NCBI GenBank assembly: GCA_963770975.1
Contig: CAVYRM010000008.1
Coordinates: forward strand, 79,858-143,857
DNA: 64,000 bases
Reading direction: 5' to 3'
Source: an uncultured delta proteobacterium
Lineage (GTDB): Bacteria > Desulfobacterota > Deferrimicrobia > Deferrimicrobiales > Deferrimicrobiaceae
Part shown: piece by piece, positions 1 to 64,000 of the stretch
Numbering within the stretch: position 1 is the first letter of the stretch
Layout of the letters: each line of letters opens with the position of its first letter
Notes under the pieces: generated by a model
Databases searched by the model: none
What the model saw: the letters and a program-made list of their open reading frames with translations, nothing else
What the model was told of the DNA's origin: nothing
Translations under genes and position numbers: made by a program

Positions 1-1765
1 CCCGTCACCACGGTTCGGGAGACATCCACCTCGACCCTCTACTGGAGGCCTGACCTGTTCCCCGACCTCCGGCTGCAATATTCCCGGGATCATCTGTACG
101 ACAAGGAGCGGTTGAGCCAGGACACCGTGACCGACCTGTACCAGGCCACGTCCAATTACAAGCCGACGGGCGCCTTGACCCTCTACTACCAGGGGACCCT
201 GCGTCAAACCGATTTGCGGCTCTCCGATACCACCACGAAGGAACTGACCAACAACGGGCGGGTGAACTATTCCAACAACTGGTGGCGCCGACGGATCACC
301 CTCGGTATGGATTACAACGTCACCAACCAGGTGCTGGAGACGGAAACCACCGGCAACGGCGAAGTGGAACTGCGGGTCTTCCCGTTCTCCGGGCTGTCGA
401 CGACGAGCGACACCCCGGAGAACGTCGCCCTCTTGCCGAACCCTTCCCTGATCGACGGGGATCTCACGGCGGGCACCGGAATCAACCTGGGGCTCCCGCC
501 GCCCGGGGGCGACGCGCGGTTGAGGAACATCGGGCTGGACTTCCTCGTGGCAACCGAAACCAACACCTTCTTCGTGTCGGTCGACCGGGACGTGGCGCAG
601 GTCGCCGACTCCTTCTCCTGGCGGATCTACACGAGCGACGACAACCAGAACTGGGTCCTTCGCCAGACCGTGTCCCCCGCGATCTACAGCCCCACGTTCA
701 ACCGGTTCGAAATCCGCATCGCGAACGTCAACGCCCGGTATGTGAAGGTCGTGACCGCCCCGCTTTCCCCGGTGGTCCCCTTCGCTTCCAGCTTCCCGAC
801 CATCCAGGTGACGGAGCTGCAGGCCGAGATCCGGCGTCCCGCCTCCGAAGTGGCCGGGAAACTGACGACGACTTCCCAGAACGGCACCCTGGATTTCCGC
901 ACGGTGCTGCTGGAGCCCGTCAACCTGACCTACGAATTCACCTACGTCTTCACGAAAAGGGACCCCGGGGATCTGCAGTATACGATGTCCAACGGGTTGT
1001 CGTTTTTCCGGCAGTTCAACAGGGTGTTTTCCGGAAGGGGAAGGGTGGCGTACGAAAACGGGGAGGAACAGGCGGGTCACCGCGATGCGATCGTGTATAC
1101 CGCATCGGTGTCGGCGGTCCCTTTCCAGACCCTGTACCAGTCCCTCACCCTCAGCGGGAAGGAAGAGACCGTCGCCGGGAAAAAGGACAGCAACGTATCG
1201 ATATTGTTGTATAATATCGCTAAGTTATACGAAGGGATCGACGCGAACCTCGGGGGCGGGCTCACTTTCCAGGAAGACGCCACGGGGAAGAAGACACGGA
1301 ACGCCCAGGTGAACGGGGGAGCGACGTTCGTGCCGAACCGGAAGGTGAACCTGACCCTCCTGTACAACGGGACCACCACCGACACGTCGGGGGGGGACCG
1401 ACCGGTGGAAAAAACGGATTATACCCGTGCCGGGGAGGCCGACCTGGCGATCACCCCGGTACAGACCGTGTACCTGTTCGGATCCTACCGGATCGAGAAG
1501 TCCACCACGACTCCGAGCCGGAACATCCTGAACTACAGCCTCAACTGGTCCCCGTTCCCGGACGGAACGCTGCACCTGACGTTCTACTACAACGAAACGA
1601 TCCGGTCGGATGAATCGAAGGAGAAGGTCGATCGTTCCCAACCTGCGGTGGTACTTCACCCAGAGGTCGTACCTGAACCTTTCCTATCAGAACCTGAAAT
1701 CCGAAACCCCCGCGCTGACGACCACCTCGAACGTGTACAGCGGAACGGTGCGGATTACCTTCTGA
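1..1765 (+). CDS. Outer-membrane beta-barrel protein, 5' partial, with an internal discoidin (F5/8 type C)-like domain. One frame change lies between about 1580 and 1640.
   Basis: Frame 1 is open from base 1 (PVTTVRETSTSTLYW...). It has repeated amphipathic strand-like segments. The middle segment NPSLIDGDLTAGTGINLG...FSWRIYTSDDNQNWVL...ARYVKVV looks discoidin-like. After about 1630 the sense continues in frame 2 as IVPNLRWYFTQRSYLNLSYQNLKSE...YSGTVRITF, ending in the terminal Phe typical of OMPs (stop 1763-1765). Confidence 0.5.
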
Positions 1766-1809
1766 AGGAGCGGAAAGAGGGGTGGCGATGTGATCGGAGG
1801 AATCGGAAG

Positions 1810-2391
1810 ATGAGGAAAAATACGACAGTACGCCTCGGGATGGTGATTCTTCTCATCCTGGTTTCCACCGGGTGCGCCACCACCTCCAAGGTCGTCTATC
1901 GGGATCCGAACATGGATTTCGGGGCGATCCAGACCGTTGCGGTCATGCCGTTCAACAACCTGACGAGGGAAAACATCGCCGGGGAAAGGGTCCGGGACGT
2001 CTTCATGACGATGTTGCAGGCGACCGGGGGCGTGTACGTGATCCCTCCCGGCGAGGTGGCGCGGGGGATCGCGCGGCTCGGCCTCGAGCGCCCTGCATCG
2101 CCCACGCCGGAGGAAGTGACCAAGTTCGCGAAGATCGTGACGACGGACGCCGTGTTCACCGGGACCGTCAGGGAGTACGGGGAGGTCCGGTCCGGAACCT
2201 CCACGGCGAACGTGGTCTCCGTGAGCCTGCAGATGATGGAGGCGCAGACGGGGAGGGTGGTGTGGAGCGCATCCTCCACGCAGGGCGGGGTCACGACTTC
2301 GGACCGCCTGTTCGGCGGGGGCGGGGAGCCGATGAACGCGACGACGCAGAAGGCGGTCGATGACCTCATCGATAAGCTTTTCGGGAAATAG
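1810..2391 (+). CDS. Lipoprotein of the TolB-N-terminal-like fold group (PelC / LpoB / DUF799-like).
   Basis: MRKNTTVRLGMVILLILVSTGC is a lipobox signal peptide. It is followed by IQTVAVMPFNNLTRE...VFTGTVREYGE...VSVSLQMMEAQTGRVVWS, the pattern typical of this lipoprotein family. The ORF track fuses it to the upstream OMP only because of read-through in frame 1. Confidence 0.6.
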   Translation: MRKNTTVRLGMVILLILVSTGCATTSKVVYRDPNMDFGAIQTVAVMPFNNLTRENIAGERVRDVFMTMLQATGGVYVIPPGEVARGIARLGLERPASPTPEEVTKFAKIVTTDAVFTGTVREYGEVRSGTSTANVVSVSLQMMEAQTGRVVWSASSTQGGVTTSDRLFGGGGEPMNATTQKAVDDLIDKLFGK

Positions 2392-3574
2392 ATATTTCCT
2401 CGCATCCGGATTTTTCGCCCTGGCGTTATCGATCGGGACCGCGACGGAGAGCGGGGGATCGGCGGAATACGCGGATCGATCCGTCCGCCGGCATGAATTC
2501 CCTGATCGCCGTGATGCCGGTGGAAAACCTCACCGGGATGCCCGTCGCGGTCCAGCGGGTGAGGAGATCGCTGGTCCAGGACCTGAAACGGAAAGGGCCT
2601 CAACATCCTGGGAGAGGATGCCTGGAGAAATTCCTGGAGAGGCACCGGATCCGGTATACCGGCGGACTGAACCGGGAACTCGGGGAGGCGCTGCGCGAGG
2701 AAACGGGGACGAACGCCGTCCTGTTCCCGACCCTCGAATTGTTCGACGATGCGGTCCCGCCGAAAACCGCCCTGGTCGCAACGGCTGATATCGACCCACG
2801 GGAACGCGGACATCCTGTGGATGGACAGCACGGCGTTGGCCGGAAACGACGCCCCGGGATTTCTGCTCCTGGGCCTGATCAACGATCCCGCCGTGCTGTG
2901 GGAAAAGGCAAAGAGGCAGGTGACGAAGTCCTTGCTCGGCGTACCTTTCCGGGAAACCGGCGCAGGACACGCAAAAGGTCGAAAAGAGATTCCTGCCGAA
3001 AAGTTTCCATGGCGTGCCTCCCAAGGTTCCGGCGGGCAAGGAAACGCTCTCCATCGCCGTCCTGCCGTTCCGGAACGAAAGCACCCGGAGAAACGCCGGG
3101 GAAATCATGGCGCTGCATTTCATCCGGGAACTCTCCAGGCACGGGAAATATCCGACGTGGTGGAACCCGGAGAGGTGCGGCAGGCGCTCCTGCGGTCGAG
3201 GACGATCATGGAGGGGGGGCTTTCCCTTCCACAGGCGGACATCCTGCACGCCGCCCTCGGAGTGGATCTCGTCCTCACCGGCATCGTGACGGAATACCAG
3301 GACAACATCGGCGGGATCGGAAAGCCCCAAGGTGGAGTTTTCCGCCCGGGTGTTCGACATGAAGACGCGGCAGATCGTGTGGACTTCCGCCAGTTACAAC
3401 GAGGGGGACGACGGGGTGTTCTTCTTCAACCTCGGAAAGGTCAATACGGCGCATCGGAATGGCGTCGGGGATGGTCCGTTCCTCGGTGCGAAAAATGGAA
3501 GCTGCCTTCCGGCCAAGCGCGGGACCATCTTGCGTCGGCAAATCGGTCCGATGTGCGGAAATAATAACGCTTGA
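2360..3574 (+). CDS. Two-domain lipoprotein made of two copies of the same PelC/LpoB/DUF799-like module. At least four frame changes; the C-terminus is uncertain.
   Basis: The signal-like N-terminus is RYFLASGFFALALSIGTA. Module 1 is IAVMPVENLTGMPV...NAVLFPTLELFDD...ILWMDSTALAG. Module 2 is LSIAVLPFRNESTRRNAGEIMALHFIRELS...LVLTGIVTEYQDN...MEFSARVFDMKTRQIVWTSASYNEGDD. The sense jumps between the ORFs at 2360, 2493, 2749, 3014 and 3332. Confidence 0.45.
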
Positions 3575-3599
3575 CCGGGCGAAGGGTGCACTATATACA
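3571..3599 (+). promoter_or_regulatory. Candidate sigma-70 promoter for the PPIase/cytochrome operon.
   Basis: TTGACC (3571-3576), a 17-nt spacer, then TATACA (3594-3599). It sits in the only AT-rich stretch between two genes. Confidence 0.3.
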
Positions 3600-3680
3600 G
3601 TATGCATATAAATAATGGTTCCTTTTATTCCGTGGGATCTCCTTTAAAACCGATTGGTTACGAAACATGAAAGGAACAGC

Positions 3681-5386
3681 ATGAGCGAAAGCCGCCTTGT
3701 ACGTTATCGCGTTGATCGTTGCATTCTCGCTCTTCCCTCCCCGTCGGATACGCATCTCCCGCCCGGGCGGATCTTCCCCTGGTGGGTGGCAAACCGGCGC
3801 TTGCCAGGATCAACGGGGAACCCCTCATGCTGGAGGAATTCGAGCGGGCGCTCGCCGGGATCCACGCGGGGATGGCGGACAATACCCAGCGATCCATGCC
3901 GCACCCTTCCCAATTGCTGGATCGGCTGATCAACGCCAAGCTGGTTCTCCAGGAAGCGCGCAATATCGGGCTCGACGAATTGCCGGAAGTCCAAAGCGCG
4001 GAGAAGGCCTTCGAAGAGGATACGCTTCGGGGGATGCTGTACGGCTACCACGTGCGGAATATCCTGAAACCCGATCCGAAAGAGGTGGAAAAACGGTACC
4101 GGGAAGCGGTGAAAGAGGTGAAGGTGATCTCCGTTCTCTTCGACAAGGAAGAGGACGCGAAACGGCTGGAGGCCGAGTCAAGGCGGGGGGGAAATTCGAG
4201 GTGCTGGCGAAAAAAAGGATCGATTTCCGGAGAGGCGAAGGGAAGCGTCGAAGGGCAATACCTGAAATTCGATTCCTTGAGCCCCGAGGTCGCAAGGCGG
4301 TACTTCCCATGAAGAAGGGGGAAGTCAGCCCGTTGATCCGGATCGGGAAACAGTTCTCCCTGCTGAAGCTGGAGGCCATCCGGTATCCGAAGGACAACGC
4401 CGCCCGGGAACAGGCCGAAAAAGAGGCGTTGCAGGCGAAAAGGGTCGTCGCTCTGAAGGCGTATACCGACGGGCTGCGGAAGAAGTACGTCAAGGTCGAC
4501 CGGAAGCTTTTCGACACGATCGACTACGAAGCGGCGGAGCCCGGGTTCGAGAAACTCCGGGAGGATCGACGCGTCGTGGCCGACCGTGAAGGGGGAAACG
4601 CCGGTCACCGTGGGGGACCTGACGGTGGCCCTCGAGAAGAAGTTCTTCCACGGCGCGGAACGGGCCGCCGGGGAGAAGAAGATCAACCGGAAGAAGGACC
4701 AGGTGCTCGAGGAGATCCTGAACAAGCGGGTCACCATCAAGGAAGCGAAAATCCAGAAGCTCGACCGCACGGAATATTTCAAGGTGAAGACGGCGGAAAA
4801 CCGGAACGGCGTCCTGTTCGGGGCGTTCGTGCAGAAGGTGATCGTCCCGGACGTCAAGGTCGGCGAGGAAGAGTTGAAGTCTTATTACCAGGCGCACATC
4901 GGCGACTACACGTTTCCGGAAATGGTGCGGATCGACAGCCTGGTGTTTTCCGACCAGGGAGAACGCGGAAGACGGCGATCGGTGAAGTTGCGCGGAGGGG
5001 CGGATTTCCAGTGGCTCCGGGCGAACGCGGACGGCCAGGTCGACCCGGCGAAGGGGGAAAACCTGCTGGAGTTCGGCGGGCAGCTGCTGGACACGACCAC
5101 CCTGCCCGAGGGAGTCCGGAAGGCGATCTCCGGGGCGGCGGCGGGAGATTACCGTCTATACGCGGATCCGGGCGACGCATACTACGTTCTGGTGCTCCTG
5201 GAACGGATTCCTTCCCGGCCCATCCCCCTGGAATCGGTGAAGGGGGAAATGGAAAAGAAGGTCTTTTCCGAAAAGCTCGAGCGTGTGTTGCGGGACTGGG
5301 AAGAGAAGCTCCGGAAAGCTTCGGACGTGAAAATCTACGCCACGGGCGAGAAACTGGACCGGATCGTCAATCCCGGGGCCAGGTAA
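3681..5386 (+). CDS. Periplasmic SurA/PpiD-like chaperone with a parvulin (PpiC-type) PPIase domain. At least four frame changes.
   Basis: The signal peptide is YVIALIVAFSLF. Then ALARINGEPLMLEEFERAL...LLDRLINAKLVLQEARNIG, a parvulin-like core KAGGKFEVLAKK...GEVSPLIRIGKQFSLLKLE, and a second half ending GDYRLYADPGDAYYVLVLLERIPSRPIPLESVKGEMEKKV. The shifts sit at a G-run near 4180, an A-run near 4210, near 4295 and near 4580. Confidence 0.6.
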
Positions 5387-5413
5387 CTTTTAACCATCGA
5401 TTCGGGAGACCGT

Positions 5414-7412
5414 ATGCCGACCATCCCCTTGAAGCGCACTTTCGTGTTCATTCGGCGTGATCCTCGCTCTTGCGGGAGCGGCCTTCCTCGCTTCCCGCGG
5501 ATCTTCCTGGGCCGAGCCGCGCAAGTTTGAACGGAAGGGATGCCTCGATTGCCACAAGAAGTTTTCGGAAAAATACCTTTCCCTGAAGGCGCTGCACCCC
5601 GGCATGAAGGAGGGGAAGTGCGAGGATTGCCATCTCCGGCACGGCATCGTTCCCAAGCTCCTCCTGAAAAAAGACGGGAACGAACTGTGCTACTCCTGCC
5701 ATGCCAGGGAGAAGATCGGGCTGAACCAGCCGAACGTGCACACGGTCCTGAAGACGGGGAAGTGCACCTCCTGCCATAACCCGCACGGCTCCCAGGGGAG
5801 CCACCTGCTGAAGGCGGAAGGGCCGGAGGCGTGCTACCAGTGCCACAAGAAAGAGGCGTATCAGCGGAAGGTGGTCCACGCGGTTCTCCAGAAGGACGGG
5901 TGCCGGGTATGCCACAACCCCCACAGTTCCACCGAGCCCGACCTGCTCGTCAAGGCGAAAACGCCCCTTGTGCCTCTCCTGCCACGATCCCGGCAAGGGG
6001 TCCTTCAGGAAAGCGCACGGGAATTACCCCGTGGAATCCAAATCGTGCACCGGGTGCCACGACCCGCACTCCTCCTCACAGAAGATGCTCCTGAAGGCGA
6101 GCGCGCACAATCCCGTGCTGGAAAAAAGCTGCGACGCGTGCCACCCGTCGCCCGACTCCAAGACGCCCTTCGCGGCGTCGGAGAAGGGAGGGAAGCTCTG
6201 CTACCAGTGCCACGACGAAGCCAAGCTGAAGGCGGGGGGACGGTTCTCCACAACCCGTTCGGAGGCGGGGAATGCCTCTCCTGCCACGATCCTCATGCAT
6301 CGCCGAACCCGAATCTCCTGGCAAGGAAGGGGAACGGACTCTGCCTCGAATGCCACGGGGAGCAGGGAAAGCCGGTGGCGAAGGGGCACGCGGCGGTGAC
6401 GAAGGGGAAAGGGTGTCTCTCCTGCCACAAGCCGCATGCCGCCGTGAACAAGGGGCTCCTCGTCGCGAAAGACGCGGAACTCTGCTACACCTGCCATGCG
6501 AAGGTGAAGGCGAGCCTGAAATCGAAAACGCAGCATGTACCGTTTTCCAAGGGGGAATGCTCCTCCTGCCACAACCCCCACGGGTCCGATCTCCCGGGGA
6601 TCTTGAAGGACCGGGAGGACAAGGTCTGCTACGCCTGCCACGCGGACGCGGAATCGGGTTTCGTCAAGAAAACCATCCACAAGCCGGTCCTCTCGGGGAA
6701 CTGCGGCGCGTGCCACGCGGCGCACGGTTCGGACGAGGGGAAGCTTCTGAAGAAAGCGGGCGCGTCCCTGTGCGCCGATTGCCACAAGGACCTGATGAAG
6801 GAAGTGACCGGCGGCGTCCGCCACGACCCGTTCAAGGGGGGCGAGTGCCTGACGTGCCATAACGCCCACGCGTCCGATTTCGGGGGAATGCTCGTCGCGA
6901 AGCAGGACAAGGTCTGCTTCGAGTGCCACTCCGAACTGAAGGACGGGTTGAAAGGCGGAAAGAGCCGCCATGCCCCGGTTTCGGGAGGGGAGTGCACGAA
7001 GTGCCACAGCCCCCACCAGTCGAAGCTGAACAAGCTTCTGCTGGCGCAGGGACCGGACCTCTGCCTCACCTGCCACAAGGATCTCAAGGAGAAGATGCAG
7101 AAGGAGAAGACGCACTCGCCCGCGGGGCGCGATTGCCTGCGGTGCCACGGCCCCCATTTCACGGCGCAGGGGAACCTCCTGGCCAAGCCCGTGCAGGCGC
7201 TATGCTCCGAATGCCACAACGTGAAGGACGCGTCCTTCGGCAAGGCGCACTTCAACATCGACCCGGCGGTGATGAACTGCATCAGCTGCCACACGCCCCA
7301 CGCATCGAAGGATCCGAAATTCTTCAAGGAAAAAGTGCACGCACCGTTTGCCGGGCGGTCCTGCGAGGATTGCCACCTACCAGCACCAGCGATGACAGGG
7401 GATAAAACATGA
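5414..7412 (+). CDS. 26-heme c-type cytochrome built from tandem doubled-CXXCH units. Two compensating frame changes lie near 5960 and 6240, and possibly one in the signal peptide.
   Basis: I counted 26 CxxCH motifs: 6 in frame A (5457-5965), 4 in the 5968 frame (CLSCH, CTGCH, CDACH, CYQCH) and 16 back in frame A. The recurring unit is LCxxCH...H.P...G.CxxCH.PH.S....LL. ATG 5414 with a GGGAG ribosome-binding site gives the signal peptide. The stop overlaps the next start (ATGA at 7409-7412). Confidence 0.8.
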
Positions 7413-8682
7413 CGCTTCGAACCAAGACCGCTCTGGTCCTCCTCGCGATCGTTTCCACGATGGCGGTTTCCTTGTCGCACGCCCAGGACAAGTTCCGCCT
7501 GAAGCCCGGGGCGAAGGGGAAGGTCTGCCTTACCTGCCACGAGTCGTTCAAGGAGAAGCTGAAGCTGCCGTTCGTCCACACGCCGGTCAAGGCGGGGGAC
7601 TGTTCGGACTGCCACAACCCGCACACCTCCTCCTACGGGAAGCTCCTCGCGGAGAACGTGAACCGGATCTGCTTCTCGTGCCACGGCGGGATCGTGCCGG
7701 CGAAGGCGCGAAGCGCCCACAAGGTGGTCGCGGAAGGGAACTGCGTGAAGTGCCACGATCCGCACGCCGCGAAAAACAGGAACAACCTGCTTGCCGCCGG
7801 GAACGAGCTCTGTTTCGGCTGCCACCAGCGCATCGCCAAGGAGGTCGCGGGGAACAAGTTCAAGCACAGCCCCGTGGAGAAAGGGTGCCTCAACTGCCAC
7901 ACTCCGCACGGTTCCGCGAAAACGCTTTCCCTGCTGAAAACCGACGTCCCGGGCATCTGCGTGGCGTGCCACAAGCCGGACGCCCCCGCGTTCGGGAAGG
8001 CGCACATGGGATACCCGGTGGCGAAGTCGAACTGCACCTCCTGCCACGACCCCCACGGTCGGCAACAGCCGGGGCATTCTCTGGGGGAAGCCGCACCAGC
8101 CCGTCGCGAACAAGATGTGCAACCAGTGCCACCTGGATCCGTCCTCCCCGGACGCGCTGAAAACCCGCAAGGCGGGGTACGAGCTCTGCCGCGGCTGCCA
8201 CAATGCCAAGATGAACGAAATCCTGGGCAGGAAGCGGATTCACTGGCCCGTGGTGGACAAGAGCGTCGTGCCAGAACTGCCACCGTCCGCACGCCTCCCG
8301 GGAGAACGCCCTGCTGAAGGAGCCGCAGCTTCCGCTCTGCGGCGAGTGCCACCAGGACACCATCGAGCGGTTGGAAAAATCCGCGGTGAAGCACAAGCCG
8401 GCCCAGGAGGGGAACTGCACGAAGTGCCACATGCCGCACTCCTCGAACAACGTCCTCCTGCTCGATAACACGAGCCCGATCAATCTGTGCGGCACCTGCC
8501 ACGACTGGCAGAAGCATTCCTCCCATCCGATCGGCGAGAAGGTGATCGACAAGCGGAACCGGAACCTCACCATGGACTGCAGCAGCTGCCACGCCCCGCA
8601 CGGGTCCGATCAGAAGCGGTTCACCTGGTACGACGTCAAGATGGACCTTTGCGTGCAATGCCACGAACAATACAAGAGGTGA
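7409..8682 (+). CDS. 16-heme c-type cytochrome of the doubled-CXXCH type. About three frame changes.
   Basis: The signal peptide is MTLRTKTALVLLAIVSTMAVSLSHA. There are 16 CxxCH motifs across the ORFs at 7409, 8115 and 8371, plus a short segment CQNCHRPHASRENALLKEPQLPLCGECH read near 8270-8340. It ends in ...CVQCHEQYKR. Confidence 0.75.
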
Positions 8683-8686
8683 CCCG

Positions 8687-9592
8687 ATGCGCCGCGTCCT
8701 GAAATATGTCCTCCTCGCTTCGATGAGCCTTGCGGCCGCCGGCGGCTCCCATGCGGCCGAGCAGGTCAAGTTCAAGCAGATGGCCCCGATCTACGTGGAC
8801 GGGAAAGGGGCGGGGATCCGGCAGCCGGAAGGCGTCGCCTGCCGGGGGAACGCCCTTGTGGTGGCCGACACGGGGAACGGCCGGCTCCTGCGGTACACGA
8901 TCGCCGGGGAAACATGGACGCCCGGCGGGGAAATCGTCCTGCCCCAGCTGACGTCCCCGATTCGCGTGGACGTCAATTCGAAGGGGGAGATCTTCGCGCT
9001 GGACGGGACACTCCCGCAAGATCGTGCGGATCGCCCCGTCCGGCGACTTCCTGGGGTACGTCGCGCCTGCGGGGGAGGTACAGGGGGCCATCGTGCCGCG
9101 AAGCCTCCGGTTCGACGGGCAGGACAACTTGTACCTGCTCGACGTCCTCTCCGCCCGGATCCTCGTGTTGGACCCGTCCGGAAAGGTTCAGCGGGAGATT
9201 CCCTTTCCGAAGGGATACGGCTTTCTCTCGGACCTCGCCGTGGATGCGGGCGGGAACGTCTATCTGCTGGACAGCGTCCGGAAGAGGGTGCTACAAGGTG
9301 GCGAAAAACTCTGCCGAAGCGGCTCCGCTGACGGGAAGTCTGAAGGAAGAAGCGTATTTCCCCACTCTCCATCGCCACGGACAAACAGGGAACGATCTTC
9401 CTGGTCGACCAGAACGGCAGCGGGGTCGTCATCCTCGGGCCGGACGGCTCTTTCCGCGGGCGTCGCTTGAGCATGGGATGGAAGGAAGGGTTCCTGAGAT
9501 ACCCGGCGCAGATGTGCATCACGGAGAACGGCACCGCGTTCATCGCGGACCGGGGGAACAACCGGGTCGACGGCTTCCTGATCACGGAATAA
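8687..9592 (+). CDS. Secreted NHL-repeat beta-propeller protein. About three frame changes.
   Basis: The signal peptide is MRRVLKYVLLASMSLAAAGGSHA. The NHL-like repeats are GIRQPEGVACRGNALVVADTGNGRLLRY, IRVDVNSKGEIFALDG, LRFDGQDNLYLLDVLSARILVLD, LAVDAGGNVYLLDSV, DKQGTIFLVDQNGSGVVILG and ITENGTAFIADRGNNRVDGF. The stop is at 9590-9592. Confidence 0.65.
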
Positions 9593-9611
9593 CCGCGGAA
9601 GCGCGCTACCC

Positions 9612-12600
9612 GTGATCCCGTTCCTGTACCTGCTGTTCTTCCTGTCGGGCGCCGCCGCGTTGGCCTATCAGGTGGTGTGGGTCCGCTCCCTGCAACTCGT
9701 CTTCGGCGGTTCCCATTTTGCGGTAACGGCAGTCCTCTCCGTGTTCATGGCGGGCCTTGCGCTGGGAAGCCATCTCCTCGGGAAACGTGTCGACACTCTC
9801 CGAAGACCGCTGCGGCTATACGGCATCCTCGAGATCGGGATCGCCGTCTTCGCCGTTCTCTTTCTTCTCCTGACGAAATTTTATCCTTACCTTTACGTTC
9901 CCCTGTGCCCGTGTGGCGGAAGAAAACACCCTGTACCTGTCGTTTCTCCGCGTCATGTTCGCCGTGGTCGCGATGATCGTCCCCACCACGCTGATGGGGG
10001 GGACCCTGCCCGTATTGACGAAGTTCGCTTCGGAGCATTCCCGGGAGGCCGGGGAGCACGTTTCCTTCCTGTACGGGTTCAATACCCTGGGAGCCGTGGC
10101 CGGCACGCTGCTGGCCGGATTCGTCCTGCTGCCGCGATTTTCCGTCATCGGCACATCCGCCATCGCGATCGCCACGAACGCTTTTATCGGTCTCGCATCC
10201 ATCGCCCTTGCGCAAAGACGGGTTTTTTCGGAGGTTGAGGGTGCGGGATCTCCCCGGATCACCGGCTCGTCGCGAGGGAAAGCAACCAGGATAACCGCGC
10301 CAGAGAGTCCGCGGTTCCATCCGTTTCCGTCGAGCTGGTCCTCTGGGGGATCGGAATCAGCGGTTTCTGCGCCTTGGGGTACGAGGTTCTCTGGACCCGG
10401 GTCCTTTCGATGGTCGTCGGCGCCAGCGTATACAGTTTCACCGTCATGCTGGTGTCCTTTCTCACGGGAATCGCGCTCGGGAGCAAGGCGTTCGGCTTTT
10501 TCATAAGGAGGTTCCCGGGAGCGTGCGGGACGCCGGGAAGGGCGGTTCTGTTTTTCGGGGCCGTGCAGGTGCTCATCGGCCTCACCGCCCTGGTCGTTAC
10601 GTATTTCATCCGGGACCTTCCTTCCCACGCCATCCGGATCCAGAACTACCTGCTTGGAACCGGCATCAGCGAGTTCGAGGTCCGGCAGGGGGCGAACTTC
10701 GCGGTCGCCTTCTCCCACATGTTCATCCCGGCATTCTTCATGGGGGTGGCGTTTCCGCTGGCCGGAAAGATCCGTGTCGATGGCCGGAGGTCGGCCGGAG
10801 AGGCCATCGGGGAGGTTTCGGCGTATAACACGATCGGCGCGATCCTGGGTGCCGCCTTCAGCGGGTTCTTTTTGATCTACCTGTTCGGCATCGAGCGGTC
10901 GCTGCAATTCCTTGCCCTGATCAATGTGGGGGCAGGGATCCTGATCGCCGCCAGCGCGTGGAAGCGCCCGGTGGTGACGTGGGGGATCGCGGGGGCCACG
11001 GCCGCCGTCATCGCGATGCTGGCGCTTCACCCGGGTCTTTGGAGGATGTGGGACCTGAAATATTTCGCCATCTACCGCAACAACACGCGGGAAGCATTCA
11101 ACACGGCCTTCAACATGAAGGATGCGATGGAAAACACCGACGTGCTTTATTACGCCGAAGGCGTGCAGGCGACGGTGAGCGCGATCAAGGTGAAGGGCGG
11201 CTCCCAGGCGTTCATCACCAACGGGCGAATCGAGGCCTCGAACCAGAAGGAAGGGATCCAGTGCCAATACACCCTGGGCCACCTTCCCATGCTTCTGAAC
11301 AAAAACCCGAGGAAAGTGTTCGTGCTGGGCACGGGAAGCGGGATGACCCTCGGGGCGACTTCCGTGCACCCGAGCGTGGAAGAGATCGTCCTTGCGGAGA
11401 TCGAGCCGAAAGTCCTGGGAGTGGCGAGGACGTTTTCAAGGTACAACCACGATGTGCTCGACAATCCGAAGCTGCGGATCGTCTTCAACGACGGGCGAAA
11501 TTACCTGATGACCACGAAAAAGAAGTTCGACGTCATCACGGCGGACCCGATCCATCCCTGGTTCAGCGGCGCGGGCTATCTCTATACCGCGGAGTATTTC
11601 CGGCTGGCCGCGGAGCATCTCAACCCCGGCGGGATCGCCTGCCAGTGGCTTCCGATCTACGAATTGAGCGTGGACGACCTGAAATGCGTCGTGAAAACAT
11701 TCTCGGAGAATTTTCGATACACCATGCTCTGGCTGACCCGGAACGATGCGGAACTTGTGGGGAGCAACGATCCGATCGTCATCGACGAGGAGGAACTGGA
11801 ACGGCGTATCGCGGCGCCGGGAGTCTTCGACGATCTGAAGAGCGTCGACATGGGATCGGCGGATGATTTCCTCGCCTATTTCGTCATGGGAACGAAGGGA
11901 ATGAAAGAGTTCGGAGCGGGGGGAGTGATCAATACCGACGACAACCTGCATCTCGAATTTTCCGCCCCGATGTCCATGGATGTTCCCACCCAGGGGAGAG
12001 AACGCGCGACGCCCTGTACCGGTACCGGGAATCCCTGCTGCCTTACCTGCTTCCTGCAACGGGGATTGCCGCACGGAACGCCCAGATCGAACGGACCGAA
12101 CGGAATTTCCGGGCAGGCGAGAACATACGCCCTGGCGCATGTCCTGTTCCTGAGCGGTGGATCTGGAACCCCTGAATTTGCCAGAGATCATGGGAGAACT
12201 GGAACGCGACGTATCCGGAATATGCCCCCGTACAAGTTCCTGAAGGGCGAGGTTCGGGATCTGGTGGCAATGACCCCGACACTGATCCGTGCGGAGAAAT
12301 TTCATGATGCTGAACGATTCGGGCAGCAGCGTGGTCGTGGAAATCTCCGCGGTGAAGGTGCGCATCGGGGAGGAGAGGACGGCGGTGGTCTTCGTGGACA
12401 ATCGGACCCGGACGATATACGGACAGAAGTATATCGATGCGAAAAAGGAAGATCTTGGAGGAGGGAGTCCGGCGATATGCAGAGGATGTCTTGTCGAGTC
12501 TGAAGAGTACTTACCGGAGAGAAGCAGCCCTCGCGGTGCGTGATGGGAGGAAATATCCCTCTTGCGGAACACCACATTACGGAAAATCAAGTGAAATCAT

Positions 12601-12625
12601 TGCGTCGATGACAGGAGAAGCCTGA
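9612..12625 (+). CDS. Fused polytopic-membrane / spermidine-synthase-like (SAM-methyltransferase fold) protein. At least four frame changes; the C-terminus is uncertain (12503-12625).
   Basis: The N-terminus LYLLFFLSGAAALAYQVVWVRSLQLVFGGS and later FCALGYEVLWTRVLSMVVGAS are duplicated membrane modules. The SpeE-like core is VFVLGTGSGMTLGATSVHPSVEEIVLAEIEP...FDVITADPIHPWFSGAGYLYTAEYF. Confidence 0.65.
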
Positions 12626-13060
12626 TGTGCGGTTGAGGGGATGATCGTTTATCGGCAGAGGATCTTGAAGAGCTCCCCCTGGGAGATTCGCGCACGACGC
12701 CGCGTCCAATCCGAAGGGGTGAAGGTGTGGGTCACCGGCTTGTTCGGTCGTTCCGACGATGACCTCGACGTCCCGGACGATCCTGTTGGTGCAGTCGAAT
12801 TCCTCCAGGGATTTCCTCGGGAAGTGGTCCTTGTCGAACCCCATGATCCAGACCCGGAACATCCTCGGTCCGGAGGGAATGACGCTGTCCGGATCGTAGA
12901 GGATCCTTTCCTCGCCGGTTTTTCCCGCGATCGCCTTCCATCGCTCGTTTCCCGCATCCGCGATTCCCGCCGCCATGGTCAATGCCGAAAAGAGGAGGCA
13001 AAGAAAAAACGTTGAGGGTTTTTTCAGGGAAGAATGATGGATCGACATATCGATAATCAT
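12587..13060 (-). CDS. Small secreted hypothetical protein, possibly surface-adhesin-E-like. The C-terminus is probably frameshifted.
   Basis: The signal peptide is KKPSTFFLCLLFSALTMAAGIADA. Then ERILYDPDSVIPSGPRMFRVWIMGFD...EEFDCTNRIVRDVEVIV, a pattern seen in adhesin-E-type domains. The function is a guess. Confidence 0.3.
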   Translation of the reverse strand: MIIDMSIHHSSLKKPSTFFLCLLFSALTMAAGIADAGNERWKAIAGKTGEERILYDPDSVIPSGPRMFRVWIMGFDKDHFPRKSLEEFDCTNRIVRDVEVIVGTTEQAGDPHLHPFGLDAASCANLPGGALQDPLPINDHPLNRTSGFSCHRRNDFT

Positions 13061-14845
13061 ACCATCGCACCGCCGCGTTCTCTACGCGGGTTCATTCCGG
13101 CCGCCCTGTTCCTTCTGATCGGAGTGGCCATCTATTCCAATACGCTGCATTCCCCCTTTGTATTCGATGACGGACCGTCCATCACCAGAAACCCGACGAT
13201 CAAAAACCTCCAGAATTTTTACGGGAATTCAACCGGTTACGATAAGTACCCGAACAGGTTCGTCGGGTACGCCACGTTTGCGCTGAATTACCGCTTCGGC
13301 GCGTTCGATCCGTCCGGGTATCACGTCGTGAACCTGGCGATACACATCGGAAACGCTTTGCTGGTCTATTTCATCGTGCTCATCACGTTCCGCACGCCGT
13401 ACATGGAAAAATCCTTTTCGGAAAAGGCAGCGCGCGGCAGTGCGCTCACCGCCGGATTGCTATTTCTCGTCCATCCCGTGCAAACCGAGGCGGTGACGTT
13501 CATCGTTCAAAGGCTGACATCGCTTGCCACGGCGTTTTTCCTTCTTTCCCTGTTTTATTACGCAAAGGCGCGGCTCCTGTCGTACGGCGGGCCGAACCCT
13601 TCGAAAAAGAAATACCTGCCGTGTTACCTCGTTTCGTTCCTTTTTTGCCTCCTGTCGATGAAAACGAAGGAGATCTCTTTCACCCTGCCCGTTATCTTAT
13701 TGGTTTATGAAGGTTTTTTCTTCGATGGCCCGTTCCGGAAGCGAGCTTTCCTCGTGTTTCCGTTCCTGCTGTCGATGCTGGTCATCCCCCTTTCGCTCGT
13801 CAACGTTCATGCGCCGATCGGCAAAGTCCTCACGGACATCGGCACGGCCACCCGGGTGCAAACGGACCTGTCGCGCGGGGACTATTTCCTCACCGAACTG
13901 AGCGTGATCGTCACCTACGTTCGACTGCTGTTTCTCCCGATCCACCAGAACCTGGACTACGATTACCCGATATACCGTACTCTTCTCCAGCCCAGGGTGA
14001 TTCTCTGCGCGGCGTTCCTGGCGTTCCTCCTGGGGACGGCGCTCCGGTTATACCTTCGATCCAGGAAAAACGGATCGGCGACGCTCCGGGTGATCTCCTT
14101 CGGCATGATCTGGTTCTTCGTCACCCTGGCGGTCGAGTCCTCCCTGGTTCCGATCGTGGATGTCATCTTCGAGCACAGGATCTACCTCCCTTCCGTGGGG
14201 GCCTTCCTTTCCCTGGCGGCGGCCGCCTCCATGATTCCCGGGGGATGGAAAAGGAAAGCGTGGACGGCGGCGCTGATACTGATCGTCGCGGGACTTTCCG
14301 CAGGCACGTATACAAGGAACATGATCTGGGAAGATGACCTCATCCTCTGGAGCGACAACGTAAAAAAGTCCCCCGCCAAGGCAAGACCTCATTACAACCT
14401 GGGGAATTCCTATTTCATGCGGCGTGCGACCGACAAGGCGATCAGGGAATTCCAGGAGGCGATCCGCCTGGATCCGGGCTATGCCGATGCATACCTGAAC
14501 CTGGGGGTGGCGTATGCTTCCACAGGCGCCGATGAAAAGGCCATGACGGCCTTGAACGAGGCAACCCGGCTGAACCCCGCCGACCCGGAATCCCATTACA
14601 ACCTGGGGCTGCTGTACGCCAACAAGGGATCGGACCGCCTTGCCGTCGAACATTACCAAAGGGCGATCTCGCTGCAGCCGGAATCCGTGAACGCCCGCAA
14701 CAACCTGGGGATCCTGTTGGCGGCATCGGGCCGCATCGACGAGGCCATCGACCAGTTCCGGCAGGGACTCCGGTACGTTCCGGGAGACGAAGAACTACGA
14801 AGGAACCTGGAAAATGCCTATCGACTGAAATCCCGTTCGAAATAG
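13034..14845 (+). CDS. Polytopic membrane protein with C-terminal TPR repeats (TMTC/PMT-like glycosyltransferase-type architecture).
   Basis: An intact 603-aa ORF. It has the N-terminal motif NTLHSPFVFDDGPSITRNPTIKNL, many hydrophobic helices, and then the TPR repeats HYNLGNSYF...AYLNLGVAYAS...HYNLGLLYAN...RNNLGILLAA. Confidence 0.65.
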   Translation: MMDRHIDNHTIAPPRSLRGFIPAALFLLIGVAIYSNTLHSPFVFDDGPSITRNPTIKNLQNFYGNSTGYDKYPNRFVGYATFALNYRFGAFDPSGYHVVNLAIHIGNALLVYFIVLITFRTPYMEKSFSEKAARGSALTAGLLFLVHPVQTEAVTFIVQRLTSLATAFFLLSLFYYAKARLLSYGGPNPSKKKYLPCYLVSFLFCLLSMKTKEISFTLPVILLVYEGFFFDGPFRKRAFLVFPFLLSMLVIPLSLVNVHAPIGKVLTDIGTATRVQTDLSRGDYFLTELSVIVTYVRLLFLPIHQNLDYDYPIYRTLLQPRVILCAAFLAFLLGTALRLYLRSRKNGSATLRVISFGMIWFFVTLAVESSLVPIVDVIFEHRIYLPSVGAFLSLAAAASMIPGGWKRKAWTAALILIVAGLSAGTYTRNMIWEDDLILWSDNVKKSPAKARPHYNLGNSYFMRRATDKAIREFQEAIRLDPGYADAYLNLGVAYASTGADEKAMTALNEATRLNPADPESHYNLGLLYANKGSDRLAVEHYQRAISLQPESVNARNNLGILLAASGRIDEAIDQFRQGLRYVPGDEELRRNLENAYRLKSRSK

Positions 14846-14857
14846 CCCGGGTCGATA

Positions 14858-15181
14858 TTACTTCCTGTTTTCGAGCACGTATATGTAAAGCTCCCTGCAC
14901 ATTTGCAGTCGCCGGAGGTATACCTTCCGGGTCGGTTCCTCCTCCGCCTCGATTTGCGGCTTCAGGGCATCGCACCGCGCGATCAAATCCTTGAGCTCCT
15001 CCGCGGAAAGCGTCATCGCGACGTCGGTTTTCGAGCAGACCGCCTCGTACTCCGGCTTCCACCGATCCTCGGCCTGCGATACCGAGGGTCCGGACAAGGG
15101 GTGTCCGGCCGGCAGGGGACTCCAGGAGAGAAGGATGACCGTGGCGACGGCGCAAAGGATGCCGGATGCGAATCGTCTCAC
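14858..15181 (-). CDS. Small secreted Cys-containing hypothetical protein, translationally coupled to the upstream cytochrome.
   Basis: The GTG start at 15181 overlaps the TGA stop of the 15178-15924 gene (GTGA). The signal-like N-terminus is RRFASGILCAVATVILLS. The mature part has 3 Cys and a charged helical tail. Confidence 0.4.
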   Translation of the reverse strand: MRRFASGILCAVATVILLSWSPLPAGHPLSGPSVSQAEDRWKPEYEAVCSKTDVAMTLSAEELKDLIARCDALKPQIEAEEEPTRKVYLRRLQMCRELYIYVLENRK

Positions 15182-15924
15182 GGCCACTCCTTCATGGCGG
15201 GGTGGCACCCCCGGCAGTCGCTCATCGGAAACGCCACCGTCATGTGGCAGACGCCGCAGAACTCCCCCGCCAGGTTCATCCTCATCTCGAAATGCTTCGT
15301 GGTCTTCTTCCGGATGTTGAAGATATCCGGATGGCAACTGCTGCACTCCAGCCACGCGGTGTGGCTCTTGTGGGGGAAGATCGCGGGGGGAACGCGTTCC
15401 CACTCCGCCTCGAGCATCAGCGTCTTTTCGTAGACGATCCCCGCCGGCGGTTTCACCCTCAGGAACCGGGCGGGACGGATCGCGTTCTCCTCCATCGCCC
15501 GCCCCCAGTCGATGCGGTTCCCCGAGCGTCTTCGCGGCAGCGAGGCCAGCTCGGGGAAATTCTCTTTTCCATATCCCCGGTCGCCGTTGTGGCATTTATC
15601 GCAGCTCCCCTTGTCATGTCCGAAGGCGATCTTCCCGTCGTGGCACGCACCGCAATATTTTCCCGCCCGGTTCTCCGCTTCGGTGATCGGGGTGACATTC
15701 ACCTTGAACCCGAATTCCAGCTCGGAGTGGCAGACCCTGCACGTGTATTTTCTCCGGTGGCTCCAGTGGGAGAACGTGACGGGCTTCACCTTGTTCTTCG
15801 TGGAGGTCCGGTCGACGAGCAGGTTCCCGAACTCCTCCGGCGGGGGAGGAGGGGGGAAATACCAGTTCGCCTCCGCTGCCACCGCAAATAGAAGGAACGC
15901 CAGCGCCCCGAGATAACCGGCCAT
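15178..15924 (-). CDS. Hexaheme cytochrome made of two c7-type triheme domains.
   Basis: An intact ORF with an N-terminal anchor and 6 CxxCH motifs (CRVCH, CGACH, CDKCH, CSSCH, CGVCH, CRGCH). They are arranged as F.H..H....C..CH...CG.CH.G.AF...C..CH, twice. Confidence 0.8.
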   Translation of the reverse strand: MAGYLGALAFLLFAVAAEANWYFPPPPPPEEFGNLLVDRTSTKNKVKPVTFSHWSHRRKYTCRVCHSELEFGFKVNVTPITEAENRAGKYCGACHDGKIAFGHDKGSCDKCHNGDRGYGKENFPELASLPRRRSGNRIDWGRAMEENAIRPARFLRVKPPAGIVYEKTLMLEAEWERVPPAIFPHKSHTAWLECSSCHPDIFNIRKKTTKHFEMRMNLAGEFCGVCHMTVAFPMSDCRGCHPAMKEWP

Positions 15925-15927
15925 GAA

Positions 15928-16728
15928 TCATCGCACCGGCTTCGAGTGGCATCTCTGGCAATCGGTGGTCGGGAACGCCACGGACATGTGACACGCCCCG
16001 CAATACTTCCCCTCGAAGATCTCGGACATCGAGTACCGGGTCATCCCCTTCCTGATTCCGGCGAAGATCTCCGGGTGGCACAGTTCGCATCCGTTCCAGA
16101 CGGTGTGCTTCCTGTGGGAGAAGATGATTTCCGGCATGGTCTCGACCTTCGCCGCGATGGCGAAGTCCTTCTGGACCGCCAGGGCGGGTCGTTTGATGGA
16201 GACCCCCTCGATATGGTCCAGCGGCTTGATGAGCCCCCGCTCTTCCGCCTTCTCCCAGTCGACCCCGTTTCCGAACCGCTCCTTCGGGAGCCTCTCGATG
16301 AACGCGGCGAAGTTGTAGTCCCGCTCCACGCTCTCCCCGTCGGCATGGCACCGGTTGCATCGCCTCTGGTCATCACGGGTGTATTTCTTCGCACACGCCT
16401 CGAATATTTTCCGGTCCCCGTGGGTCATCTTCCCGTTGTGACAGGTGCCGCAGTAGTACCCCTTCATGTTGTCCGACGCCTTGATCCCCGTCGCGTTGGC
16501 TTTCATCGCGAATCCGATATCCACGTGGCACAGGCGGCAGGTGTACTTGGCCCGATGGAGCCAGTGGTCGAACCGGACCGGGGAAAGGCCCGCGCCGGAC
16601 GAGAAATTCCCGATGACGACCCCCCCGTATTCATACGGCAACGGGCGCCGTTTCTTTGTCCCGGTCTGGGCGAAGGCGAAGCTGGCGAAGACCGGTACGA
16701 GAAGAAGGATTATGAACCGTTTTTTCAT
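15928..16728 (-). CDS. Hexaheme cytochrome made of two c7-type triheme domains; a paralog of 15178-15924.
   Basis: It starts at MKKRFIILLLVPVFASFAFA (ATG 16728, AGGAGG upstream). The 6 CxxCH motifs are CRLCH, CGTCH, CNRCH, CELCH, CGACH and CQRCH. The domain order matches its neighbour. Confidence 0.8.
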   Translation of the reverse strand: MKKRFIILLLVPVFASFAFAQTGTKKRRPLPYEYGGVVIGNFSSGAGLSPVRFDHWLHRAKYTCRLCHVDIGFAMKANATGIKASDNMKGYYCGTCHNGKMTHGDRKIFEACAKKYTRDDQRRCNRCHADGESVERDYNFAAFIERLPKERFGNGVDWEKAEERGLIKPLDHIEGVSIKRPALAVQKDFAIAAKVETMPEIIFSHRKHTVWNGCELCHPEIFAGIRKGMTRYSMSEIFEGKYCGACHMSVAFPTTDCQRCHSKPVR

Positions 16729-16901
16729 GCTGCTGCCCCTCCTGCCGGATATCCCTCCGGTAATCATAACAATGTCATTTCTGTTAATGAGAAAAGAATG
16801 CAGGATGCAGCCCGCATTCCGTCCCGTGGAGGGCAGGGATTCGCCTCGTGATTCTGTTATAGTAGGAAAATTATTTAACTGCCCCTTTGGGAGGTTTACC
16901 G

Positions 16902-17798
16902 GTGACGAGCGCCACGGTGGTCGAGACGAAGCTTTCCGGATTGACGCTGCTGGGGAGAGGGAAAGTCCGGGACATCTACGAGGTGGAAGGGAAACTCCTT
17001 CTGGTGGCCTCCGACCGGCTCTCCGCGTTCGACGTGGTGATGCCCGACGGGATCCCGGGGAAGGGCAAGGTGCTGAACCAGATCTCCGCGTTCTGGTTCC
17101 GCATGCTCTCCGACATCATCCCGAACCACATGATCTCCATCGACGTCGACGCCTTCCCGCCGGCGGCCAGGACGCACGCCGAAACGCTTCGCGGCCGGTC
17201 GATGCTGTGCCGCAAGGCGAAGCCGTTCCCGGTGGAGTGCGTCGTCCGGGGGTATCTGTCCGGTTCCGGGTGGGCGGAATACCGGGAGAAGGGCGAGGTG
17301 TGCGGCATCCCGCTGCCGAAGGGGTTGCGCGAGTCGGATCGGCTTCCGGAGCCGATCTTCACCCCGGCCACCAAGGAGGAGAAGGGGCACCACGACGAGA
17401 ACATCCCCTACGAGCGGATGGTGCAGATCGTGGGGAAGGAGACGGCGGAAAAGGTGCGCTCCATCGTCATCGCGCTGTACAACAAGGCCGCCGGGTACGC
17501 CAGGGGGAAGGGGATCATCATCGCCGACACGAAGTTCGAGCTGGGGACCGCGGACGGGCAGCTGATCCTGATCGACGAGGCGCTCACCCCCGACTCCTCC
17601 CGGTTCTGGCCCGCCGCGGAGTACAAGCCCGGCGGCCCGCAGAAGAGCTTCGACAAGCAGTTCGTGCGCGATTACCTGCTCACCCTGCCGTGGAACAAGA
17701 CGGCGCCCGGCCCGCGCCTCCCCGCGGACGTCGTGGAGAAGACCGCCGCGAAATATCGCGAGGCCCTCACGATCCTCACGGGGAAAGACATCGAGTAG
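16902..17798 (+). CDS. purC: Phosphoribosylaminoimidazole-succinocarboxamide (SAICAR) synthase.
   Basis: [51 protein letters not shown]...[10 protein letters not shown]...[17 protein letters not shown] 16902 follows a GGGAGG ribosome-binding site. Confidence 0.9.
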
Positions 17799-17807
17799 GG
17801 TGGCCGG

Positions 17808-19247
17808 TTGGCATACTACCGCAAGATCTTCATCGCAAATCGTGGTGAGATCGCCTGCAGGGCCATCCGGCCGGCCAGGGAACTCGGGATTCCGGTGGTG
17901 GTGGGATACTCCGACTGCGACGCCCTCTCCCTCCATGTGAAGCTCGCCGACGAGGCGGTCCATCTCGGACCCTCCCCGGCGACCAAGAGCTATCTCGACA
18001 TCGAGGCCGTGATCCGCGCCGCGAAGGATTCCGGCTGCACCGCGATCTTTCCGGGATACGGGTTCCTTGCGGAGAACCCGGAGTTCGCGGATGCCGTGGA
18101 GCGCGAAGGCCTCACCTTCATCGGCCCTTCCTCCCGCGTGATGCGGATCCTCGGCGACAAGATCGCGGCGCGCAAGGCGCTCGCCGCCTCCGGCGTTCCC
18201 GTGATCCCCGCCATCGAGGACGTCGAGGATGCGGACCAGGTGATCCGGTTCGGCGATCGCGTGGGATGGCCCCTCCTCGTCAAGGCGTCCGCGGGCGGGG
18301 GCGGAAAGGGGATGCAGAAACTCACCTCCCCGTACGAGGTGGAGGAAGGCCTGGCCGCTACCCGCTCGGTGGCGGAGAAGACGTTCGGCCAGGGGACCGT
18401 CTTCGTCGAGAAGTTCATCGAGGGCGGCCGCCACATCGAGTTCCAGTTCCTGGCGGACCGGTACGGCAACGTCATCCACCTGGGCGAGCGGGAATGCTCC
18501 ATCCAGCGGCGGCACCAGAAGCTGGTGGAGGAGGCCCCCAGCTCGCTTCTGACGCCGGAGGTCCGGTCGAAGATGGGATCGATCGTCGTCCGGGCCATGA
18601 AGGACATCGGGTACGAGACGGCCGGCACGCTCGAGTTCCTCGTCGACAGGAACGGCAAGTTCTTCGCCCTCGAGGTGAACACGCGGATCCAGGTCGAGCA
18701 TACCGTCACCGAGATGATCAGCGGGTTCGACATCATCCGGAAGATGTACAAGATCGCCGCCGGCGACCGCCTGTCGCTGCGCCAGGAGGACGTCCAGCTC
18801 CGGGGCCATGCGATCCAGTGCCGCGTCAACGCGGAGGACCCGAAGAACGCGTTCGCGCCGTCCTTCGGCCGGATCACCTTCCTTCGCCAGATCAGCGGCC
18901 CGTTCATCCGGACGGAGTCGGGGATCTACCAGGGGTGGGATGTCCCCCCCTTCTACGACTCCCTTCTCGCCAAGATCTGCTCCGTGGGAAAGGACCGCGA
19001 GACGGCGATCCAGCGGATGCGGCGGGCGCTGCGGGAGTACGACATCTGGGGCGTGCGGACGACGATCCCGCTGCTGCGGCGGATCATGGACCACCCCGAC
19101 TTCCTGTCCGGGAAGATCCATACGGGCTTCATCGACGAGAACATCGCCGGTCTCACCGAATACGAAGAAGCCGAGGAGGAGATCTACAAGGCTGCCCGGT
19201 TCGTCGCCGAGGTCTCCGGACTCGGCCGCAACATCCACAGCGGTTGA
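17808..19247 (+). CDS. Biotin carboxylase subunit (ATP-grasp) of a two-subunit biotin-dependent carboxylase.
   Basis: YRKIFIANRGEIACRAIRPARELGI...GYGFLAENPEFADAVEREGLTFIGPS...LLVKASAGGGGKGMQ...EVNTRIQVEHTVTEMISG. It is intact at 479 aa. Confidence 0.85.
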   Translation: MAYYRKIFIANRGEIACRAIRPARELGIPVVVGYSDCDALSLHVKLADEAVHLGPSPATKSYLDIEAVIRAAKDSGCTAIFPGYGFLAENPEFADAVEREGLTFIGPSSRVMRILGDKIAARKALAASGVPVIPAIEDVEDADQVIRFGDRVGWPLLVKASAGGGGKGMQKLTSPYEVEEGLAATRSVAEKTFGQGTVFVEKFIEGGRHIEFQFLADRYGNVIHLGERECSIQRRHQKLVEEAPSSLLTPEVRSKMGSIVVRAMKDIGYETAGTLEFLVDRNGKFFALEVNTRIQVEHTVTEMISGFDIIRKMYKIAAGDRLSLRQEDVQLRGHAIQCRVNAEDPKNAFAPSFGRITFLRQISGPFIRTESGIYQGWDVPPFYDSLLAKICSVGKDRETAIQRMRRALREYDIWGVRTTIPLLRRIMDHPDFLSGKIHTGFIDENIAGLTEYEEAEEEIYKAARFVAEVSGLGRNIHSG

Positions 19248-19257
19248 CGGGGGAGCG

Positions 19258-21285
19258 ATGCCCGGCAGCCTGAAAAAGAAAGGGTACAGGAAGGTTCTCA
19301 AGACCCTGCGCGACGGCAAGACGATCCGGCTCACCAACACGGGGCCGCGCGACACGGGCCAGAGCGACTTCAAGAACCGGTTCACCCTCCACGATCTCAC
19401 CCGCCTGATGCCGGTCTACGACGCCTCGGGGTATTTCTCCGTGGAGGTCCACGGCGGAGCGCGTCTCCACCAGAACCTGATGAACAACATGATCCACCCG
19501 TTCGAGGAGGCGCGGCTCTTTTCCACGATGATGCCGAACGTGCTGACCCAGACGCTCATCCGGTCGACGAACGTCTGGGGATACCGGATGTATCCCCGCA
19601 ACATCGTGCGGCTCGCGGTCGAGTCCTTTCTCCCCACGATCGACGTATGGCGCTGCTTCGACTTCCTGAACTACGTCCCCAACATGGCGCCGGTGGCCGA
19701 GGAGGTCCTCCGCGGGGGGAAGATCTTCTCGCCCGCCATCTCCTTCACCGAATCCCCCGAGTGCTCGGATGCCTACTACCTGCGGGTCCTCAAGGAGATC
19801 GTGTCGCTGTGCGGCGGCACGAAGAACATCATCCTGTGCATCAAGGACATGGCGGGAGTCGGGTCCCCGGCCCGGATCCGGCGGCTGATCGACGTCTTCC
19901 TGCAGAAGTATCCCGGGCTGGTCATCCAGTACCACCGGCACTCCACGGACGGGTTGGTGATCCCGGCCATCGCGGCGGCGGCCGCGGCGGGGGCGAAGCT
20001 CTTCGACGTGACCGACGACGCCTTCTCCCGCTTCTACGGCCACCCTCCCGTGCGGCCCCTCGTGAGGTACCTCCGCGAGCTCGGGTACGACGTCCACCTC
20101 GACATGAAGCTCGCCGACGAGGCGTCGGACACGATCCGCGGGTTCATCCGCAGCTACGGGCGGTTCGAGTCCCAGTTCAAGGGGTTCAGCAACGACGTGA
20201 CCGTCCACAGGATGCCGGGCGGCGCGTTTCCCTCGTCGTTCGAGCAGGCCGAGAAGGGCGGGTTCCTCGACCTGATGCCCCACATCCTGAAGGGGATGTC
20301 GTACGGGAACCGGATCATCAAGTATTTCGACGTGACCCCCGGGTCTCAGATCACCTGGACCACGTGGGCGGGGATCCTCCAGCGCGTCAACAAGGAAGGG
20401 GGAGAGCACGGGATCCGGCGGCTGTTCGGCGTCCTGGACCGTTTCTACGAGGCGGGCGAGCGTCTCGAGGCGCTCTCCCAGGCGGACGAGAACCTCCTCC
20501 TTCGACTCTTCACGGGGGCGACCGACGACCTGAAGAACCTGCTGCTGGGGAAGTACGGTCCCCTCCCGTTCGGATGGCCGAAGGATTGGGTCTACCGGAG
20601 CGTCTTCGGCGAGGATTGGGCGGCGAAGGTGAAGGCCGAACGGGTCGAATCGTCGCCGCTGTCGCTGCTGCCGGACGAGGACCTCGAAAAGGCGCGCGCG
20701 GCGATGGAAGCGGAGCTGGGGCGGTCCTCCACCCCCGAGGAGTTCGTCCTGTACCTGATGCACCCGAAGGCGGCGATCGACTTCCTCAAGTTCCGGCAGC
20801 GGTTCGGCGACACCACCGTCCTTCCCACCTCCGTCTGGTTCAACGGGCTGCGGAAGCCGGGGGACCAGGTGACGATCGCGATCGGCGGAAAGCCGCACGA
20901 GATCCGGCTGGTCTCCATCGGGGAAGGGGTGGGCGGGGTAAAGCACGTGGTCCTGTCGGTGGACAACATCATGCACGTATTCCCCGTGGAGCTTCCGGAA
21001 GCCGCGGCGGCGCGGAAATCGATCCGGAAGGCGTCGCCGTCGAACAAGGGGGAGATCGGCGCGACCGTCACCGGCACGGTGTGGCGCATCGGGACGAAGG
21101 ACCGGGTGCTGAAGGAGGGAGACCGTCTCCGCAAGGGAGAGGAGGTCATGAACATCGAGGTGATGAAGACCGAGAACGCCGTGAAGACCCACGCGGCGGG
21201 AGTCATCCGGGAACTGTGCGTGAAGGTGAACGACCGGGTCGAGGAGGGGCAGCTCCTCGCCGTCGTCGACCCGGGAGGGGAATGA
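19258..21285 (+). CDS. Carboxyltransferase plus biotinyl-carrier subunit (pyruvate-carboxylase-B / 2-oxoglutarate-carboxylase-large-subunit type) with an atypical N-terminal motif.
   Basis: It is 675 aa. It has a TIM-barrel carboxyltransferase with IKDMAGV and YHRHSTDG (HxH), and a C-terminal biotinyl domain with EVMKTEN. The first motif reads NTGPRDTGQS where canonical enzymes read DTT.RDAHQS. Confidence 0.7.
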   Translation: MPGSLKKKGYRKVLKTLRDGKTIRLTNTGPRDTGQSDFKNRFTLHDLTRLMPVYDASGYFSVEVHGGARLHQNLMNNMIHPFEEARLFSTMMPNVLTQTLIRSTNVWGYRMYPRNIVRLAVESFLPTIDVWRCFDFLNYVPNMAPVAEEVLRGGKIFSPAISFTESPECSDAYYLRVLKEIVSLCGGTKNIILCIKDMAGVGSPARIRRLIDVFLQKYPGLVIQYHRHSTDGLVIPAIAAAAAAGAKLFDVTDDAFSRFYGHPPVRPLVRYLRELGYDVHLDMKLADEASDTIRGFIRSYGRFESQFKGFSNDVTVHRMPGGAFPSSFEQAEKGGFLDLMPHILKGMSYGNRIIKYFDVTPGSQITWTTWAGILQRVNKEGGEHGIRRLFGVLDRFYEAGERLEALSQADENLLLRLFTGATDDLKNLLLGKYGPLPFGWPKDWVYRSVFGEDWAAKVKAERVESSPLSLLPDEDLEKARAAMEAELGRSSTPEEFVLYLMHPKAAIDFLKFRQRFGDTTVLPTSVWFNGLRKPGDQVTIAIGGKPHEIRLVSIGEGVGGVKHVVLSVDNIMHVFPVELPEAAAARKSIRKASPSNKGEIGATVTGTVWRIGTKDRVLKEGDRLRKGEEVMNIEVMKTENAVKTHAAGVIRELCVKVNDRVEEGQLLAVVDPGGE

Positions 21286-21337
21286 CCGGCGGCGGCCGGC
21301 GGGAATCCGCCGGGAGGCTCCGGGAATCACGAAACCG

Positions 21338-22615
21338 ATGGAGAAAACGACGGACCGGGAGGCGCAATTGAGGCGAATCGCGGCGTGCGCGGCGGCGGTG
21401 TGCATCATCCTGTTCGGAACGACGGCCTTTCCCGCACCGAAGGACCTGGTCGGCAAACCGGCGCCCGGCATCAGCGGAGCCAGTCCTTTCGGGAAGCCGG
21501 TGTCGCTGTCGGCCTACAGAGGGAAGGTGCCGACGGTCCTCACCTTCTGGTCGATCTACTGCACGACGTGTGTCGAGGAGATGGCGGGTCTCGAACGCCT
21601 GTACGGAAAGTACGGGCCGGGAGAGATCGCCGTCATCGCCATCAACGAGGATGCCGACGTCGGCGTGGGCCGCGTGAAGACGTTCCTCGACCGGTCGGCC
21701 GCCACGCCGGAGGGGAAGTTCACGTACGACATCCTCTTCGACGGCAAGGGGGAGGTCCTGGCCGCCTACGGGGTGTCCCGCCTGCCGACCCTCTTTTTCA
21801 TCGATCGCGAGGGGATCGTGCGGGAGGTCGTCGAGGGGGGCGGCGAAGGCAGGGAGACGCGGGTCGTATCCGCGATCGGGAAGCTCGTCGGTGCGGTGGG
21901 GCCGGAAGGTCTCCGGGAGGCGGCCACGGAGACCTCCTACGATCTCGAAGCGAAGGTGCCGCTTTGCGGAACGTACCGGGACGGGAAATGGTACCGCCCC
22001 CTCGACCTCGACGAGTCCCGGAACGACGTCCTGGCCCGCTCCCGGGCGGAAGGCGAGGATTTCCTCCGGCGGGAGGCGGTGCGCATGGCGCTGAAGGAGC
22101 TGGGGGTGACCCTGCATGCGGAGGAGCGCGTTCCCGTGTGCCGGACGGCGTACGGCATGGAGATCCGCTCCCCGTACCATCGGAAGGACGCCCTCGAACG
22201 TTTCATGGAACGCATGAAGCTGCCGCGGATCCTCGAGGTCGAATCCCAGGAGACGATGGAGCGGGAACGGGAGATCACGCTGTACCGGCGGATCAAGGTC
22301 ATCCTTCCGGCGCTGCGGGAGCAGCTGCAGAAGGACAGCTACGCCGCGGAGCGCAGCGACCTCCGGATCCGGTTCTCGCGCGCGACGCCGTTCGAGGAGC
22401 GTACGTTCATCGAGGCACTGTACGAGCAGTACCCGTACCTGTCGACCGTCCGCGAGGTACCTTCGGAATTGCGGGGGAGGCCGGAGTACGTGGTTTCCTC
22501 GCACGCGGCCCCCGCGAAGGCGGTCGAGGAGCTGCGCCTGCTCGACGTCGGGGCGCGGAAGATCGAGGTGGAGCTTCTCGCCGGCGGGATCGCCGAGGTG
22601 ACGATGTGGAGGTGA
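21338..22615 (+). CDS. Membrane-anchored TlpA-like thioredoxin (CTTC active site) with a roughly 240-aa C-terminal domain of unknown function.
   Basis: The anchor is IAACAAAVCIILFG. The redoxin core is VLTFWSIYCTTCVEEM...VIAINED...LPTLFFIDREG. The rest of the protein is not recognisable to me. Confidence 0.6.
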   Translation: MEKTTDREAQLRRIAACAAAVCIILFGTTAFPAPKDLVGKPAPGISGASPFGKPVSLSAYRGKVPTVLTFWSIYCTTCVEEMAGLERLYGKYGPGEIAVIAINEDADVGVGRVKTFLDRSAATPEGKFTYDILFDGKGEVLAAYGVSRLPTLFFIDREGIVREVVEGGGEGRETRVVSAIGKLVGAVGPEGLREAATETSYDLEAKVPLCGTYRDGKWYRPLDLDESRNDVLARSRAEGEDFLRREAVRMALKELGVTLHAEERVPVCRTAYGMEIRSPYHRKDALERFMERMKLPRILEVESQETMEREREITLYRRIKVILPALREQLQKDSYAAERSDLRIRFSRATPFEERTFIEALYEQYPYLSTVREVPSELRGRPEYVVSSHAAPAKAVEELRLLDVGARKIEVELLAGGIAEVTMWR

Positions 22616-23211
22616 CCGACCGGTTTTTCGCCGAAGTGCGGGCGGCGCTCTCCCCGGTCGCCGTTTCGGAGCCGCCCCCCCCGGGGTTGCGTTCCGCGGG
22701 GGTTCTCGTCCCGTTGAGGACGAACGGGAGGGAAGTGACCGTGACGCTCGCCCGGCGCACCGAGCGGGTGCCCCACCACAAGGGACAGGTCTGCTTCCCC
22801 GGCGGCAGCCGGGACCCCGGGGACCGCGACCTCCTGGCCACCGCGATCCGGGAAGCGGAAGAGGAGCTGGGGATACGACGGGCGGACGTGGAGCTCCTGG
22901 GCGCGATGGAGCGGGTACCCACGGTGACGGGGTTCTGCATCCAGCCGTTCGTCGCGCGGATCCCCCTGGACGCGCGGTTCCACCTGGACGGGTTCGAGAT
23001 GGCGGAGACGTTCGACGCGCCGCTGTCGGCCTTCACCGACTTCTCCCGGTACCGGGCCGCCGGGACGACCTTCCTCGGAAAACCGTACTTGGTCTACTTC
23101 CTCGATTACGGGAGGCACACGATCTGGGGAGCGACGGCCCGCATCCTCCACGACTTCGCGGAACTCGCCATGGGGCTTCCCCATGGCGGAACAGGGGTGC
23201 CGGCCCGTTGA
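22606..23211 (+). CDS. NUDIX hydrolase of the CoA pyrophosphatase type.
   Basis: The NUDIX box is GGSRDPGDRDLLATAIREAEEELGI, preceded by HHKGQVCFPGG, which is typical of CoA pyrophosphatases. The GTG start overlaps the preceding stop. Confidence 0.75.
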   Translation: MEVTDRFFAEVRAALSPVAVSEPPPPGLRSAGVLVPLRTNGREVTVTLARRTERVPHHKGQVCFPGGSRDPGDRDLLATAIREAEEELGIRRADVELLGAMERVPTVTGFCIQPFVARIPLDARFHLDGFEMAETFDAPLSAFTDFSRYRAAGTTFLGKPYLVYFLDYGRHTIWGATARILHDFAELAMGLPHGGTGVPAR

Positions 23212-23852
23212 GCCCTTCCGGGACGCGGATCGACCACGACATCATCCTGGAGATCGTTCCCCGCGGCGCGAAGGTGCTCGACCTCGGCTGCGGCGACGGC
23301 TCTCTGCTCGAAAAACTCGTCCGGGTGAAGGAAGCCCGCGGCAGCGGCATCGAGATCTCCGACGAGGGGATCCGGGAGTGCATCGCGAAAGGCCTCTCCG
23401 TCCTCCAGGAGGACATCGACCACGGGCTGAAGGATTACCCGGACCGCTCGTTCGATTACATCATCCTCAACCAGACGCTGCAGGCGGTGAAGAAGCCCGA
23501 CGTCGTGTTGTCGGAGATGCTCCGCGTCGGCGAAAAGGCGGTGGTCGGGTTCCCGAACTTCGCCTACTGGAAGATGAGGATGTTCCTGCTCATGAAGGGC
23601 CGGATGCCGAAGACGGAGTTCCTTCCGTTCGAATGGTACGACACGCCCAACATCCACTTCTGCTCCGTGATCGATTTCGAGGAGTATTGCCGCAAATTTT
23701 CATTGCGGGTGGACCGGCGGGTCTACCTCTCCAACGAACGCGGGGGGAGGGTGCTCCGCGGCGTCCTTCCGAACCTGTTCGCCGAATCCGCGGTATACCT
23801 CCTGTCGAAACGCGAAGGGAGCCGCGAGAGGAACGAATCCTCCGGGGATTGA
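23208..23852 (+). CDS. metW: Methionine biosynthesis protein MetW (SAM-methyltransferase fold).
   Basis: IDHDIILEIVPRGAKVLDLGCGDGSLLEKL...DYIILNQTLQAVKKPDVVLSEMLRVGEKAVVGFPNFAYWKMR...WYDTPNIHFCSVIDFE. No metX is adjacent. Confidence 0.8.
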   Translation: MSPSGTRIDHDIILEIVPRGAKVLDLGCGDGSLLEKLVRVKEARGSGIEISDEGIRECIAKGLSVLQEDIDHGLKDYPDRSFDYIILNQTLQAVKKPDVVLSEMLRVGEKAVVGFPNFAYWKMRMFLLMKGRMPKTEFLPFEWYDTPNIHFCSVIDFEEYCRKFSLRVDRRVYLSNERGGRVLRGVLPNLFAESAVYLLSKREGSRERNESSGD

Positions 23853-23904
23853 TCTGCCGTTGCAATTCATGCCGTGATCGGGTAATCTTATTCGCTACAT
23901 AAGG

Positions 23905-23980
23905 GGGGCTGTAGCTCAGCTGGGAGAGCGCCTGAATGGCATTCAGGAGGCCGACGGTTCGATCCCGTTCAGCTCCACCA
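23905..23980 (+). tRNA. tRNA-Ala (anticodon GGC).
   Basis: The cloverleaf folds by hand. The acceptor is GGGGCTG/CAGCTCC with a G3:U70 pair. The anticodon arm is CCTGA-ATGGCAT-TCAGG, the T-loop is TTCGATC, and CCA is encoded. Confidence 0.9.
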
Positions 23981-24119
23981 GGAAATCCAAGGGCCTGGGT
24001 CGCCGTACCCAGGCCCTTTCTCATGTCGGCCCGGGAATGCCATTCCGGGCATTCAGGCCGGGGCAACCACCACCTCTGGCATCCCTGCCCGCCCCGGCAC
24101 TTGGCCATCCATGGCCATC

Positions 24120-24158
24120 GGAGGCCGACGGTTCGATCCCGTTCAGCTCCACCAGGAA
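24120..24158 (+). repeat. Exact 39-nt duplicate of the 3' half of tRNA-Ala (identical to 23946-23984), followed by its own terminator-like hairpin.
   Basis: GGAGGCCGACGGTTCGATCCCGTTCAGCTCCACCAGGAA occurs twice, 174 bp apart. Each copy is followed by a GC hairpin plus a T-run: GGGCCTGGGT..ACCCAGGCCCTTT and GGCCAGGCG..CGCCTGGCCCTTTTT. Confidence 0.85.
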
Positions 24159-24245
24159 TCCCCGAGGGGCCAGGCGATACCGCCTGGCCCTTTTTGTTTC
24201 AGGATGTCGGCCGGGACGGATTTCCGAGTCCAGGATTTCCAGGGA

Positions 24246-24260
24246 GGCACATCGGCCGCA
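24246..24260 (+). promoter_or_regulatory. Weak candidate sigma-54 promoter upstream of the small tetraheme gene.
   Basis: aGGCAC-N5-ccGCA keeps the GG-N10-GC spacing, about 85 nt upstream of ATG 24343. The flanking T residues of the consensus are missing. Confidence 0.25.
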
Positions 24261-24342
24261 GGAGTAGAATATAGATGTGATCTGACATGCCTCGCGGCGG
24301 GTAACCCTGAATGCCGGGCGCCATCCGGCAGGAAGGGGGGCT

Positions 24343-24798
24343 GTGATGGTCCGGTTGCTTTCCGGAGTCGTCGTCGCCCTTCTGGTCCTCTCGCTCCCAT
24401 GCGGGGCCGGGGAACCGGCCGGAATCGCGAACCCGCATGAAAACCCTTCTTCGTGCCCTTCGTGCCACACGGAAGTACCCACGTCGGAGGATGTCTCGGC
24501 AGGGCGCTATTCCCTGCGGGGGGATTCCATCGACGACACCTGCTGCATCTGCCATGTCGCCAAGTGCAAGCCGATCGAGGGGAAGAAAAACCATATTTCG
24601 AACATCAACCGGTGGAACCGCGAGGAGATGAGGGCTCCCGCCACCCTTCCTCTTTACGGCGGGTACATAACCTGCCTCACGTGCCATTACCGGGAGAAGC
24701 CGGAAGGGGTGGATTACAAACGGCTCCGGATCGTGAAGCTCAAAGGGAACAAGGTCGATTGGGCGGGCCTTTGCAGGGACTGTCATCCCCACCATTGA
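24343..24798 (+). CDS. Small secreted tetraheme c-type cytochrome.
   Basis: The signal peptide is MMVRLLSGVVVALLVLSLPCGA. The 4 CxxCH motifs are CPSCH, CCICH, CLTCH and CRDCH. The motif spacing matches the 36696-37223 protein. Confidence 0.75.
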   Translation: MMVRLLSGVVVALLVLSLPCGAGEPAGIANPHENPSSCPSCHTEVPTSEDVSAGRYSLRGDSIDDTCCICHVAKCKPIEGKKNHISNINRWNREEMRAPATLPLYGGYITCLTCHYREKPEGVDYKRLRIVKLKGNKVDWAGLCRDCHPHH

Positions 24799-24837
24799 CC
24801 GGCAGCGAAGGGGTTCCACCGGCGATCGTCGACGGCA

Positions 24838-26790
24838 TCATCCACGGCCGCTCCGCGGTTTGGCATTCAGAACCTCCCGCACTTTCCGGGAGAGCCTCAC
24901 GGCGGTGAACGGCTTCTGGAGGAAGGGGATCTCCTCCTCCAGCACGCCGTGACGGACGATCGCGTCGTCGGTATATCCCGACATGTAGAGAATCCGGGTA
25001 TCCGGGCGGAGCGCGTGGATCCGTTCGGCGAGCTCCCGCCCCCCCATCTTCGGCATCACCACGTCGGTCAGCAGGAGGTCGATCGTGCCCCGGTGCCCCT
25101 CGGCCAGCGCCAGCGCCTCGCGGCCGTCCCTGGCCTCGAGCACCGTGTAGCCGTTCACCCGGAGGATCTCCCGCACCAGGAGGCGCACCAGTTCGTCGTC
25201 CTCCGCCAGGAGCACCGTCCCCGTGTTCGTACCCGAGTGCATCGCCGCCGGCCGGTCTGCGGCGCGGGCCGCAAGCCCGGGTTCTTCCGCGCGGGGCAGG
25301 TAGATGCCGAACGTCGACCCGGATCCGGGAGCGCTTTTCACCCGGATATGCCCGCCGCTCTGCCGGACGATGCCGTAGACCGTGGCCAGCCCGAGGCCGG
25401 TTCCCTTCCCGTTCTCCTTCGTCGTGAAGAACGGCTCGAACAGGTGGGCCAGGATCTCGCCGCTCATCCCGTGACCCGTGTCCTCCACGGAGAGGAGCGC
25501 GTGGGGGCCCGGCCGCGCATCCTGGTGGCCCTCCGCCTGGTCCGGGGAGAGGTCCACGTCGGACGTCGCGATCGTGATCCTGCCTCCGTCGGGCATGGCG
25601 TCGCGGGCGTTGACCGCCAGGTTCACGATCACCTGCTCCAGTTGCCCGGGATCCGCCTTCACGGGGCCCAGGGAAGGGGAAAGGTCGGTCGAAAGCTCCA
25701 CGTCTTCGCCGATCAGCCGCTGGAGCATCTGTTCCATGTTCCTCACGACCGCGTTGAGGTCGAGGATCTTCGGCTGGAGAACCTGGCGCCGGCTGAAGGC
25801 GAGCAGCTGGCGGGTAAGGACGGTGGCCCTGTCCCCCGCCTTCCGGATCTCCTCCACTTCCCCGCGCAGCGCCGAGTGCCTGGGAAGCCGGAGAAGGAGC
25901 AGGTCGCAGTAGCCGGAGATGGCGGTCAGAAGGTTGTTGAAATCGTGGGCGATGCCGCCCGCGAGACGCCCCACGGCTTCCATCTTCTGGGATTGGCGAA
26001 GCTGCTCCTCCATCCGGCGGACATCGGTCACGTCGCGCTTGACGGAGACGTAATTGACCACCTTCCCGTGCGGGTCCCGCACCGGGGAGATGACGGTGTC
26101 CTCCTCGTACAGGGTGCCGTCCTTCCGCCGGTTGTGGATCGTGCCCCGCCATACCTCCCCGCGGCCGATCGTCTCCCAGAGGTCCGCGTAGAACGCCGCG
26201 TCGTGGCGGCCGCTCTTCAGGAACCTCGGATTCCTCCCCACGATCTCGTTCCAGCCGTACCCGGTGATCCGCTCGAAGGCGGGATTGACGTACTCGATCA
26301 TCCCCCGGGTGTCCGTTACCAGGATGCTTTCGCCCGCCTGCTCGACCGCGATCGTCAGGCGGGCCCTGGACTCCTCGGACGCTTTCTGCCTGGTCACGTC
26401 CATCAGGATCGACATGATCCCGTATACCTTCCCGTCCGTCCCCCGGAGCGGGGAGGTCGACACGCTCACGATGATCGGGGAACCGTCCGCCCTCCGCCGG
26501 TGCAGTTCGGGCTCCGTGAACACCTCTCCGCCCATTGCCCGCTCCCGCAGCCCGCGAAACTCCTCCAGCTTGTCGGCGGGGACGAAGGGAAGACGTTTCC
26601 CGACGGCCTCCGCCGCGGGCCATCCGAAGATCCGCTCGGCTGCCGGATTCCACATCGTCACCACCCCTTCGGGATCGAACGTGACGATGGCCAGCGGGGA
26701 CGCTTCGATGAGGGTGGCGAGGATGCGGTTCTCCGCCGGCAGGTCGGAGCCCGGTACCACGTCGGAGGATATGGTTCGGTCCACGGTCAT
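24838..26790 (-). CDS. Hybrid sensor histidine kinase (PAS-PAS-HisKA-HATPase-receiver).
   Basis: The start is MTVDRTISS (ATG 26790); the longer ORF-track start would overlap glgP. It has the PAS segments [22 protein letters not shown] and [23 protein letters not shown], the H-box [17 protein letters not shown], the G-boxes EDTGHGM and GTGLGLA, and the receiver [11 protein letters not shown]...[13 protein letters not shown]. Confidence 0.85.
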
Positions 26791-26911
26791 CGATGTAATC
26801 TTCGGCAAAGACCTTGGGAAAATCCAGTAAAGAATGATCCCCGGATGGATTGACGAACCCACCGTGTTGGGTTCTATTGGTATCCGGAAAAATTCGACCG
26901 GGGGTATCCCC

Positions 26912-29476
26912 ATGCGCATCCGGCACTTCCATGTACGTCCGAACATCCCGAAAGAACTCGCTCCCCTCCAGGAGATCGCGCGAAACCTCTGGTTCTCCTG
27001 GAACTGGGAGGCGGTCCAGCTCTTCATCCGACTGAACACCGCCCTCTGGGAAGCGTCGTACCAGAACCCGGTGATGATGCTCGGGAAGGTTCCCCAGTCG
27101 GACCTCGAGGCGGCCGCGAAGGACGAGAGTTTCGTGGCCAACGTGGAAAGGGTGTACCGGTCCTTCGTGGAGTACCGGGAACGGACATCCTGGTTCCAGG
27201 AGACGCACGGGGCGAAGAACGGTCAGCGCGTGGCGTATTTCTCGTGCGAGTACGGAATCGACGAGGGGCTTCCGATCTACTCCGGCGGGCTCGGGGTCCT
27301 TTCGGGCGATCACCTGAAATCCGCTTCCGACCTCGGGGTGCCCCTGGTCGGGGTGGGGCTCCTGTACCAGAAGGGATATTTCCGCCAGGTGCTGTCCCTC
27401 GACGGATGGCAGCAGGAACTTTACCCGGACAACGACTGGTACAACATGCCGGTGACGGTGGAGACCGGACCGGGGGGGCGCCCCCTGGAGATCGAGGTGA
27501 ACATCGGAGGAGAGGCGGTGAAGGCGCGGATCTGGCGCGTCGACGTGGGACGCACCCCCCTCTACCTGCTCGACGCCAACGTCAAGGGGAACTCCGCGCG
27601 AAACCGCGAGATCACGTCCACCTTGTACGGCGGGGACCGCCACATGCGCATCCGCCAGGAGATCCTCCTCGGCATCGGCGGTGTGCGGGCGCTGAAGGCC
27701 CTCGGGATCCACGCGACCGTGTATCACATGAACGAGGGACATTCCGCCTTCCTCATCGTGGAGCGGATCCGCGACCTGATGGAGTCCAGGGGTCTTTCGT
27801 ACGCGCAGGCGCGGGAGGTGGTTCTCGCCACGGGCGTCTTCACGACGCACACCCCCGTCCCCGCGGGAAACGAGCTCTTCGATCCGGACCTTCTCCGGAT
27901 ATACCTCGATTCGAAGATCGGGGCTCTCGGGATCCCGTGGGAGGAGTTCCTGGCGCTCGGCCAGTCCGGAAATCCCAGGTCGAAAGATTTCGGGATGACG
28001 GTGTTCGCCCTCCGGTCGGCCGCGTTCTCGAACGGCGTCGCGAAGCTCCACGCGGAGACCTCCCGGAAGATGTGGAAGGAGCTGTGGCCGGAGCTGCCCG
28101 AGGAGGAGGTCCCGGTCCGCGCCATCACGAACGGGGTCCATACCCGTTCGTGGCTGAGCCACGAAATGGTCGAGCTTTACGCGCGGTATTTCGGGCCGCG
28201 CTTCTTCGAGAAGCCCGCGGAGCACGACGTATGGGACCGCGTGGAGGAGATCCCCCCGGGCGAGCTCTGGAGGATCCACCAGTCGCGCAGGGAACGGCTG
28301 GTCTTCTTCGCCCGCAAGCGGCTGAGGAACGAGCTGCGGCGGCAGGGGGCCGGGGTGGCCCTCCAGCGGGCCGCCGAGGAAACGCTGAGCCCGGAGGCGC
28401 TGACCATCGGTTTCTCCCGCCGGTTCGCAACCTACAAGCGGGCCAACCTCCTGTTCCGGCAGCCCGATCGGCTGATCCGCCTCCTGACGAACCAGTCCCG
28501 GCCCGTGCAGATCCTCTTCGCGGGGAAGGCGCATCCCCAGGACCTGCCGGCGAAGGAGATCATCCGTTCGGTGATCCGTTTCGCCTCCGATCCCCGGGTC
28601 CGGGACCGGCTGGTGTTCCTCGAGGACTACGACATCAACGTGGCGCGGTACATGGTGCAGGGAGTCGACGTGTGGCTGAACAATCCGCGCAGACCGCTGG
28701 AGGCATCAGGGACCAGCGGGATGAAGGCGGCGGCGAACGGCGCGTTGAACGTCTCCATCCTCGACGGATGGTGGGACGAAGGCTATTCCAACGAACTGGG
28801 CTGGGCGATCGGGAGCGGGGAGACGTACGGCGATCCCGAGGAACAGGACCGGGTGGAGTGCGAGGCGCTCTACAACCTCCTCGAGAACGAAATCGTCCCC
28901 ATGTTCTACGACAGGGACAGGGGGGGGTTGCCCCGGGGCTGGATCGGGATGATGAAGGCGTCGATGAGGAAGCTGGGCGCGTATTTCAACACGCACCGGA
29001 TGCTCCAGGAGTACACGGAGCTGTCGTACCTTCCGGCGCATCGCGCCGGGGAACGCCTGTCCGCGGACGATTATGCCGCGGCCAGGGAGTTGGCGGCCTG
29101 GCGCGCCAGGGTCGCCGCGGCCTGGCGTGACGTGTCGATCCGGGTGGAGGAGTTCGGGAAACACAAGGAGATGCGGGTGGGGGACACGGTCGGGATCGCG
29201 GTCCGTGCGCGTCTCGGGGGTCTGTCCCCCGCCGACGTCGCGGTGGAGATCCGCTACGGTCCCTACACCGCCGCGGAGGAGGTCCGCCATGGGGCGATCC
29301 TGTCGGCGCGCCACGACGGACGCGACGGCGACGAGGAGATCTACCGGGTGGAGGTCCCGTGCGCGGGAAGCGGGAGGTACGGATTCGCCGCGCGGATCCT
29401 TCCACGGCATCCGGAACTGGCGAACCCGCTCATTCCCCTGTCGATGACCTGGGAAGTCTCTCTCCCCGGGGTGTGA
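26912..29476 (+). CDS. glgP: Alpha-glucan (glycogen/maltodextrin) phosphorylase of the short GlgP family.
   Basis: MRIRHFHVRPNIPKELAPLQEIARNLWFSWNW...YFSCEYGIDEGLPIYSGGLGVLSGDHLKSASDLG...EASGTSGMKAAANGALNVSILDGWW. It is intact. Confidence 0.85.
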   Translation: MRIRHFHVRPNIPKELAPLQEIARNLWFSWNWEAVQLFIRLNTALWEASYQNPVMMLGKVPQSDLEAAAKDESFVANVERVYRSFVEYRERTSWFQETHGAKNGQRVAYFSCEYGIDEGLPIYSGGLGVLSGDHLKSASDLGVPLVGVGLLYQKGYFRQVLSLDGWQQELYPDNDWYNMPVTVETGPGGRPLEIEVNIGGEAVKARIWRVDVGRTPLYLLDANVKGNSARNREITSTLYGGDRHMRIRQEILLGIGGVRALKALGIHATVYHMNEGHSAFLIVERIRDLMESRGLSYAQAREVVLATGVFTTHTPVPAGNELFDPDLLRIYLDSKIGALGIPWEEFLALGQSGNPRSKDFGMTVFALRSAAFSNGVAKLHAETSRKMWKELWPELPEEEVPVRAITNGVHTRSWLSHEMVELYARYFGPRFFEKPAEHDVWDRVEEIPPGELWRIHQSRRERLVFFARKRLRNELRRQGAGVALQRAAEETLSPEALTIGFSRRFATYKRANLLFRQPDRLIRLLTNQSRPVQILFAGKAHPQDLPAKEIIRSVIRFASDPRVRDRLVFLEDYDINVARYMVQGVDVWLNNPRRPLEASGTSGMKAAANGALNVSILDGWWDEGYSNELGWAIGSGETYGDPEEQDRVECEALYNLLENEIVPMFYDRDRGGLPRGWIGMMKASMRKLGAYFNTHRMLQEYTELSYLPAHRAGERLSADDYAAARELAAWRARVAAAWRDVSIRVEEFGKHKEMRVGDTVGIAVRARLGGLSPADVAVEIRYGPYTAAEEVRHGAILSARHDGRDGDEEIYRVEVPCAGSGRYGFAARILPRHPELANPLIPLSMTWEVSLPGV

Positions 29477-30179
29477 CCCGGCCCGGTCCGCCGCGGTACG
29501 CCTCGGCGCATCGGGAAGGCGACATCCCGAGAAGGTAGCCGATCCGCAGGCGCCACATGAACAGGATCGTCCGGAGGGGGCCCCATTCCTCCCAACGCCT
29601 TCCGGACGATTCGACGTGTTGCGCCAGCAGGATGGTTTTCCCCGCGCGTCGCATCCGCCGGGACAGTTCGACGTCTTCCATCAACGGGATCTCCGGGAAC
29701 CCTCCGGTCGACCGGAACGTCTCCGCGCGCAGGAAGATCGCCTGGTCGCCCGTGAACGAACGGGACAGGGAGGCCCGCGCTCCGATCATCCGCCCCGTGA
29801 TCCGGAGGATCGCCCGGGCGTATCCGCCCGCGCCGGGTGACGGCGCCAACCGGATCCGGAAGGCGCCCCCGACCACCGCCGGGTCCTCCAGCGCGGCCAG
29901 GGCGGCGGATGCCGATCCTTCCGGGAGGGTGGTGTCCGCGTGGAGGAAGAGGAGGACATCTCCACCCGCGGCCCCGGCGCCCGCGTTCATCTGGGTAGCC
30001 CTGCCGCGCGGCGCGGAGACCGTACGATCGGCCAGGCTCCGCGCGATCTCCATCGTCCGGTCCCGGCTTCCCCCGTCCACGACGACCACTTCGCAAGGCC
30101 CCGCTCTCCTGCACGACCGGATCGCCCCGGGAAGCTCCGTTTCCTCGTCCAGGGTCGGGATGATGACGGACAGGTGCAT
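29430..30179 (-). CDS. Family-2 glycosyltransferase.
   Basis: MHLSVIIPTLDEE...VVVVDGGSRDRT...GDVLLFLHADTTLP...GDQAIFLRAETF...PLMEDVELSRRM. The start overlaps the stop of the TVP38 gene (TGATG). Confidence 0.75.
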   Translation of the reverse strand: MHLSVIIPTLDEETELPGAIRSCRRAGPCEVVVVDGGSRDRTMEIARSLADRTVSAPRGRATQMNAGAGAAGGDVLLFLHADTTLPEGSASAALAALEDPAVVGGAFRIRLAPSPGAGGYARAILRITGRMIGARASLSRSFTGDQAIFLRAETFRSTGGFPEIPLMEDVELSRRMRRAGKTILLAQHVESSGRRWEEWGPLRTILFMWRLRIGYLLGMSPSRCAEAYRGGPGRVTPRGERLPRSSTGE

Positions 30180-30898
30180 CAGGGGGGCGGGAGGAGCTCC
30201 CGGCCCTTCCGGAGCCGCTTGATGAGGGCGGGGAGGAAGAAGGAGAGGACAAGGAGAAGGACGGGGACGACGAGGTTGAGGTCCAGCAGGTCCGCCGGCC
30301 GCCGGTAGGCTGCAAGGACATCCTTCATCGATCCGACGAAGTACGTGAAGATGAAGACGGGCGGGAGGAGCCCGGCAACCGTCCCGAGGAAGTAATCGCG
30401 GAACCGGATCCGCGTCGCACCGGCGGCGTAGTTCAGGACGATGAAGGGGAACCAGAAGATCCGTAGGTAGAAGATCACCGAAAACCCGTCTCCGGCCGCT
30501 TTCCGGTCGAGCCACGGCATCCGGGTCTCGAGGAATCCCCGCGCCACGCCGTGCAGGAAGTAGCGGCCGAGGAAGAAGGAGATCGAGGCGCCCAGGGTGT
30601 CCGCCGCGAGGTTGTACAGCATCCCGTGGAATTTGCCGAAGATGACGGCCCCGGCGATGCTGAACGGCGTGGCGGGGAAGAAGAGCACGCCGACGGCGTA
30701 GATGAGAATGAACAAGGCGGGGCCGAGCAGCCCGGCGGACTGGACAAGGAGATCCAGCCTCGTCACCAGCGCGCTGCGTCCCTCGACGGTCCGGAAAAGT
30801 CTCCCCGTGGGGGTGAAGAACAGGATGTACGCGGCTGCGGCCCCGAGGAGGAGAAACGCGGCGAGCTTGAGGAGGTCCCTCCCCCGGTACTTACGCAC
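30179..30898 (-). CDS. TVP38/TMEM64 (DedA-related, SNARE-associated) family membrane protein.
   Basis: Five to six hydrophobic helices with FPATPFSIAGAVIFG...LGASISFFLGRY...LRIFWFPFIVLNYAAGATRIRFRDYFLGT. Confidence 0.75.
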   Translation of the reverse strand: MRKYRGRDLLKLAAFLLLGAAAAYILFFTPTGRLFRTVEGRSALVTRLDLLVQSAGLLGPALFILIYAVGVLFFPATPFSIAGAVIFGKFHGMLYNLAADTLGASISFFLGRYFLHGVARGFLETRMPWLDRKAAGDGFSVIFYLRIFWFPFIVLNYAAGATRIRFRDYFLGTVAGLLPPVFIFTYFVGSMKDVLAAYRRPADLLDLNLVVPVLLLVLSFFLPALIKRLRKGRELLPPP

Positions 30899-31051
30899 GT
30901 GGATATCCCCGGGTCATCCCCGAATAGTACACCACCCTCGGGTTCGTGGGTTGCGGGCCGGGGAGGCGCCTTTCCTCGGACAGGTTGTACGGTTGTCCCG
31001 CTAGGAACTACAATGAAGCATTCGGCAATCTTCCGGGAAGGGGGAAAGTCC

Positions 31052-31711
31052 ATGCGGGGAACCCGGTTCGCGAAAGGAATCGTACTGGTGCTGGCGATTG
31101 CCCTGGTGGCGTTGTCCGCGGGGTGCTTCGGCAAGTTCCAGCTGACGCGCAAGGTGTACGACATCAACAAGTCGGTCGACGACAAGTACGTCCGCAGTGC
31201 GGTGACGTGGGTGTTCCTCATCATCCCGATCTACGAAATCGCCGCGCTTGCCGACGCCGTCGTCTTCAACGTGATCGAGTTCTGGACGGGAGACAATCCC
31301 GCCAGCTCGGAACCGGCGGCGAAGGTGTATGAGCGGGGGGACACCAGGGCGTTCCTCTCCCTTTCCCGCGACGGATCCGCAACGACGGCGGTGATCGACC
31401 GGTACGAAGCGGGGATCCTGGTTTCCACGCTTAGGATCCGCGATGACGGCCTGGGCAGTGTCACTGCGGTCGAGACGGCGTCCGGGAGGAAGGTGCGGGA
31501 GGTTTCCGCGGTCGCGGCGGCGGACGGGTCGGTGGACGTCACGGTGCGTACCGCTTCGGGGACGGACTCGGAGAGGTACGCGGCAACGGCCGTGCGCACG
31601 CTGATGACGCGTACGGCCCGGATCGTGTCGGAGGCCGCGCAGGCGTCGAACGGCACCTCCGGGAAGATCCCCCTGGCTGCGACCGCGCGGGTCCCGGCGT
31701 ACGGGGGGTAA
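31052..31711 (+). CDS. DUF3332-family lipoprotein.
   Basis: The lipobox is LVALSAGC. It is followed by FGKFQLTRKVYDINKSV...VFLIIPIYEIAALADAVVFNVIEFWTG, which is characteristic of DUF3332. Confidence 0.65.
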   Translation: MRGTRFAKGIVLVLAIALVALSAGCFGKFQLTRKVYDINKSVDDKYVRSAVTWVFLIIPIYEIAALADAVVFNVIEFWTGDNPASSEPAAKVYERGDTRAFLSLSRDGSATTAVIDRYEAGILVSTLRIRDDGLGSVTAVETASGRKVREVSAVAAADGSVDVTVRTASGTDSERYAATAVRTLMTRTARIVSEAAQASNGTSGKIPLAATARVPAYGG

Positions 31712-31745
31712 GGCGGAAGCACGAAGCGGATTTCACGGAGGCAAG

Positions 31746-33206
31746 ATGAGGTTCCTCGGCATTGCGTTGCGGGATCGCGGGCTGCAGTTCAAGCTCACGA
31801 TGGTCATGTTGATCCTGTTCGCCTGTTCCCTGGGGTCGGTCCTGATCCCATACCTTTGGGGGAGGGATTCGCTGAAAAAGGACCTCGAGAAGAGTTTCCT
31901 CGAGCTGTCCGACGCGATCAGCGTCAGCGTCGACCAGTTGACGACCCCGGGGAACTCGGAGGAGGACCGGCTGTACCATTATGTCGAATCGCTGAAGAAA
32001 CGGGGCATCCGCGAGGTATCGATCGTCGATGAGGACATGGGGGTCATCGACAGCACGAACCCCCGGGCGATCGGCCGGCCGGCGAAGATCAAGCTGCCGC
32101 CGGAGAAACTCGTGATCAACGCCACCTTCGGCGACTTCTCGGGAGAGAAGGTCCAGTCCCGGGACCTCGTGGTCCCGGTGAAGGTGGCCGGAGACACGCT
32201 CGGCTACATCCACGTGCGGATGCAGATCGACGATTTCACCGAACCGATACGGCGCAACCTCTACATGCGGCTTTTCAGCACCCTCCTCATCTTTTCGGGA
32301 GGGCTCGTCCTCGCGATCATCATCTCCTCGCACTACGTCTCCCCCGTGGAGCGCCTGGCGCACGCCGCCGAGACGGTGGCGGCGGGTGACCTTTCGCAGG
32401 AGCTCCCCGTGGAGGGAAAGGACGAGGTGGGCCGGCTCACCCGCACCTTCAACGAGATGATCATCCGGCTTCGCCAGAACCGGGTCCTGGAGGAGGCGGT
32501 TCGGGAAAACCAGTACCTCTCCCAGCTCGGCCAGCTCTCCTCGGGGGTGGCCCACGAGATCCGCAATCCCCTGAACTTCATCGGGCTCGCCGTGGACCAC
32601 CTCGATGCGGTGACGTCGGGAAAAGGGGTCGAAGGGGAGGCGGAGAAGCGGCAGGTCATCGGAAGGATCAAGGAGGAGATCGGGCGCCTGAACGAGCTGG
32701 TCACCAACTTCATCCTGTACGGTCGTCCCCCGATGCTCGAGCGGGTGCCGGTCCGGGTTCCGGAACTTGCGGACGGGGTCCTCCGGATGGCGGAGGGCCG
32801 CCTCCGTTCGCAATCGATCGCCGTCCACACGGAGTACGGGGACGCCGTGGAGATCCAGGCCGATCCCGACATGCTGCGCCGGGCGCTCGTGAACCTGGTG
32901 GGAAACGCCATCGACGCGATGCCGAACGGGGGGACGCTCACCGTTTCCTCGGCCTGCCGGGACGACGGGAGGTACGGCATCGTGGTGGGGGACACGGGCG
33001 TCGGCATCCCGCCGGAAGACCTCGGGAAGATCTTCGAGCCTTATTTCACGACCAAGGCGTCCGGTCTCGGCCTGGGGCTGATCCTTACGAAGAAGATCGT
33101 CGACGCGCACGGCGGGGAGATCCTCGTGGACTCCTTACCCGGAAACGGCACCCGGATCGAGATCGCCCTCCCCCCGGGGGCCCCCACGGAAGAGATCCCC
33201 GGATGA
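31746..33206 (+). CDS. Sensor histidine kinase (2TM periplasmic domain, HAMP, HisKA, HATPase).
   Basis: It has the HAMP segment PVERLAHAAETVAAGDLSQELPVEGKDEVGRLTRTFNEMI, the H-box SGVAHEIRNPLNFI, the N-box NLVGNAIDAM, and the G-boxes GDTGVGI and GLGLGL. Confidence 0.85.
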   Translation: MRFLGIALRDRGLQFKLTMVMLILFACSLGSVLIPYLWGRDSLKKDLEKSFLELSDAISVSVDQLTTPGNSEEDRLYHYVESLKKRGIREVSIVDEDMGVIDSTNPRAIGRPAKIKLPPEKLVINATFGDFSGEKVQSRDLVVPVKVAGDTLGYIHVRMQIDDFTEPIRRNLYMRLFSTLLIFSGGLVLAIIISSHYVSPVERLAHAAETVAAGDLSQELPVEGKDEVGRLTRTFNEMIIRLRQNRVLEEAVRENQYLSQLGQLSSGVAHEIRNPLNFIGLAVDHLDAVTSGKGVEGEAEKRQVIGRIKEEIGRLNELVTNFILYGRPPMLERVPVRVPELADGVLRMAEGRLRSQSIAVHTEYGDAVEIQADPDMLRRALVNLVGNAIDAMPNGGTLTVSSACRDDGRYGIVVGDTGVGIPPEDLGKIFEPYFTTKASGLGLGLILTKKIVDAHGGEILVDSLPGNGTRIEIALPPGAPTEEIPG

Positions 33207-34561
33207 AGGGAACGGTGCTCGTTGTCGACGACGAACGGAACCAGAGGGAGATCCTCGGGGCGATCCTGAAAAGCGAAGGGTACACTCCGTTGCTGGCCTC
33301 GGGGGGGGAGGAGGCGCTCCGTTCCCTCGAACGGGAGGCGGTCGACCTGGTGATCACCGACCTCGTCATGCCGGGGATGACGGGGGAGGAGCTGATCGAC
33401 GCGGTCCTGGCCCGCAACCCCGGGATCCCCATCCTGCTCACCAGCGCCTACGGCACGATCCAGACGGCGGTCGACGCGATCAAGAAGGGGGCGTACTACT
33501 ATTTCGAGAAGCCCGTCGACCGGGCGCGGCTTCTGATCATCGTGGAACGGGCGATCGAGAACCTCCGCCTCCGGGAATCCCACAGGGTGCTGTCCGAGAA
33601 GCTCTTCCCCGGCGCCATGCCGATCCTGGGCGAGCACCCGGCGATCCGTGAGATCAAGCGGATCCTTCCGCGCATCGCGAGGAGCGAGAGCACGATCCTC
33701 CTGACCGGCGAGAGCGGCACGGGGAAAGAGGTGATCGCGCGCAACATCCACTCCATGAGCGGCCGCTGCGCCGCCCCGTTCCTTGCGGTCAACTGCGCCT
33801 CCCTCCCCGACTCGCTGATCGAAAGCGAGCTGTTCGGTTACGAACGCGGCGCGTTCACCGGCGCAGTGCGGCGGGAGATCGGCCTGTTCGAGGCCGCCGG
33901 AGGAGGGACGATCTTCCTCGACGAGATCGCGGAGGTCAAGCTGGAGACCCAGGCGAAGCTCCTGCGCGCGTTGCAGGAAAAGGAGATCCGCCGGATCGGC
34001 GGGAAGGAGAACCTCCCCGTGGATGTCCGGATCGTCACGGCGACGAACCGGGACCTCGAGGAAGCGATGCGGGCAGGCAAGTTCCGGGCCGACCTCTTCT
34101 ACCGCCTGAACATCGTGAAGCTCACGCTACCCCCGTTGCGGGACCGCATCTCGGACATCCCGATCCTGGCGGAGCATTTCCTCGCCAAGCACGGGGAGAA
34201 GGGCGTTCCTCCCGTCAGGGAGGTGACGAAGGACGCGATGCGCCTCCTGATGCGGTATCCCTGGCCCGGAAACATCCGCGAGCTCTCCTCCGCCATCGAA
34301 CGGGCGGTCGTCCTGGCGGAAGGGGGGAAGATCAGTCCCGCCGAATTGCCGCTGGAGCTGCGGGAGGGGGCGGATGCCATACCCGCCCGGGCGTTCGACC
34401 TTCCGCCGCAGGGGGTGGAGTTCGAGAAGGTCGAGGAGCACCTGTTGCGGCAGGCAGTGGAACGGTCCGGCGGCGTGCATACGCGGGGGGCGGAACTCCT
34501 CCGCATGAGTTACAAGGCGTACATCTATCGGTTGAAGAAATTCGGCATCCTTCCCTCCTGA
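33203..34561 (+). CDS. Sigma-54-dependent response regulator (NtrC family: REC, AAA+, Fis-type HTH).
   Basis: It has the receiver VLVVDDERNQ...DLVITDLVMPGM, the Walker A GESGTGKE, the GAFTGA loop, ESELFGYERGAFTGA, RADLFYRLNIV, and the C-terminal HTH RGAELLRMSYKAYIYRLKKFGI. Confidence 0.9.
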   Translation: MKGTVLVVDDERNQREILGAILKSEGYTPLLASGGEEALRSLEREAVDLVITDLVMPGMTGEELIDAVLARNPGIPILLTSAYGTIQTAVDAIKKGAYYYFEKPVDRARLLIIVERAIENLRLRESHRVLSEKLFPGAMPILGEHPAIREIKRILPRIARSESTILLTGESGTGKEVIARNIHSMSGRCAAPFLAVNCASLPDSLIESELFGYERGAFTGAVRREIGLFEAAGGGTIFLDEIAEVKLETQAKLLRALQEKEIRRIGGKENLPVDVRIVTATNRDLEEAMRAGKFRADLFYRLNIVKLTLPPLRDRISDIPILAEHFLAKHGEKGVPPVREVTKDAMRLLMRYPWPGNIRELSSAIERAVVLAEGGKISPAELPLELREGADAIPARAFDLPPQGVEFEKVEEHLLRQAVERSGGVHTRGAELLRMSYKAYIYRLKKFGILPS

Positions 34562-34598
34562 CGCGCGTGCCGTCCTTCATGGAACCTGGAAACGGGCC

Positions 34599-34618
34599 GA
34601 TTCCCCATTTGGGGAATC
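34599..34618 (+). promoter_or_regulatory. Perfect 9-bp inverted repeat, a candidate enhancer (UAS) for the adjacent sigma-54 activator.
   Basis: GATTCCCCA-TT-TGGGGAATC. A half-site-like GGGATTCCCA recurs about 35 bp downstream. It sits about 95-110 bp upstream of the candidate -24/-12 element. Confidence 0.35.
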
Positions 34619-34710
34619 CATGCCTTAAAAGGGGTGTCCAGGGCGGGATTCCCAGGGGGTTGTTTTATATAACATAAGGTATTTCAATGATTTATATACT
34701 ATGGGGTGGT

Positions 34711-34726
34711 TGGCATTCTACTTGAA
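34711..34726 (+). promoter_or_regulatory. Candidate sigma-54 promoter (imperfect -12 element).
   Basis: TGGCAT-N5-TTGAA has correct GG spacing, but the -12 element reads GA rather than GC. It lies about 50 nt upstream of ATG 34773. Confidence 0.35.
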
Positions 34727-34772
34727 TATTACCTGCCCAAGCATCCAAATACTCCCTTTGGAGGGGAAAAGA

Positions 34773-35261
34773 ATGAAGAAGATTTTCGCGGTAGTGATGG
34801 CGGTTGCGTTTGCGATGTCGATCGTCGGCTTCGCGGTCGCGGCGGAGAAGGCGGCTCCGGCTGCGGCACCGGCGGCGGCGGCTCCGGCGAAGGCGGCCCC
34901 GGCGGACAAGGCAGCACCGGCGGAGAAGAAGGCCCCGGCGGAGAAGAAGGCAGCGAAAGCGAAGGTCCAGTCGGTCACCGGCTCGGTCGAGGCTCTCGAT
35001 GCGGCGGCGGGCACCCTCACCGTGAAGGGGAAGAAGGGGAACGTGGACCTGAAGGCCGGCGAGAAGGTGAAGCTGGGCGACTTCAAGGTCGGTGACAAGG
35101 TCGTCGTGAAGTATTCCGACGGCGTTGCCTCCACCGTGAAGGCCGTGAAGGCGAAGAAGGCGGCGAAGAAGGCAGAGCCGGCGGCGGAGAAGAAGGCCGA
35201 GCCGAAGGCCGACGCCCCGAAGGCGGCGCCTGCCCCGATGAAGCCGGCGGAGAAGAAGTAA
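34773..35261 (+). CDS. Small secreted protein with Ala/Pro/Lys-rich low-complexity flanks around a roughly 60-aa beta-rich core.
   Basis: The ribosome-binding site is GGAGGGG. The signal peptide is MKKIFAVVMAVAFAMSIVGFAVA. Then come AAPAAAPAAAAPAKAAPADKAAPAEKKAPAEKK, the core VQSVTGSVEALDAAAGTLTVKGKKGNVDLKAGEKVKLGDFKVGDKVVVKY, and a KAEP-rich tail. Confidence 0.6.
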   Translation: MKKIFAVVMAVAFAMSIVGFAVAAEKAAPAAAPAAAAPAKAAPADKAAPAEKKAPAEKKAAKAKVQSVTGSVEALDAAAGTLTVKGKKGNVDLKAGEKVKLGDFKVGDKVVVKYSDGVASTVKAVKAKKAAKKAEPAAEKKAEPKADAPKAAPAPMKPAEKK

Positions 35262-35312
35262 CCCGTTTATTTCCGGGTACCGGTTCGGCCCCACAAGGGT
35301 TTGGACCGACGG

Positions 35313-35343
35313 GCGGGGGGACACAATCCCCCCGCTTTTTTTT
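35313..35343 (+). terminator. Rho-independent terminator.
   Basis: The stem is GCGGGGGG / CCCCCCGC with a 7-nt loop, followed by eight T residues. Confidence 0.8.
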
Positions 35344-35360
35344 ATGGGTGCTCTATTCCA

Positions 35361-35570
35361 TAAATACGGTAACGCGACATGAACGGGATGCAGGGTGCAG
35401 CGGGGGGTTCCACGCAGCGGCGTCTGGAGCGAAGTGGAGACATGGACGTCGGGAACGAGCGGAGGCGCAGGCGAGGAGACCAGGGACGGTCGACGAGCCG
35501 TAGCGGAGTGGAAGCCCCCCGCGAGCCCGGAGTCCTACATTCCTGTGGTCACAAGTTTACCGTATTTGTG
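35361..35570. ncRNA. About 210-nt long imperfect hairpin between convergent genes. It is a candidate structured ncRNA (rod-like, 6S-type shape) or a MITE-like palindromic element; the strand is unknown.
   Basis: Nested complementary segments: AAATACGGTAA (35363-35373) pairs with TTACCGTATTT (35558-35568). GGGATGCAGG pairs with CCTACATTCC (9/10). GCGGGGGG pairs with CCCCCCGC. TTCCAC pairs with GTGGAA. The only ORF here (35379-35576) is Arg/Gly-rich and looks non-coding. Confidence 0.3.
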
Positions 35571-35581
35571 AAATGAATCGC

Positions 35582-36139
35582 CTAGTGGTACCGCCCGAGG
35601 TCCGCGTGGATCTCCCGCAGGGCCTGTTCCATCCGTGCGCGGCACGTCGCGTCGTCCTGGAGGCATAGCCGCTCCGCCTCCTCCATCACGGCAATCCACC
35701 GCTGGCGGTCCTGGCGCAGTTTCCCGACCCAGTCGTTGAAGGCCTGGGCGAGCGGTTCGATCTCGTCCCCCTCGCGGAACGACACGGGACGGGTGGGGGA
35801 ACCCGCCCGGAACGATTCCATCACCCGCTCCATCCTGTAGAGCGGCCCGGCGACCTTGTGAAGGCCGTAGACGCACAACGCCGCGGTGGCCCCGCACACG
35901 AGAAGAACGTAGACGAGGACGGAGGTGGCGATGATCGGCCGGAGAAAAACGGACAGGTTGCGCAACGCGTGGAATACGCTCCCGTAGTCGCCGGTGAACG
36001 GCCGGGAGAGGACGAAGTAGAGGATGCCGTAAAGGAGAGCCGTTCCCCCGGCGAACGCGAGGCAGAGCCGGAGGAGGAACCGGAACCGGTACCCCCGGCT
36101 GATCAGGGGGGCGGCCCCGACGTTCATCGAATGATTCAT
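35582..36139 (-). CDS. Stand-alone 2TM membrane protein with a HAMP-like cytoplasmic segment.
   Basis: There are two hydrophobic helices (LCLAFAGGTALLYGILYFVL and VLVYVLLVCGATAALCVYGL). Then HKVAGPLYRMERVMESFRAG...PLAQAFNDWVGKL. No output domain is present. Confidence 0.5.
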   Translation of the reverse strand: MNHSMNVGAAPLISRGYRFRFLLRLCLAFAGGTALLYGILYFVLSRPFTGDYGSVFHALRNLSVFLRPIIATSVLVYVLLVCGATAALCVYGLHKVAGPLYRMERVMESFRAGSPTRPVSFREGDEIEPLAQAFNDWVGKLRQDRQRWIAVMEEAERLCLQDDATCRARMEQALREIHADLGRYH

Positions 36140-36699
36140 GGCGCGATCTCCCGGATCTTCCGTTTCAGCTCAAGCCATCGCAGCCTGAACGGATCGATGG
36201 CGAGGCCGCTCGCGGCAAGGGCCTCCGATTCCTCGCGGACCGCAAGGACCTGCCGAAGGATTTCCGCGCGGGTGGCATCCGCCAAACTCCCGAACCGCGA
36301 GAACTCCATCATTCCCCGGGCGTCGGTCGGCGTCGACAGGTCCCCTTCCCCGGATGCGCGGAACACGTCGATGACCCGTCCGATCCCCCGCCGGGTCGCA
36401 TGGATGAAGTAGAAAAAGACGGCCACGCCGAGGCACGAGACCGTGACGAAGAGCCCGGCGAGATGCCGCAGCAATTCCTCCCGAACGATATCGTACGGAG
36501 AGTCCATCATGTAGTGCCCCTGCTTGGCGGCCGCCCAGAGGGCTTTCCCCAGGTCGCGGTATACCAGGGCTCCGAACGCGATGCCCCCCGCGACGACCAG
36601 GGCGGAGAAGACTAGGGCGATGCCGCCCTGGAAACGGGGATTGATATAGTGGATCTTCCTCCGGAATGTCAGTTCGCGCCCTTCCGACGGGGTCTTCAC
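36136..36699 (-). CDS. Stand-alone 2TM/HAMP-like membrane protein, a paralog of 35582-36139.
   Basis: GTG 36699 overlaps the cytochrome stop (GTGA). It has RRKIHYINPRFQGGIALVFSALVVAGGIAFGALV, a second TM segment LAGLFVTVSCLGVAVFFYFI, and then HATRRGIGRVIDVFRASGEGDLS. Its length (188 aa) matches the paralog (185 aa). Confidence 0.5.
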   Translation of the reverse strand: MKTPSEGRELTFRRKIHYINPRFQGGIALVFSALVVAGGIAFGALVYRDLGKALWAAAKQGHYMMDSPYDIVREELLRHLAGLFVTVSCLGVAVFFYFIHATRRGIGRVIDVFRASGEGDLSTPTDARGMMEFSRFGSLADATRAEILRQVLAVREESEALAASGLAIDPFRLRWLELKRKIREIAP

Positions 36700-37223
36700 A
36701 GGTTCTCGTGGCACGCGTCGCATAGGCTCGACCACCCTTCCGCCGGATTCGATCTGCGGAGAAAAAGCGTTTTGTAGTAAGCCACCCCGGAGGTGTTGGT
36801 GGCGAAGACGGTCTGCTTCGGATACGTCTTCACCGTGGAAAGGTACGGGCCGTGCGCGGTGTGGCACGTCAGGCACATCATCCGCCTGTCGTCATCCAGT
36901 CGGAAGTCGGCGGGCACCTTCATCTTCCAGTATTTGTCGCTCGGGCGCACGTTCACCGGATGGGATCGGCCCAGGCTGTCCTTCCGGTGGCATCCGAGAC
37001 AGACCGCATCCGTTTCCGTCGAAAAACGGTCGGGCTCCATCTGGCCTTTGTACGAGATGTGGCATTTCAGGCACTGCTGGGAGTTCTGGAAATAGGCGTG
37101 GGGGTTCCCCCGCGGGTAGTAGTCGGCGGCGACGAGGACCATGGCGATGCAAAGCAGGGCGGCCGGTATCGCCGGCCACCCCGCCGAAAACCGTCTGCCG
37201 GGTATCTTCACCGCCTCCGGCAC
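36696..37223 (-). CDS. Small membrane-anchored or secreted tetraheme c-type cytochrome.
   Basis: The anchor is WPAIPAALLCIAMVLVAA. The 4 CxxCH motifs are CLKCH, CLGCH, CLTCH and CDACH, with the motif SHPVNV between hemes 2 and 3. Confidence 0.75.
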   Translation of the reverse strand: MPEAVKIPGRRFSAGWPAIPAALLCIAMVLVAADYYPRGNPHAYFQNSQQCLKCHISYKGQMEPDRFSTETDAVCLGCHRKDSLGRSHPVNVRPSDKYWKMKVPADFRLDDDRRMMCLTCHTAHGPYLSTVKTYPKQTVFATNTSGVAYYKTLFLRRSNPAEGWSSLCDACHENL

Positions 37224-37226
37224 GGC

Positions 37227-38351
37227 TCACTTCACCCGCGCGAAATTCTCCATGAAGGCGGCAAGCGTCTCCACCCATTCGTACGATACGGCGTTGTAGA
37301 TGGAAACCCGGATTCCTCCGACCGAGCGGTGACCCTTCAGCCCGATCATCCCGGCCTTTTTCGCATCGGCGATGAACCGTTCCTCGAGTTCCGGGCTCGG
37401 CAGCCGAAACACCACGTTCATCACGGACCGGCTCTCCCGCTCCACCGGCGAGCGGAAGAATTCCGGGTTGCCGTCGATGATTCCGTAGAGCCGCGCCGCC
37501 TTCTTCCGGTTGATCTTCTCCAACCCGGCGAGGCCCCCCTGGCCCTTCAGCCAGGAGAGGACGTTGCGCACCATGTAGACCCCGAAGGTGGGGGGCGTGT
37601 TGTAAAGGGACTTGTTCTCGGCGTGGGTGCGGAACTGGAAGATCTTCGGGATGTCGGTGCGTCCCTGTTCGAGAAGCGCCTTCGACACCACCGCCACCAC
37701 CACGCCCGAGGGGCCGATGTTCTTCTGGGCGCCGGCGTAGACCATCCCGAACTTCGTCACGTCGAACGGCCGCCAGAGGAAGTCGCTGGACATGTCCGCG
37801 ATCAGGGGCACGGTGCCGGTGTCGGGGAAGGGGCGGGACGGGTTGACGTTGTATTCGACGCCGTGGATCGTTTCGTTCGACGTGATGTGGACGAACGCGT
37901 CGTTCGGGTCGGCCTTCACTTCGGAAGGAGCCGGAACACGGGTGTAGCTCTTGTCCTTCCCCTCGCCGGTCCCCAGGTTCCGGGAAGCCGCCTCCGCGCC
38001 GAACATCCCCGCGACGATCTTTCCCTCCCCGAACGCCTTCTGTCCCCAGGCGCCGGTCACGACATACCGGGCGGTCTTCCCCTTGACGAGGAAATTCATG
38101 GGGATCAGGGCGAACAGCGCGGTGGCTCCGCCCTGCAGCAGCAGGACTTCGTAGGTGGCCGGGACGCCGAGGAGCTCCCGTACGAGGGCGATCGCCTCGT
38201 CGTGGACCGCTTCGTACTCCTTTCCCCGGTGGCTGTGCTCCATCACCGACATCCCGCTTCCGGAGAAGTCGAGAAACTCGTCGCGGGCGCGCTCCAGTGC
38301 GGGCAATGGAAGGGCTGCGGGTCCGGCGTTGAAATTGATTTTTCTGTTCAT
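37227..38351 (-). CDS. serC: Phosphoserine aminotransferase.
   Basis: [22 protein letters not shown]...[13 protein letters not shown]...[12 protein letters not shown]...[12 protein letters not shown]...[14 protein letters not shown]...NTPPTF...[15 protein letters not shown]. Confidence 0.9.
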
Positions 38352-38584
38352 GGCGTGTCCTCGCTTGGGCGCGCAGGGGATTGCCGCGGGTCGCGCCGCG
38401 TTGCCGGCCGCGGGCCGGGTGAAGGACCTTTCCCAGGGTCCCCCGCATTTTGCCAAGGTCCGGCCGCACCTTCAAGCGATTTCTCGGGCTCCCGCGATTG
38501 ACTTTTCGGGGTCCCTTTGATACGTAATGCAGTTGCCGTTTCCCCCGGATTATCCAACGAACAGGAAAACAGGAGAAGACGCGC

Positions 38585-41590
<3,006 letters not shown>

Positions 41591-41598
41591 CCGTGCGC

Positions 41599-41676
41599 GT
41601 CCCCATCGTCTAGTTCGGCCAAGGACACCGCCCTTTCACGGCGGCGACGCCGGTTCAAATCCGGCTGGGGACGCCA
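41599..41676 (+). tRNA. tRNA-Glu (anticodon TTC).
   Basis: The acceptor is GTCCCCA/TGGGGAC. The anticodon arm is CCGCC-CTTTCAC-GGCGG, the T-arm is GCCGG-TTCAAAT-CCGGC, and CCA is encoded. Confidence 0.9.
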
Positions 41677-41825
41677 CATTCTCCCGTTGCTGCGTCATTG
41701 CGCCGGATTTGAACGGGCGAGTGGCGCCGAGCGATCAGCGAGGAATAGCGCGACGCACGGGAGCGCGACAGCCACGAGCCCCGCCGCGAAGGCCGGAGCC
41801 TTGGATGGGCGACGGCTCAGGCGGG

Positions 41826-41859
41826 CAAATCCGGCTGGGGACGCCATTCTTCCGTTGCT
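41826..41859 (+). repeat. Duplicate of the 3' end of tRNA-Glu plus its downstream flank.
   Basis: CAAATCCGGCTGGGGACGCCA (41656-41676) recurs exactly at 41826-41846. The flank CATTCTCCCGTTGCT recurs as TTCTTCCGTTGCT. An inverted, degenerate T-arm copy (GCCGGATTTGAAC) lies between them at about 41702-41714. Confidence 0.8.
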
Positions 41860-41892
41860 TTTTCCCCGATCCAAGTAAAAAATGGTGCGGTC

Positions 41893-43711
41893 ATGGATTT
41901 CCTCCACCCGGACAACCTCCTTCGATTCGGCTACAAGGATTGCGTACTGTGCGAGGTGGACCGCCCGGGGGAGGAGAAACGGTGCAGGAACTGCTCCGGC
42001 CGGCTCGGCCAGCGCGACCGCCTCCTCTGGGAGATCGGCAGGGAAAGGATCCGGCGGACGGCCGGGCGTCTCTCGCTGATCTACCCGGGGGTCGGGCATA
42101 TCTATTCCGGCCGGATCGTCTACGGGATCTTCTGGGCGATCCTCCTTCCCCTGAGCCTCGGCCTCGTCCTCAACGTCTGGTCCGGGATCACCTTCGGGCA
42201 CGGGTTCCTCCTGCTGGAGGCGGGTGCGATCTGGTGGATGGCCTGGGCCGACGCGAGCCGGGGACCGCGGGAGCCGGTGGCACCCTGCGAAGGGGCGTGC
42301 CCCGCCGGTATCCGGGTCCCGGACTACATCGCGCTCGTCCGGACGGGCCGGCCGCTCGAGGCGCTGGCGCTGGTCCACGACAGGCTTCCGTTCGCCGCCT
42401 TCTGCGGCAGGGCCTGCACCCACCCGTGCGAGCAGAAATGCGTCCGGAACGAGTACGGCGCGCCGATCTCCATCATGGCGATCAAGCGGTACGCGGCGGA
42501 CCGGGGATACGCGTCGGGGATCCTTCCGTCGTCGGAAGTGTCGGAAGGGGTTCCCGGACCGAAGGTGGCGGTCGTCGGCGCCGGAGCGTCGGGACTCTCC
42601 GCGGCGAACACGCTCTCCCGGCTCGGGGCCCGCGTCACCGTGTTCGACCCGAACGAGGAGCCCGGCGGGATGATGCGGTACGGCGTGATGGAGTTCCGGT
42701 TCCCCCAGGAGGCGCTGCTCTCGGACGTGAAGTCGATCTTCGCCCGCGGGGTCCACTTCCGCGGCGGAAAGACGTTCGGCAGGGACGCGACCTTTTCCTC
42801 GCTTGCGCGCGAAGGGTTCGACGCCGTGCTGGTCGCCGTCGGCACTCGGGAATCCGTCCGGCTTCCCGGAGCGGGGAGCGGAGGAGCAGGGGTTCCACGA
42901 CGCCTTGTCGTTTCTTTCGCGGATCCGAAAGCGCAGGCCCCCGCACCTGTACGGGCGGGTCGTCGTGATCGGGGGCGGGAACGTCGCGGTCGACGTGGCA
43001 CGCGCCTCCCTCCGCATGGGGGCTTCCGAAGTCACGATCGCCTGCCTCGAGTCCCCGGAGACGATGCCCGCCTTCCCCTGGGAAGTCGAGGACGCGGTCG
43101 CGGAAGGGACGAAGGTCGTCGCGAACACGGCGGTGAAACGATTCCTGATAGGGGACGGGAGGGTATGCGGGTTCGAGGCGCTGAAGGTGGAGCGGATCGA
43201 CTTCGACCCGAAGGGGAGGGTCGTGCCGCAGACGGTTTCCGGAAGCGAATTCGAGGTTTTGGCCGACACGATCGTCATGGCGATCGGCAGCCGGGCCGAT
43301 CTCCCGTTTCTCCCCGACGGCGCGGTACGGAAGGCGGTCGACCCGACGCGTCATGTTTTCCGCTTGCATTTTCCCGGCGGGGAACCTAGAATCGCCGCCT
43401 ATATGTGCGGGGACTGCGTCCGCGGCCCGGGGACGGTGGTGGAAGCCTCCGCCTCGGGGCGGGCGGCGGCATTGAATATCTACGCCGATCTCTGCGTCGA
43501 AGAGGTCGGGAGGGTGCGGTACCGGGACAACTACCGCAGACGCGGGGAACCCCAGGTGACCGACCGGCCCGAGTGGCGGTCCCGCCGCCACGCGGAGCGC
43601 CTTCCTCCCGACGCTCGCCGTGGGAGTTTCGAAGAGGTCGAAAAAAGGTTCACCGATCGCTGTGCGCTGGAGGAATCCGATCGGTGTGCACGGTGCAATC
43701 TCGCGCTGTAA
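41893..43711 (+). CDS. GltD-like NAD(P)H-dependent FAD/Fe-S oxidoreductase with an extra N-terminal zinc-ribbon and two TM helices. One frame change near 42870.
   Basis: The N-terminus is CVLCEVD...CRNCSG, followed by the hydrophobic segments IVYGIFWAILLPLSLGLVL and GFLLLEAGAIWWMAW. The GltD-type core has CEGACPAG...CGRACTHPCEQKC, VAVVGAGASGLSAA, EPGGMMRYGV and VVVIGGGNVAVDVA. The C-terminal part lies in the 42803 frame. Confidence 0.65.
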
Positions 43712-43739
43712 ACCACAAGGGGGAAGGGGGTGAGCAGGA

Positions 43740-44084
43740 ATGAAGAAGTTCGCAACTCTCATGGCGGTCGTGATGGTGGCGGTGTTCTCCGCCGGGGTGC
43801 TGGTTGCCGCCGACGCGCCGGAGAAGATCGTCATCAAGCAGGTGCAGAAGACGAAGCCGCCGGTCACGCTGCAGCACAAGGCCCACGCGGAGCGGATCAA
43901 GAATTGCCAGGCGTGCCATCACAAGGACGCGGCCGGCAAGGAGCAGAATTGCTTCGCATGTCACAAGGCCGAGAAGAAGGGGGACGCGGTCGCCTTCAAG
44001 GACGCAATGCACACCAGGTGCAAGGGTTGCCACACGAAGGAGAAGAAGGGTCCCACGAAGTGCGACGGGTGCCACGCGAAGTAG
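43740..44084 (+). CDS. Periplasmic class III (c3-type) tetraheme cytochrome.
   Basis: It is 114 aa with the signal peptide MKKFATLMAVVMVAVFSAGVLVAA. The 4 CxxCH motifs (CQACH, CFACH, CKGCH, CDGCH) fall within about 70 aa. It is Lys-rich, like c3/c7 proteins. Confidence 0.8.
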   Translation: MKKFATLMAVVMVAVFSAGVLVAADAPEKIVIKQVQKTKPPVTLQHKAHAERIKNCQACHHKDAAGKEQNCFACHKAEKKGDAVAFKDAMHTRCKGCHTKEKKGPTKCDGCHAK

Positions 44085-44114
44085 CACTCGGGCAGGTTGT
44101 TCGATCGCGGTGAA

Positions 44115-44143
44115 AGAGGGCGGGGAGAACCCCGCCCTCTTTC
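44115..44143 (+). terminator. Terminator-like hairpin after the c3 gene.
   Basis: AGAGGGCGGGG-AGAA-CCCCGCCCTCT followed by TT. The T-tail is short. Confidence 0.45.
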
Positions 44144-44229
44144 CGTCCGGTTCCGGCTCTTTTCCGTTTGACGACCGGTTCCTTATTTGGTACACAGTAT
44201 ACATCCCGGATAACTGAAGGTGACCCTGC

Positions 44230-45592
44230 ATGACTGACGAGAAACGTGCTCCATCCCCGATGGACCGGGTATGGAGTTTCTTCATCTCGGTAAGGCTCGC
44301 CATCATCACGCTGATCGTCCTCGCCGTCGCCTCGATCTTCGGCACGATCGTCGAACAGAACCAGCCTCCCGAGAAGTACCACCAGATCTACGAGGACTGG
44401 GCGTTCACCCTGATGGACAAGATCAACCTGTTCGACATGTACCACTCCTGGTGGTTCCTCCTCCTCCTCGTCCTGTTCACCGTGAACCTCTCCTGCTGCA
44501 CGCTCGACCGCTTCCCGAAGGTGCTGAAGGTGGTGCGCAACCCCCGGACGAAGCTGGACGAGAGCCTCGAGAAGACGTTGTCGCTTTCGGACCGGTGGAA
44601 GAAGAAGGGCGCCCTTTCGGAATGGGCGGGGAAGTACGCGGAGGCGCTCTCCGCTTCCTTCGCGAAACCGAAGGTCACCGAGGAGGGAGGCGAGGTGCAC
44701 CTGTACGCGGAAACCGGGGTGGCGTCCCGGTTCGGCGTCTACGTGACGCACCTCTCCATCATCATCATCTTCATCGGAGCGATCATCGGCAACGTCGTCG
44801 GTTTCAAGGGATACGTGAACATCCCGGAAGGGGAGGCGGTCTCCCAGGTCCCCGATCCGGGGAGGGACCCGCGTGCAGGAGCTCGGGTTCACCGTCCGCT
44901 GCAACGCCTTCACCCTCGAGACGTACCCGAGCGGCCAGCCCAAGGCGTACAAGTCCGACCTGAGCGTCATCGAGGGGGGACGGGAGATGGCCCGGAAGAC
45001 GATCGTGGTCAACGACCCGCTCCAGTACAGGGGGATCTGGTTCTACCAGTCGAGCTACGGGCAGGCGGGGGGCGCGACGGCGCAGGTCGTCGTCTCCCGC
45101 AAGGACGGGACCCCCGCGGGCAAGCTCTCCCTCGCGGCCAACGAGGCGGTTCCGATCGACGGATACGGGGTCATCCGCGGCGTGAACTACGAGGACAACT
45201 TCCAGGGACACGGGCCCGCGCTCCAGGTCGTCGTGGAGAAGCCGGGGAAGCCCGCCTCCTCCTTCTGGATCTTCCGGGGGCGCCCCGACATCGACCGGGA
45301 CCGGGGCGACTCGCTTGTGTTCTCCTTCGAAGGCCTGAGTTCGAAGATGTTCACCGGGCTCCAGGTGGCGAAGGACCCGGGGGTGAACATCGTCTGGCTC
45401 GGGTGCGCGCTGATGGTGATCGGGATCATCATCGCGTTCTTCCTCTCGCACCAGCGCGTGTGGATCCGGCTGGCCCAGGGTACGGACGGACGCGTCGAGG
45501 TCGTCCTGGCCGCCTCCGCGAGCAGGAACCGGCTTGCCTTCGAGAATAAATTTGAGAGAATACAGACCGGAATCAAGGCGGTGGGTCAATGA
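44230..45592 (+). CDS. resB: System II cytochrome c biogenesis protein ResB/Ccs1, with one frame change at the C-run near 44850.
   Basis: MDRVWSFFISVRLAIITLIVLAVASIFGTIVEQN...WWFLLLLVLFTVNLSCCTLDRF...GFKGYVNIPEG, then (in the 44873 frame) ELGFTVRCNAFTLETYPSG...IVVNDPLQYRGIWFYQSSYG...LQVAKDPGVNIVWLGCALMVIG. Confidence 0.85.
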
Positions 45593-46428
45593 GCAACGTC
45601 ATCCTGTTCAACCTCACCACGGTGCTCTTCGGCGTGGCGTCCGCCCTTTACCTCGGCGCCCTCTACGCGAAGAACGACAGGATCTCCGTGTTCGGCACCT
45701 GGGTCTGCATCCTCGCCGCGGTCGTCTCCACCGCGGCGCTCGGGGTTCGCTGGTACGAATCGTACCAGATGGGGATCGGGCGAATACCCGTCACGAACCT
45801 CTACGAGTCGCTCGTCTTCTTCGCATGGTCGGTGAACCTGTTCTACCTGGTCGTGGAGTGGAAGTACCGAACCGCACCTTCGGCGCCTTCGTGATGCCGA
45901 TCGCCTTCGTCACGATGGTGTTCGCCGTCTATAACGACAGCAGCATCCAGCCGCTGGTGCCCGCGCTGCAGTCGTACTGGCTCCACGCCCACGTCATCAC
46001 CTGCTTCGTCGGGTACGCGGCGTTCGCCGTCTCCGCCGGGGTGGCGCTCATGTACCTGCTCAAGGCCCGCCAGGAGGAGGCGAAGATCTCGGAAGGGCGT
46101 CGTCGGCCTGCTCCCCGCGTGCAAGATGCTCGACGACCTGGTCTACCGGTCGATCATCTGGGGGTTCCCGTTCCTGACCGCCGGGATCATCACCGGCGCG
46201 GCGTGGGCGAACTACGCCTGGGGAACGTACTGGTCGTGGGACCCGAAGGAGACCTGGTCCCTCATCGTGTGGCTCGTCTACGCGGCGTTCCTCCACGCGC
46301 GGATCACGCGCGGGTGGCACGGCAAGCGCGCCGCCATCCTCTCGATCGTCGGGTTCCTGGCCACGATCATGTGCTACCTCGGCGTCAACCTGGTGCTCTC
46401 CGGCCTCCATTCCTACGGAGGGGGTTGA
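45589..46428 (+). CDS. ccsA: System II cytochrome c biogenesis protein CcsA/ResC (heme exporter/lyase), with two frame changes.
   Basis: [13 protein letters not shown]..., then [10 protein letters not shown]...[23 protein letters not shown], then the WWD-type motif [28 protein letters not shown]. Its start overlaps the resB stop (ATGA). Confidence 0.85.
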
Positions 46429-46486
46429 TGCGTCCTTTTCGAATCGCTTTCTGAATCCACATCTGCAGCAGCAGGGAGGAGTCGGC

Positions 46487-47789
46487 ATGCGAAAATTCTG
46501 GACGGTCCTCGGCACGACGCTCTGTTCGGTTGCATTGTCCGCGCTGTTCGTCGGGGTTTCGACGGCGGCGGACACCTGCGTATCGGCCAAGTGCCATGCG
46601 CAGATGGGGAAGGCGCAGTACGTCCACGGCCCGGTCGGCGTGGGGCAGTGCACCGTCTGCCACGTGGAGGCGAAGAAGGGGCACCCCACCGGAAAGAAAC
46701 CCGACTTCAAGCTGGTGGCGACGGGGAAGGCCCTCTGCGAGAAGTGCCACCAGCCGGTGGACAAGTTCGAGTACAAGCACACCCCGGTGAAGAAGGGCGA
46801 TTGCATCGGCTGCCACGACGCGCACCAGTCCGACGCCCCCGAAGCAGCTGAAGAAGAAGAAGACCTCGGAACTTTGCTTCTCCTGCCACAAGAACACCCA
46901 GCAGGTGAAGAAGTTCCAGCACGGCCCGGTCGCCTCCGGGGATTGCAACGTCTGCCACAACCCGCACTCCTCCCCGAACCCGCACCAGCTCGAGGCCAAG
47001 GGGAACGACGTCTGCTTCCTGTGCCACGAGGACCGCAAGGCCGAGTTCACCCGGAAATACCCGCACAAGCCCGCGATGGAGTCGTGCCTCAAGTGCCACG
47101 ACGCGCACAACTCGGACTCACCCGTTCATGCAGACGAAAGAGGGTACGGCCCTGTGCCTCTCGTGCCACAAGAAGATGGACGACCACCTCAAGGGCTCGC
47201 GACGGTTCGCCACGGGGCGCTCGACAAGGGGACGTGCACCACGTGCCACACGCCGCACTCCTCCGACTTCCCGCGGCAGCTCAAGGCGGGCACCAAGGAC
47301 ATCTGCTACACTGCCACAAGGAGATGGGAGCCACGGTGCGGGCGGCGAAGAACCTCCACGGACCGGTGCAGCAGAACGACTGCTACGCCTGCCACGACTC
47401 GCACGGCAGCGAGAACCCGCCAGATCCTCAAGAAGTACTTCCCGAAGGAGTTCTACAAGCCGTACGCCACCGAGAGCTACGCCCTCTGCTTCGACTGCCA
47501 CAACAAGGACATCGCCCTCGACAAGATCACGACGAAGCTGACCAACTTCCGCAACGGCGACGTGAACATGCACTTCCTCCACGTGAACAAGGAGAAGGGG
47601 CGGTCGTGCAAGGCGTGCCACGAGGTCCACGCGGGGAGCCAGGAGAAGCATATCCGCAAGGAGGTGCCGTTCGGCGGGAGCTGGAAGCTGCCGGTCAACT
47701 TCACCAAGACGTCGAACGGCGGGACGTGCGTGGTCGGGTGCCACAAGCCCAAGACCTACGACCGCGTCAATCCGGTGAAGTACGAGTAG
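46487..47789 (+). CDS. Multiheme c-type cytochrome with about 13 CxxCH motifs plus CX4CH and CX3CH variants. At least five frame changes.
   Basis: The signal peptide is MRKFWTVLGTTLCSVALSALFVGVSTA. The motifs I read are CVSAKCH, CTVCH, CEKCH, CIGCH, CFSCH, CNVCH, CFLCH, CLKCH, CLSCH, CTTCH, an interrupted ICY.CH, CYACH, CFDCH, CKACH and CVVGCH. The sense alternates among the ORFs at 46487, 46905 and 47128 and unlisted segments. Confidence 0.7.
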
Positions 47790-47801
47790 GAGGCGGTGGC
47801 G

Positions 47802-48813
47802 ATGGCGCAGACGCACCCTTCGCGGTTCCATCGTCCTGTTCACGGCGCTCACGGCGATCTTCCTCTCCACCGTGCCGGGGGGCGCATCGGCGTTCCGCAA
47901 CATGAAGGAGGGGAGCCCCGCGCTCCCCTTCGCCCTCAAGGATTTCGAGGGGAAGGACGTCGAGTGGAAACCCGATTCCGGGAAGGTGACGGTTCTCTCC
48001 TTCGTCAAGCTCTCCCAGGAGCGGTCGATGGACCAGTTGAAGGACCTCGTCGCGCTCCACAAGGAGCTCTCCGGGAAGGGGATCGACTTCCTCGTCGTCG
48101 CCTCCTACGGGGACACGGCCGCCGAGGCGAAGAAGGCGATCTCGGAGCTCGGGATCGCCTTCCCGATCCTGCACGACAAGGACCAGAAGGTGTACGGCGA
48201 CTACGGCCTCTTCATCCTGCCCGCCACGGGGATCATCGGAAAGGACGGGAAGTTCGCCTTCGAGCACGGGAGCCACGGGCGCGATTTCCGGGACGTGGTC
48301 GGCGGAAAGGCGAAGGTCCTCGCCGGGCTGATGACGGAGGAGGAGTACAAGAAGCTCGTCACCCCGGTGGAATCCGTGAAGAAGAGCAAGGAGGAGGGGG
48401 AGGCGGACCGGCTCATCTCCCTCGGCCGCACGCTCCTCAAGCGCGGAATGCCCGACAAGGCGGCGGAGAAGTTCGCAAAGGCGGTGGAACTCGATCCGAA
48501 GAACCTGGTCGCCCTCCTCGCCTACGGGGAGTCGCTGGTCGCTTCGAAGAAGCTCGACGAGGCGCTCGTCCAGTTCACCAAGGCGAAGGAGATCGCACCG
48601 TCCAGCAAGGAGGCGGCGCTCGGGATCGGCACCGTCCACCTCGAGAAAGGGGAGGTCGACAAGGCGATCCAGGAGATCTCCGACGCGGCGATGCTGAACC
48701 CGAAGCCCGAGAAGGCGTACTTCTGGCTGGGGGCCGCCTACGAGAAGAAGGGCGATCTTCCGAACGCGGTGAAGTATTACAAGAAGGCGGTCGAGAAGAT
48801 CATCAAGGAGTAG
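47802..48813 (+). CDS. Secreted thioredoxin-fold (redoxin) plus TPR fusion that lacks the CxxC active site. One probable frame change sits just after the start codon.
   Basis: The signal peptide is RRRTLRGSIVLFTALTAIFLSTVPGGASA. In the redoxin-like segment ALPFALKDFEGKDV...VLSFVKLSQERSMDQL...GIAFPILHDKD...LPATGIIGKDG, the usual W-C-x-x-C position reads LSQERS. The C-terminal TPR repeats are AAEKFAKAVELDPKN and YFWLGAAYEKKGDLPNAVKYYKKA. Confidence 0.6.
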
Positions 48814-48828
48814 GCGAAAGGTGCCGCG

Positions 48829-49295
48829 ATGAAAAGGTCGCTTCGGGGGGCGCGTTCCCCGAAGGCTGCGATGTTCGTCTTGCTGGCGGGGTGGATCCTC
48901 CACCCCGCCTTTCCCGTTTTCGGCGCCCCCCCGGTGTTCGACAAACCCGGTTACATCTATCATCCCGGACGTGAAGAAGTGCGCGGCGTGCCACCCGAAA
49001 GACCGGAAGGGGTATTCCGTCGCGCGTCCCGTCGACGCGTTGTGCTACCGGTGCCACATAGCGGAAAGACGCGAAAAAGTACGTCCACGGACCGCTGGGG
49101 AGCGGGGAGTGCACGTCGTGCCACGATCCGCACGGTTCGCCGAACCGTGCGCTCGCGGTCGCTTCCCCGGAGGTCCTCTGCCCGACGTGCCACGACCAGG
49201 CGAGCTCCAGGAGGCACATGAAGCAATCCCGGGGGAAGGGGTGCGTCGCCTGCCACGACCCCCACTCGTCCGAAAAGAATTTCCTGTTAAAGTGA
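48829..49295 (+). CDS. Small secreted pentaheme c-type cytochrome, with two frame changes.
   Basis: The signal-like N-terminus is FVLLAGWILHPAFPVFGA. The motifs are CAACH, CYRCH, CTSCH, CPTCH and CVACH. It ends in DPHSSEKNFLLK (stop 49293-49295). Confidence 0.6.
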
Positions 49296-49331
49296 CGATG
49301 ACCGAGGCGGCGGGTCGACTCGAGGGGAGCG

Positions 49332-50468
49332 ATGCGCGGGAGGGGGGCGTTCGGAAAGATCGCGGCGGTCCTCTTCGTTTTCGCCCTGGGGCTCTACGCC
49401 TCCCCGAAGGCGGCGGCCGCGTTCAAGAACGTCCAGACCGGGGCGGAAGCCCCGGCGTTCAAGCTGGCGGATCTCTCCGGGAACGAGGTCTCCCTCGAAA
49501 CGTTCAAGGGGGACAACGCCGTGATCCTCGTCTTCTGGGCCACCTGGAGCGGGCGCTCCCTCGACGAGCTCCGGGACGTCCAGAAACTCGTCGCCGAGTA
49601 CGGGCCGAAGGGGCTGAAGGCCGTCGCCGTCAACGTGGAACACGAACACACGACCGAGCGACGACCTGCGGATGATCCGGAGAAGGCCGCCTCCCTCAAC
49701 CTCACCTTCCCCGTGCTGCTCGACAAGGGGCTGGACACCTTCCGCAACTACGGCGTGGTGGCGGTTCCCTCCACCGGAACGCTCGGACGCGGGAACGTCC
49801 TCCGCGACGCCTTCAACGGGTACCCCTCTTTCGTCTTCCTCGAGCTGAAGTCGCAGGTCGAGACGCTGCTCGGCATGAAGCCGGTGGAAACCGCCGTCGC
49901 CGCGAAGGCCGACACCTCCCACAAGCCGACCCGCCCGGCGCTGCTCAACTACAACCTGGGCCGGCGGCTCTACGCGTTCGGCATGGCCGACAAGGCCGAA
50001 CCGAAGCTGCGGGCCGCGGCCGCGGCCGACCCGGCGTGGGCGGCGCCCAACGTCCTGCTGGGCGAGGTGCTCCTCTCCCGGTCGAAGAAGGATCCGGGCG
50101 AAGATCGCGGAGGCGAAGAAGGCGTTCGAGTCCGCCGTCGCGTCGGAGGAGGGGAACGTGGTGGCGCGCACCGGATTGGCCCGCGTATACTGGTCCTCCG
50201 GCCAGGCGGCCGACGCGGAGCGGGAGATCGACGCGGCGCTCAAGAGGAACGGGACGTACACGCCGGCCCTCCTGCTCAAGGCCGGCATCCTCGCCCGGAA
50301 GGGGGACGCTCCCCGGTGCGGAAAAGATGATCCGCGAGGCGATCGAGCTGAACGCGCGCGATCCGTCAGACCTACGCGCTCGCCGGCCGGGCCTACGAGG
50401 AGGGGAAGGATCTCGCGAAGGCCGCGGCGATGTACCGCAAGGCGTGGGAACTGAACGGGGAGCACTGA
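49332..50468 (+). CDS. Secreted thioredoxin-fold plus TPR fusion in which both active-site Cys are replaced by Ser (WSGRS). About three frame changes lie in the TPR part.
   Basis: The signal peptide is AAVLFVFALGLYASPKAAAA. The redoxin core APAFKLADLSGNEVSLETFKGDNAVILVFWATWSGRSLDEL...LTFPVLLDKG...VVAVPST reads SGRS where CxxC is expected. The TPR part is LLNYNLGRRLYAFGMADKAE..., VARTGLARVYWSSGQAADAE and ALAGRAYEEGKDLAKAAAMYRKA. Confidence 0.6.
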
Positions 50469-50610
50469 TGCAGCGGGTGCGCCGCCTTCATCGTGACGGC
50501 GGTTTCGGCGGCGTCGATCCTGGCGTACGGCATCTTCCGCGAGGAGATCGGCGAGGTGATGTTCAACGCCGCGATGCTTTGACTGTCGTGCATCGGGGTC
50601 GGGTGACTCC

Positions 50611-51476
50611 TTGGGATACCTGAAGCGCCGGATCTTCCAGGGGATGGGGGCCGTCCTCCCGAACTCCTACGTCCAGGGGTTCCTGACCGCGTCCCTCTAC
50701 CAGGGATCGCTCAAAAGCGTCTGCTCCCCGCTGCTCAACTGCTACGCCTGCCCGTCCGCCCTCTTCTCCTGCCCCATCGGCACGCTCCAGCACTTCATGG
50801 TGACCGGGAACGTCCCGTATTACGGCCTGGGGACCCTCTCCGTGGTCGGCGCCACGGTGGGGCGGATGACGTGCGGGACGCTGTGCCCCTTCGGTTTCCT
50901 GCAGGATCTCCTCTACAAGTTCCGGGCGTGGAAAGTCTCCATCCCCGTCTGGACGCGGTATTTCCGCTACGCGGTCCTGGTCGGGCTCGTCTTCCTCATC
51001 CCGTACCTCACCCACGAGAACTGGTTCTCGAAGCTGTGCCCGATGGGGACGCTGATCGGCGGCCTGCCGTGGGTCACCCTGAACGCCGAACGTCCGCTCG
51101 ATGATCCGCGCGCTGTTCTGGGTCAAGATCGCGATCCTGCTCTTCTTCGTCACCACCTCCACGATGGTGAAGCGCCCGTTCTGCCGCGCCGTCTGCCCGC
51201 TGGGGGCGATCTTCTCCCTGTTCAACAAGTCGAGCTTCCTGCAGCTCGCGTGGAACCCCGACACCTGCACGAAGTGCGGGAAGTGCCAGAAGATCTGCCC
51301 GGTGGACATCCGCCCCGACCGGAACCCGACGAACCCGGACTGCCTGCGGTGCCTCGACTGCACCCGGTGCCCGAGCCTCAAGCTCACCACGGTGTTCCAC
51401 CGGCGCCGTTCGACGCTCCCCGGTATCCCGCCGGTCGAGGCCACCGGGGCGGGCTACCGCAAGATCCGCCGCCTGA
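50611..51476 (+). CDS. NapH/MauN/NosR-type membrane polyferredoxin (4Fe-4S binding). At least two frame changes; the 3' end is uncertain.
   Basis: It has the CX3CP-type motifs LNCYACPSALFSCPIGTLQ, CGTLCPFGFLQD and FCRAVCPLGAIF, then the ferredoxin motifs CTKCGKCQKICP and CLRCLDCTRCP. A TGA at 51474-51476 in a third frame overlaps ATG 51476 (TGATG). That suggests a separate downstream kinase gene. Confidence 0.55.
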
Positions 51477-53003
51477 TGCTGCGGGCGGGTCCGGGCTCTC
51501 CGTTGCGGTTTCTGCCGAGCTCCCTCTTCTACAGGATGTCGCTCACCATCGGCGTCGTGCTGGTGGTCGTCTTCGGGATCTCTTCCTACCTCACCTACCG
51601 GATCCAGTCGGAACAGGCGTTGACCGCCACCAAGACCCAGGCGATCCTGCTCACCCGCGGCTTGAAGAACACGATCCGGATCGGCATGGAGTCCGGCCAC
51701 ACGGAGTCGCTCGCGTCGATCTTCCAGACGGTCGGCGCCTTGCCCGGCGTGGAGAAGCTGCGGGTCTTCAACGAGGAGGGGAAGATCCGGTACTCCGCGA
51801 AACCGGCCGAGGTCGGGCCACCTGACCGACGAGCTCGACTACACGGTGTACCGCAGCCCCGAGCGGAGCACGCCGTTCCAGAGCGAGGTGACCGGCCACC
51901 GGTCCTTCTGCATGGTGGAGCCGATCGAGAACGACGCGAAGTGCCGACGGTGCCACCCGAAGGAGATCGAGGTGCTCGGCGTGCTCGACGTCTGCCTCTC
52001 GATGGAGGACACGGAGAAGAGCATCGCGTTCAACCGCCTCCTCCTCCTCTCCTCCACCGGTCTCGCGCTGATCCTGACGTCGGGAATCATCAGCGTCCTC
52101 CTCAAGCGGTTCGTCTCCCGGCCGGTGGAACGTCTCGTGAAGACGATGGAGTCGGTGGAGGCCGGGAAGCTCGACGGCCGGGTGGACATCCGCAGCGGGG
52201 ACGAGCTGGGGCGCCTCGGGAACAGCTTCAACGAGATGATCCGGAAGCTTGTCGGATGCGCAGGACGAGCTCGAGAAGTTCCACCACAGGCAACTGGCGC
52301 GCGCCGACCGGCTGGCGTCCCTCGGCGAGATGGCGGCGGGGATCGCCCACGAGATCAAGAACCCGCTGGCCGGGATCTACGGCGCCGCCCAGGTCCTCGT
52401 CGACGAATTCCCGGAGGGGGACCCGAAGCGGGAGATCGTCGGGGAGATGATGGTCCTCCTGAAGCGCCTGGACAACACGATCAGGGACCTGCTGAACTTC
52501 GCGCGCTACACGGAGCCGCAATTCACGAAGGGGAACCTGAACGACGTGATCGACAAGGTCCTGTTCCTCGTCCAGCAGATCCCCGAGGGGAAGCGGGCGC
52601 GGATCGTCCGGGAGTTCGACCCCGGGATGCCGGAGATCGAGATGGACCAGGAGCAGGTGAAGCAGGTCTTCCTGAACCTGGCGCTCAACGCCCTCCAGGC
52701 GCGCCCCGACGGGGTGACGCTCACCATCCGCACGCGGGGAGACGTCCCCGCCGAGGGGGGCGACGGTGCGGCACCGCGCCCGCTACGTGATGGCGTCGGT
52801 GTCCGACGACGGCCCGGGGATCCCGCCGGACAAGCTGGGGAAGATCTTCCAGCCGTTCTTCACGACGAAGGAGAACGGCACGGGCCTCGGGCTCTCGATG
52901 ACCCGGAAGATCCTCGACCTGCACGAGGGAAGGATCACGGCGGAGAGCGAGGCCGGGAGGCGGCGCGACCTTCACCGTGTTCCTGCCGAAGGTGAAGCCG
53001 TGA
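51476..53003 (+). CDS. Sensor histidine kinase whose periplasmic domain carries a CxxCH heme-c motif (2TM, HAMP, HisKA, HATPase). About four frame changes.
   Basis: TM1 is [19 protein letters not shown]. The periplasmic segment ends in [31 protein letters not shown]2 is [22 protein letters not shown]. The HAMP segment is [41 protein letters not shown]. The H-box is [15 protein letters not shown], the N-box [10 protein letters not shown], and the G-boxes DDGPGI and GTGLGLS. The stop is at 53001-53003. Confidence 0.7.
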
Positions 53004-53075
53004 GATCCGGCTACGCCGATACCCGTTTACAATTTCCGGCGGACAGCTCCTTCCGGATCGGATATAATCGGGGCC

Positions 53076-54541
53076 ATGGCGCGATCGAGGATCCTCGTGG
53101 TGGACGACGAGCGGATGATCCGCTGGTCGATCCAGCAGACCCTTTCGAAGGACGGCCACGTCCGTGGCCGCCGTGGAGACGGGCGAGGAGGCGGTGGCGC
53201 AGGCGACCGACGAGATGCCCGACCTCGTCTTCCTCGACATCACCCTCCCGGGGATCGACGGCATCGAGGTGCTCCGGCGCCTCAAGGCCCTGGACCCGTC
53301 CGTCGCCGTCGTGATGGTCACCGCCACCGACGACCTGAAGACCGCCGTCGAGGCGATGCGCCTGGGCGCCTACGACTACGTCAGCAAGCCGTTCGACCTC
53401 GACCGCCTGCGGGTGATCGCCCAGAACGCGCTCGACCGTCACGAGTTGCGCCAGGAGGTCGAGTTCCACCGGAAGGAGTCGGTGAAGCGGTACGGGTTCC
53501 ACCGGATCGTCGGTTCGAGCCGGAAACTCGCGGAAGTGGTCGAGGTGGCGAGGAAGGTGGCGAAATCGGACGCCGCGACCGTGCTGCTCCAGGGGGAGAG
53601 CGGCGTCGGGGAAGGACCTGTTCGCCCAGGCGATCCATTACGAGAGCGCCCGCGCCACGCGGCCCGTTCATCCCGATCAACTGCACCGCCCTGCCCGAGG
53701 AACTGCTCGAATCCGAGCTGATGGGGCACGAGAAAGGCGCCTTCACGGACGCGAAGTTCGCGAAGAAGGGGCTCTTCGAGGTGGCCGACGGCGGGACGAT
53801 CTTCCTCGACGAGATCGGCGACATGAAGCCCGGCCTCCAGGCGAAGCTCCTGCGCTTCATCGAGAACAAGGTCTTCCGCCGGGTCGGCGGGCACCGGGAC
53901 ATCTCCGTCGACGTCCGCATCGTGGCGGCGACGAACCGGAACCTCGACGAGCTCGTCCGCACGGGGCGAGTTCCGGGAAGACCTCTTCTTCCGGCTGAAC
54001 GTGATCCCGATCCGCATCCCGCCCCTGCGGGAGCGCCGCGAGGACATCCTGCCCCTGGCGGAGCATTTCTTCTCCGAGTTTTCCAACGACATCCGGAGGC
54101 CCGGGAGCGGTTTCTCGGACCTCGCGAAGCGCCAGATGACGGCGTACGACTGGCCGGGGAATGTCCGCGAGATGCGGAATATCATCGAGCGCGCGCTGAT
54201 CCTCGGCGCGGCGGGCATCGTGGAGCGCCTCGACCTCCCCGTGCCGACCGGGGCGCCGGAGCGTCCCGGGCGTCCCTGGCCGGACCGGCTCCTCCCCGAA
54301 CCGGCCCGGGTGGGGAGCCGATTCGCATCCCCGGGGATCGGAGCCCTCATCCGGCGGCGCCGGCCGGAGCGGACACGGATTCCGCCTCCCGCCCTCCGGG
54401 ATCGTGCTCGAGGACCTCGAACGGGACCTCCTGCTCCAGGCGCTGGAGACGACCCAGGGGAACCAGACGAAAGCGGCGGAGATGCTCGGCCTCACCCGGG
54501 ACGCCCTCCGGTACCGGATGAAGAAATTCGGCTTCCTGTAA
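53076..54541 (+). CDS. Sigma-54-dependent response regulator (NtrC family), with at least five frame changes.
   Basis: It has the receiver [12 protein letters not shown]...[14 protein letters not shown]...YDYVSKPFD, the AAA+ core [11 protein letters not shown]...[15 protein letters not shown]...[12 protein letters not shown]...[11 protein letters not shown]...[19 protein letters not shown], and the [29 protein letters not shown] (stop 54539-54541). Confidence 0.8.
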
Positions 54542-54599
54542 TCGCTCGTCTGATCGCTCGTCCCCGGACAAGTGGGGGATATCCCCCTCCACCGTATAA

Positions 54600-54660
54600 G
54601 GTTCACACCGAATTCTCTATATAACTGATCGTATTCACACCGGAATTCGATCGGGGTGTA
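54600..54660 (+). promoter_or_regulatory. Candidate enhancer-binding sites upstream of the sigma-54 promoter.
   Basis: TTCACACCGAATTC (54600-54613) and TTCACACCGGAATTC (54634-54648) form a direct repeat separated by an AT-rich stretch. An inverted GGGGTGTA follows at about 54653-54660. Confidence 0.35.
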
Positions 54661-54671
54661 TCCCGGTGCGT

Positions 54672-54687
54672 TGGCATCAAACATGCT
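54672..54687 (+). promoter_or_regulatory. Near-consensus sigma-54 (-24/-12) promoter for the FN3/NHL-cytochrome operon.
   Basis: TGGCAT-CAAAC-ATGCT has exact GG-N10-GC spacing. It lies 20 nt upstream of a strong ribosome-binding site (AGGAGGGGG) and ATG 54707, immediately downstream of a sigma-54 activator gene. Confidence 0.6.
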
Positions 54688-54706
54688 GGATAAGAGGAGG
54701 GGGCAG

Positions 54707-56365
54707 ATGGGAACCGTCATGTGCGTTAAATCACGCAGAACAGGAGGCGCGAACGTGAACCAGAGGGGGATTTCGAAAGTGAAAAACGTGTCGAAGTATG
54801 CTACGGCGTGCGTGCTGGCATTGGCGATGTTCGCGGCTGCGGGAAGCGGCGGCGGCCGCTCTTGCCGGCGCCCAACTGGATGCCGGGTTCTCCGATCATG
54901 GCGGGGACCCAGGTCATCCTGCTCTGGCTGCCCATCCCGAACGCCGTGAAATACAACATCTACCTCAACGGGAAGAAGATCGGTGAATCCCCCGCGGTGC
55001 AGTACATGATGGCCTCTCCGACCGAGTCCGGGAGAATATTCGATCCTGATCGCGGCTGTGGATGCCGCCGGGGCGGAGGGTGCGAAGTCGGCCCCCGGCG
55101 TCATCCGGATCGTGACGGTGAATCCCCCCGCCTCGGTCTACGGCCGGGTAATGGAGAACAAGGTCCAACTCAAGTGGGACCAGGCCAAAGGCGCCGTAAT
55201 CTACAACGTGTACCGGGCCGACAAGGAGACGGGGGAGGCCAAGCTCCTCTCCTCGGTCCAGAGCGACGCCTATACCGATTCGGCGGTTCAGCAGGGGAAG
55301 GCGTACTTCTACTCCGTCACCGCGAAAGACCTCGCGGGGAAAGAAAGCGCCAAATCGAAACCATACCGCATCGAGGTCCCCCTGCCGCAGTCCGCCGCAG
55401 TGAAGGAGGCCAAGGTCGAGATCAAGGTCGTCGCGACGAACCCCGTGGCGGAGAGCCTCTTCCTCGGATCGAAAAAGATCGAGATGTTCGGCGACATGAA
55501 GCCCGGCCCGGACGGCCACATCTATGTGCTCGACGCCGGCCAGAGGCAGGTCCTGAAACTCGAACCCAAATCCCTCGAAGTCGTCTCGGTCTTCCCCTCC
55601 ACGCCGGAGGAGAAGGAGAAGATGAGACGCCCCCTCTCCATCGGATTTACCTCCGACGGGCGGGCCTTCATCGTGGACCCATTCGCCCGGAAGGTTTTCG
55701 TTTTCGACGCCGCCGGGAAGATGGTGTCCGAATTCCCGGTCCCCGCGCCGACCGACAAGGAGGTCGTCCAGAACGTCCTGCCGCACCTCCGGGACCAGGG
55801 GATTTTCCCGTCCGGGATCCATGTGGACGAGAAGGAGAAGACGATCTGGATCACCGACCCCCGGTTCAACACGATCTACCGGTTCGACCTCGACGGGAAA
55901 TTCCTCGGGAACCTGGGGCACGGAGGGGACCCCGAACAGTACTTCGCCGGGCCGGGCGAAATCCTTGCGGACCGCAACGGCACCGACCTCTACGTCACGG
56001 AGCCTCTGGCCCACATCGTCCTGGTGATCGACCGGAATAACGGCAAGATCAAGCGGATGATCGGGAGGAAGGCGTCGGGCTTCATCGGGGGCTTCATCGG
56101 TCAATCGGGGATTACCTACGACCCGGAAGGAAACGTGGTGATCTCCGACGCCGGGGTCCATTCGATCCAGGTCTTCGACGGAAAGACGGGGGCGTACCTC
56201 TACCACTTCGGGGACGAGTCCGGAAAAGTGGATCCGAAGATGACGGAGCGGGCGCTCCTGGGAATCGAGATGCCGAACCGGGCGTTCGTCCGCGGGAACA
56301 TGCTCTACATCTTCCGGGCCGACAAGATGAACGTCGTCTCCCGGGAAATCGTGAAGAAGAAGTAG
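54707..56365 (+). CDS. Secreted protein with two fibronectin-III-like domains and a C-terminal NHL-repeat beta-propeller. About three frame changes lie in the first 350 nt.
   Basis: The signal-like N-terminus is YATACVLALAMFAAAGS. The FN3-like segments are ILLWLPIPNAVKYNIYLNGKKIGES and VQLKWDQAKGAVIYNVYRADKETGE...YFYSVTAKDLAGKES. The NHL-like repeats are DGHIYVLDAGQRQVLKL, SDGRAFIVDPFARKVFVFD, KTIWITDPRFNTIYRFD, GTDLYVTEPLAHIVLVID and EGNVVISDAGVHSIQVFD. Confidence 0.7.
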
Positions 56366-56477
56366 AAGACACATGATACGGAAAGGAGGGATGGCGAGAA
56401 GTTGGAGCGTTTCACCGGTACCGTATGATGATCCGTCTGGCCGATCAATTCGCAGGTCCATTCACAAGGAGGAAAGG

Positions 56478-58903
56478 ATGAGAAACCGTTACTTGCTCCT
56501 CGCAGCCCTTATCGGGGTCTTCGCGCTCGCCGCGGGCCCGCCTTCGCGGGGGTCCAAGGCACAGCCCACCAGACGTACGGTCGGGTCGCAGGGCGTCTGT
56601 TCCGCCTGCCACATCCCGCACGGCGGCCAGGGGGGCACAGGGACCCGACTCTGGCCGATCGCCGCGACGACCACGGCTACATCACCCACCGTCCTCGTCG
56701 GCACCGTGTCCACCCTCTGCGCATCGTGCCACCTCGCCGGCAGCGCCTACAACACTTCGATGGGCTCTGCGTTCTCCCCGCAACGCGCTTACCATCAAGA
56801 CGGCCACGGGGGCAAGATGACGGTCGCCAACATTACCAGTGGCGGCCTGGGATCGAGCAGCATGGCCACCTCGGGGCTGCCGTACATCGCGAACACCACG
56901 CTGGAGTGCACCAGCTGCCATAACGTGCACGACGACACGAACCGTCCGTTCCTCCGTGCGGAGATGGACGCCCTCTGCTCCTACTGCCACAGCAACCGGA
57001 TGTTCAAGGCGTCGGTAGAGAACTCCGGAAACGGCGCCACGAAGGGCGCCTGGGGCATCACGTACGTCGGCGGTGCGAACCCCGGTTCCCACCCCGTGGG
57101 GACCGACATCACCGGCAACGTCTCCGGCGGGCCCTCCCCCATCACGCTGGCGGGGAACTTCATCCTCCCGAAGACGAGCGCGTCGGGGACATGGTCCCTC
57201 GGCGGCCACCTGTCGGACAACAACGGCACCGGCAACTCCCTCAACGGCGTGACGTGCAACACCTGCCACGCGGTTCACGGGATCGAAGTGGATGGCGTCG
57301 CCGGCGGAAGCGTCCCGGTCACCAATTTCCTTGTGGTTGCGCAAAGCACGGGGACCAACGAAGGGGTCACCGGGCACTCGATCGCCAGCGGCGACGGCAG
57401 CGCGGGGAACGACCTCTGCGAGGCGTGCCACACCGGACCCGCTCCCGCAGGATACGGCGGATCCCGGAGAGTAAACCCCGGAGACAACGTCTCCACCCAC
57501 CCGGTGGACGACTACGCGTCCCAGAACGAACTGGTGGGGGATTTCAGAGCCGCCACCGGGACGTTGAACTGGCCCGCTTCCTCCACGGCGTCCGGAACGG
57601 GGAACGCCGCCATCTGCGAGTCGTGCCACACCCCGCACCCGCGGGCCAACATCGGCCGCGCCACCATCAAATTCGCTTCGGGGACGACGATCACCCCGTA
57701 CATCCTCCGCAACACGGCGGCACTCATCTGCAGCGACTGCCACAGCCCCAGCGGGGCTACGTTCGGGACGCACCACCCGGTCGGGACCGGCGGGGGCGGG
57801 ACGTCATGGGCGTCGGCCAAGTCGGGCGCCGCCAGCTACTTGCCCGGGATCACCACCGAGCTGTTGTGCAGCACCTGCCACGGCGGCGGGGGCGCGGGCG
57901 GGGCCCATAACTGGACGGGCCGCTCCTGGGTCGGCATGGTTCCCGGTTGGAAACCTGTGAACAACGCCCGGGTGGCGGGCACCGGGTACCGGTATGCCGC
58001 CTCCCCGAACCCCGTAACGACGCAGGACATCTCCTCCACCTGCATCGACTGCCACCTCGACCTCGACGGGACGACGACGAACACGTCTCCGACGAAGCAT
58101 AACGGGACGGCTACCGGGACGCGATCGACCAAGCACAGTACACGAACCTCGGCACGGGAAGCCACTTCATCGGCCCGCTCGATAACGTCAGTTGGTTCAC
58201 CAACCGGGCGATCCCGACGTCCACCAACCGCGGGTCGACCACGAACTTCAATGCAGCCACCGACAACTGGACGTCGGCCATTTTCGGAACAGGGAATGCG
58301 AACGGCGGCATCTCACGGTTCGGCGGGACCGCCTCCGCTCCGATCCTGGTGTGCGAGTCGTGCCACAACCTGGTGCCGTCCAGGAACGTGGGGCCGCATA
58401 TGCTCCTGGCCGGGTTCTATGAAGGGCAATCGACCCAATCCGGCACCCAATACGATACGTTATGCGAGGGGTGCCACGGCGTTCCGACCGGAACGCATCA
58501 GCAGAGCGCGGATCTTGTCGGCCGCACGAATGCGTTATTGGACACCTCGGCAGGATCTACCACCCGCACCTGGATCAGAACAAGCGCTCCCGCGGGCGTT
58601 CCTGTCGGCGGGGTTGCGGGCACATCCACCTGGTTAACCGGTGTCGCCGGAACCGGACAGCTGTCGTGCGACTCGTGCCACCAGGTCCACGACGCGAACA
58701 CGCTGGGCGCCTCCCTGATCATCGAGGCCCCGGCCGGCAACGTCACGGGCGGCACGCCGGCGACCGTCGTCGTCAGCGGGACACCGACGTACTACGGCGG
58801 GACCAACCCGATCAATTACCGCCTGAAGGGGCAGGCTCCGACCAAAGGCACGATGCCGGACGTCTCGATGTTCTGCGATCAATGCCACACCTACCGGCAG
58901 TAG
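56478..58903 (+). CDS. Large (about 808 aa) secreted Thr/Gly/Ser-rich c-type cytochrome with 14 widely spaced CxxCH motifs. One frame change near 58105.
   Basis: The ribosome-binding site is AAGGAGGA. The signal peptide is MRNRYLLLAALIGVFALAAG. The motifs are CSACH, CASCH, CTSCH, CSYCH, CNTCH, CEACH, CESCH, CSDCH, CSTCH, CIDCH, CESCH, CEGCH, CDSCH and CDQCH. There are about 18 additional His, including recurrent (S/T)HPV. After KHNG the sense continues in the frame of the 58349 ORF as GYRDAIDQAQYTNLG. Confidence 0.75.
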
Positions 58904-58921
58904 CCGAATAGGCGTATCATC

Positions 58922-58958
58922 AACGGCAGGGGGAGGGTATCGCCCTCCCCCTGCCGTT
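58922..58958 (+). terminator. Perfect 16-bp GC-rich hairpin after the large cytochrome gene (a terminator or processing/attenuation structure; no clear T-tail).
   Basis: AACGGCAGGGGGAGGG-TATCG-CCCTCCCCCTGCCGTT. Confidence 0.45.
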
Positions 58959-58986
58959 ATCACACATTCAATCCCAGGGGGGGGGT

Positions 58987-59535
58987 ATGATGAGAAAAGG
59001 CATCCTGCTATACCTGTTGATCGTGTTCGGGGTGGTCCTGTTGACGGTTCCCGCGTCTTTCGCCGCCGAAGAGAAGGCCGCGCCGGCCGAGGCGCCGAAG
59101 ATCCCGGGTGTGGGCGACATGGCGCCGGCGTTCTCCCTCCCCTCGCTGGACGGCAAGACCGTCACCACGAAGGATATCGCGGGAGGGAAGCCGGTTTCCG
59201 TCGTCATCTTCATGAGTACGGCGTGCTCGGCCTGCCAGACGGAGATCGCCGCCGTGGACCAGATCCTCAGCAAATACGGCGATAAGGTCGACATGTTCCT
59301 CATCGCCGTCGACGCCCGCGGGGCGGAGACGGTGAAACCGTTCTCGGATACGTTCAAGTACAAGGCCACGTACCTCCTCGACACGAAGTTCACGGTGCCC
59401 CGGATGTTCGGGTTCTCCGCCACTCCGTCGGTGATCGTGCTCGACAAGGCGGGGAAGATCCTGCTGAAGAAGGCCGGATACCAGGTCGGCGACGCGGAGG
59501 AGATCCAGGAGGCCGCGATCAAGTTCACGAAGTAG
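58987..59535 (+). CDS. Secreted TlpA/ResA-like thioredoxin (CSAC).
   Basis: It is intact. The signal peptide is KGILLYLLIVFGVVLLTVPASFA. The core is APAFSLPSLDGKTV...VVIFMSTACSACQTE...FLIAVDARG...SATPSVIVLDKAG. Confidence 0.75.
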   Translation: MMRKGILLYLLIVFGVVLLTVPASFAAEEKAAPAEAPKIPGVGDMAPAFSLPSLDGKTVTTKDIAGGKPVSVVIFMSTACSACQTEIAAVDQILSKYGDKVDMFLIAVDARGAETVKPFSDTFKYKATYLLDTKFTVPRMFGFSATPSVIVLDKAGKILLKKAGYQVGDAEEIQEAAIKFTK

Positions 59536-59557
59536 GCAGGAGCGTTCCGTCGGATCA

Positions 59558-59597
59558 GGGGGAAGGTCGTGGGGAACCCGGCCTTCCCCCGATTTTT
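59558..59597 (+). terminator. Rho-independent terminator-like hairpin.
   Basis: GGGGGAAGG...CCTTCCCCC followed by GATTTTT. Confidence 0.5.
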
Positions 59598-59612
59598 CCC
59601 GGGAGGGGAGAC

Positions 59613-61286
59613 ATGAGAAGACACATCGCCGCATCGCTGGCTGCGTTGTTCGTCTGGACGGCGGCGGCAGGCCCCGCCGATACGGCCTTCGGGGCGACCT
59701 CTGCGGCGAAAAAAGACGGGGGGAAGGCGACCGTTGCCCCCGACGTGGTGGCGGTGATCGACGGCGTCCCGCTGAAGGTTTCGAGCCTCGGCCTGGTGCG
59801 GCTCCTGGGGTTTTCCGGCAAACACGGCGAGCCCGTCGCGAAGGCGGACCTGCTGGACAAGCTCGTGGAGGTGGAGCTCGTCGTCCGTTACGCGGAAGGG
59901 AAAGACCTCCCCACCCCCGGGAAGGGGAAGGAACTCCTCGCCCTGTTCCGCGAGACCACCCTCGGGATGGAGTACGCCGAGGAGATGAAGCGGACCGTCC
60001 GGTTCGACGCATCGGAAATCCGGGACCGGCTCCCGCTGAAGTGGAAAGTGGCGAGCTTCGAGGTCGTCCTGTACGACACGCTCGACGAGGCGAAGGCCGA
60101 CGCGGCTTCGGTGAAAACCGTTGAGGAGTTCGAGGCCCTGAAGGCGAAATATCCGGACCGTGCCAAGGCGTTCGACAACCTCTACCCGAAATCCGGCTTC
60201 TTCAACGAGTACGACGACATCGCCATCTTTAACCGGGAATCCGCCGGAGTATACGGGGTGGGGGAGACCGGGATCGGGCCAGGGATCCTCCGGATCCGGG
60301 AGATCCGGGAGCCCGCGGAGGCCGAAAAGGAGGGACTCCTCCGGAAAGCAACCGCGACGTTGGCGGAAGTCCAGTTCTCAAGGGAGGCGGACCGTTTACG
60401 GCAGGATACGCCGCGCCGTATCGACAGGAAGGCCCTCCTGCGATACGTGGAGTCCGTCCGCTCCGGAGGACCGGTGGACATCCCGGTGGCGACCATCGGG
60501 GAGTGGACGATCACCAGCGGATTGGTCCGCAATTTTGTGGTAAACGAGCCGGTGAATTTCATGAGGGCGTCGAAAATCGAGGAGGTTGCGGGCGCCTACG
60601 TCGATATCCTGAACCGCCTGGCGGACACTCTCGCTTTTGCGGCCGAGGCCAGAAAGCAAGGTCACGACGACATCCGGTCCGACCAGTACGGGAATTCGTA
60701 CCGCAGCTTCCGGAAGAAGCTTCTGTACACGGCAGGGCTGGAAGACGGCGTCGGTCCCGTCGCCGCGTCGGACAACGAAGTCCGGGAATATTACGAGGCG
60801 AATCGGAAGACGAGGTTCACCCCGGCAGAACGCGTGGAGGCGGCCCACATCTTCTCGAAAGAAAAGAAGAAAGTGGATAAGGCGCTCAAGCGGATCAAGG
60901 CGGGGGAGAGCTTCGAGGAAGTGGCGAAAGAGGTGTCCGAGGATTCCCGGTCCGCCTCCAGGGGCGGAGCGATCGGGTGGATTCTGAAGGACGGGAAAGT
61001 GCTCCCGGAGTTCGAGGAGCAGGCATTCAAACTGAAGGGGAAGCCGGGGGCGGTTTCCCCCGTATTCAAGACCACAAATGGATACCATGTCCTGAAGGTA
61101 ATCAGTTACCACCCGGAGAAGGAGATCCCTTTCGAAAAGGCGGAGCCGATAGTGCGGAGAGACCTGGAGAATGCCCGGTTCGAGGCCGGGAAGAAGGCGT
61201 TCCTTGAAGGGCTGCGGAAGAATGCGACCGTCACGACATACCCGGAGAACGTGCCGGACGCCCCGGCGAAAGCGAGCCACCGATGA
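59613..61286 (+). CDS. Periplasmic SurA/PrsA-like chaperone with a PpiC-type (parvulin) PPIase domain.
   Basis: It is intact at 557 aa. The signal peptide is RRHIAASLAALFVWTAAAGPADTAFG. The parvulin core is RVEAAHIFSKEKK...GESFEEVAKEVSEDSRSASRGGAIGWI...VSPVFKTTNGYHVLKV. Confidence 0.75.
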   Translation: MRRHIAASLAALFVWTAAAGPADTAFGATSAAKKDGGKATVAPDVVAVIDGVPLKVSSLGLVRLLGFSGKHGEPVAKADLLDKLVEVELVVRYAEGKDLPTPGKGKELLALFRETTLGMEYAEEMKRTVRFDASEIRDRLPLKWKVASFEVVLYDTLDEAKADAASVKTVEEFEALKAKYPDRAKAFDNLYPKSGFFNEYDDIAIFNRESAGVYGVGETGIGPGILRIREIREPAEAEKEGLLRKATATLAEVQFSREADRLRQDTPRRIDRKALLRYVESVRSGGPVDIPVATIGEWTITSGLVRNFVVNEPVNFMRASKIEEVAGAYVDILNRLADTLAFAAEARKQGHDDIRSDQYGNSYRSFRKKLLYTAGLEDGVGPVAASDNEVREYYEANRKTRFTPAERVEAAHIFSKEKKKVDKALKRIKAGESFEEVAKEVSEDSRSASRGGAIGWILKDGKVLPEFEEQAFKLKGKPGAVSPVFKTTNGYHVLKVISYHPEKEIPFEKAEPIVRRDLENARFEAGKKAFLEGLRKNATVTTYPENVPDAPAKASHR

Positions 61287-61834
61287 GCGGAAAGGAAAGA
61301 TCGATGCCCGGGTTCGTCGTTCGGATCCCGTTCGTCCTGGCGTTCCTGATCCTCGCCGCCGGCGCGTCGTTCGCCGACCCGGCGGGGAAAGGGGTAAAGG
61401 CCGGACAGGCCGCACCCTCCTTCTCCGGCGTTTCGACCGCGGGAACCCCGGTGGATTCGAAAGATCTCCTGTCGAAGAACCGGGCGGTCCTCGTCGCTTT
61501 CTGGGGGATCCGATGCGCCGCGTGCATCGATGAAGTCCCGGCGCTTCGAAAGATCCAGGGCGAGTTTCCGGAAGGCACCCTCCAGGTGGTGGGAGTGAAC
61601 ACGGACGGCGTGGACGCCCCCACGCTTTCGGCCATGATGGAGGAAGAGAAGATCGCCATGAATTACATCGTCCTGACCGACCCCGGGTTCAAGGTCGTCG
61701 ATTCGTTCGGGATGACCGCGGCTCCTCTCACGATTCTCATCGACCGGGAAGGGAAGGTTCGTTATGTCCACCAGGATTACAAACCGGGGGATGAAATCGA
61801 ATTGCGCGGAAAGATCCTCGAAGCGGTCAAATAA
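61283..61834 (+). CDS. Secreted TlpA-like thioredoxin (CAAC).
   Basis: It is intact. The core is AAPSFSGVSTAGTPV...VLVAFWGIRCAACIDEVP...VVGVNTDG...TAAPLTILIDREG. The start overlaps the upstream stop. Confidence 0.75.
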   Translation: MSGKERSMPGFVVRIPFVLAFLILAAGASFADPAGKGVKAGQAAPSFSGVSTAGTPVDSKDLLSKNRAVLVAFWGIRCAACIDEVPALRKIQGEFPEGTLQVVGVNTDGVDAPTLSAMMEEEKIAMNYIVLTDPGFKVVDSFGMTAAPLTILIDREGKVRYVHQDYKPGDEIELRGKILEAVK

Positions 61835-61871
61835 TCCCTTGTCCTTCGCGAGGAACTCCGATTTCCATGGT

Positions 61872-63030
61872 TTGTCGCGATGCCGGGTCTTGCTGTTCCG
61901 GGGGATCGTATCCGTTTCCCTGCTCATTGCATCCCTCATGCTGGGGAAAATCCTTCAAGCCTCGGCGGGAGTCCCTGCGTATATCGGCTCCGAAAAATGC
62001 GCCTCCTGCCACCAGATCCAGTACAAGGGGTGGGTCAAGACGTTCCACAGCACCGTGGTGGGGGATGCGAAGAAGGACCCCTCGGTGATCATGGCCGACA
62101 TGTCCGACCCCGATCTGCCGTTCAAGAAGGAGGATATCCACTACACGATCGGCGGCCACTGGGACCAGCGGTACCTGACGAAGATCGGCGACGACTATTA
62201 CATCCTTCCCCGTCTCTGGTCCGTGCAGAGCAGCAAGTGGCGCCCCTACAGCACCTACGGCTGGCAGAAGCGCCCCTACTCGAAATATTGCATCGGCTGC
62301 CACTCCGTCGGCTTCGACCCGAAGACGCGCGGGGTCGTGGAGCACTCCGTCGGGTGCGAGTCGTGCCACGGCGCCGGAGTCGCCCACTCGGCGAAACCGA
62401 GCAGGGAGAACATCGTCAACCCGAAGCGGCTTTCCGAGGACAGGTCGGAGGAGATCTGCGCCTCCTGCCACGTGCGCGGGAAGGACCTTTCCGGGGAATA
62501 CTTCTTCCAGCTCGGGTGGAAGCCCGGGGACGACCTCGCGAAGTACTATGTTCCGCTCGACAAGAACGAGGGGGAGAGCAACGACGACGCCATCCACCGC
62601 CTCTGGGACCAAGTGGAGATCCGACCGGGAGTCGCAGTCCCGCTCCCGGTGCGAGGTGTGCGGCATCCACCAGAACGTGAAACCCCAGGGGGAGAAGATC
62701 AGCGTCGACGCCATCTGCATGAGCTGCCACGAGTACGACGAGAAGCAGCTTTCCCTGCACACCCGCCACAAGACGCTTGCGAGCGTCGGCTGCACGGATT
62801 GCCACGAGGAGAAAGAACCGGACCTGAATGAAAACCGCGAGAACAACGTCCATTCCTACGGCTACTTCCTGATCCACCCGCAAGGGTGCTGGGACGACAA
62901 GATCCACAACCGGTGCGGGAAATGCCACGCTGACAAGCCGAAGAAATGGGCTTATGATACGGTGTTGAGGTTGGAAAAAACCGGTCGTGATCGACCACTG
63001 ATATCTTCACTCTCCTCGGGGGCAGGGTGA
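61872..63030 (+). CDS. Multiheme c-type cytochrome of the cytochrome c554-like family (7 CxxCH plus one CxxCGxH). One frame change near 62600; both ends are uncertain.
   Basis: The signal-like N-terminus is RVLLFRGIVSVSLLIASLMLGKILQASA. It has CASCH followed by QYKGWVKTFH and IGGHWDQRYL, then CIGCH, CESCH, CASCH, CEVCGIH, CMSCH, CTDCH and CGKCH. An A-run near 62975 could place the true stop at about 63000. Confidence 0.6.
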
Positions 63031-63591
63031 TGAGAACCGCTTTCAGGATGGCACCGGTACTTCTGTGCATGGTGTTCGCGTTGGGGCTTGGAGCGTCGCC
63101 CGCCCTGGCCGCGGGCGACACCGCGATGCGCTTGAAGATCGGCGAAAAAGCTCCGGATTTTCGCCTCAAGGACGTGATGACCGGGAAGACGGTCACCCTC
63201 TCCGAGTTCGCGGGGAAAAAGGTCGTCATGCTCGAGTTCTGGGCGACCTGGTGCGACATCTGCAAGCGGGAGATGCCCAACCTCGTCAAGTTGCACACAC
63301 GCGTGGGGGCCCAAGGGGTTCGAGCTCCTCTCCATCGTGCTCCCGTCGGGGAACATCGCCGACGTGAAGAAGATCATCACGGAAAAGAAGCTGACCTACC
63401 CCGCGCTGCTCGACGCCGACCTGTCGGTGGCGACGAAGCTCTACGGGCTCGCCGGCCCCATTCCGCTCAAGGTCGTGATCGACCACAAGGGGATCATTCG
63501 CTACTCCCACGTGGGGGATTACCCGCCGGGCGAGGACGAGTTGCCGTTCGTCCTCGAGGACCTCGTGAAGGAGATGGGGAAGGGAAAATGA
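63027..63591 (+). CDS. Secreted TlpA-like thioredoxin (CDIC), with one frame change near 63305.
   Basis: The signal peptide is MAPVLLCMVFALGLGASPALA. The core is APDFRLKDVMTGKTV...VVMLEFWATWCDICKREMP, then (in the 63337 frame) FELLSIVLPSGN...YPALLDADL...IPLKVVIDHKG. Confidence 0.7.
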
Positions 63592-64000
63592 CGCGGCGTT
63601 TCCTGCCCCTGCTTGTCGTCCTGCTCGTCTCGATCGCCTACCCGGCCCTCGTCCGCGGAACGGTCGGTCAAGGTGGGGCAGACGGTCCCGGAATTCTCCC
63701 TCCCCGGGCTGGACGGGGAGACCAGTCTCCTTCCACAAGGACATCCGCGGGAAGGCCCCGCTCACGGTGCTCTTCTTCATGACCACGGCGTGTTCCGCCT
63801 GCTACGAGGAGACTCCGGGAGATCCACGAGTTCGCCTCGAAGCACCCGGGCAAGATCGAAACCTGGGCCGTCGCGGTCGACCTTCGCGGGGCGCAGACGG
63901 TGGGTCCCTACCAGCAGTCGAACCGGTTCCGCGTGAAATACCTGATCGACCCGAAATTCTCCCTTCCCCGGGTCTTCGGATTCCACTACACCCCGTCCCT
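63588..64000 (+). CDS. Secreted TlpA-like thioredoxin (CSAC), 3' partial, with about two frame changes.
   Basis: The signal peptide is RRFLPLLVVLLVSIAYPALV. Then VGQTVPEFSLPGLDGE..., PLTVLFFMTTACSACYEE and WAVAVDLRGAQTV...YLIDPKFSLPRVFGFHYTPS. It resembles the 58987-59535 protein. Confidence 0.6.

Follow-up and report, generated by a model that had tools for sequence, protein, structure and literature searches.

A relative, by sequence and gene order, of the Geobacter omcE cytochrome-nanowire locus with a predicted 14-heme OmcE-type subunit

What sort of system is encoded where genes for a propeller, a giant cytochrome with sparse hemes, four thioredoxin-like proteins, a PPIase and a c554-like cytochrome follow one another on the same strand? 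In the window (the whole 64,000-nucleotide stretch analysed, from an uncultured delta proteobacterium), a sequence-only reading had taken eight such genes at 54707-64000, downstream of a sigma-54-type promoter, for a self-contained module without a characterised counterpart. All eight (g1 to g8) are at the places noted, on the + strand, with the heme count and the CXXC motifs (CSAC, CAAC, CDIC and CSAC) as claimed, and the order is conserved across phyla as befits a module. Its limits have to be redrawn: the eight genes are the core of a wider locus that spans 44230 to past 64000, at least 20 kb. Nor is a characterised counterpart lacking, the cytochrome being of the OmcE family and the locus sharing the gene order of the Geobacter omcE nanowire locus, from which it differs in subunit hemes, barrel, helpers and regulators.

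Gene row and reading frames

Homopolymer indels, mostly at G/C runs, break the frames across the locus about once per kb, with two shifts in g1 (at about 54856 and 55032), three in g2 (at about 56541, 56575 and 58110, the first two a compensating pair), one in g6 (about 62612), one in g7 (about 63303) and three in g8; the ResB, kinase and regulator genes upstream have breaks of the same kind. These breaks, already noticed from the sequence, indicate sequencing error rather than decay, because every gene is intact in the closest relative (L081/L082, cytochrome 66% identical).

The row opens with g1 (54708..56365; this and all genes below are on the + strand), a predicted secreted protein in which an NHL beta-propeller is joined to two FN3/Ig-like domains (Pfam NHL, SGL, fn3). 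Of the FN3-FN3-NHL architecture proposed for it, the NHL part is secure (Pfam 1.2e-9, plus SGL propeller matches), the second N-terminal domain matches fn3 below threshold in the window (19 bits) but passes the cut-off in the orthologue from L005 (28.5 bits), and the first is weakly FN3/Ig-like. Translation starts at ATG 54708 (strong SD; in-frame extension kept in L020 and L082) or GTG 54779, and the signal peptide is of signal peptidase I type; a lipobox was looked for in g1 and none was found.

Downstream of the cytochrome gene g2, dealt with below, g3 (58987..59535) encodes a TlpA/ResA-like thiol-disulfide oxidoreductase (Pfam AhpC-TSA, Redoxin) with a conserved TACSAC motif, its best NCBIfam match, ResA, being below cut-off. 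An intact g4 (59613..61286) gives a 557-aa periplasmic PrsA/SurA-like parvulin PPIase chaperone (Pfam Rotamase 1e-18; PDB sequence matches to PrsA, 6.6e-17, and SurA), and the start of the TlpA-like g5 (61283..61834, WGIRCAAC) overlaps its stop. The c554-like nature of g6 (61872..63030, start approximate) is borne out by a Pfam Cytochrome_C554 match and 7 CXXCH, with PDB sequence matches to OcwA 6I5B (5.7e-14) and 6QVM; its eighth motif, CEVCG, is genuine since the intact orthologue has it too. Two further TlpA-like genes follow, g7 (63027..63591, WATWCDIC), whose start overlaps the g6 stop, and g8 (63588..64000, TACSAC), which overlaps g7 likewise and is cut by the window end.

The OmcE-type cytochrome and its locus

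Once stitched, the product of g2 (56478..58903), CYT14, comes to about 810 aa and contains exactly 14 CXXCH, roughly one heme for every 58 aa, and the Thr/Gly-rich composition ascribed to it is evident (G 14.6%, T 12.7%, S 9.5%, an extreme Gly/Thr/Ser/Asn content with Lys plus Glu about 3%). Sparse hemes with such a composition, which resembles that of OmcE, are the usual look of OmcE/OmcS-type wire subunits. Against PDB, the family profile (46 members) matched OmcE 7TFS (E 1.6e-16, covering OmcE 1-231), 9YUQ_N (5e-13) and, for the C-terminus, OmcS 6EF8 (6.7e-6). An hhalign comparison of 120 OmcE homologues with the CYT14 family gave 99.3% (E 6.7e-21), OmcE 1-231 corresponding to residues 1-172, with further matches of 92-96% at 139-319, 259-422, 379-526 and 514-669; within CYT14, residues 40-172 match 259-423 (96%, E 3e-9). 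OmcE aligns over its whole length with the signal peptide and the first four hemes of CYT14, the eight axial histidines all included, and the remaining ten hemes are an OmcE-like unit repeated with a two-heme period. Throughout the family the 14 CXXCH are invariant, with 15 other conserved His; 77 of its 85 members have 14 motifs, and in 74 of the 85 the chain ends 2-4 residues past the last CXXCH. That ending is common to CYT14, OmcE and OmcS, and CYT14 has a conserved His 4-7 residues past the signal-peptide cut. AlphaFold2 gave a poor model (pLDDT 64), whose top Foldseek matches, OmcS (E 0.7) and OmcE (E 1.3), are both non-significant. On the profile alignments, CYT14 is a member of the OmcE family.

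Upstream of the promoter the locus begins with a frameshifted ResB of System II cytochrome c biogenesis (44230..45592; two overlapping ORFs, Pfam ResB 2e-56 and 3e-48), in a position that matches the ResB of the Geobacter omcE locus, and a ResC/CcsA heme-handling membrane protein (45534..46454; Pfam Cytochrom_C_asm 1.6e-9). Next is a frameshifted multiheme cytochrome, cyt432 (46487..47905; tblastn 71% identity to the 432-aa cytochrome of L005, likewise preceded by a ResC/CcsA gene). There follow a thioredoxin-fold and TPR fusion (47796..48974; 71% identical to its L002 orthologue; Pfam AhpC-TSA and TPR, including TPR_CcmH_CycH) with no CXXC in it or in its orthologues, the C-terminal part of a small multiheme cytochrome, cyt232 (48965..49292; tblastn 58-69% to a 232-aa Paired_CXXCH protein of L002), a second, frameshifted thioredoxin-fold and TPR fusion (49332..50330; 62-65% identical to a 376-aa L002 orthologue) and a conserved 38-aa single-helix membrane peptide (50484..50579; 84% identical to an L002 ORF of 38 aa, and present in L001 and L005 too). 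A frameshifted NapH-like polyferredoxin membrane protein (50611..51440; 87-88% identical to its L002 orthologue, Pfam Fer4_5, Fer4_7), with a CX3CP motif readable in ORF 51101, is a candidate quinol dehydrogenase. Last come a frameshifted HAMP-HisKA-HATPase sensor histidine kinase (51503..52960; 70-83% identical to the L002 kinase, domains seen in orthologues) and a frameshifted NtrC-type sigma-54-dependent response regulator (53076..54540; tblastn to the L002 regulator), whose orthologues bear Response_reg, Sigma54_activat and HTH_8.

The Geobacter locus (L080) runs purHDE, c7 cytochrome, ResB, ResC, MHC370, MHC330, NHL361, OmcE, 752-aa protein, GT2 and 500-aa protein, so that the order ResB, ResC, MHC, MHC, NHL propeller, OmcE-type subunit is common to both. 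Four partners in this collinear order have significant pairwise BLAST matches: MHC370 with cyt432 (the L005 432-aa protein; 36%, 1e-73), MHC330 with cyt310 (28%, 1.5e-24), the NHL lipoprotein NHL361 with g1 (25.5%, 1e-11; 26%, 6e-13 with the intact L002 orthologue) and OmcE with CYT14 (28%, 5e-10); the Geobacter 500-aa protein also matches TPR652 (30%, 5e-6). From homology and gene order, the locus is thus best described as an evolutionary relative of the omcE locus. The wire subunit has four hemes in Geobacter OmcE and 14 here, g1 is without the lipobox of the Geobacter NHL protein, and, unlike Geobacter, the present locus has four TlpA/ResA-like proteins, a PrsA/SurA-like PPIase, two OcwA-like cytochromes, a NapH-like protein, and its own kinase and sigma-54 activator.

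A further difference is the outer-membrane beta-barrel, present in the Geobacter locus and unlinked here, a large barrel being considered characteristic of omcE/omcS regions (10.1101/2025.10.22.684050). The absence of a porin, claimed earlier, extends to relatives: no window ORF scanned matched a beta-barrel family, and neither the window nor any of 82 fetched loci encodes a homologue of the Geobacter 752-aa barrel protein. LPS heptosyltransferase genes adjoin the locus in relatives, and therefore an outer membrane must be crossed. The cluster could supply only cytochrome parts and their maturation for an ordinary porin-cytochrome conduit with its porin encoded elsewhere. A second cluster in the window, at about 3.7-9.6 kb, with a PPIase-like fragment, a cytochrome of ten paired-CXXCH domains, another multiheme cytochrome and an NHL protein, is pertinent to this, as are the NHL proteins found alongside outer-membrane cytochromes in Desulfovibrio ferrophilus (PMC5815863) and the uet cluster (10.1101/2022.05.06.490989). 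However, besides the lack of barrel matches, the cytochrome is homologous to OmcE and not to MtrA or MtrC, and 810 aa with its hemes so widely spaced is unlike heme-dense MtrA-type inserts, making such a conduit improbable.

Promoter, hairpins and conservation

The sigma-54 promoter (TGGCAT-N5-ATGCT, TGGCATcaaacATGCT, 54672..54687, + strand), with two mismatches to TGGCAC-N5-TTGCW, is directly 3' of the sigma-54-dependent regulator gene. Taken alone, TGGCATcaaacATGCT is not above chance (11 promoter-type matches seen in the window versus 14 expected), but an equivalent GG-N10-GC element in the regulator-to-propeller intergenic region of 10/10 loci checked upholds the promoter as real. About 100 bp upstream, the palindrome GGGGGATATCCCCC (54573..54586, read directly) is a candidate enhancer site for the activator, with palindrome-like elements at about the same promoter distance in L001 (GGGATATCACCC), L020 (GGGGGATTTCCCCC) and L082 (GGGGGATTTCCCGC).

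The two hairpins pointed out earlier at 58922 and 59558 are real. That after g2 (58922..58958, + strand, z = -5.4) has a 17-bp GC-rich stem and a poor U-tract, and is at the matching place in L001, L002, L005 (with U-tract), L006, L020 and L082; that after g3 (59553..59594, + strand, z = -3.3) is terminator-like, with U5, 13-18 nt before the g4 start, its position being kept in L001, L002, L005, L006 and L082. Because both strong hairpins, the one behind the cytochrome gene and the one behind the first TlpA gene, are conserved, a single uniform transcript for the eight genes is unproven, and where some relatives have canonical U-tracts they could be full terminators. Of the one operon proposed earlier, the conserved promoter stands. 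The gap from either hairpin to the following start codon is too short for a promoter, which favours attenuation over independent units.

The split of the row by the hairpins, which in L005 and L006 resemble canonical terminators, together with the common, housekeeping-type character of TlpA and PPIase genes, would suit a chance neighbourhood of unrelated, separately transcribed genes in which general cytochrome maturation factors lie beside cytochromes. Against this are the start/stop overlaps at g4/g5, g6/g7 and g7/g8, the missing promoter space and, above all, synteny: many unrelated MAGs of several phyla share the order, with proteins 32-66% identical, so that chance is very hard to credit. 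The full order is kept in L001, L002, L005, L020 and L081/L082, and its core of propeller, cytochrome and TlpA, often with the PPIase, is found in MAGs of Deltaproteobacteria, Deferrisomatales, Acidobacteria, Rokuibacteriota and Poribacteria; in two loci, L004 and L007, the cytochrome gene stands alone.

In relatives the row runs on past the window end with another OcwA-like cytochrome, the second, with a polytopic membrane protein of 630-650 aa and with a GT2. In L002 and L081 this GT2 comes after the membrane protein, and L081, the closest relative, has a DUF2304 next; L006 and L015 carry PMT_2/TMTC-like TPR proteins. Heavy glycosylation is known for OmcE, whose gene clusters are followed by GT2, GT4 and GT39 genes (10.1101/2022.07.17.500359; 10.1101/2025.10.22.684050). 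The helpers here probably include a sugar-adding set.

Extracellular wire or periplasmic store

OcwA groups with NrfA and octaheme-reductase enzymes. With g6 and its paralogue related to OcwA (6I5B) and c554, the 14-heme protein might remain periplasmic, serving in monomeric form as a long wire or electron store. It would link the NapH-like quinol dehydrogenase onward either to two OcwA/NrfA-like enzymes that terminally reduce or oxidise a soluble substrate or to an outer-membrane conduit not linked to the locus. The conserved locus has no secretion channel or porin, the TlpA proteins, PPIase and propeller all have ordinary Sec signal peptides and would work in the periplasm, and 15 conserved non-motif His for 14 hemes mean that a monomer could satisfy all hemes itself. 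However, the homologue of the subunit is an extracellular filament protein, and that protein's locus is the homologue of this one; the terminal features common to OmcE and OmcS are conserved; and the composition, with so little Lys and Glu, and the linked glycosylation genes fit a surface or extracellular protein better. A purely periplasmic role is accordingly rather unlikely, though less so than a porin conduit.

Moderately favoured instead is a long-form, OmcE-related wire locus with a 14-heme subunit, dedicated regulation and helpers, from which we infer filament formation and export of the protein. In this wire locus the kinase would sense a signal and the activator fire the sigma-54 promoter, giving an excess of propeller and cytochrome transcripts, while read-through to the helper genes would be attenuated. 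The apocytochrome would be exported by Sec, its 28 heme-binding cysteines held reduced by the TlpA/ResA-like proteins and hemes attached by ResB/ResC, while the PrsA/SurA-like PPIase would fold the almost structure-free, Pro/Gly-rich chain. Its Thr/Ser-rich surface may be decorated by a periplasmic glycosylation set (GT2, DUF2304 and the polytopic membrane protein past the window end), and the propeller may be a scaffold or morphology factor. The predicted product would carry its 14 hemes in a linear, OmcE-type chain of roughly 11-12 nm (an estimate from published rises) and serve as an extracytoplasmic wire, alone or polymerised head to tail, with electrons passing from the quinol pool to it via the NapH-like protein, the upstream multiheme cytochromes and the two OcwA-like cytochromes. 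The locus thereby suggests that bacterial electron-conducting proteins include a widespread variant not described before.

The eight genes and their transcription

The eight same-strand genes (g1 to g8, + strand, 54.7-64.0 kb) are present in the order and with the products first proposed from the sequence. The protein encoded by g1 is secreted and has two FN3/Ig-like domains together with an NHL beta-propeller; of the FN3-FN3-NHL architecture originally assigned to it, the NHL part is secure, the second FN3 domain exceeds the Pfam cut-off in one orthologue only, and the first is weakly FN3-like. Gene g2 (56478-58903) encodes the 14-heme cytochrome, CYT14, and is followed by g3 (TlpA-like, TACSAC motif), g4 (a PrsA/SurA-like parvulin PPIase of 557 aa), g5 (TlpA-like, CAAC motif), g6 (a c554-like cytochrome with seven CXXCH), g7 (TlpA-like, WCDIC motif) and g8 (TlpA-like, TACSAC motif, truncated at the window end). 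The ‘CEVCG’ of g6 is genuine, because an intact orthologue has it too. In the four TlpA-like proteins the CXXC is conserved and the motifs are maintained position by position; their best NCBIfam match is to ResA, at 29-82 bits against a cut-off of 170, by which measure they are ResA-like but not equivalogs, and none of the products reaches a curated NCBIfam cut-off.

Nearly every one of these genes has one to three frameshifts, at G/C homopolymers. They are assembly errors and not the mark of pseudogenes, since genes of housekeeping type upstream have the same kind of damage and all the genes are intact in the closest relative. Over the whole window, in all genes checked, there is about one homopolymer indel per kb, as is typical of unpolished long-read assembly, and at that rate ORF-based annotation of the contig will split genes.

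Between the gene for an NtrC-type sigma-54 activator and g1 is the sigma-54 promoter TGGCATcaaacATGCT (TGGCAT-N5-ATGCT, 54672-54687). By itself it is unremarkable, two-mismatch sites in the window numbering 11 against 14 expected. An equivalent GG-N10-GC element is at the same position in 10 of the 10 related loci inspected (a perfect consensus in L006 and L026, and in L082, from the closest relative, identical to that of the window), and with this spacing, recurrence and adjoining NtrC-type regulator the promoter postulated in the sequence-only reading stands. A 14-nt palindrome, GGGGGATATCCCCC, read by eye about 100 bp upstream of the promoter, its arms being below the length that find_repeats reports, with similar palindromes at about equal distance in the related loci L001, L020 and L082, is a candidate enhancer site. 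As a separate observation, four loci (window 54720-54740; L020 ~8318-8340; L006 ~8185-8207; L026 ~4357-4380) have, 40-130 nt beyond the sigma-54 promoter, the motif TGTGC(G/C)..AAAT(T)CAC..GCA, which in the window is the sole + strand occurrence of AAAT(T)CAC. There, as in L020 and L082, it is within an in-frame extension of the g1 N-terminus that is conserved (M-x-T-x-MCV-x-SR..GGANV), so that TGTGCGTTAAATCACGCA may be coding rather than an RNA element. Elsewhere in the window, a further two-mismatch sigma-54-like site is at 34711-34726, and 31746-34561 encodes another histidine kinase with its sigma-54 activator, both intact, which share 29% and 39% identity with the L002 orthologues of the kinase and activator adjoining the eight genes.

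Two hairpins, at 58922-58958 and 59553-59594, are present and strong where they had been placed. Of the eight spacers examined 3′ of the cytochrome gene, seven have a stable hairpin (window, L001, L002, L005, L006, L020 and L082) and that of L013 has none; 3′ of the first TlpA gene there is one in six loci, that of L002 being weak. Their sequences vary between loci and some have canonical U-tracts; full termination at both may be what such structures bring about. As the hairpins end 13-30 nt upstream of the next start codon, there is no space at that point for downstream genes to have promoters of their own, and because of this, and of the four-base overlaps at g4/g5, g6/g7 and g7/g8, the simplest reading would be that all are on one transcript from the sigma-54 promoter, which the two hairpins attenuate or stabilise. 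On such a transcript they would enrich propeller and cytochrome mRNA over that of the downstream genes. An Rfam scan of 44-64 kb yielded nothing credible.

The 14-heme cytochrome and OmcE

CYT14 is a Gly/Thr/Ser-rich protein of ~810 aa with exactly 14 CXXCH. In an hmmsearch against PDB its family profile matches OmcE (7TFS, residues 1-231, E 1.6e-16) and a second deposited OmcE-like chain, 9YUQ; it also weakly matches the C-terminus of OmcS, the C-terminal two hemes of CYT14 being those involved. When 120 OmcE homologues are aligned with the CYT14 family by hhalign, OmcE 1-231 corresponds to CYT14 1-172 (99.3%, E 6.7e-21), and further OmcE matches, at 92-96%, continue along the rest of CYT14, each staggered by two hemes. 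Within CYT14 itself, residues 40-172 align with 259-423. Because of the OmcE profile match, the staggered repeats and this internal alignment, CYT14 is, as judged from sequence, built of reiterated OmcE-type units. All eight heme-ligand His of OmcE are retained, as the CYT14 family conserves their equivalents H31, H48, H110 and H151 along with the four His of the CXXCH motifs, and in both proteins the C-terminal CXXCH is at the very end.

The two differ in length and heme number. OmcE is a tetraheme protein, with 4 hemes in 232 aa, whereas CYT14 has 14 in ~800 aa, and its family falls outside a description as tetraheme and about 230 aa, having 14 CXXCH in 745-830 aa. The motif number is 14 in 77 of 85 family members, with the protein ending 2-4 residues past the last motif in 74 of the 85, and an alignment of 46 members conserves all 14 CXXCH and 15 other His. 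(These 15 non-motif His are one above the bis-His need of 14 hemes; an ‘HPV’ motif at H205, H341 and H433 of the alignment echoes the DHPV of OmcE.) A recent survey (10.1101/2025.10.22.684050) covers OmcE-like proteins with four and five hemes and of similar length; a limited literature search found no description of a 14-heme OmcE-like form.

Two other lines were set aside. An AlphaFold2 monomer of CYT14, modeled without hemes, has a pLDDT of 64, and though a Foldseek search with it against PDB placed OmcS and OmcE at the top, their E values of 0.7 and 1.3 led to its being discounted. Giant proteins of 1000-2400 aa with 7-14 matches to the N-terminal unit, and ~42 aa per heme, were not counted as family; their likeness to that unit may perhaps be only that of the paired-CXXCH motif.

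Other cytochrome genes are present in the window. At 3697-9585 a second cluster has the same theme. Its first ORF (3697-5460) is badly frameshifted, mostly out-of-frame sequence with a PPIase-like stretch in it; then come a cytochrome of 651 aa that has ten paired-CXXCH domains (5457-7412), another multiheme cytochrome (7409-8317) and, at 8687-9331, a protein with NHL repeats. On the minus strand, 15928-16767 encodes a c7-type multiheme cytochrome (Cytochrome_C7, 9e-23), typical of Geobacter-like periplasmic carriers.

A wider locus and its known counterparts

About 100 full-length CYT14 homologues were found, all from metagenomes or MAGs, and an exhaustive profile search of the library gave 267 cluster representatives with E below 1e-30. 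The complete order, i.e. kinase, activator, propeller, cytochrome, TlpA, PPIase, TlpA, c554-like, TlpA, TlpA, second c554-like, 630-650-aa membrane protein and GT2, is kept where the cytochromes share only 32-66% identity with that of the window. The core (propeller, cytochrome, TlpA and usually PPIase), sometimes in tandem pairs, is in MAGs labeled as Deltaproteobacteria, Deferrisomatales, Acidobacteria, Rokuibacteriota and Poribacteria. The only Gemmatimonadota contig, L011, is short and has the cytochrome and a TlpA, and in two loci the cytochrome gene is alone. The significance of the cluster had beforehand been made to depend on its order being conserved in relatives, and with recurrence at such identities and across phyla it clearly is. 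CYT14 is found in lineages of soil, groundwater and sediment that lack cultured electroactive members.

The Geobacter sulfurreducens omcE nanowire cluster (10.1101/2025.10.22.684050; OmcE structure 7TFS) was fetched and its proteins compared with those of the locus by BLAST. OmcE, the NHL propeller, two multiheme cytochromes and a membrane protein bearing TPRs all have counterparts here at significant scores. Of the Geobacter cytochromes, MHC370 is 36% identical to cyt432 of the locus, and MHC330 is 28% identical to cyt310, which relatives have and the window does not; g1 or its orthologue is 25.5-26% identical to the NHL propeller (1e-11 to 6e-13). Here ResB and ResC (44230-46454) are directly 5′ of the homologous multiheme cytochrome, and both loci have the order ResB, ResC, two multiheme cytochromes, NHL propeller, subunit. 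Because the counterparts follow ResB and ResC in the same order, the eight genes are, at the level of sequence comparison, part of a larger locus collinear with the characterised omcE locus, and so less unprecedented than the sequence-only reading took them to be. System II (ResABC/CcsBA) is represented, ResB and Cytochrom_C_asm being above the Pfam cut-off and CXXC ResA-like proteins present.

The two loci also differ. The omcE locus has two propeller lipoproteins, unlike the single propeller here, which has no lipobox Cys and two extra FN3-like domains. It has a large beta-barrel, whereas none is encoded here: tblastn with the 752-aa Geobacter barrel found no homologue in the window or any fetched locus, and the conserved protein of 630-650 aa encoded downstream is no barrel, being helical and polytopic. 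(Barrel-sized ORFs after the cytochrome, of 750 aa in L015 and 559 aa in L013, arise as antisense artefacts where the cytochrome gene is on the minus strand.) The present locus has a kinase, a sigma-54 activator and a promoter dedicated to it. It has also gained four CXXC TlpA-like proteins, two Cys-less Trx-TPR fusions and the PrsA/SurA-like PPIase, as well as two OcwA-like cytochromes and a NapH-like polyferredoxin, which is accompanied by a conserved partner of 38 aa. The carriers are uncultured lineages outside Desulfuromonadia. The fusions (47796-48974 and 49332-50330), with CcmH/CycH-like TPRs and orthologues devoid of any CXXC, are redox-dead thioredoxin folds and possibly apocytochrome-binding chaperones. 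The 38-aa partner is a single-helix ORF (50484-50579; MKWRP..GIFREEIGEVMFNAAML in L002), 82-84% identical in several loci and just 5′ of the NapH-like gene. The OcwA-like cytochromes, g6 and a paralogue just past the window end, have Pfam Cytochrome_C554 and align to OcwA of Thermincola potens (6I5B) over 14-319 with E 5.7e-14; OcwA has 9 hemes in 526 aa as against their 7-8 in about 385-400 aa.

Past the window end, relatives have a polytopic membrane protein and then GT2, with DUF2304 additionally in the closest relative, and other related loci have PMT_2/TMTC-like TPR proteins. No entry of Pfam, NCBIfam or the PDB sequences matches the 630-aa membrane protein, and from its context it is a putative glycosyltransferase; together with GT2 and DUF2304 it resembles what we take to be a lipid-linked-sugar periplasmic glycosylation set of Gtr/Arn/PMT type. 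Downstream in the omcE locus there are likewise genes for glycosyltransferases and for a polytopic membrane protein with TPRs. OmcE is extensively glycosylated, and glycosyltransferase blocks follow omcE clusters (10.1101/2022.07.17.500359; 10.1101/2025.10.22.684050). Within the window, in a lower-GC stretch (0.556), 13034-14845 encodes, without interruption, a polytopic membrane protein of 603 aa that has TPRs at its C-terminus and is a candidate protein O-glycosyltransferase; it is 27% identical to TPR652 of L001, for which the Geobacter omcE locus has a matching membrane/TPR protein of 500 aa, and a 613-aa L015 protein of like build (polytopic membrane region and TPRs) has a PMT_2 match. 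FGE-sulfatase (formylglycine-generating-enzyme-like) genes, not in the window, are beside cytochrome genes in L006 (16637-17476) and L015 (18857-19864).

The Geobacter omcS-companion (osc) operon also encodes a wire subunit together with helpers, of which OscH reportedly contains a prolyl isomerase and OscD is said to be propeller-like; by function g4 would correspond to OscH and g1 to OscD. OscH is reported to serve in folding, OscEFG in secretion and OscD in morphology (PMC13194489; PMC12977616). No channel like OscEFG was seen here, and OmcS has six hemes as against the 14 of CYT14. In Ca. Tenderia electrophaga and Gallionella, the conserved uet cluster has tetraheme and 11-heme extracellular cytochromes along with CcsA/CcsB of System II, two NHL proteins, a TPR protein and a peptidylprolyl isomerase (10.1101/2022.05.06.490989; PMC9900912). 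In gene content, the level at which they were compared, it and the present locus both pair NHL propellers, PPIase and System II genes with multiheme cytochromes, but the uet cluster also has UetC, a beta-barrel of 28 strands, together with a cupredoxin and triheme c7 proteins, and it lacks a TlpA set. In Desulfovibrio ferrophilus, NHL propellers adjoin outer-membrane cytochromes (PMC5815863). As for a porin-cytochrome conduit of the MtrCAB/Pcc type, the porin's absence, remarked on from the window, extends to the conserved locus, in which no porin or barrel was found, and CYT14, at ~58 aa per heme, is not heme-dense either.

What the locus may build

The homology and synteny are well supported, and we would be surprised to see them overturned. 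Maturation roles for ResB/ResC, the TlpA-like proteins and the PPIase follow from knowledge of their families; the g1 propeller may act as a scaffold, and CYT14 would be exported, glycosylated and polymerised. Since a beta-barrel is missing, the main unexplained point, the locus may instead be periplasmic in its function. A tentative proposal, on balance rather unlikely in its entirety, is that CYT14 would be a pre-concatenated OmcE-type segment polymerising head to tail into glycosylated extracellular filaments with a barrel-free assembly. Joining would be via the conserved N-terminal His and the C-terminal heme, and a tool-kit of propeller, TlpA and PPIase, common to uncultured Deltaproteobacteria, Acidobacteria, Rokuibacteriota, Poribacteria and possibly Gemmatimonadota, would substitute for the dedicated beta-barrel of Geobacter.

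Cytochrome nanowire structures come from few organisms, and folding, export and anchoring are an open question (PMC12307469; 10.1101/2025.10.22.684050). If the proposal is true, bacterial cytochrome nanowires would gain a fourth structural class, assembled by a different route. In CYT14 the OmcE design is extended to a conserved 14-heme polypeptide, which in the loci fetched mostly travels with a propeller and a thioredoxin-like protein, usually with a PPIase, and without a barrel, a pattern that offers a natural experiment on which parts are essential for wires. The locus is also a compact candidate gene set for heterologous production, and the combination of propeller, 14-heme OmcE-type protein and TlpA may serve in metagenomes as a marker for extracellular electron transfer potential, a field of research for which the locus is of real interest.

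Follow-up and report, generated by a model that had tools for sequence, protein, structure and literature searches.

The window (the 64,000-nt stretch of DNA that was analysed) carries a gene for a 14-heme c-type cytochrome of 808 aa. Profile comparisons identify residues 1–175 of this protein as homologous to full-length OmcE, a tetraheme nanowire subunit, and the remainder as 2.5 further, diverged copies of the same type of tetraheme module. We think it fairly probable that the protein is exported by Sec, is soluble, belongs to the OmcE superfamily with bis-His ligation of all its hemes, and acts in extracellular electron transfer as an insulated wire made of protein. The family to which it belongs is so far uncharacterised. 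It comprises 522 clusters at E ≤ 1e-30, from MAGs only, and the word-indexed search gave 115 hits. The closest hits likewise come from MAGs or metagenomes only. Every one of the 14 heme motifs is conserved in the family, and 91 of the 102 aligned members contain exactly 14 CxxCH.

The gene starts at an ATG preceded by AAGGAGG (position 56478) and stops at 58901–58903, both of which are correct. The span between them is 2,426 nt, which is not a multiple of three, and no continuous ORF is present there. In the uncorrected DNA, frame 0 contains 10 CxxCH motifs and frame 2 contains four; 13 more codons near the N-terminus are readable in frame 2 only. Three single-base corrections restore the reading:
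56478–58903, forward strand: gene for the 14-heme c-type cytochrome, 808 aa, continuous only after the three corrections; intact full-length homologs exist at 65–71% identity
56536–56540, forward strand: indel 1, a base lost from a GGGCCCG run of the window, shifting frame 0 to frame 2; located by tblastn and frame reading, with one extra base behind 56536/56539 in the contigs of relatives X1 and X6
56576–56579, forward strand: indel 2, one base too many in the window, which brings the reading back to frame 0; located by tblastn/frame reading and the relatives
58116–58119, forward strand: indel 3, one base missing (GGGA|C), after which the final 262 codons are read in frame 2 in place of frame 0; in the X1 contig, 58118 is followed by an additional A

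The conserved segment AFA|GVQGTAH(31)QT falls between indels 1 and 2, and the corrected junction at indel 3 reads ...KHNGTATGNAIDQAQY.... The original prediction had placed a single 808-aa gene here. Its start, its stop and the 14 CxxCH hold, but there is no single ORF and three indels need correcting; its reading of the N-terminus was wrong, missing the conserved His31, and one frame break had been stitched without mention.

Illumina short-read contigs of relatives with ∼93–99% identity have an intact frame at exactly all three break sites, and about 50 comparable single-base indels occur across 20 kb of the window, with purA (split) and the genes of a two-component system among those affected. 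The three breaks are therefore read as assembly errors and not as gene decay; judged by these comparisons, the gene is intact in nature. That it is a genuine pseudogene, inactivated in this organism by three frameshifts, is improbable. The window as given does lack an intact ORF, and the indels are unevenly distributed, some neighbouring genes having none. However, two of the three compensate each other within 40 nt, the conserved motif can still be read almost perfectly from the out-of-frame DNA between indels 1 and 2, the corrected frame shows no stop codons or other decay, and indels of the same type affect many unrelated genes. The relatives, moreover, are intact and transcribed: near-identical pieces (up to 99%) were found in soil metatranscriptome contigs, these being assembled contigs of relatives in which DNA carry-over is possible.

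The 14 CxxCH motifs of the corrected protein compare with about 0.04 expected from its composition (G 14.6%, T 12.5%, A 10.3%, S 9.2%, N 6.2%), and all 28 of its Cys residues sit within them. The recurring motifs that had been noticed earlier were borne out, with CxxCHxxH present five times (at residues 41, 144, 260, 380 and 731) and SHPV/THPV at 204 and 340; HHPV occurs at 432. The number of His residues outside the heme motifs, first put at about 18, is 19 after correction. The heme density had been called low relative to that of a neighbouring 26-heme protein. The difference is real (56 aa per heme in the mature protein, against 24.3 in the 26-heme cytochrome), although the latter is encoded 49 kb away in the same window and is not really a neighbour. 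Nor did the ‘long low-complexity stretches’ described in the original prediction survive inspection: the longest pure run of G/T/S/N/A spans 12 residues, and the AlphaFold2 model of an intact, 70%-identical homolog (P0001, modelled with hemes absent) is confidently ordered (pLDDT 85, pTM 0.81). This model is mostly coil, as is OmcE, with few strands. Foldseek returned no significant structural match for it; OmcE was top-ranked, at E = 3.8 and a TM of 0.33.

The protein begins with a predicted export signal:
56478–56549, forward strand: Sec signal peptide MRNRYLLLAALIGVFALAAGPAFA, with cleavage after AFA and no lipobox Cys

An Ala at position -7 from His31 is found in 88% of the family, and the cytochrome has no hydrophobic segment besides the signal peptide. 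Twelve His residues (31, 110, 151, 205, 267, 341, 387, 433, 477, 563, 674 and 738) are at least 98% conserved in the family alignment. H244 is substituted by Lys only, and H432 by Cys in four sequences and by Asn in one. This gives 14 conserved axial-ligand positions for 14 hemes, so that every heme has a conserved His (or Lys/Cys) partner. The 14 conserved His ligand sites, together with the lack of any conserved Met in the family alignment, point to an electron carrier with bis-His ligation throughout, and not to an enzyme. Pairing of ligands with hemes by co-loss and compensation, which draws on few independent clades, showed H48 to be dispensable and gave a hint of a substitute near position 106.

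The protein can be divided into three tetraheme modules and a half-module:
56550–57017, forward strand: module M1 (residues 25–180), OmcE-homologous and tetraheme, with H31, C41xxCH..H48, C81xxCH, H110, C144xxCH..H151 and C167xxCH; Pfam Paired_CXXCH_1 at 143–174
57060–57767, forward strand: module M2 (residues 195–430), hemes 5–8, with H205, H244, H267, H341 and H387; HHalign M1–M2 score 88 over 121 columns, against at most 47 for shuffles
57750–58492, forward strand: module M3 (residues 425–672), hemes 9–12, with H432, H433, H477 and H563; HHalign M2–M3 score 87 over 159 columns, against at most 49 for shuffles
58469–58900, forward strand: half-module M4 (residues 665–808), hemes 13–14, with H674 and H738; HHalign score of the second half of M2 with M4 74 over 80 columns, against at most 37 for shuffles

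The shuffled controls preserved the heme motifs. HHalign probabilities are inflated with heme-rich profiles (80–92% for the shuffles), and the repeats were judged by score and alignment length relative to the shuffles. A search of the PDB with the family profile matched 7TFS with E = 4.6e-21 (profile positions 13–169 to OmcE 6–231) and 9YUQ with E = 2e-20; these are the OmcE structures of Geobacter sulfurreducens and Desulfuromonas soudanensis, respectively (PMC12954529; bioRxiv 10.1101/2025.10.22.684050). The single cytochrome sequence, used in place of the family profile, matched OmcE with E = 3.3e-7. The alignment takes in the four heme motifs of OmcE and, at the N-terminus, the TxHD His, and involves module M1 only. 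Since the M2 profile alone gave a marginal OmcE match in the PDB (9YUQ, E = 0.0095), independent OmcE homology is not claimed for M2–M4, which appear linked to OmcE through M1 only.

The likeness to OmcE extends to the arrangement of the chain and of the locus. In both, a signal peptide is followed by a six-residue mature arm ending in T-x-H-D, then by CxxCHxPH...(L)W, a second CxxCH, a His between hemes 2 and 3, and a paired CxxCHxVH...PFLR...CxxCH. Both are mostly coil, with about 50–56 aa per heme (OmcE ∼51), and end just past the last heme motif; a beta-propeller gene adjoins and resB/ccsB lie nearby. However, OmcE has ∼205 aa and four hemes, whereas the present protein holds 14 hemes in one chain of 808 aa, well outside the size of the true tetraheme OmcE homologs of 212–230 aa found in other genomes. 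OmcE polymerises, while the 14-heme protein is known from sequence alone. In addition, the equivalent of the CHTPH His of OmcE is dispensable in part of the 14-heme family, the propeller partner lacks a lipoprotein signal, and the cluster contains no large outer-membrane beta-barrel.

The resemblance to the OmcS class initially proposed thus turned out to reflect real homology to a nanowire subunit, clear for OmcE but not for OmcS. In the family-profile search, OmcS gave a whole-sequence E of 4.5e-11, made up of four weak stretches (i-E 0.0024–3), equal to that of MtrA (5.1e-11). The protein shares with OmcS (6EF8) the di-heme units CxxCHxxH...CxxCH and a similar heme density (OmcS ∼68 aa per heme), and its last two hemes align weakly to OmcS hemes 5–6, up to the chain end. 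The similarity is patchy, however, at the level seen for the periplasmic decaheme MtrA, and makes no clear case for specific homology. No OmcZ chain (7LQ5/8D9M) was among the PDB matches up to E = 10 (single-sequence and profile searches, with limits of E = 10 or E = 1). The Pfam domain PF22113 (MtrC/MtrF domain II/IV) was matched with 55.7 bits (cut-off 30), in five short stretches scattered over the heme motifs; unlike MtrC, OmcA and MtrF, the protein has neither a lipobox nor a four-domain architecture with beta-barrel domains, and no chain of these three proteins appeared in either PDB sequence search. Like dodecahemes of the GSU1996 type, it repeats a module within a single chain, giving a heme wire of fixed length, and Pfam Cytochrome_C7 matches at 139–177. 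This match is confined to the paired-CxxCH segment, and the c7 repeats are triheme with ∼26 aa per heme, whereas those described here are tetraheme, OmcE-like and have ∼56 aa per heme. Paired_CXXCH_1 (PF09699) scored 80.8 bits (cut-off 20.6) in three stretches, and TIGR01905 scored 58.2 bits (cut-off 25.2); Paired_CXXCH_1 is a domain label and designates no functional family.

Uncharacterised and much longer proteins elsewhere, for example P0129 (2047 aa, 48 hemes), P0151, P0167 and P0220, are tandem arrays of OmcE-like modules and may represent the ‘long nanowire’ multiheme cytochromes that a survey of the Desulfuromonadia cytochromome predicted (PMC11492766). As in the present protein, several OmcE-type tetraheme modules are covalently joined. 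The inter-module junction is exactly 10 residues long in 28 of 28 cases, which equals the sum of the two free tails of the 14-heme protein (4 + 6). The arrays differ in having a distinct cap at the N-terminus, followed by repeats of a well-conserved module of ∼160–180 aa (42 aa per heme), whereas in the 14-heme protein M1 alone is canonical, M2–M4 are longer and diverged, and the chain starts directly with the OmcE-type free arm.

The following genes and elements surround the cytochrome gene:
44230–46454, forward strand: resB and ccsB, System II cytochrome c maturation (Pfam ResB and Cytochrom_C_asm), 10 kb upstream
51101–54541, forward strand: histidine kinase (HAMP-HisKA-HATPase) and sigma-54-dependent response regulator, both frame-broken in the window; intact equivalents in loci L001, L002 and L085
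54672–54687, forward strand: sigma-54-type -24/-12 element TGGCATCAAACATGCT, upstream of the propeller–cytochrome operon
54756–56365 (start approximate), forward strand: FN3 and NHL beta-propeller protein (Pfam NHL/SGL), frame-broken at 54848, 54864 and 55033
58987–59535, forward strand: TlpA/AhpC-type redoxin, a periplasmic thiol reductase (Pfam), at a conserved position in the syntenic loci
59613–61286, forward strand: PpiC-type peptidyl-prolyl isomerase, a SurA/PpiD-like periplasmic chaperone (Pfam), at a conserved position in the syntenic loci
61283–61834, forward strand: second TlpA-type redoxin (Pfam)
61850–63030 (start approximate), forward strand: seven-heme c554-like cytochrome, frame-broken near 62611; equivalents in L001, L002 and L085

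The syntenic cluster is conserved in its propeller, TlpA-type redoxins, PpiC chaperone and other cytochromes. The propeller gene lies directly upstream of the cytochrome gene also in L001–L003, L085 and L086; in the relatives its product has ∼520–550 aa and a Sec signal peptide without a lipobox Cys, as for a secreted protein. The sigma-54-type element is present at the same place in L001 and L003, and absent in L002. The window-wide count of such elements is not above chance, and it is the position and conservation of this one that suggest the cytochrome cluster to be probably sigma-54-controlled. An exact copy of the PpiC-type isomerase was observed on a short-read contig of ERR12037368.

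No large outer-membrane beta-barrel, type II secretion genes or lipobox were found at five syntenic loci (L001, L002, L003, L085 and L086; ±8–9 kb), so that an export route beyond the periplasm is not evident. Within the window, no barrel or porin was found among the ORFs tested; the window ends 5 kb downstream, and a gene farther away is possible. A 587-aa ORF at 3697–5460 was considered as a barrel candidate and rejected, being mostly out-of-frame sequence around a SurA-like fragment. The other unknown ORFs of the window had no Pfam match, an Rfam search of it returned tRNAs only, and a simple pattern search did not find in it the conserved 38–40-aa ORF of L001, L002 and L085. A single PMT/TMTC-like GT-C protein near L003, with membrane and TPR proteins elsewhere, gives a hint, and only a hint, of a link to glycosyltransferases.

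These elements can be assembled into a tentative scheme. After export, the apoprotein would receive its hemes from System II (resB/ccsB); the TlpA-type redoxins of the cluster would keep the 28 motif cysteines reduced, and the PpiC-type chaperone would help to fold a Gly/Pro/Thr-rich, mostly coil protein. The holoprotein would form one continuous heme chain of roughly 11–12 nm, a length that we estimated from the rises published for OmcS and OmcE filaments. Its electron donors may be the inner-membrane and periplasmic cytochromes encoded alongside (a NapH-like Fe–S protein, small cytochromes and c554-like heptahemes), and electrons would be passed on in the direction of acceptors that are insoluble or lie outside the cell, for example Fe(III)/Mn(IV) oxides or humics. 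Expression would be switched by the histidine kinase and the sigma-54 activator encoded next door, and the upstream beta-propeller protein would be an obligate partner, possibly in assembly or anchoring. The OmcE-like character of both chain ends makes some association end to end plausible, though the scheme does not require it.

A true polymerising nanowire subunit is a possible, though rather doubtful, alternative. Molecules would be joined head-to-tail by an inter-subunit His–heme bond, as in OmcE and OmcS, into micrometre filaments with 14 hemes (about 11–12 nm) per subunit. Both chain ends speak for it, the mature N-terminal arm being fixed at six residues ([A/G][V/I]x[G/N][T/S]xH), as in both solved OmcE filaments, and the chain ending 2–5 residues past the last heme motif across the family (four here), as in OmcE and OmcS. 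The match between the array junction and the two free tails, and the conservation of a beta-propeller partner as at OmcE loci, point the same way. On the other hand, the set of 14 conserved ligand positions is complete without donation from a neighbouring molecule; since these suffice within one molecule, polymerisation is not required. Further, 12 members of the family can dispense with His48, which corresponds to the inter-subunit donor His16 of OmcS. A beta-propeller lipoprotein and a large outer-membrane beta-barrel are the working markers of nanowire-competent OmcE homologs (bioRxiv 10.1101/2025.10.22.684050); here the propeller is not a lipoprotein and the locus lacks the barrel.

The protein could instead be a strictly periplasmic wire or electron store of fixed length, linking quinol oxidation at the inner membrane to outer-membrane or soluble acceptors in the manner of the Geobacter dodecaheme GSU1996, a possibility we also regard as rather unlikely. 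It accords with an export signal limited to a Sec signal peptide, in a cluster that has no lipobox, export machinery or porin, and with conserved accessory genes that all encode periplasmic maturation factors (TlpA redoxins and the SurA/PpiC chaperone); fixed-length covalent arrays of the same OmcE-type module do exist. However, in its heme density, and in being coil-rich, low in charge and rich in Thr/Ser/Asn, the protein resembles insulated extracellular wires and not dense periplasmic cytochromes. The nearest characterised homologs (the OmcE proteins) are extracellular, and both termini conserve the features seen in filament subunits.

That the protein is instead a redox enzyme with multiple hemes, of the octaheme/NrfA/HAO type, is very improbable: the weak profile matches to NrfA and octaheme nitrite reductase (E about 1e-4) are partial and at the level of motifs, NCBIfam gave domain-level matches only, all below the family cut-offs, every motif is CxxCH with no CxxCK or other atypical motif, and all 14 hemes have a conserved partner, leaving none open. 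A match to a periplasmic enzyme family, named beforehand in the original prediction as the refuting outcome, was thus not found.

The preferred reading, an insulated 14-heme wire for extracellular electron transfer, bears on the evolution, secretion and spread of cytochrome nanowires. Such nanowires are structurally known from only a handful of proteins. The family described here comes from MAGs of uncultured soil, wetland and groundwater bacteria thought to reduce iron. A bolder proposal, unlikely as matters stand, is that it constitutes a long-subunit nanowire family whose 14-heme, roughly 11–12-nm subunits polymerise head-to-tail via the OmcE-type N-terminal arm. If true, the family would form a continuous evolutionary series with the 4-heme OmcE, the 11-heme class and the 24–48-heme covalent arrays, with one tetraheme module serving in some proteins as the non-covalent subunit of a filament and in others, covalently concatenated, as a wire. 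It would also place nanowires in abundant uncultured soil and wetland lineages (relatives of Deferrisomatales and Deferrimicrobia) and imply an assembly route that needs no outer-membrane barrel of the kind seen in Geobacter. Should the protein be only a fixed-length periplasmic wire, it would still be a useful model, of defined length, of OmcE-type heme packing. At the level of sequence, the family bridges the OmcE filament subunit, a single-chain 14-heme protein and the tandem arrays of 24–48 hemes, which makes the question of whether to polymerise or to concatenate directly testable. Heterologous production could be guided by the gene set that accompanies the cytochrome (regulator, propeller partner, thiol reductases and chaperone), which is conserved and self-contained.

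The interval 56478-58903 (+) is 2,426 nt long, a length not divisible by three, and the ORF list of the window showed two overlapping ORFs there in different frames (56373-58637 and 58349-58903). In three-frame translation, frame 0 contained ten CxxCH motifs and frame 2 contained four; the reading passes from frame 0 to frame 2 between a frame-2 stop (58099-58101) and the point at which frame 0 degenerates. Further, the homolog alignment revealed a near-invariant G-T-x-H-(D/Q) motif immediately downstream of the signal peptide across the family; at this site the window reads SKAQPTRRT in frame 0 and GPAFAGVQGTAHQT in frame 2, the latter near-identical to homolog P0002. This match, on top of the frame 0/2 switch, points to three single-base indels in the gene. 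Public short-read contigs of ~93-99%-identical relatives, drawn from soil (one metagenome, one metatranscriptome), were aligned to it; relative to the window they carry one extra base behind 56536/56539, lack one at 56576/56579 and carry one extra behind 58118, the only further indel being an in-frame one of 3 nt. Correction of the three yielded an ORF of 2,427 nt encoding 808 aa, with 14 CxxCH motifs (∼0.04 expected from composition) that account for all 28 Cys, and with 33 His; G, T, A, S and N make up 53% of the residues. The original prediction of an 808-aa, 14-CxxCH protein was essentially right in its counts, but the reading frame it described is absent from the window because of the three indels. 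This ORF exists only once assembly errors are corrected; the finding itself is real.

The alternative that the gene is a decayed one was weighed against the rest of the window. Compared with the same relatives, ∼50 single-base indels were found between 44000 and 63900, and a histidine kinase, a response regulator, the propeller gene upstream of the cytochrome, other cytochromes and the housekeeping gene purA are also frame-split. In the cytochrome gene, two of the three indels cancel each other within 40 nt, and the stretch left out of frame between them still codes for the conserved motif; besides the three indels, the gene showed no other decay. The neighbouring PpiC-type PPIase gene (59613-61286) has an exact copy in an independent short-read assembly. 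These observations make it very probable that the frame breaks are assembly errors, and with ∼50 indels in 20 kb and many split genes, ORF-based readings of this window need frame correction. Examples of frame-split stretches are 40179-41552, 51101-54541, 5541-8650 and 46649-47607; the histidine kinase runs over four frames, and the sigma-54 regulator and several cytochromes are likewise split. The indels are unevenly spread, with none in the 1.7-kb PPIase gene and five to seven in some 700-bp stretches.

Pfam and NCBIfam searches gave the corrected protein domain-level labels only (Paired_CXXCH_1, cytochrome c7 and a scattered MtrC/MtrF domain match), the DmsE and GSU2203 family models scoring far under their cut-offs. 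Against all PDB sequences, the best match of the single protein was 7TFS (3e-7), the Geobacter sulfurreducens OmcE nanowire (PMC12954529). With the family profile, 7TFS reached 4.6e-21 and the second entry was 9YUQ (2e-20), the OmcE nanowire bundle of Desulfuromonas soudanensis (bioRxiv 10.1101/2025.10.22.684050). The profile alignment covers OmcE end to end (signal peptide, T-K-H-D, CxxCHTPH...PLW, second CxxCH and the C-terminal paired CxxCHKVHD...PFLR...CxxCH), so residues 1-175 are an OmcE-homologous module. OmcS (6EF8) was hit in four weak patches only, its overall E-value being the same as MtrA's, and OmcZ was absent from the matches. The suspicion of a filament-type cytochrome is thus borne out in part, by way of OmcE; its proposed likeness to the OmcS class received no specific support.

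The remainder of the protein was compared by profile-profile alignment of sub-alignments for three tetraheme modules (M1-M3) and a half-module (M4), with shuffles in which the CxxCH columns were fixed and every other column permuted.

Similarity among modules of the corrected protein (HHalign)
M1 (residues 25-180) versus M2 (195-430): score 88 over 121 columns; shuffle maximum 47
M2 (195-430) versus M3 (425-672): score 87 over 159 columns; shuffle maximum 49
Second half of M2 versus M4 (665-808): score 74 over 80 columns; shuffle maximum 37

Since the motif-preserving shuffles scored lower and aligned just 5-41 columns, the similarity between modules reaches past the heme motifs; the same control showed HHalign probabilities to be inflated for such heme proteins. 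M2 alone matched OmcE only marginally. The protein is best seen as a canonical OmcE-like tetraheme module with 2.5 diverged copies after it or, at finer grain, as seven di-heme units of the form His...CxxCH(xxH)...CxxCH. The AlphaFold2 model of the 70%-identical homolog P0001 is confident (pLDDT 85, pTM 0.81) and consists largely of coil, short helices occurring at the heme motifs, a character also reported for OmcE. Foldseek ranked OmcE first for this model, though not significantly; the OmcZ paper reports that fold search likewise fails for OmcS and OmcE themselves.

A word-indexed search recovered ∼100 full-length uninterrupted relatives (740-830 aa; the closest 65-71% identical), and an exhaustive profile search gave, at 50% identity, 522 clusters with E<=1e-30 and 4,327 with E<=1e-10. 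The family comes from metagenomes and MAGs only, under generic names ('cytochrome c3 family'); in the GTDB species representatives, the MAGs with full-length members belong to Deferrisomatales, 'Deltaproteobacteria', Gemmatimonadota, Poribacteria and Candidatus Deferrimicrobia. Exactly 14 CxxCH are present in 91 of the 102 aligned members. In this alignment 12 non-motif His are kept at at least 98% (31, 110, 151, 205, 267, 341, 387, 433, 477, 563, 674 and 738). Three others vary with all hemes retained: H244 is substituted by Lys only, H432 by Cys (four sequences) or Asn (one), and H48 by residues incapable of heme ligation. As both Lys and Cys are able to ligate heme axially, positions 244 and 432 are probably ligand sites, giving 14 positions for 14 hemes. 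This tally, and the lack of any conserved Met or atypical heme motif in the alignment, are characteristic of a low-spin bis-His electron carrier rather than an enzyme. An S-P-T tripeptide at residues 537-539 (window about 58086-58094) is conserved in the family (Pro538 in at least 90%), and three further copies (69, 423 and 769) are not. S/T-P-S/T has been proposed as a hematite-binding motif; the conserved copy may well be due to chance.

Around relatives as distant as 25% identity the gene neighbourhood is conserved, in the following order:

1. redoxin-TPR protein
2. NapH-like Fe-S membrane protein
3. small cytochromes
4. histidine kinase
5. sigma-54-dependent response regulator
6. FN3+NHL beta-propeller (520-550 aa)
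7. 14-heme cytochrome
8. TlpA-type redoxin
9. PpiC-type PPIase
10. second redoxin
11. c554-like heptaheme cytochrome
12. more redoxins and cytochromes

One relative, P0013, was found alone amid housekeeping genes; the adjoining DnaB helicase gene (L087 6249-8900) is interrupted by an intein that includes a LAGLIDADG endonuclease domain. Between the regulator and propeller genes is a sigma-54 -24/-12 element (54672-54687), which two of three syntenic loci have at the same position. The System II cytochrome c maturation genes resB and ccsB (44230-46454) lie 10 kb upstream of the 14-heme gene, directly upstream of the window's run of cytochrome genes. This echoes the OmcE clusters of Desulfuromonadia, which adjoin resB/ccsB and encode beta-propeller lipoproteins and a large outer-membrane beta-barrel (bioRxiv 10.1101/2025.10.22.684050); here, in contrast, the propeller has a plain Sec signal peptide.

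Other features were noted in the cluster and the window. A purine-rich element, GGAAAGGAGGGAT (56380-56392), directly follows the propeller stop, ∼85 nt before the Shine-Dalgarno sequence of the cytochrome; two syntenic loci conserve it (L001 about 7896-7910, L002 about 7898-7910) and a third has a similar sequence. An in-frame upstream ATG (56391) comes after it in the window, but no start does in the other loci. A conserved hydrophobic micro-protein of 38-40 aa (…FAYGYFREELGEVMFNAAML) is encoded just upstream of the NapH-like gene in three syntenic clusters (L001 948-1064, L002 1323-1445, L085 2140-2256); a simple pattern search did not find it in the window, possibly owing to frame errors. 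In several loci the cluster is accompanied by polytopic membrane proteins (L003 1109-2476 (-), L001 13645-15603, L002 16802-18373, L085 18828-20331, window 13034-14845), one with PMT_2/TMTC matches, others with a membrane N-terminal half plus TPR repeats. Since OmcE is reported to be glycosylated and the cytochrome is rich in Thr, Ser and Asn, it is conceivable that a periplasm-facing GT-C glycosyltransferase acts on it. Two further cytochrome regions were seen:

5457-8700 (+): one or two multiheme cytochromes, very dense and highly periodic, with frame-hopping; 42 CxxCH (26 + 16) in about 3.1 kb, spaced in strict ∼69/∼75-nt alternation, 24 aa per heme
15216-16539 (-): 12-heme cytochrome, its motifs arranged as four triplets; resembles a c7-type (GSU1996-like) repeat protein

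Three classes, spread over genomes of many phyla, begin with the OmcE-like N-terminal module: tetraheme (212-230 aa, e.g. Anaeromyxobacter oryzae), 11-heme (550-650 aa, about 50-58 aa per heme, very widespread) and 14-heme. The 11-heme class, with the N-terminus TxH(D/N)L...CxFCHTPH, was seen at L019, L020, L024, L026-L028, L042, L043, L046, L047, L049, L058, L059 and L066, in Planctomycetota, Acidobacteriota, Bacteroidota (the cultured Carboxylicivirga marina), Woeseiaceae and betaproteobacteria; its relation to OmcE appears so far undescribed. No description of the 14-heme family or its relation to OmcE was found in the literature either. The MBNT15 genome paper enumerates multiheme cytochromes without making the OmcE link, the OmcE preprint mentions only 5-heme variants (bioRxiv 10.1101/2025.10.22.684050), a module gain/loss survey reports variable heme number among OmcE relatives, and a survey of Desulfuromonadia makes the general prediction of long single-chain 'nanowire' cytochromes (PMC11492766).

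Among the matches of the exhaustive profile search were also giants (1,000-4,600 aa, up to 14 matched stretches), nearly always matching M1 best. The four that were read (P0129, P0151, P0167 and P0220), with heme counts among them of 24, 28, 34 and 48, the last in P0129, are tandem arrays of a 160-180-aa unit reproducing the OmcE motif series. Covalent concatenation of an OmcE-like module thus does occur in nature, and the arrays look like covalently joined OmcE filaments. Related loci are L015, L017, L018, L030, L035 and L037; giants of this kind (1,000-2,000+ aa) occur in Desulfobulbaceae/Desulfocapsaceae, Sulfuricella and other MAGs. At all 28 array junctions, exactly 10 residues separate the last CxxCH His from the T-x-H His of the next module. 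In the 14-heme family, residue -7 from His31 is Ala in 88% and marks the signal-peptidase site, so the mature protein starts with an arm of constant length, six residues ([A/G][V/I]x[G/N][T/S]xH), which both OmcE filament proteins share. The C-terminal tail has 2-5 residues; in the corrected protein, four plus six make 10. Both chain ends thus resemble the halves of a module junction, which would fit head-to-tail association without proving it.

The gene is intact in relatives, and pieces of it are present in metatranscriptome contigs. A surface-associated monomer or short oligomer is our tentative preference. The junction-like ends would suit a true polymerising filament, which we nevertheless consider rather unlikely, given that no outer-membrane beta-barrel was found in any examined 14-heme locus and that the propeller carries a plain Sec signal peptide. 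A strictly periplasmic wire seems similarly doubtful. In the likely mechanism, the apoprotein would be Sec-exported and its hemes attached by System II, with the thiol reductases and chaperone of the cluster assisting maturation and expression being under two-component and sigma-54 control. The hemes would form a single chain with OmcE-type packing, approximately 11-12 nm long by our extrapolation from filament rises (not a computed value), along which electrons from the inner-membrane and periplasmic cytochromes of the cluster may pass to extracellular acceptors.
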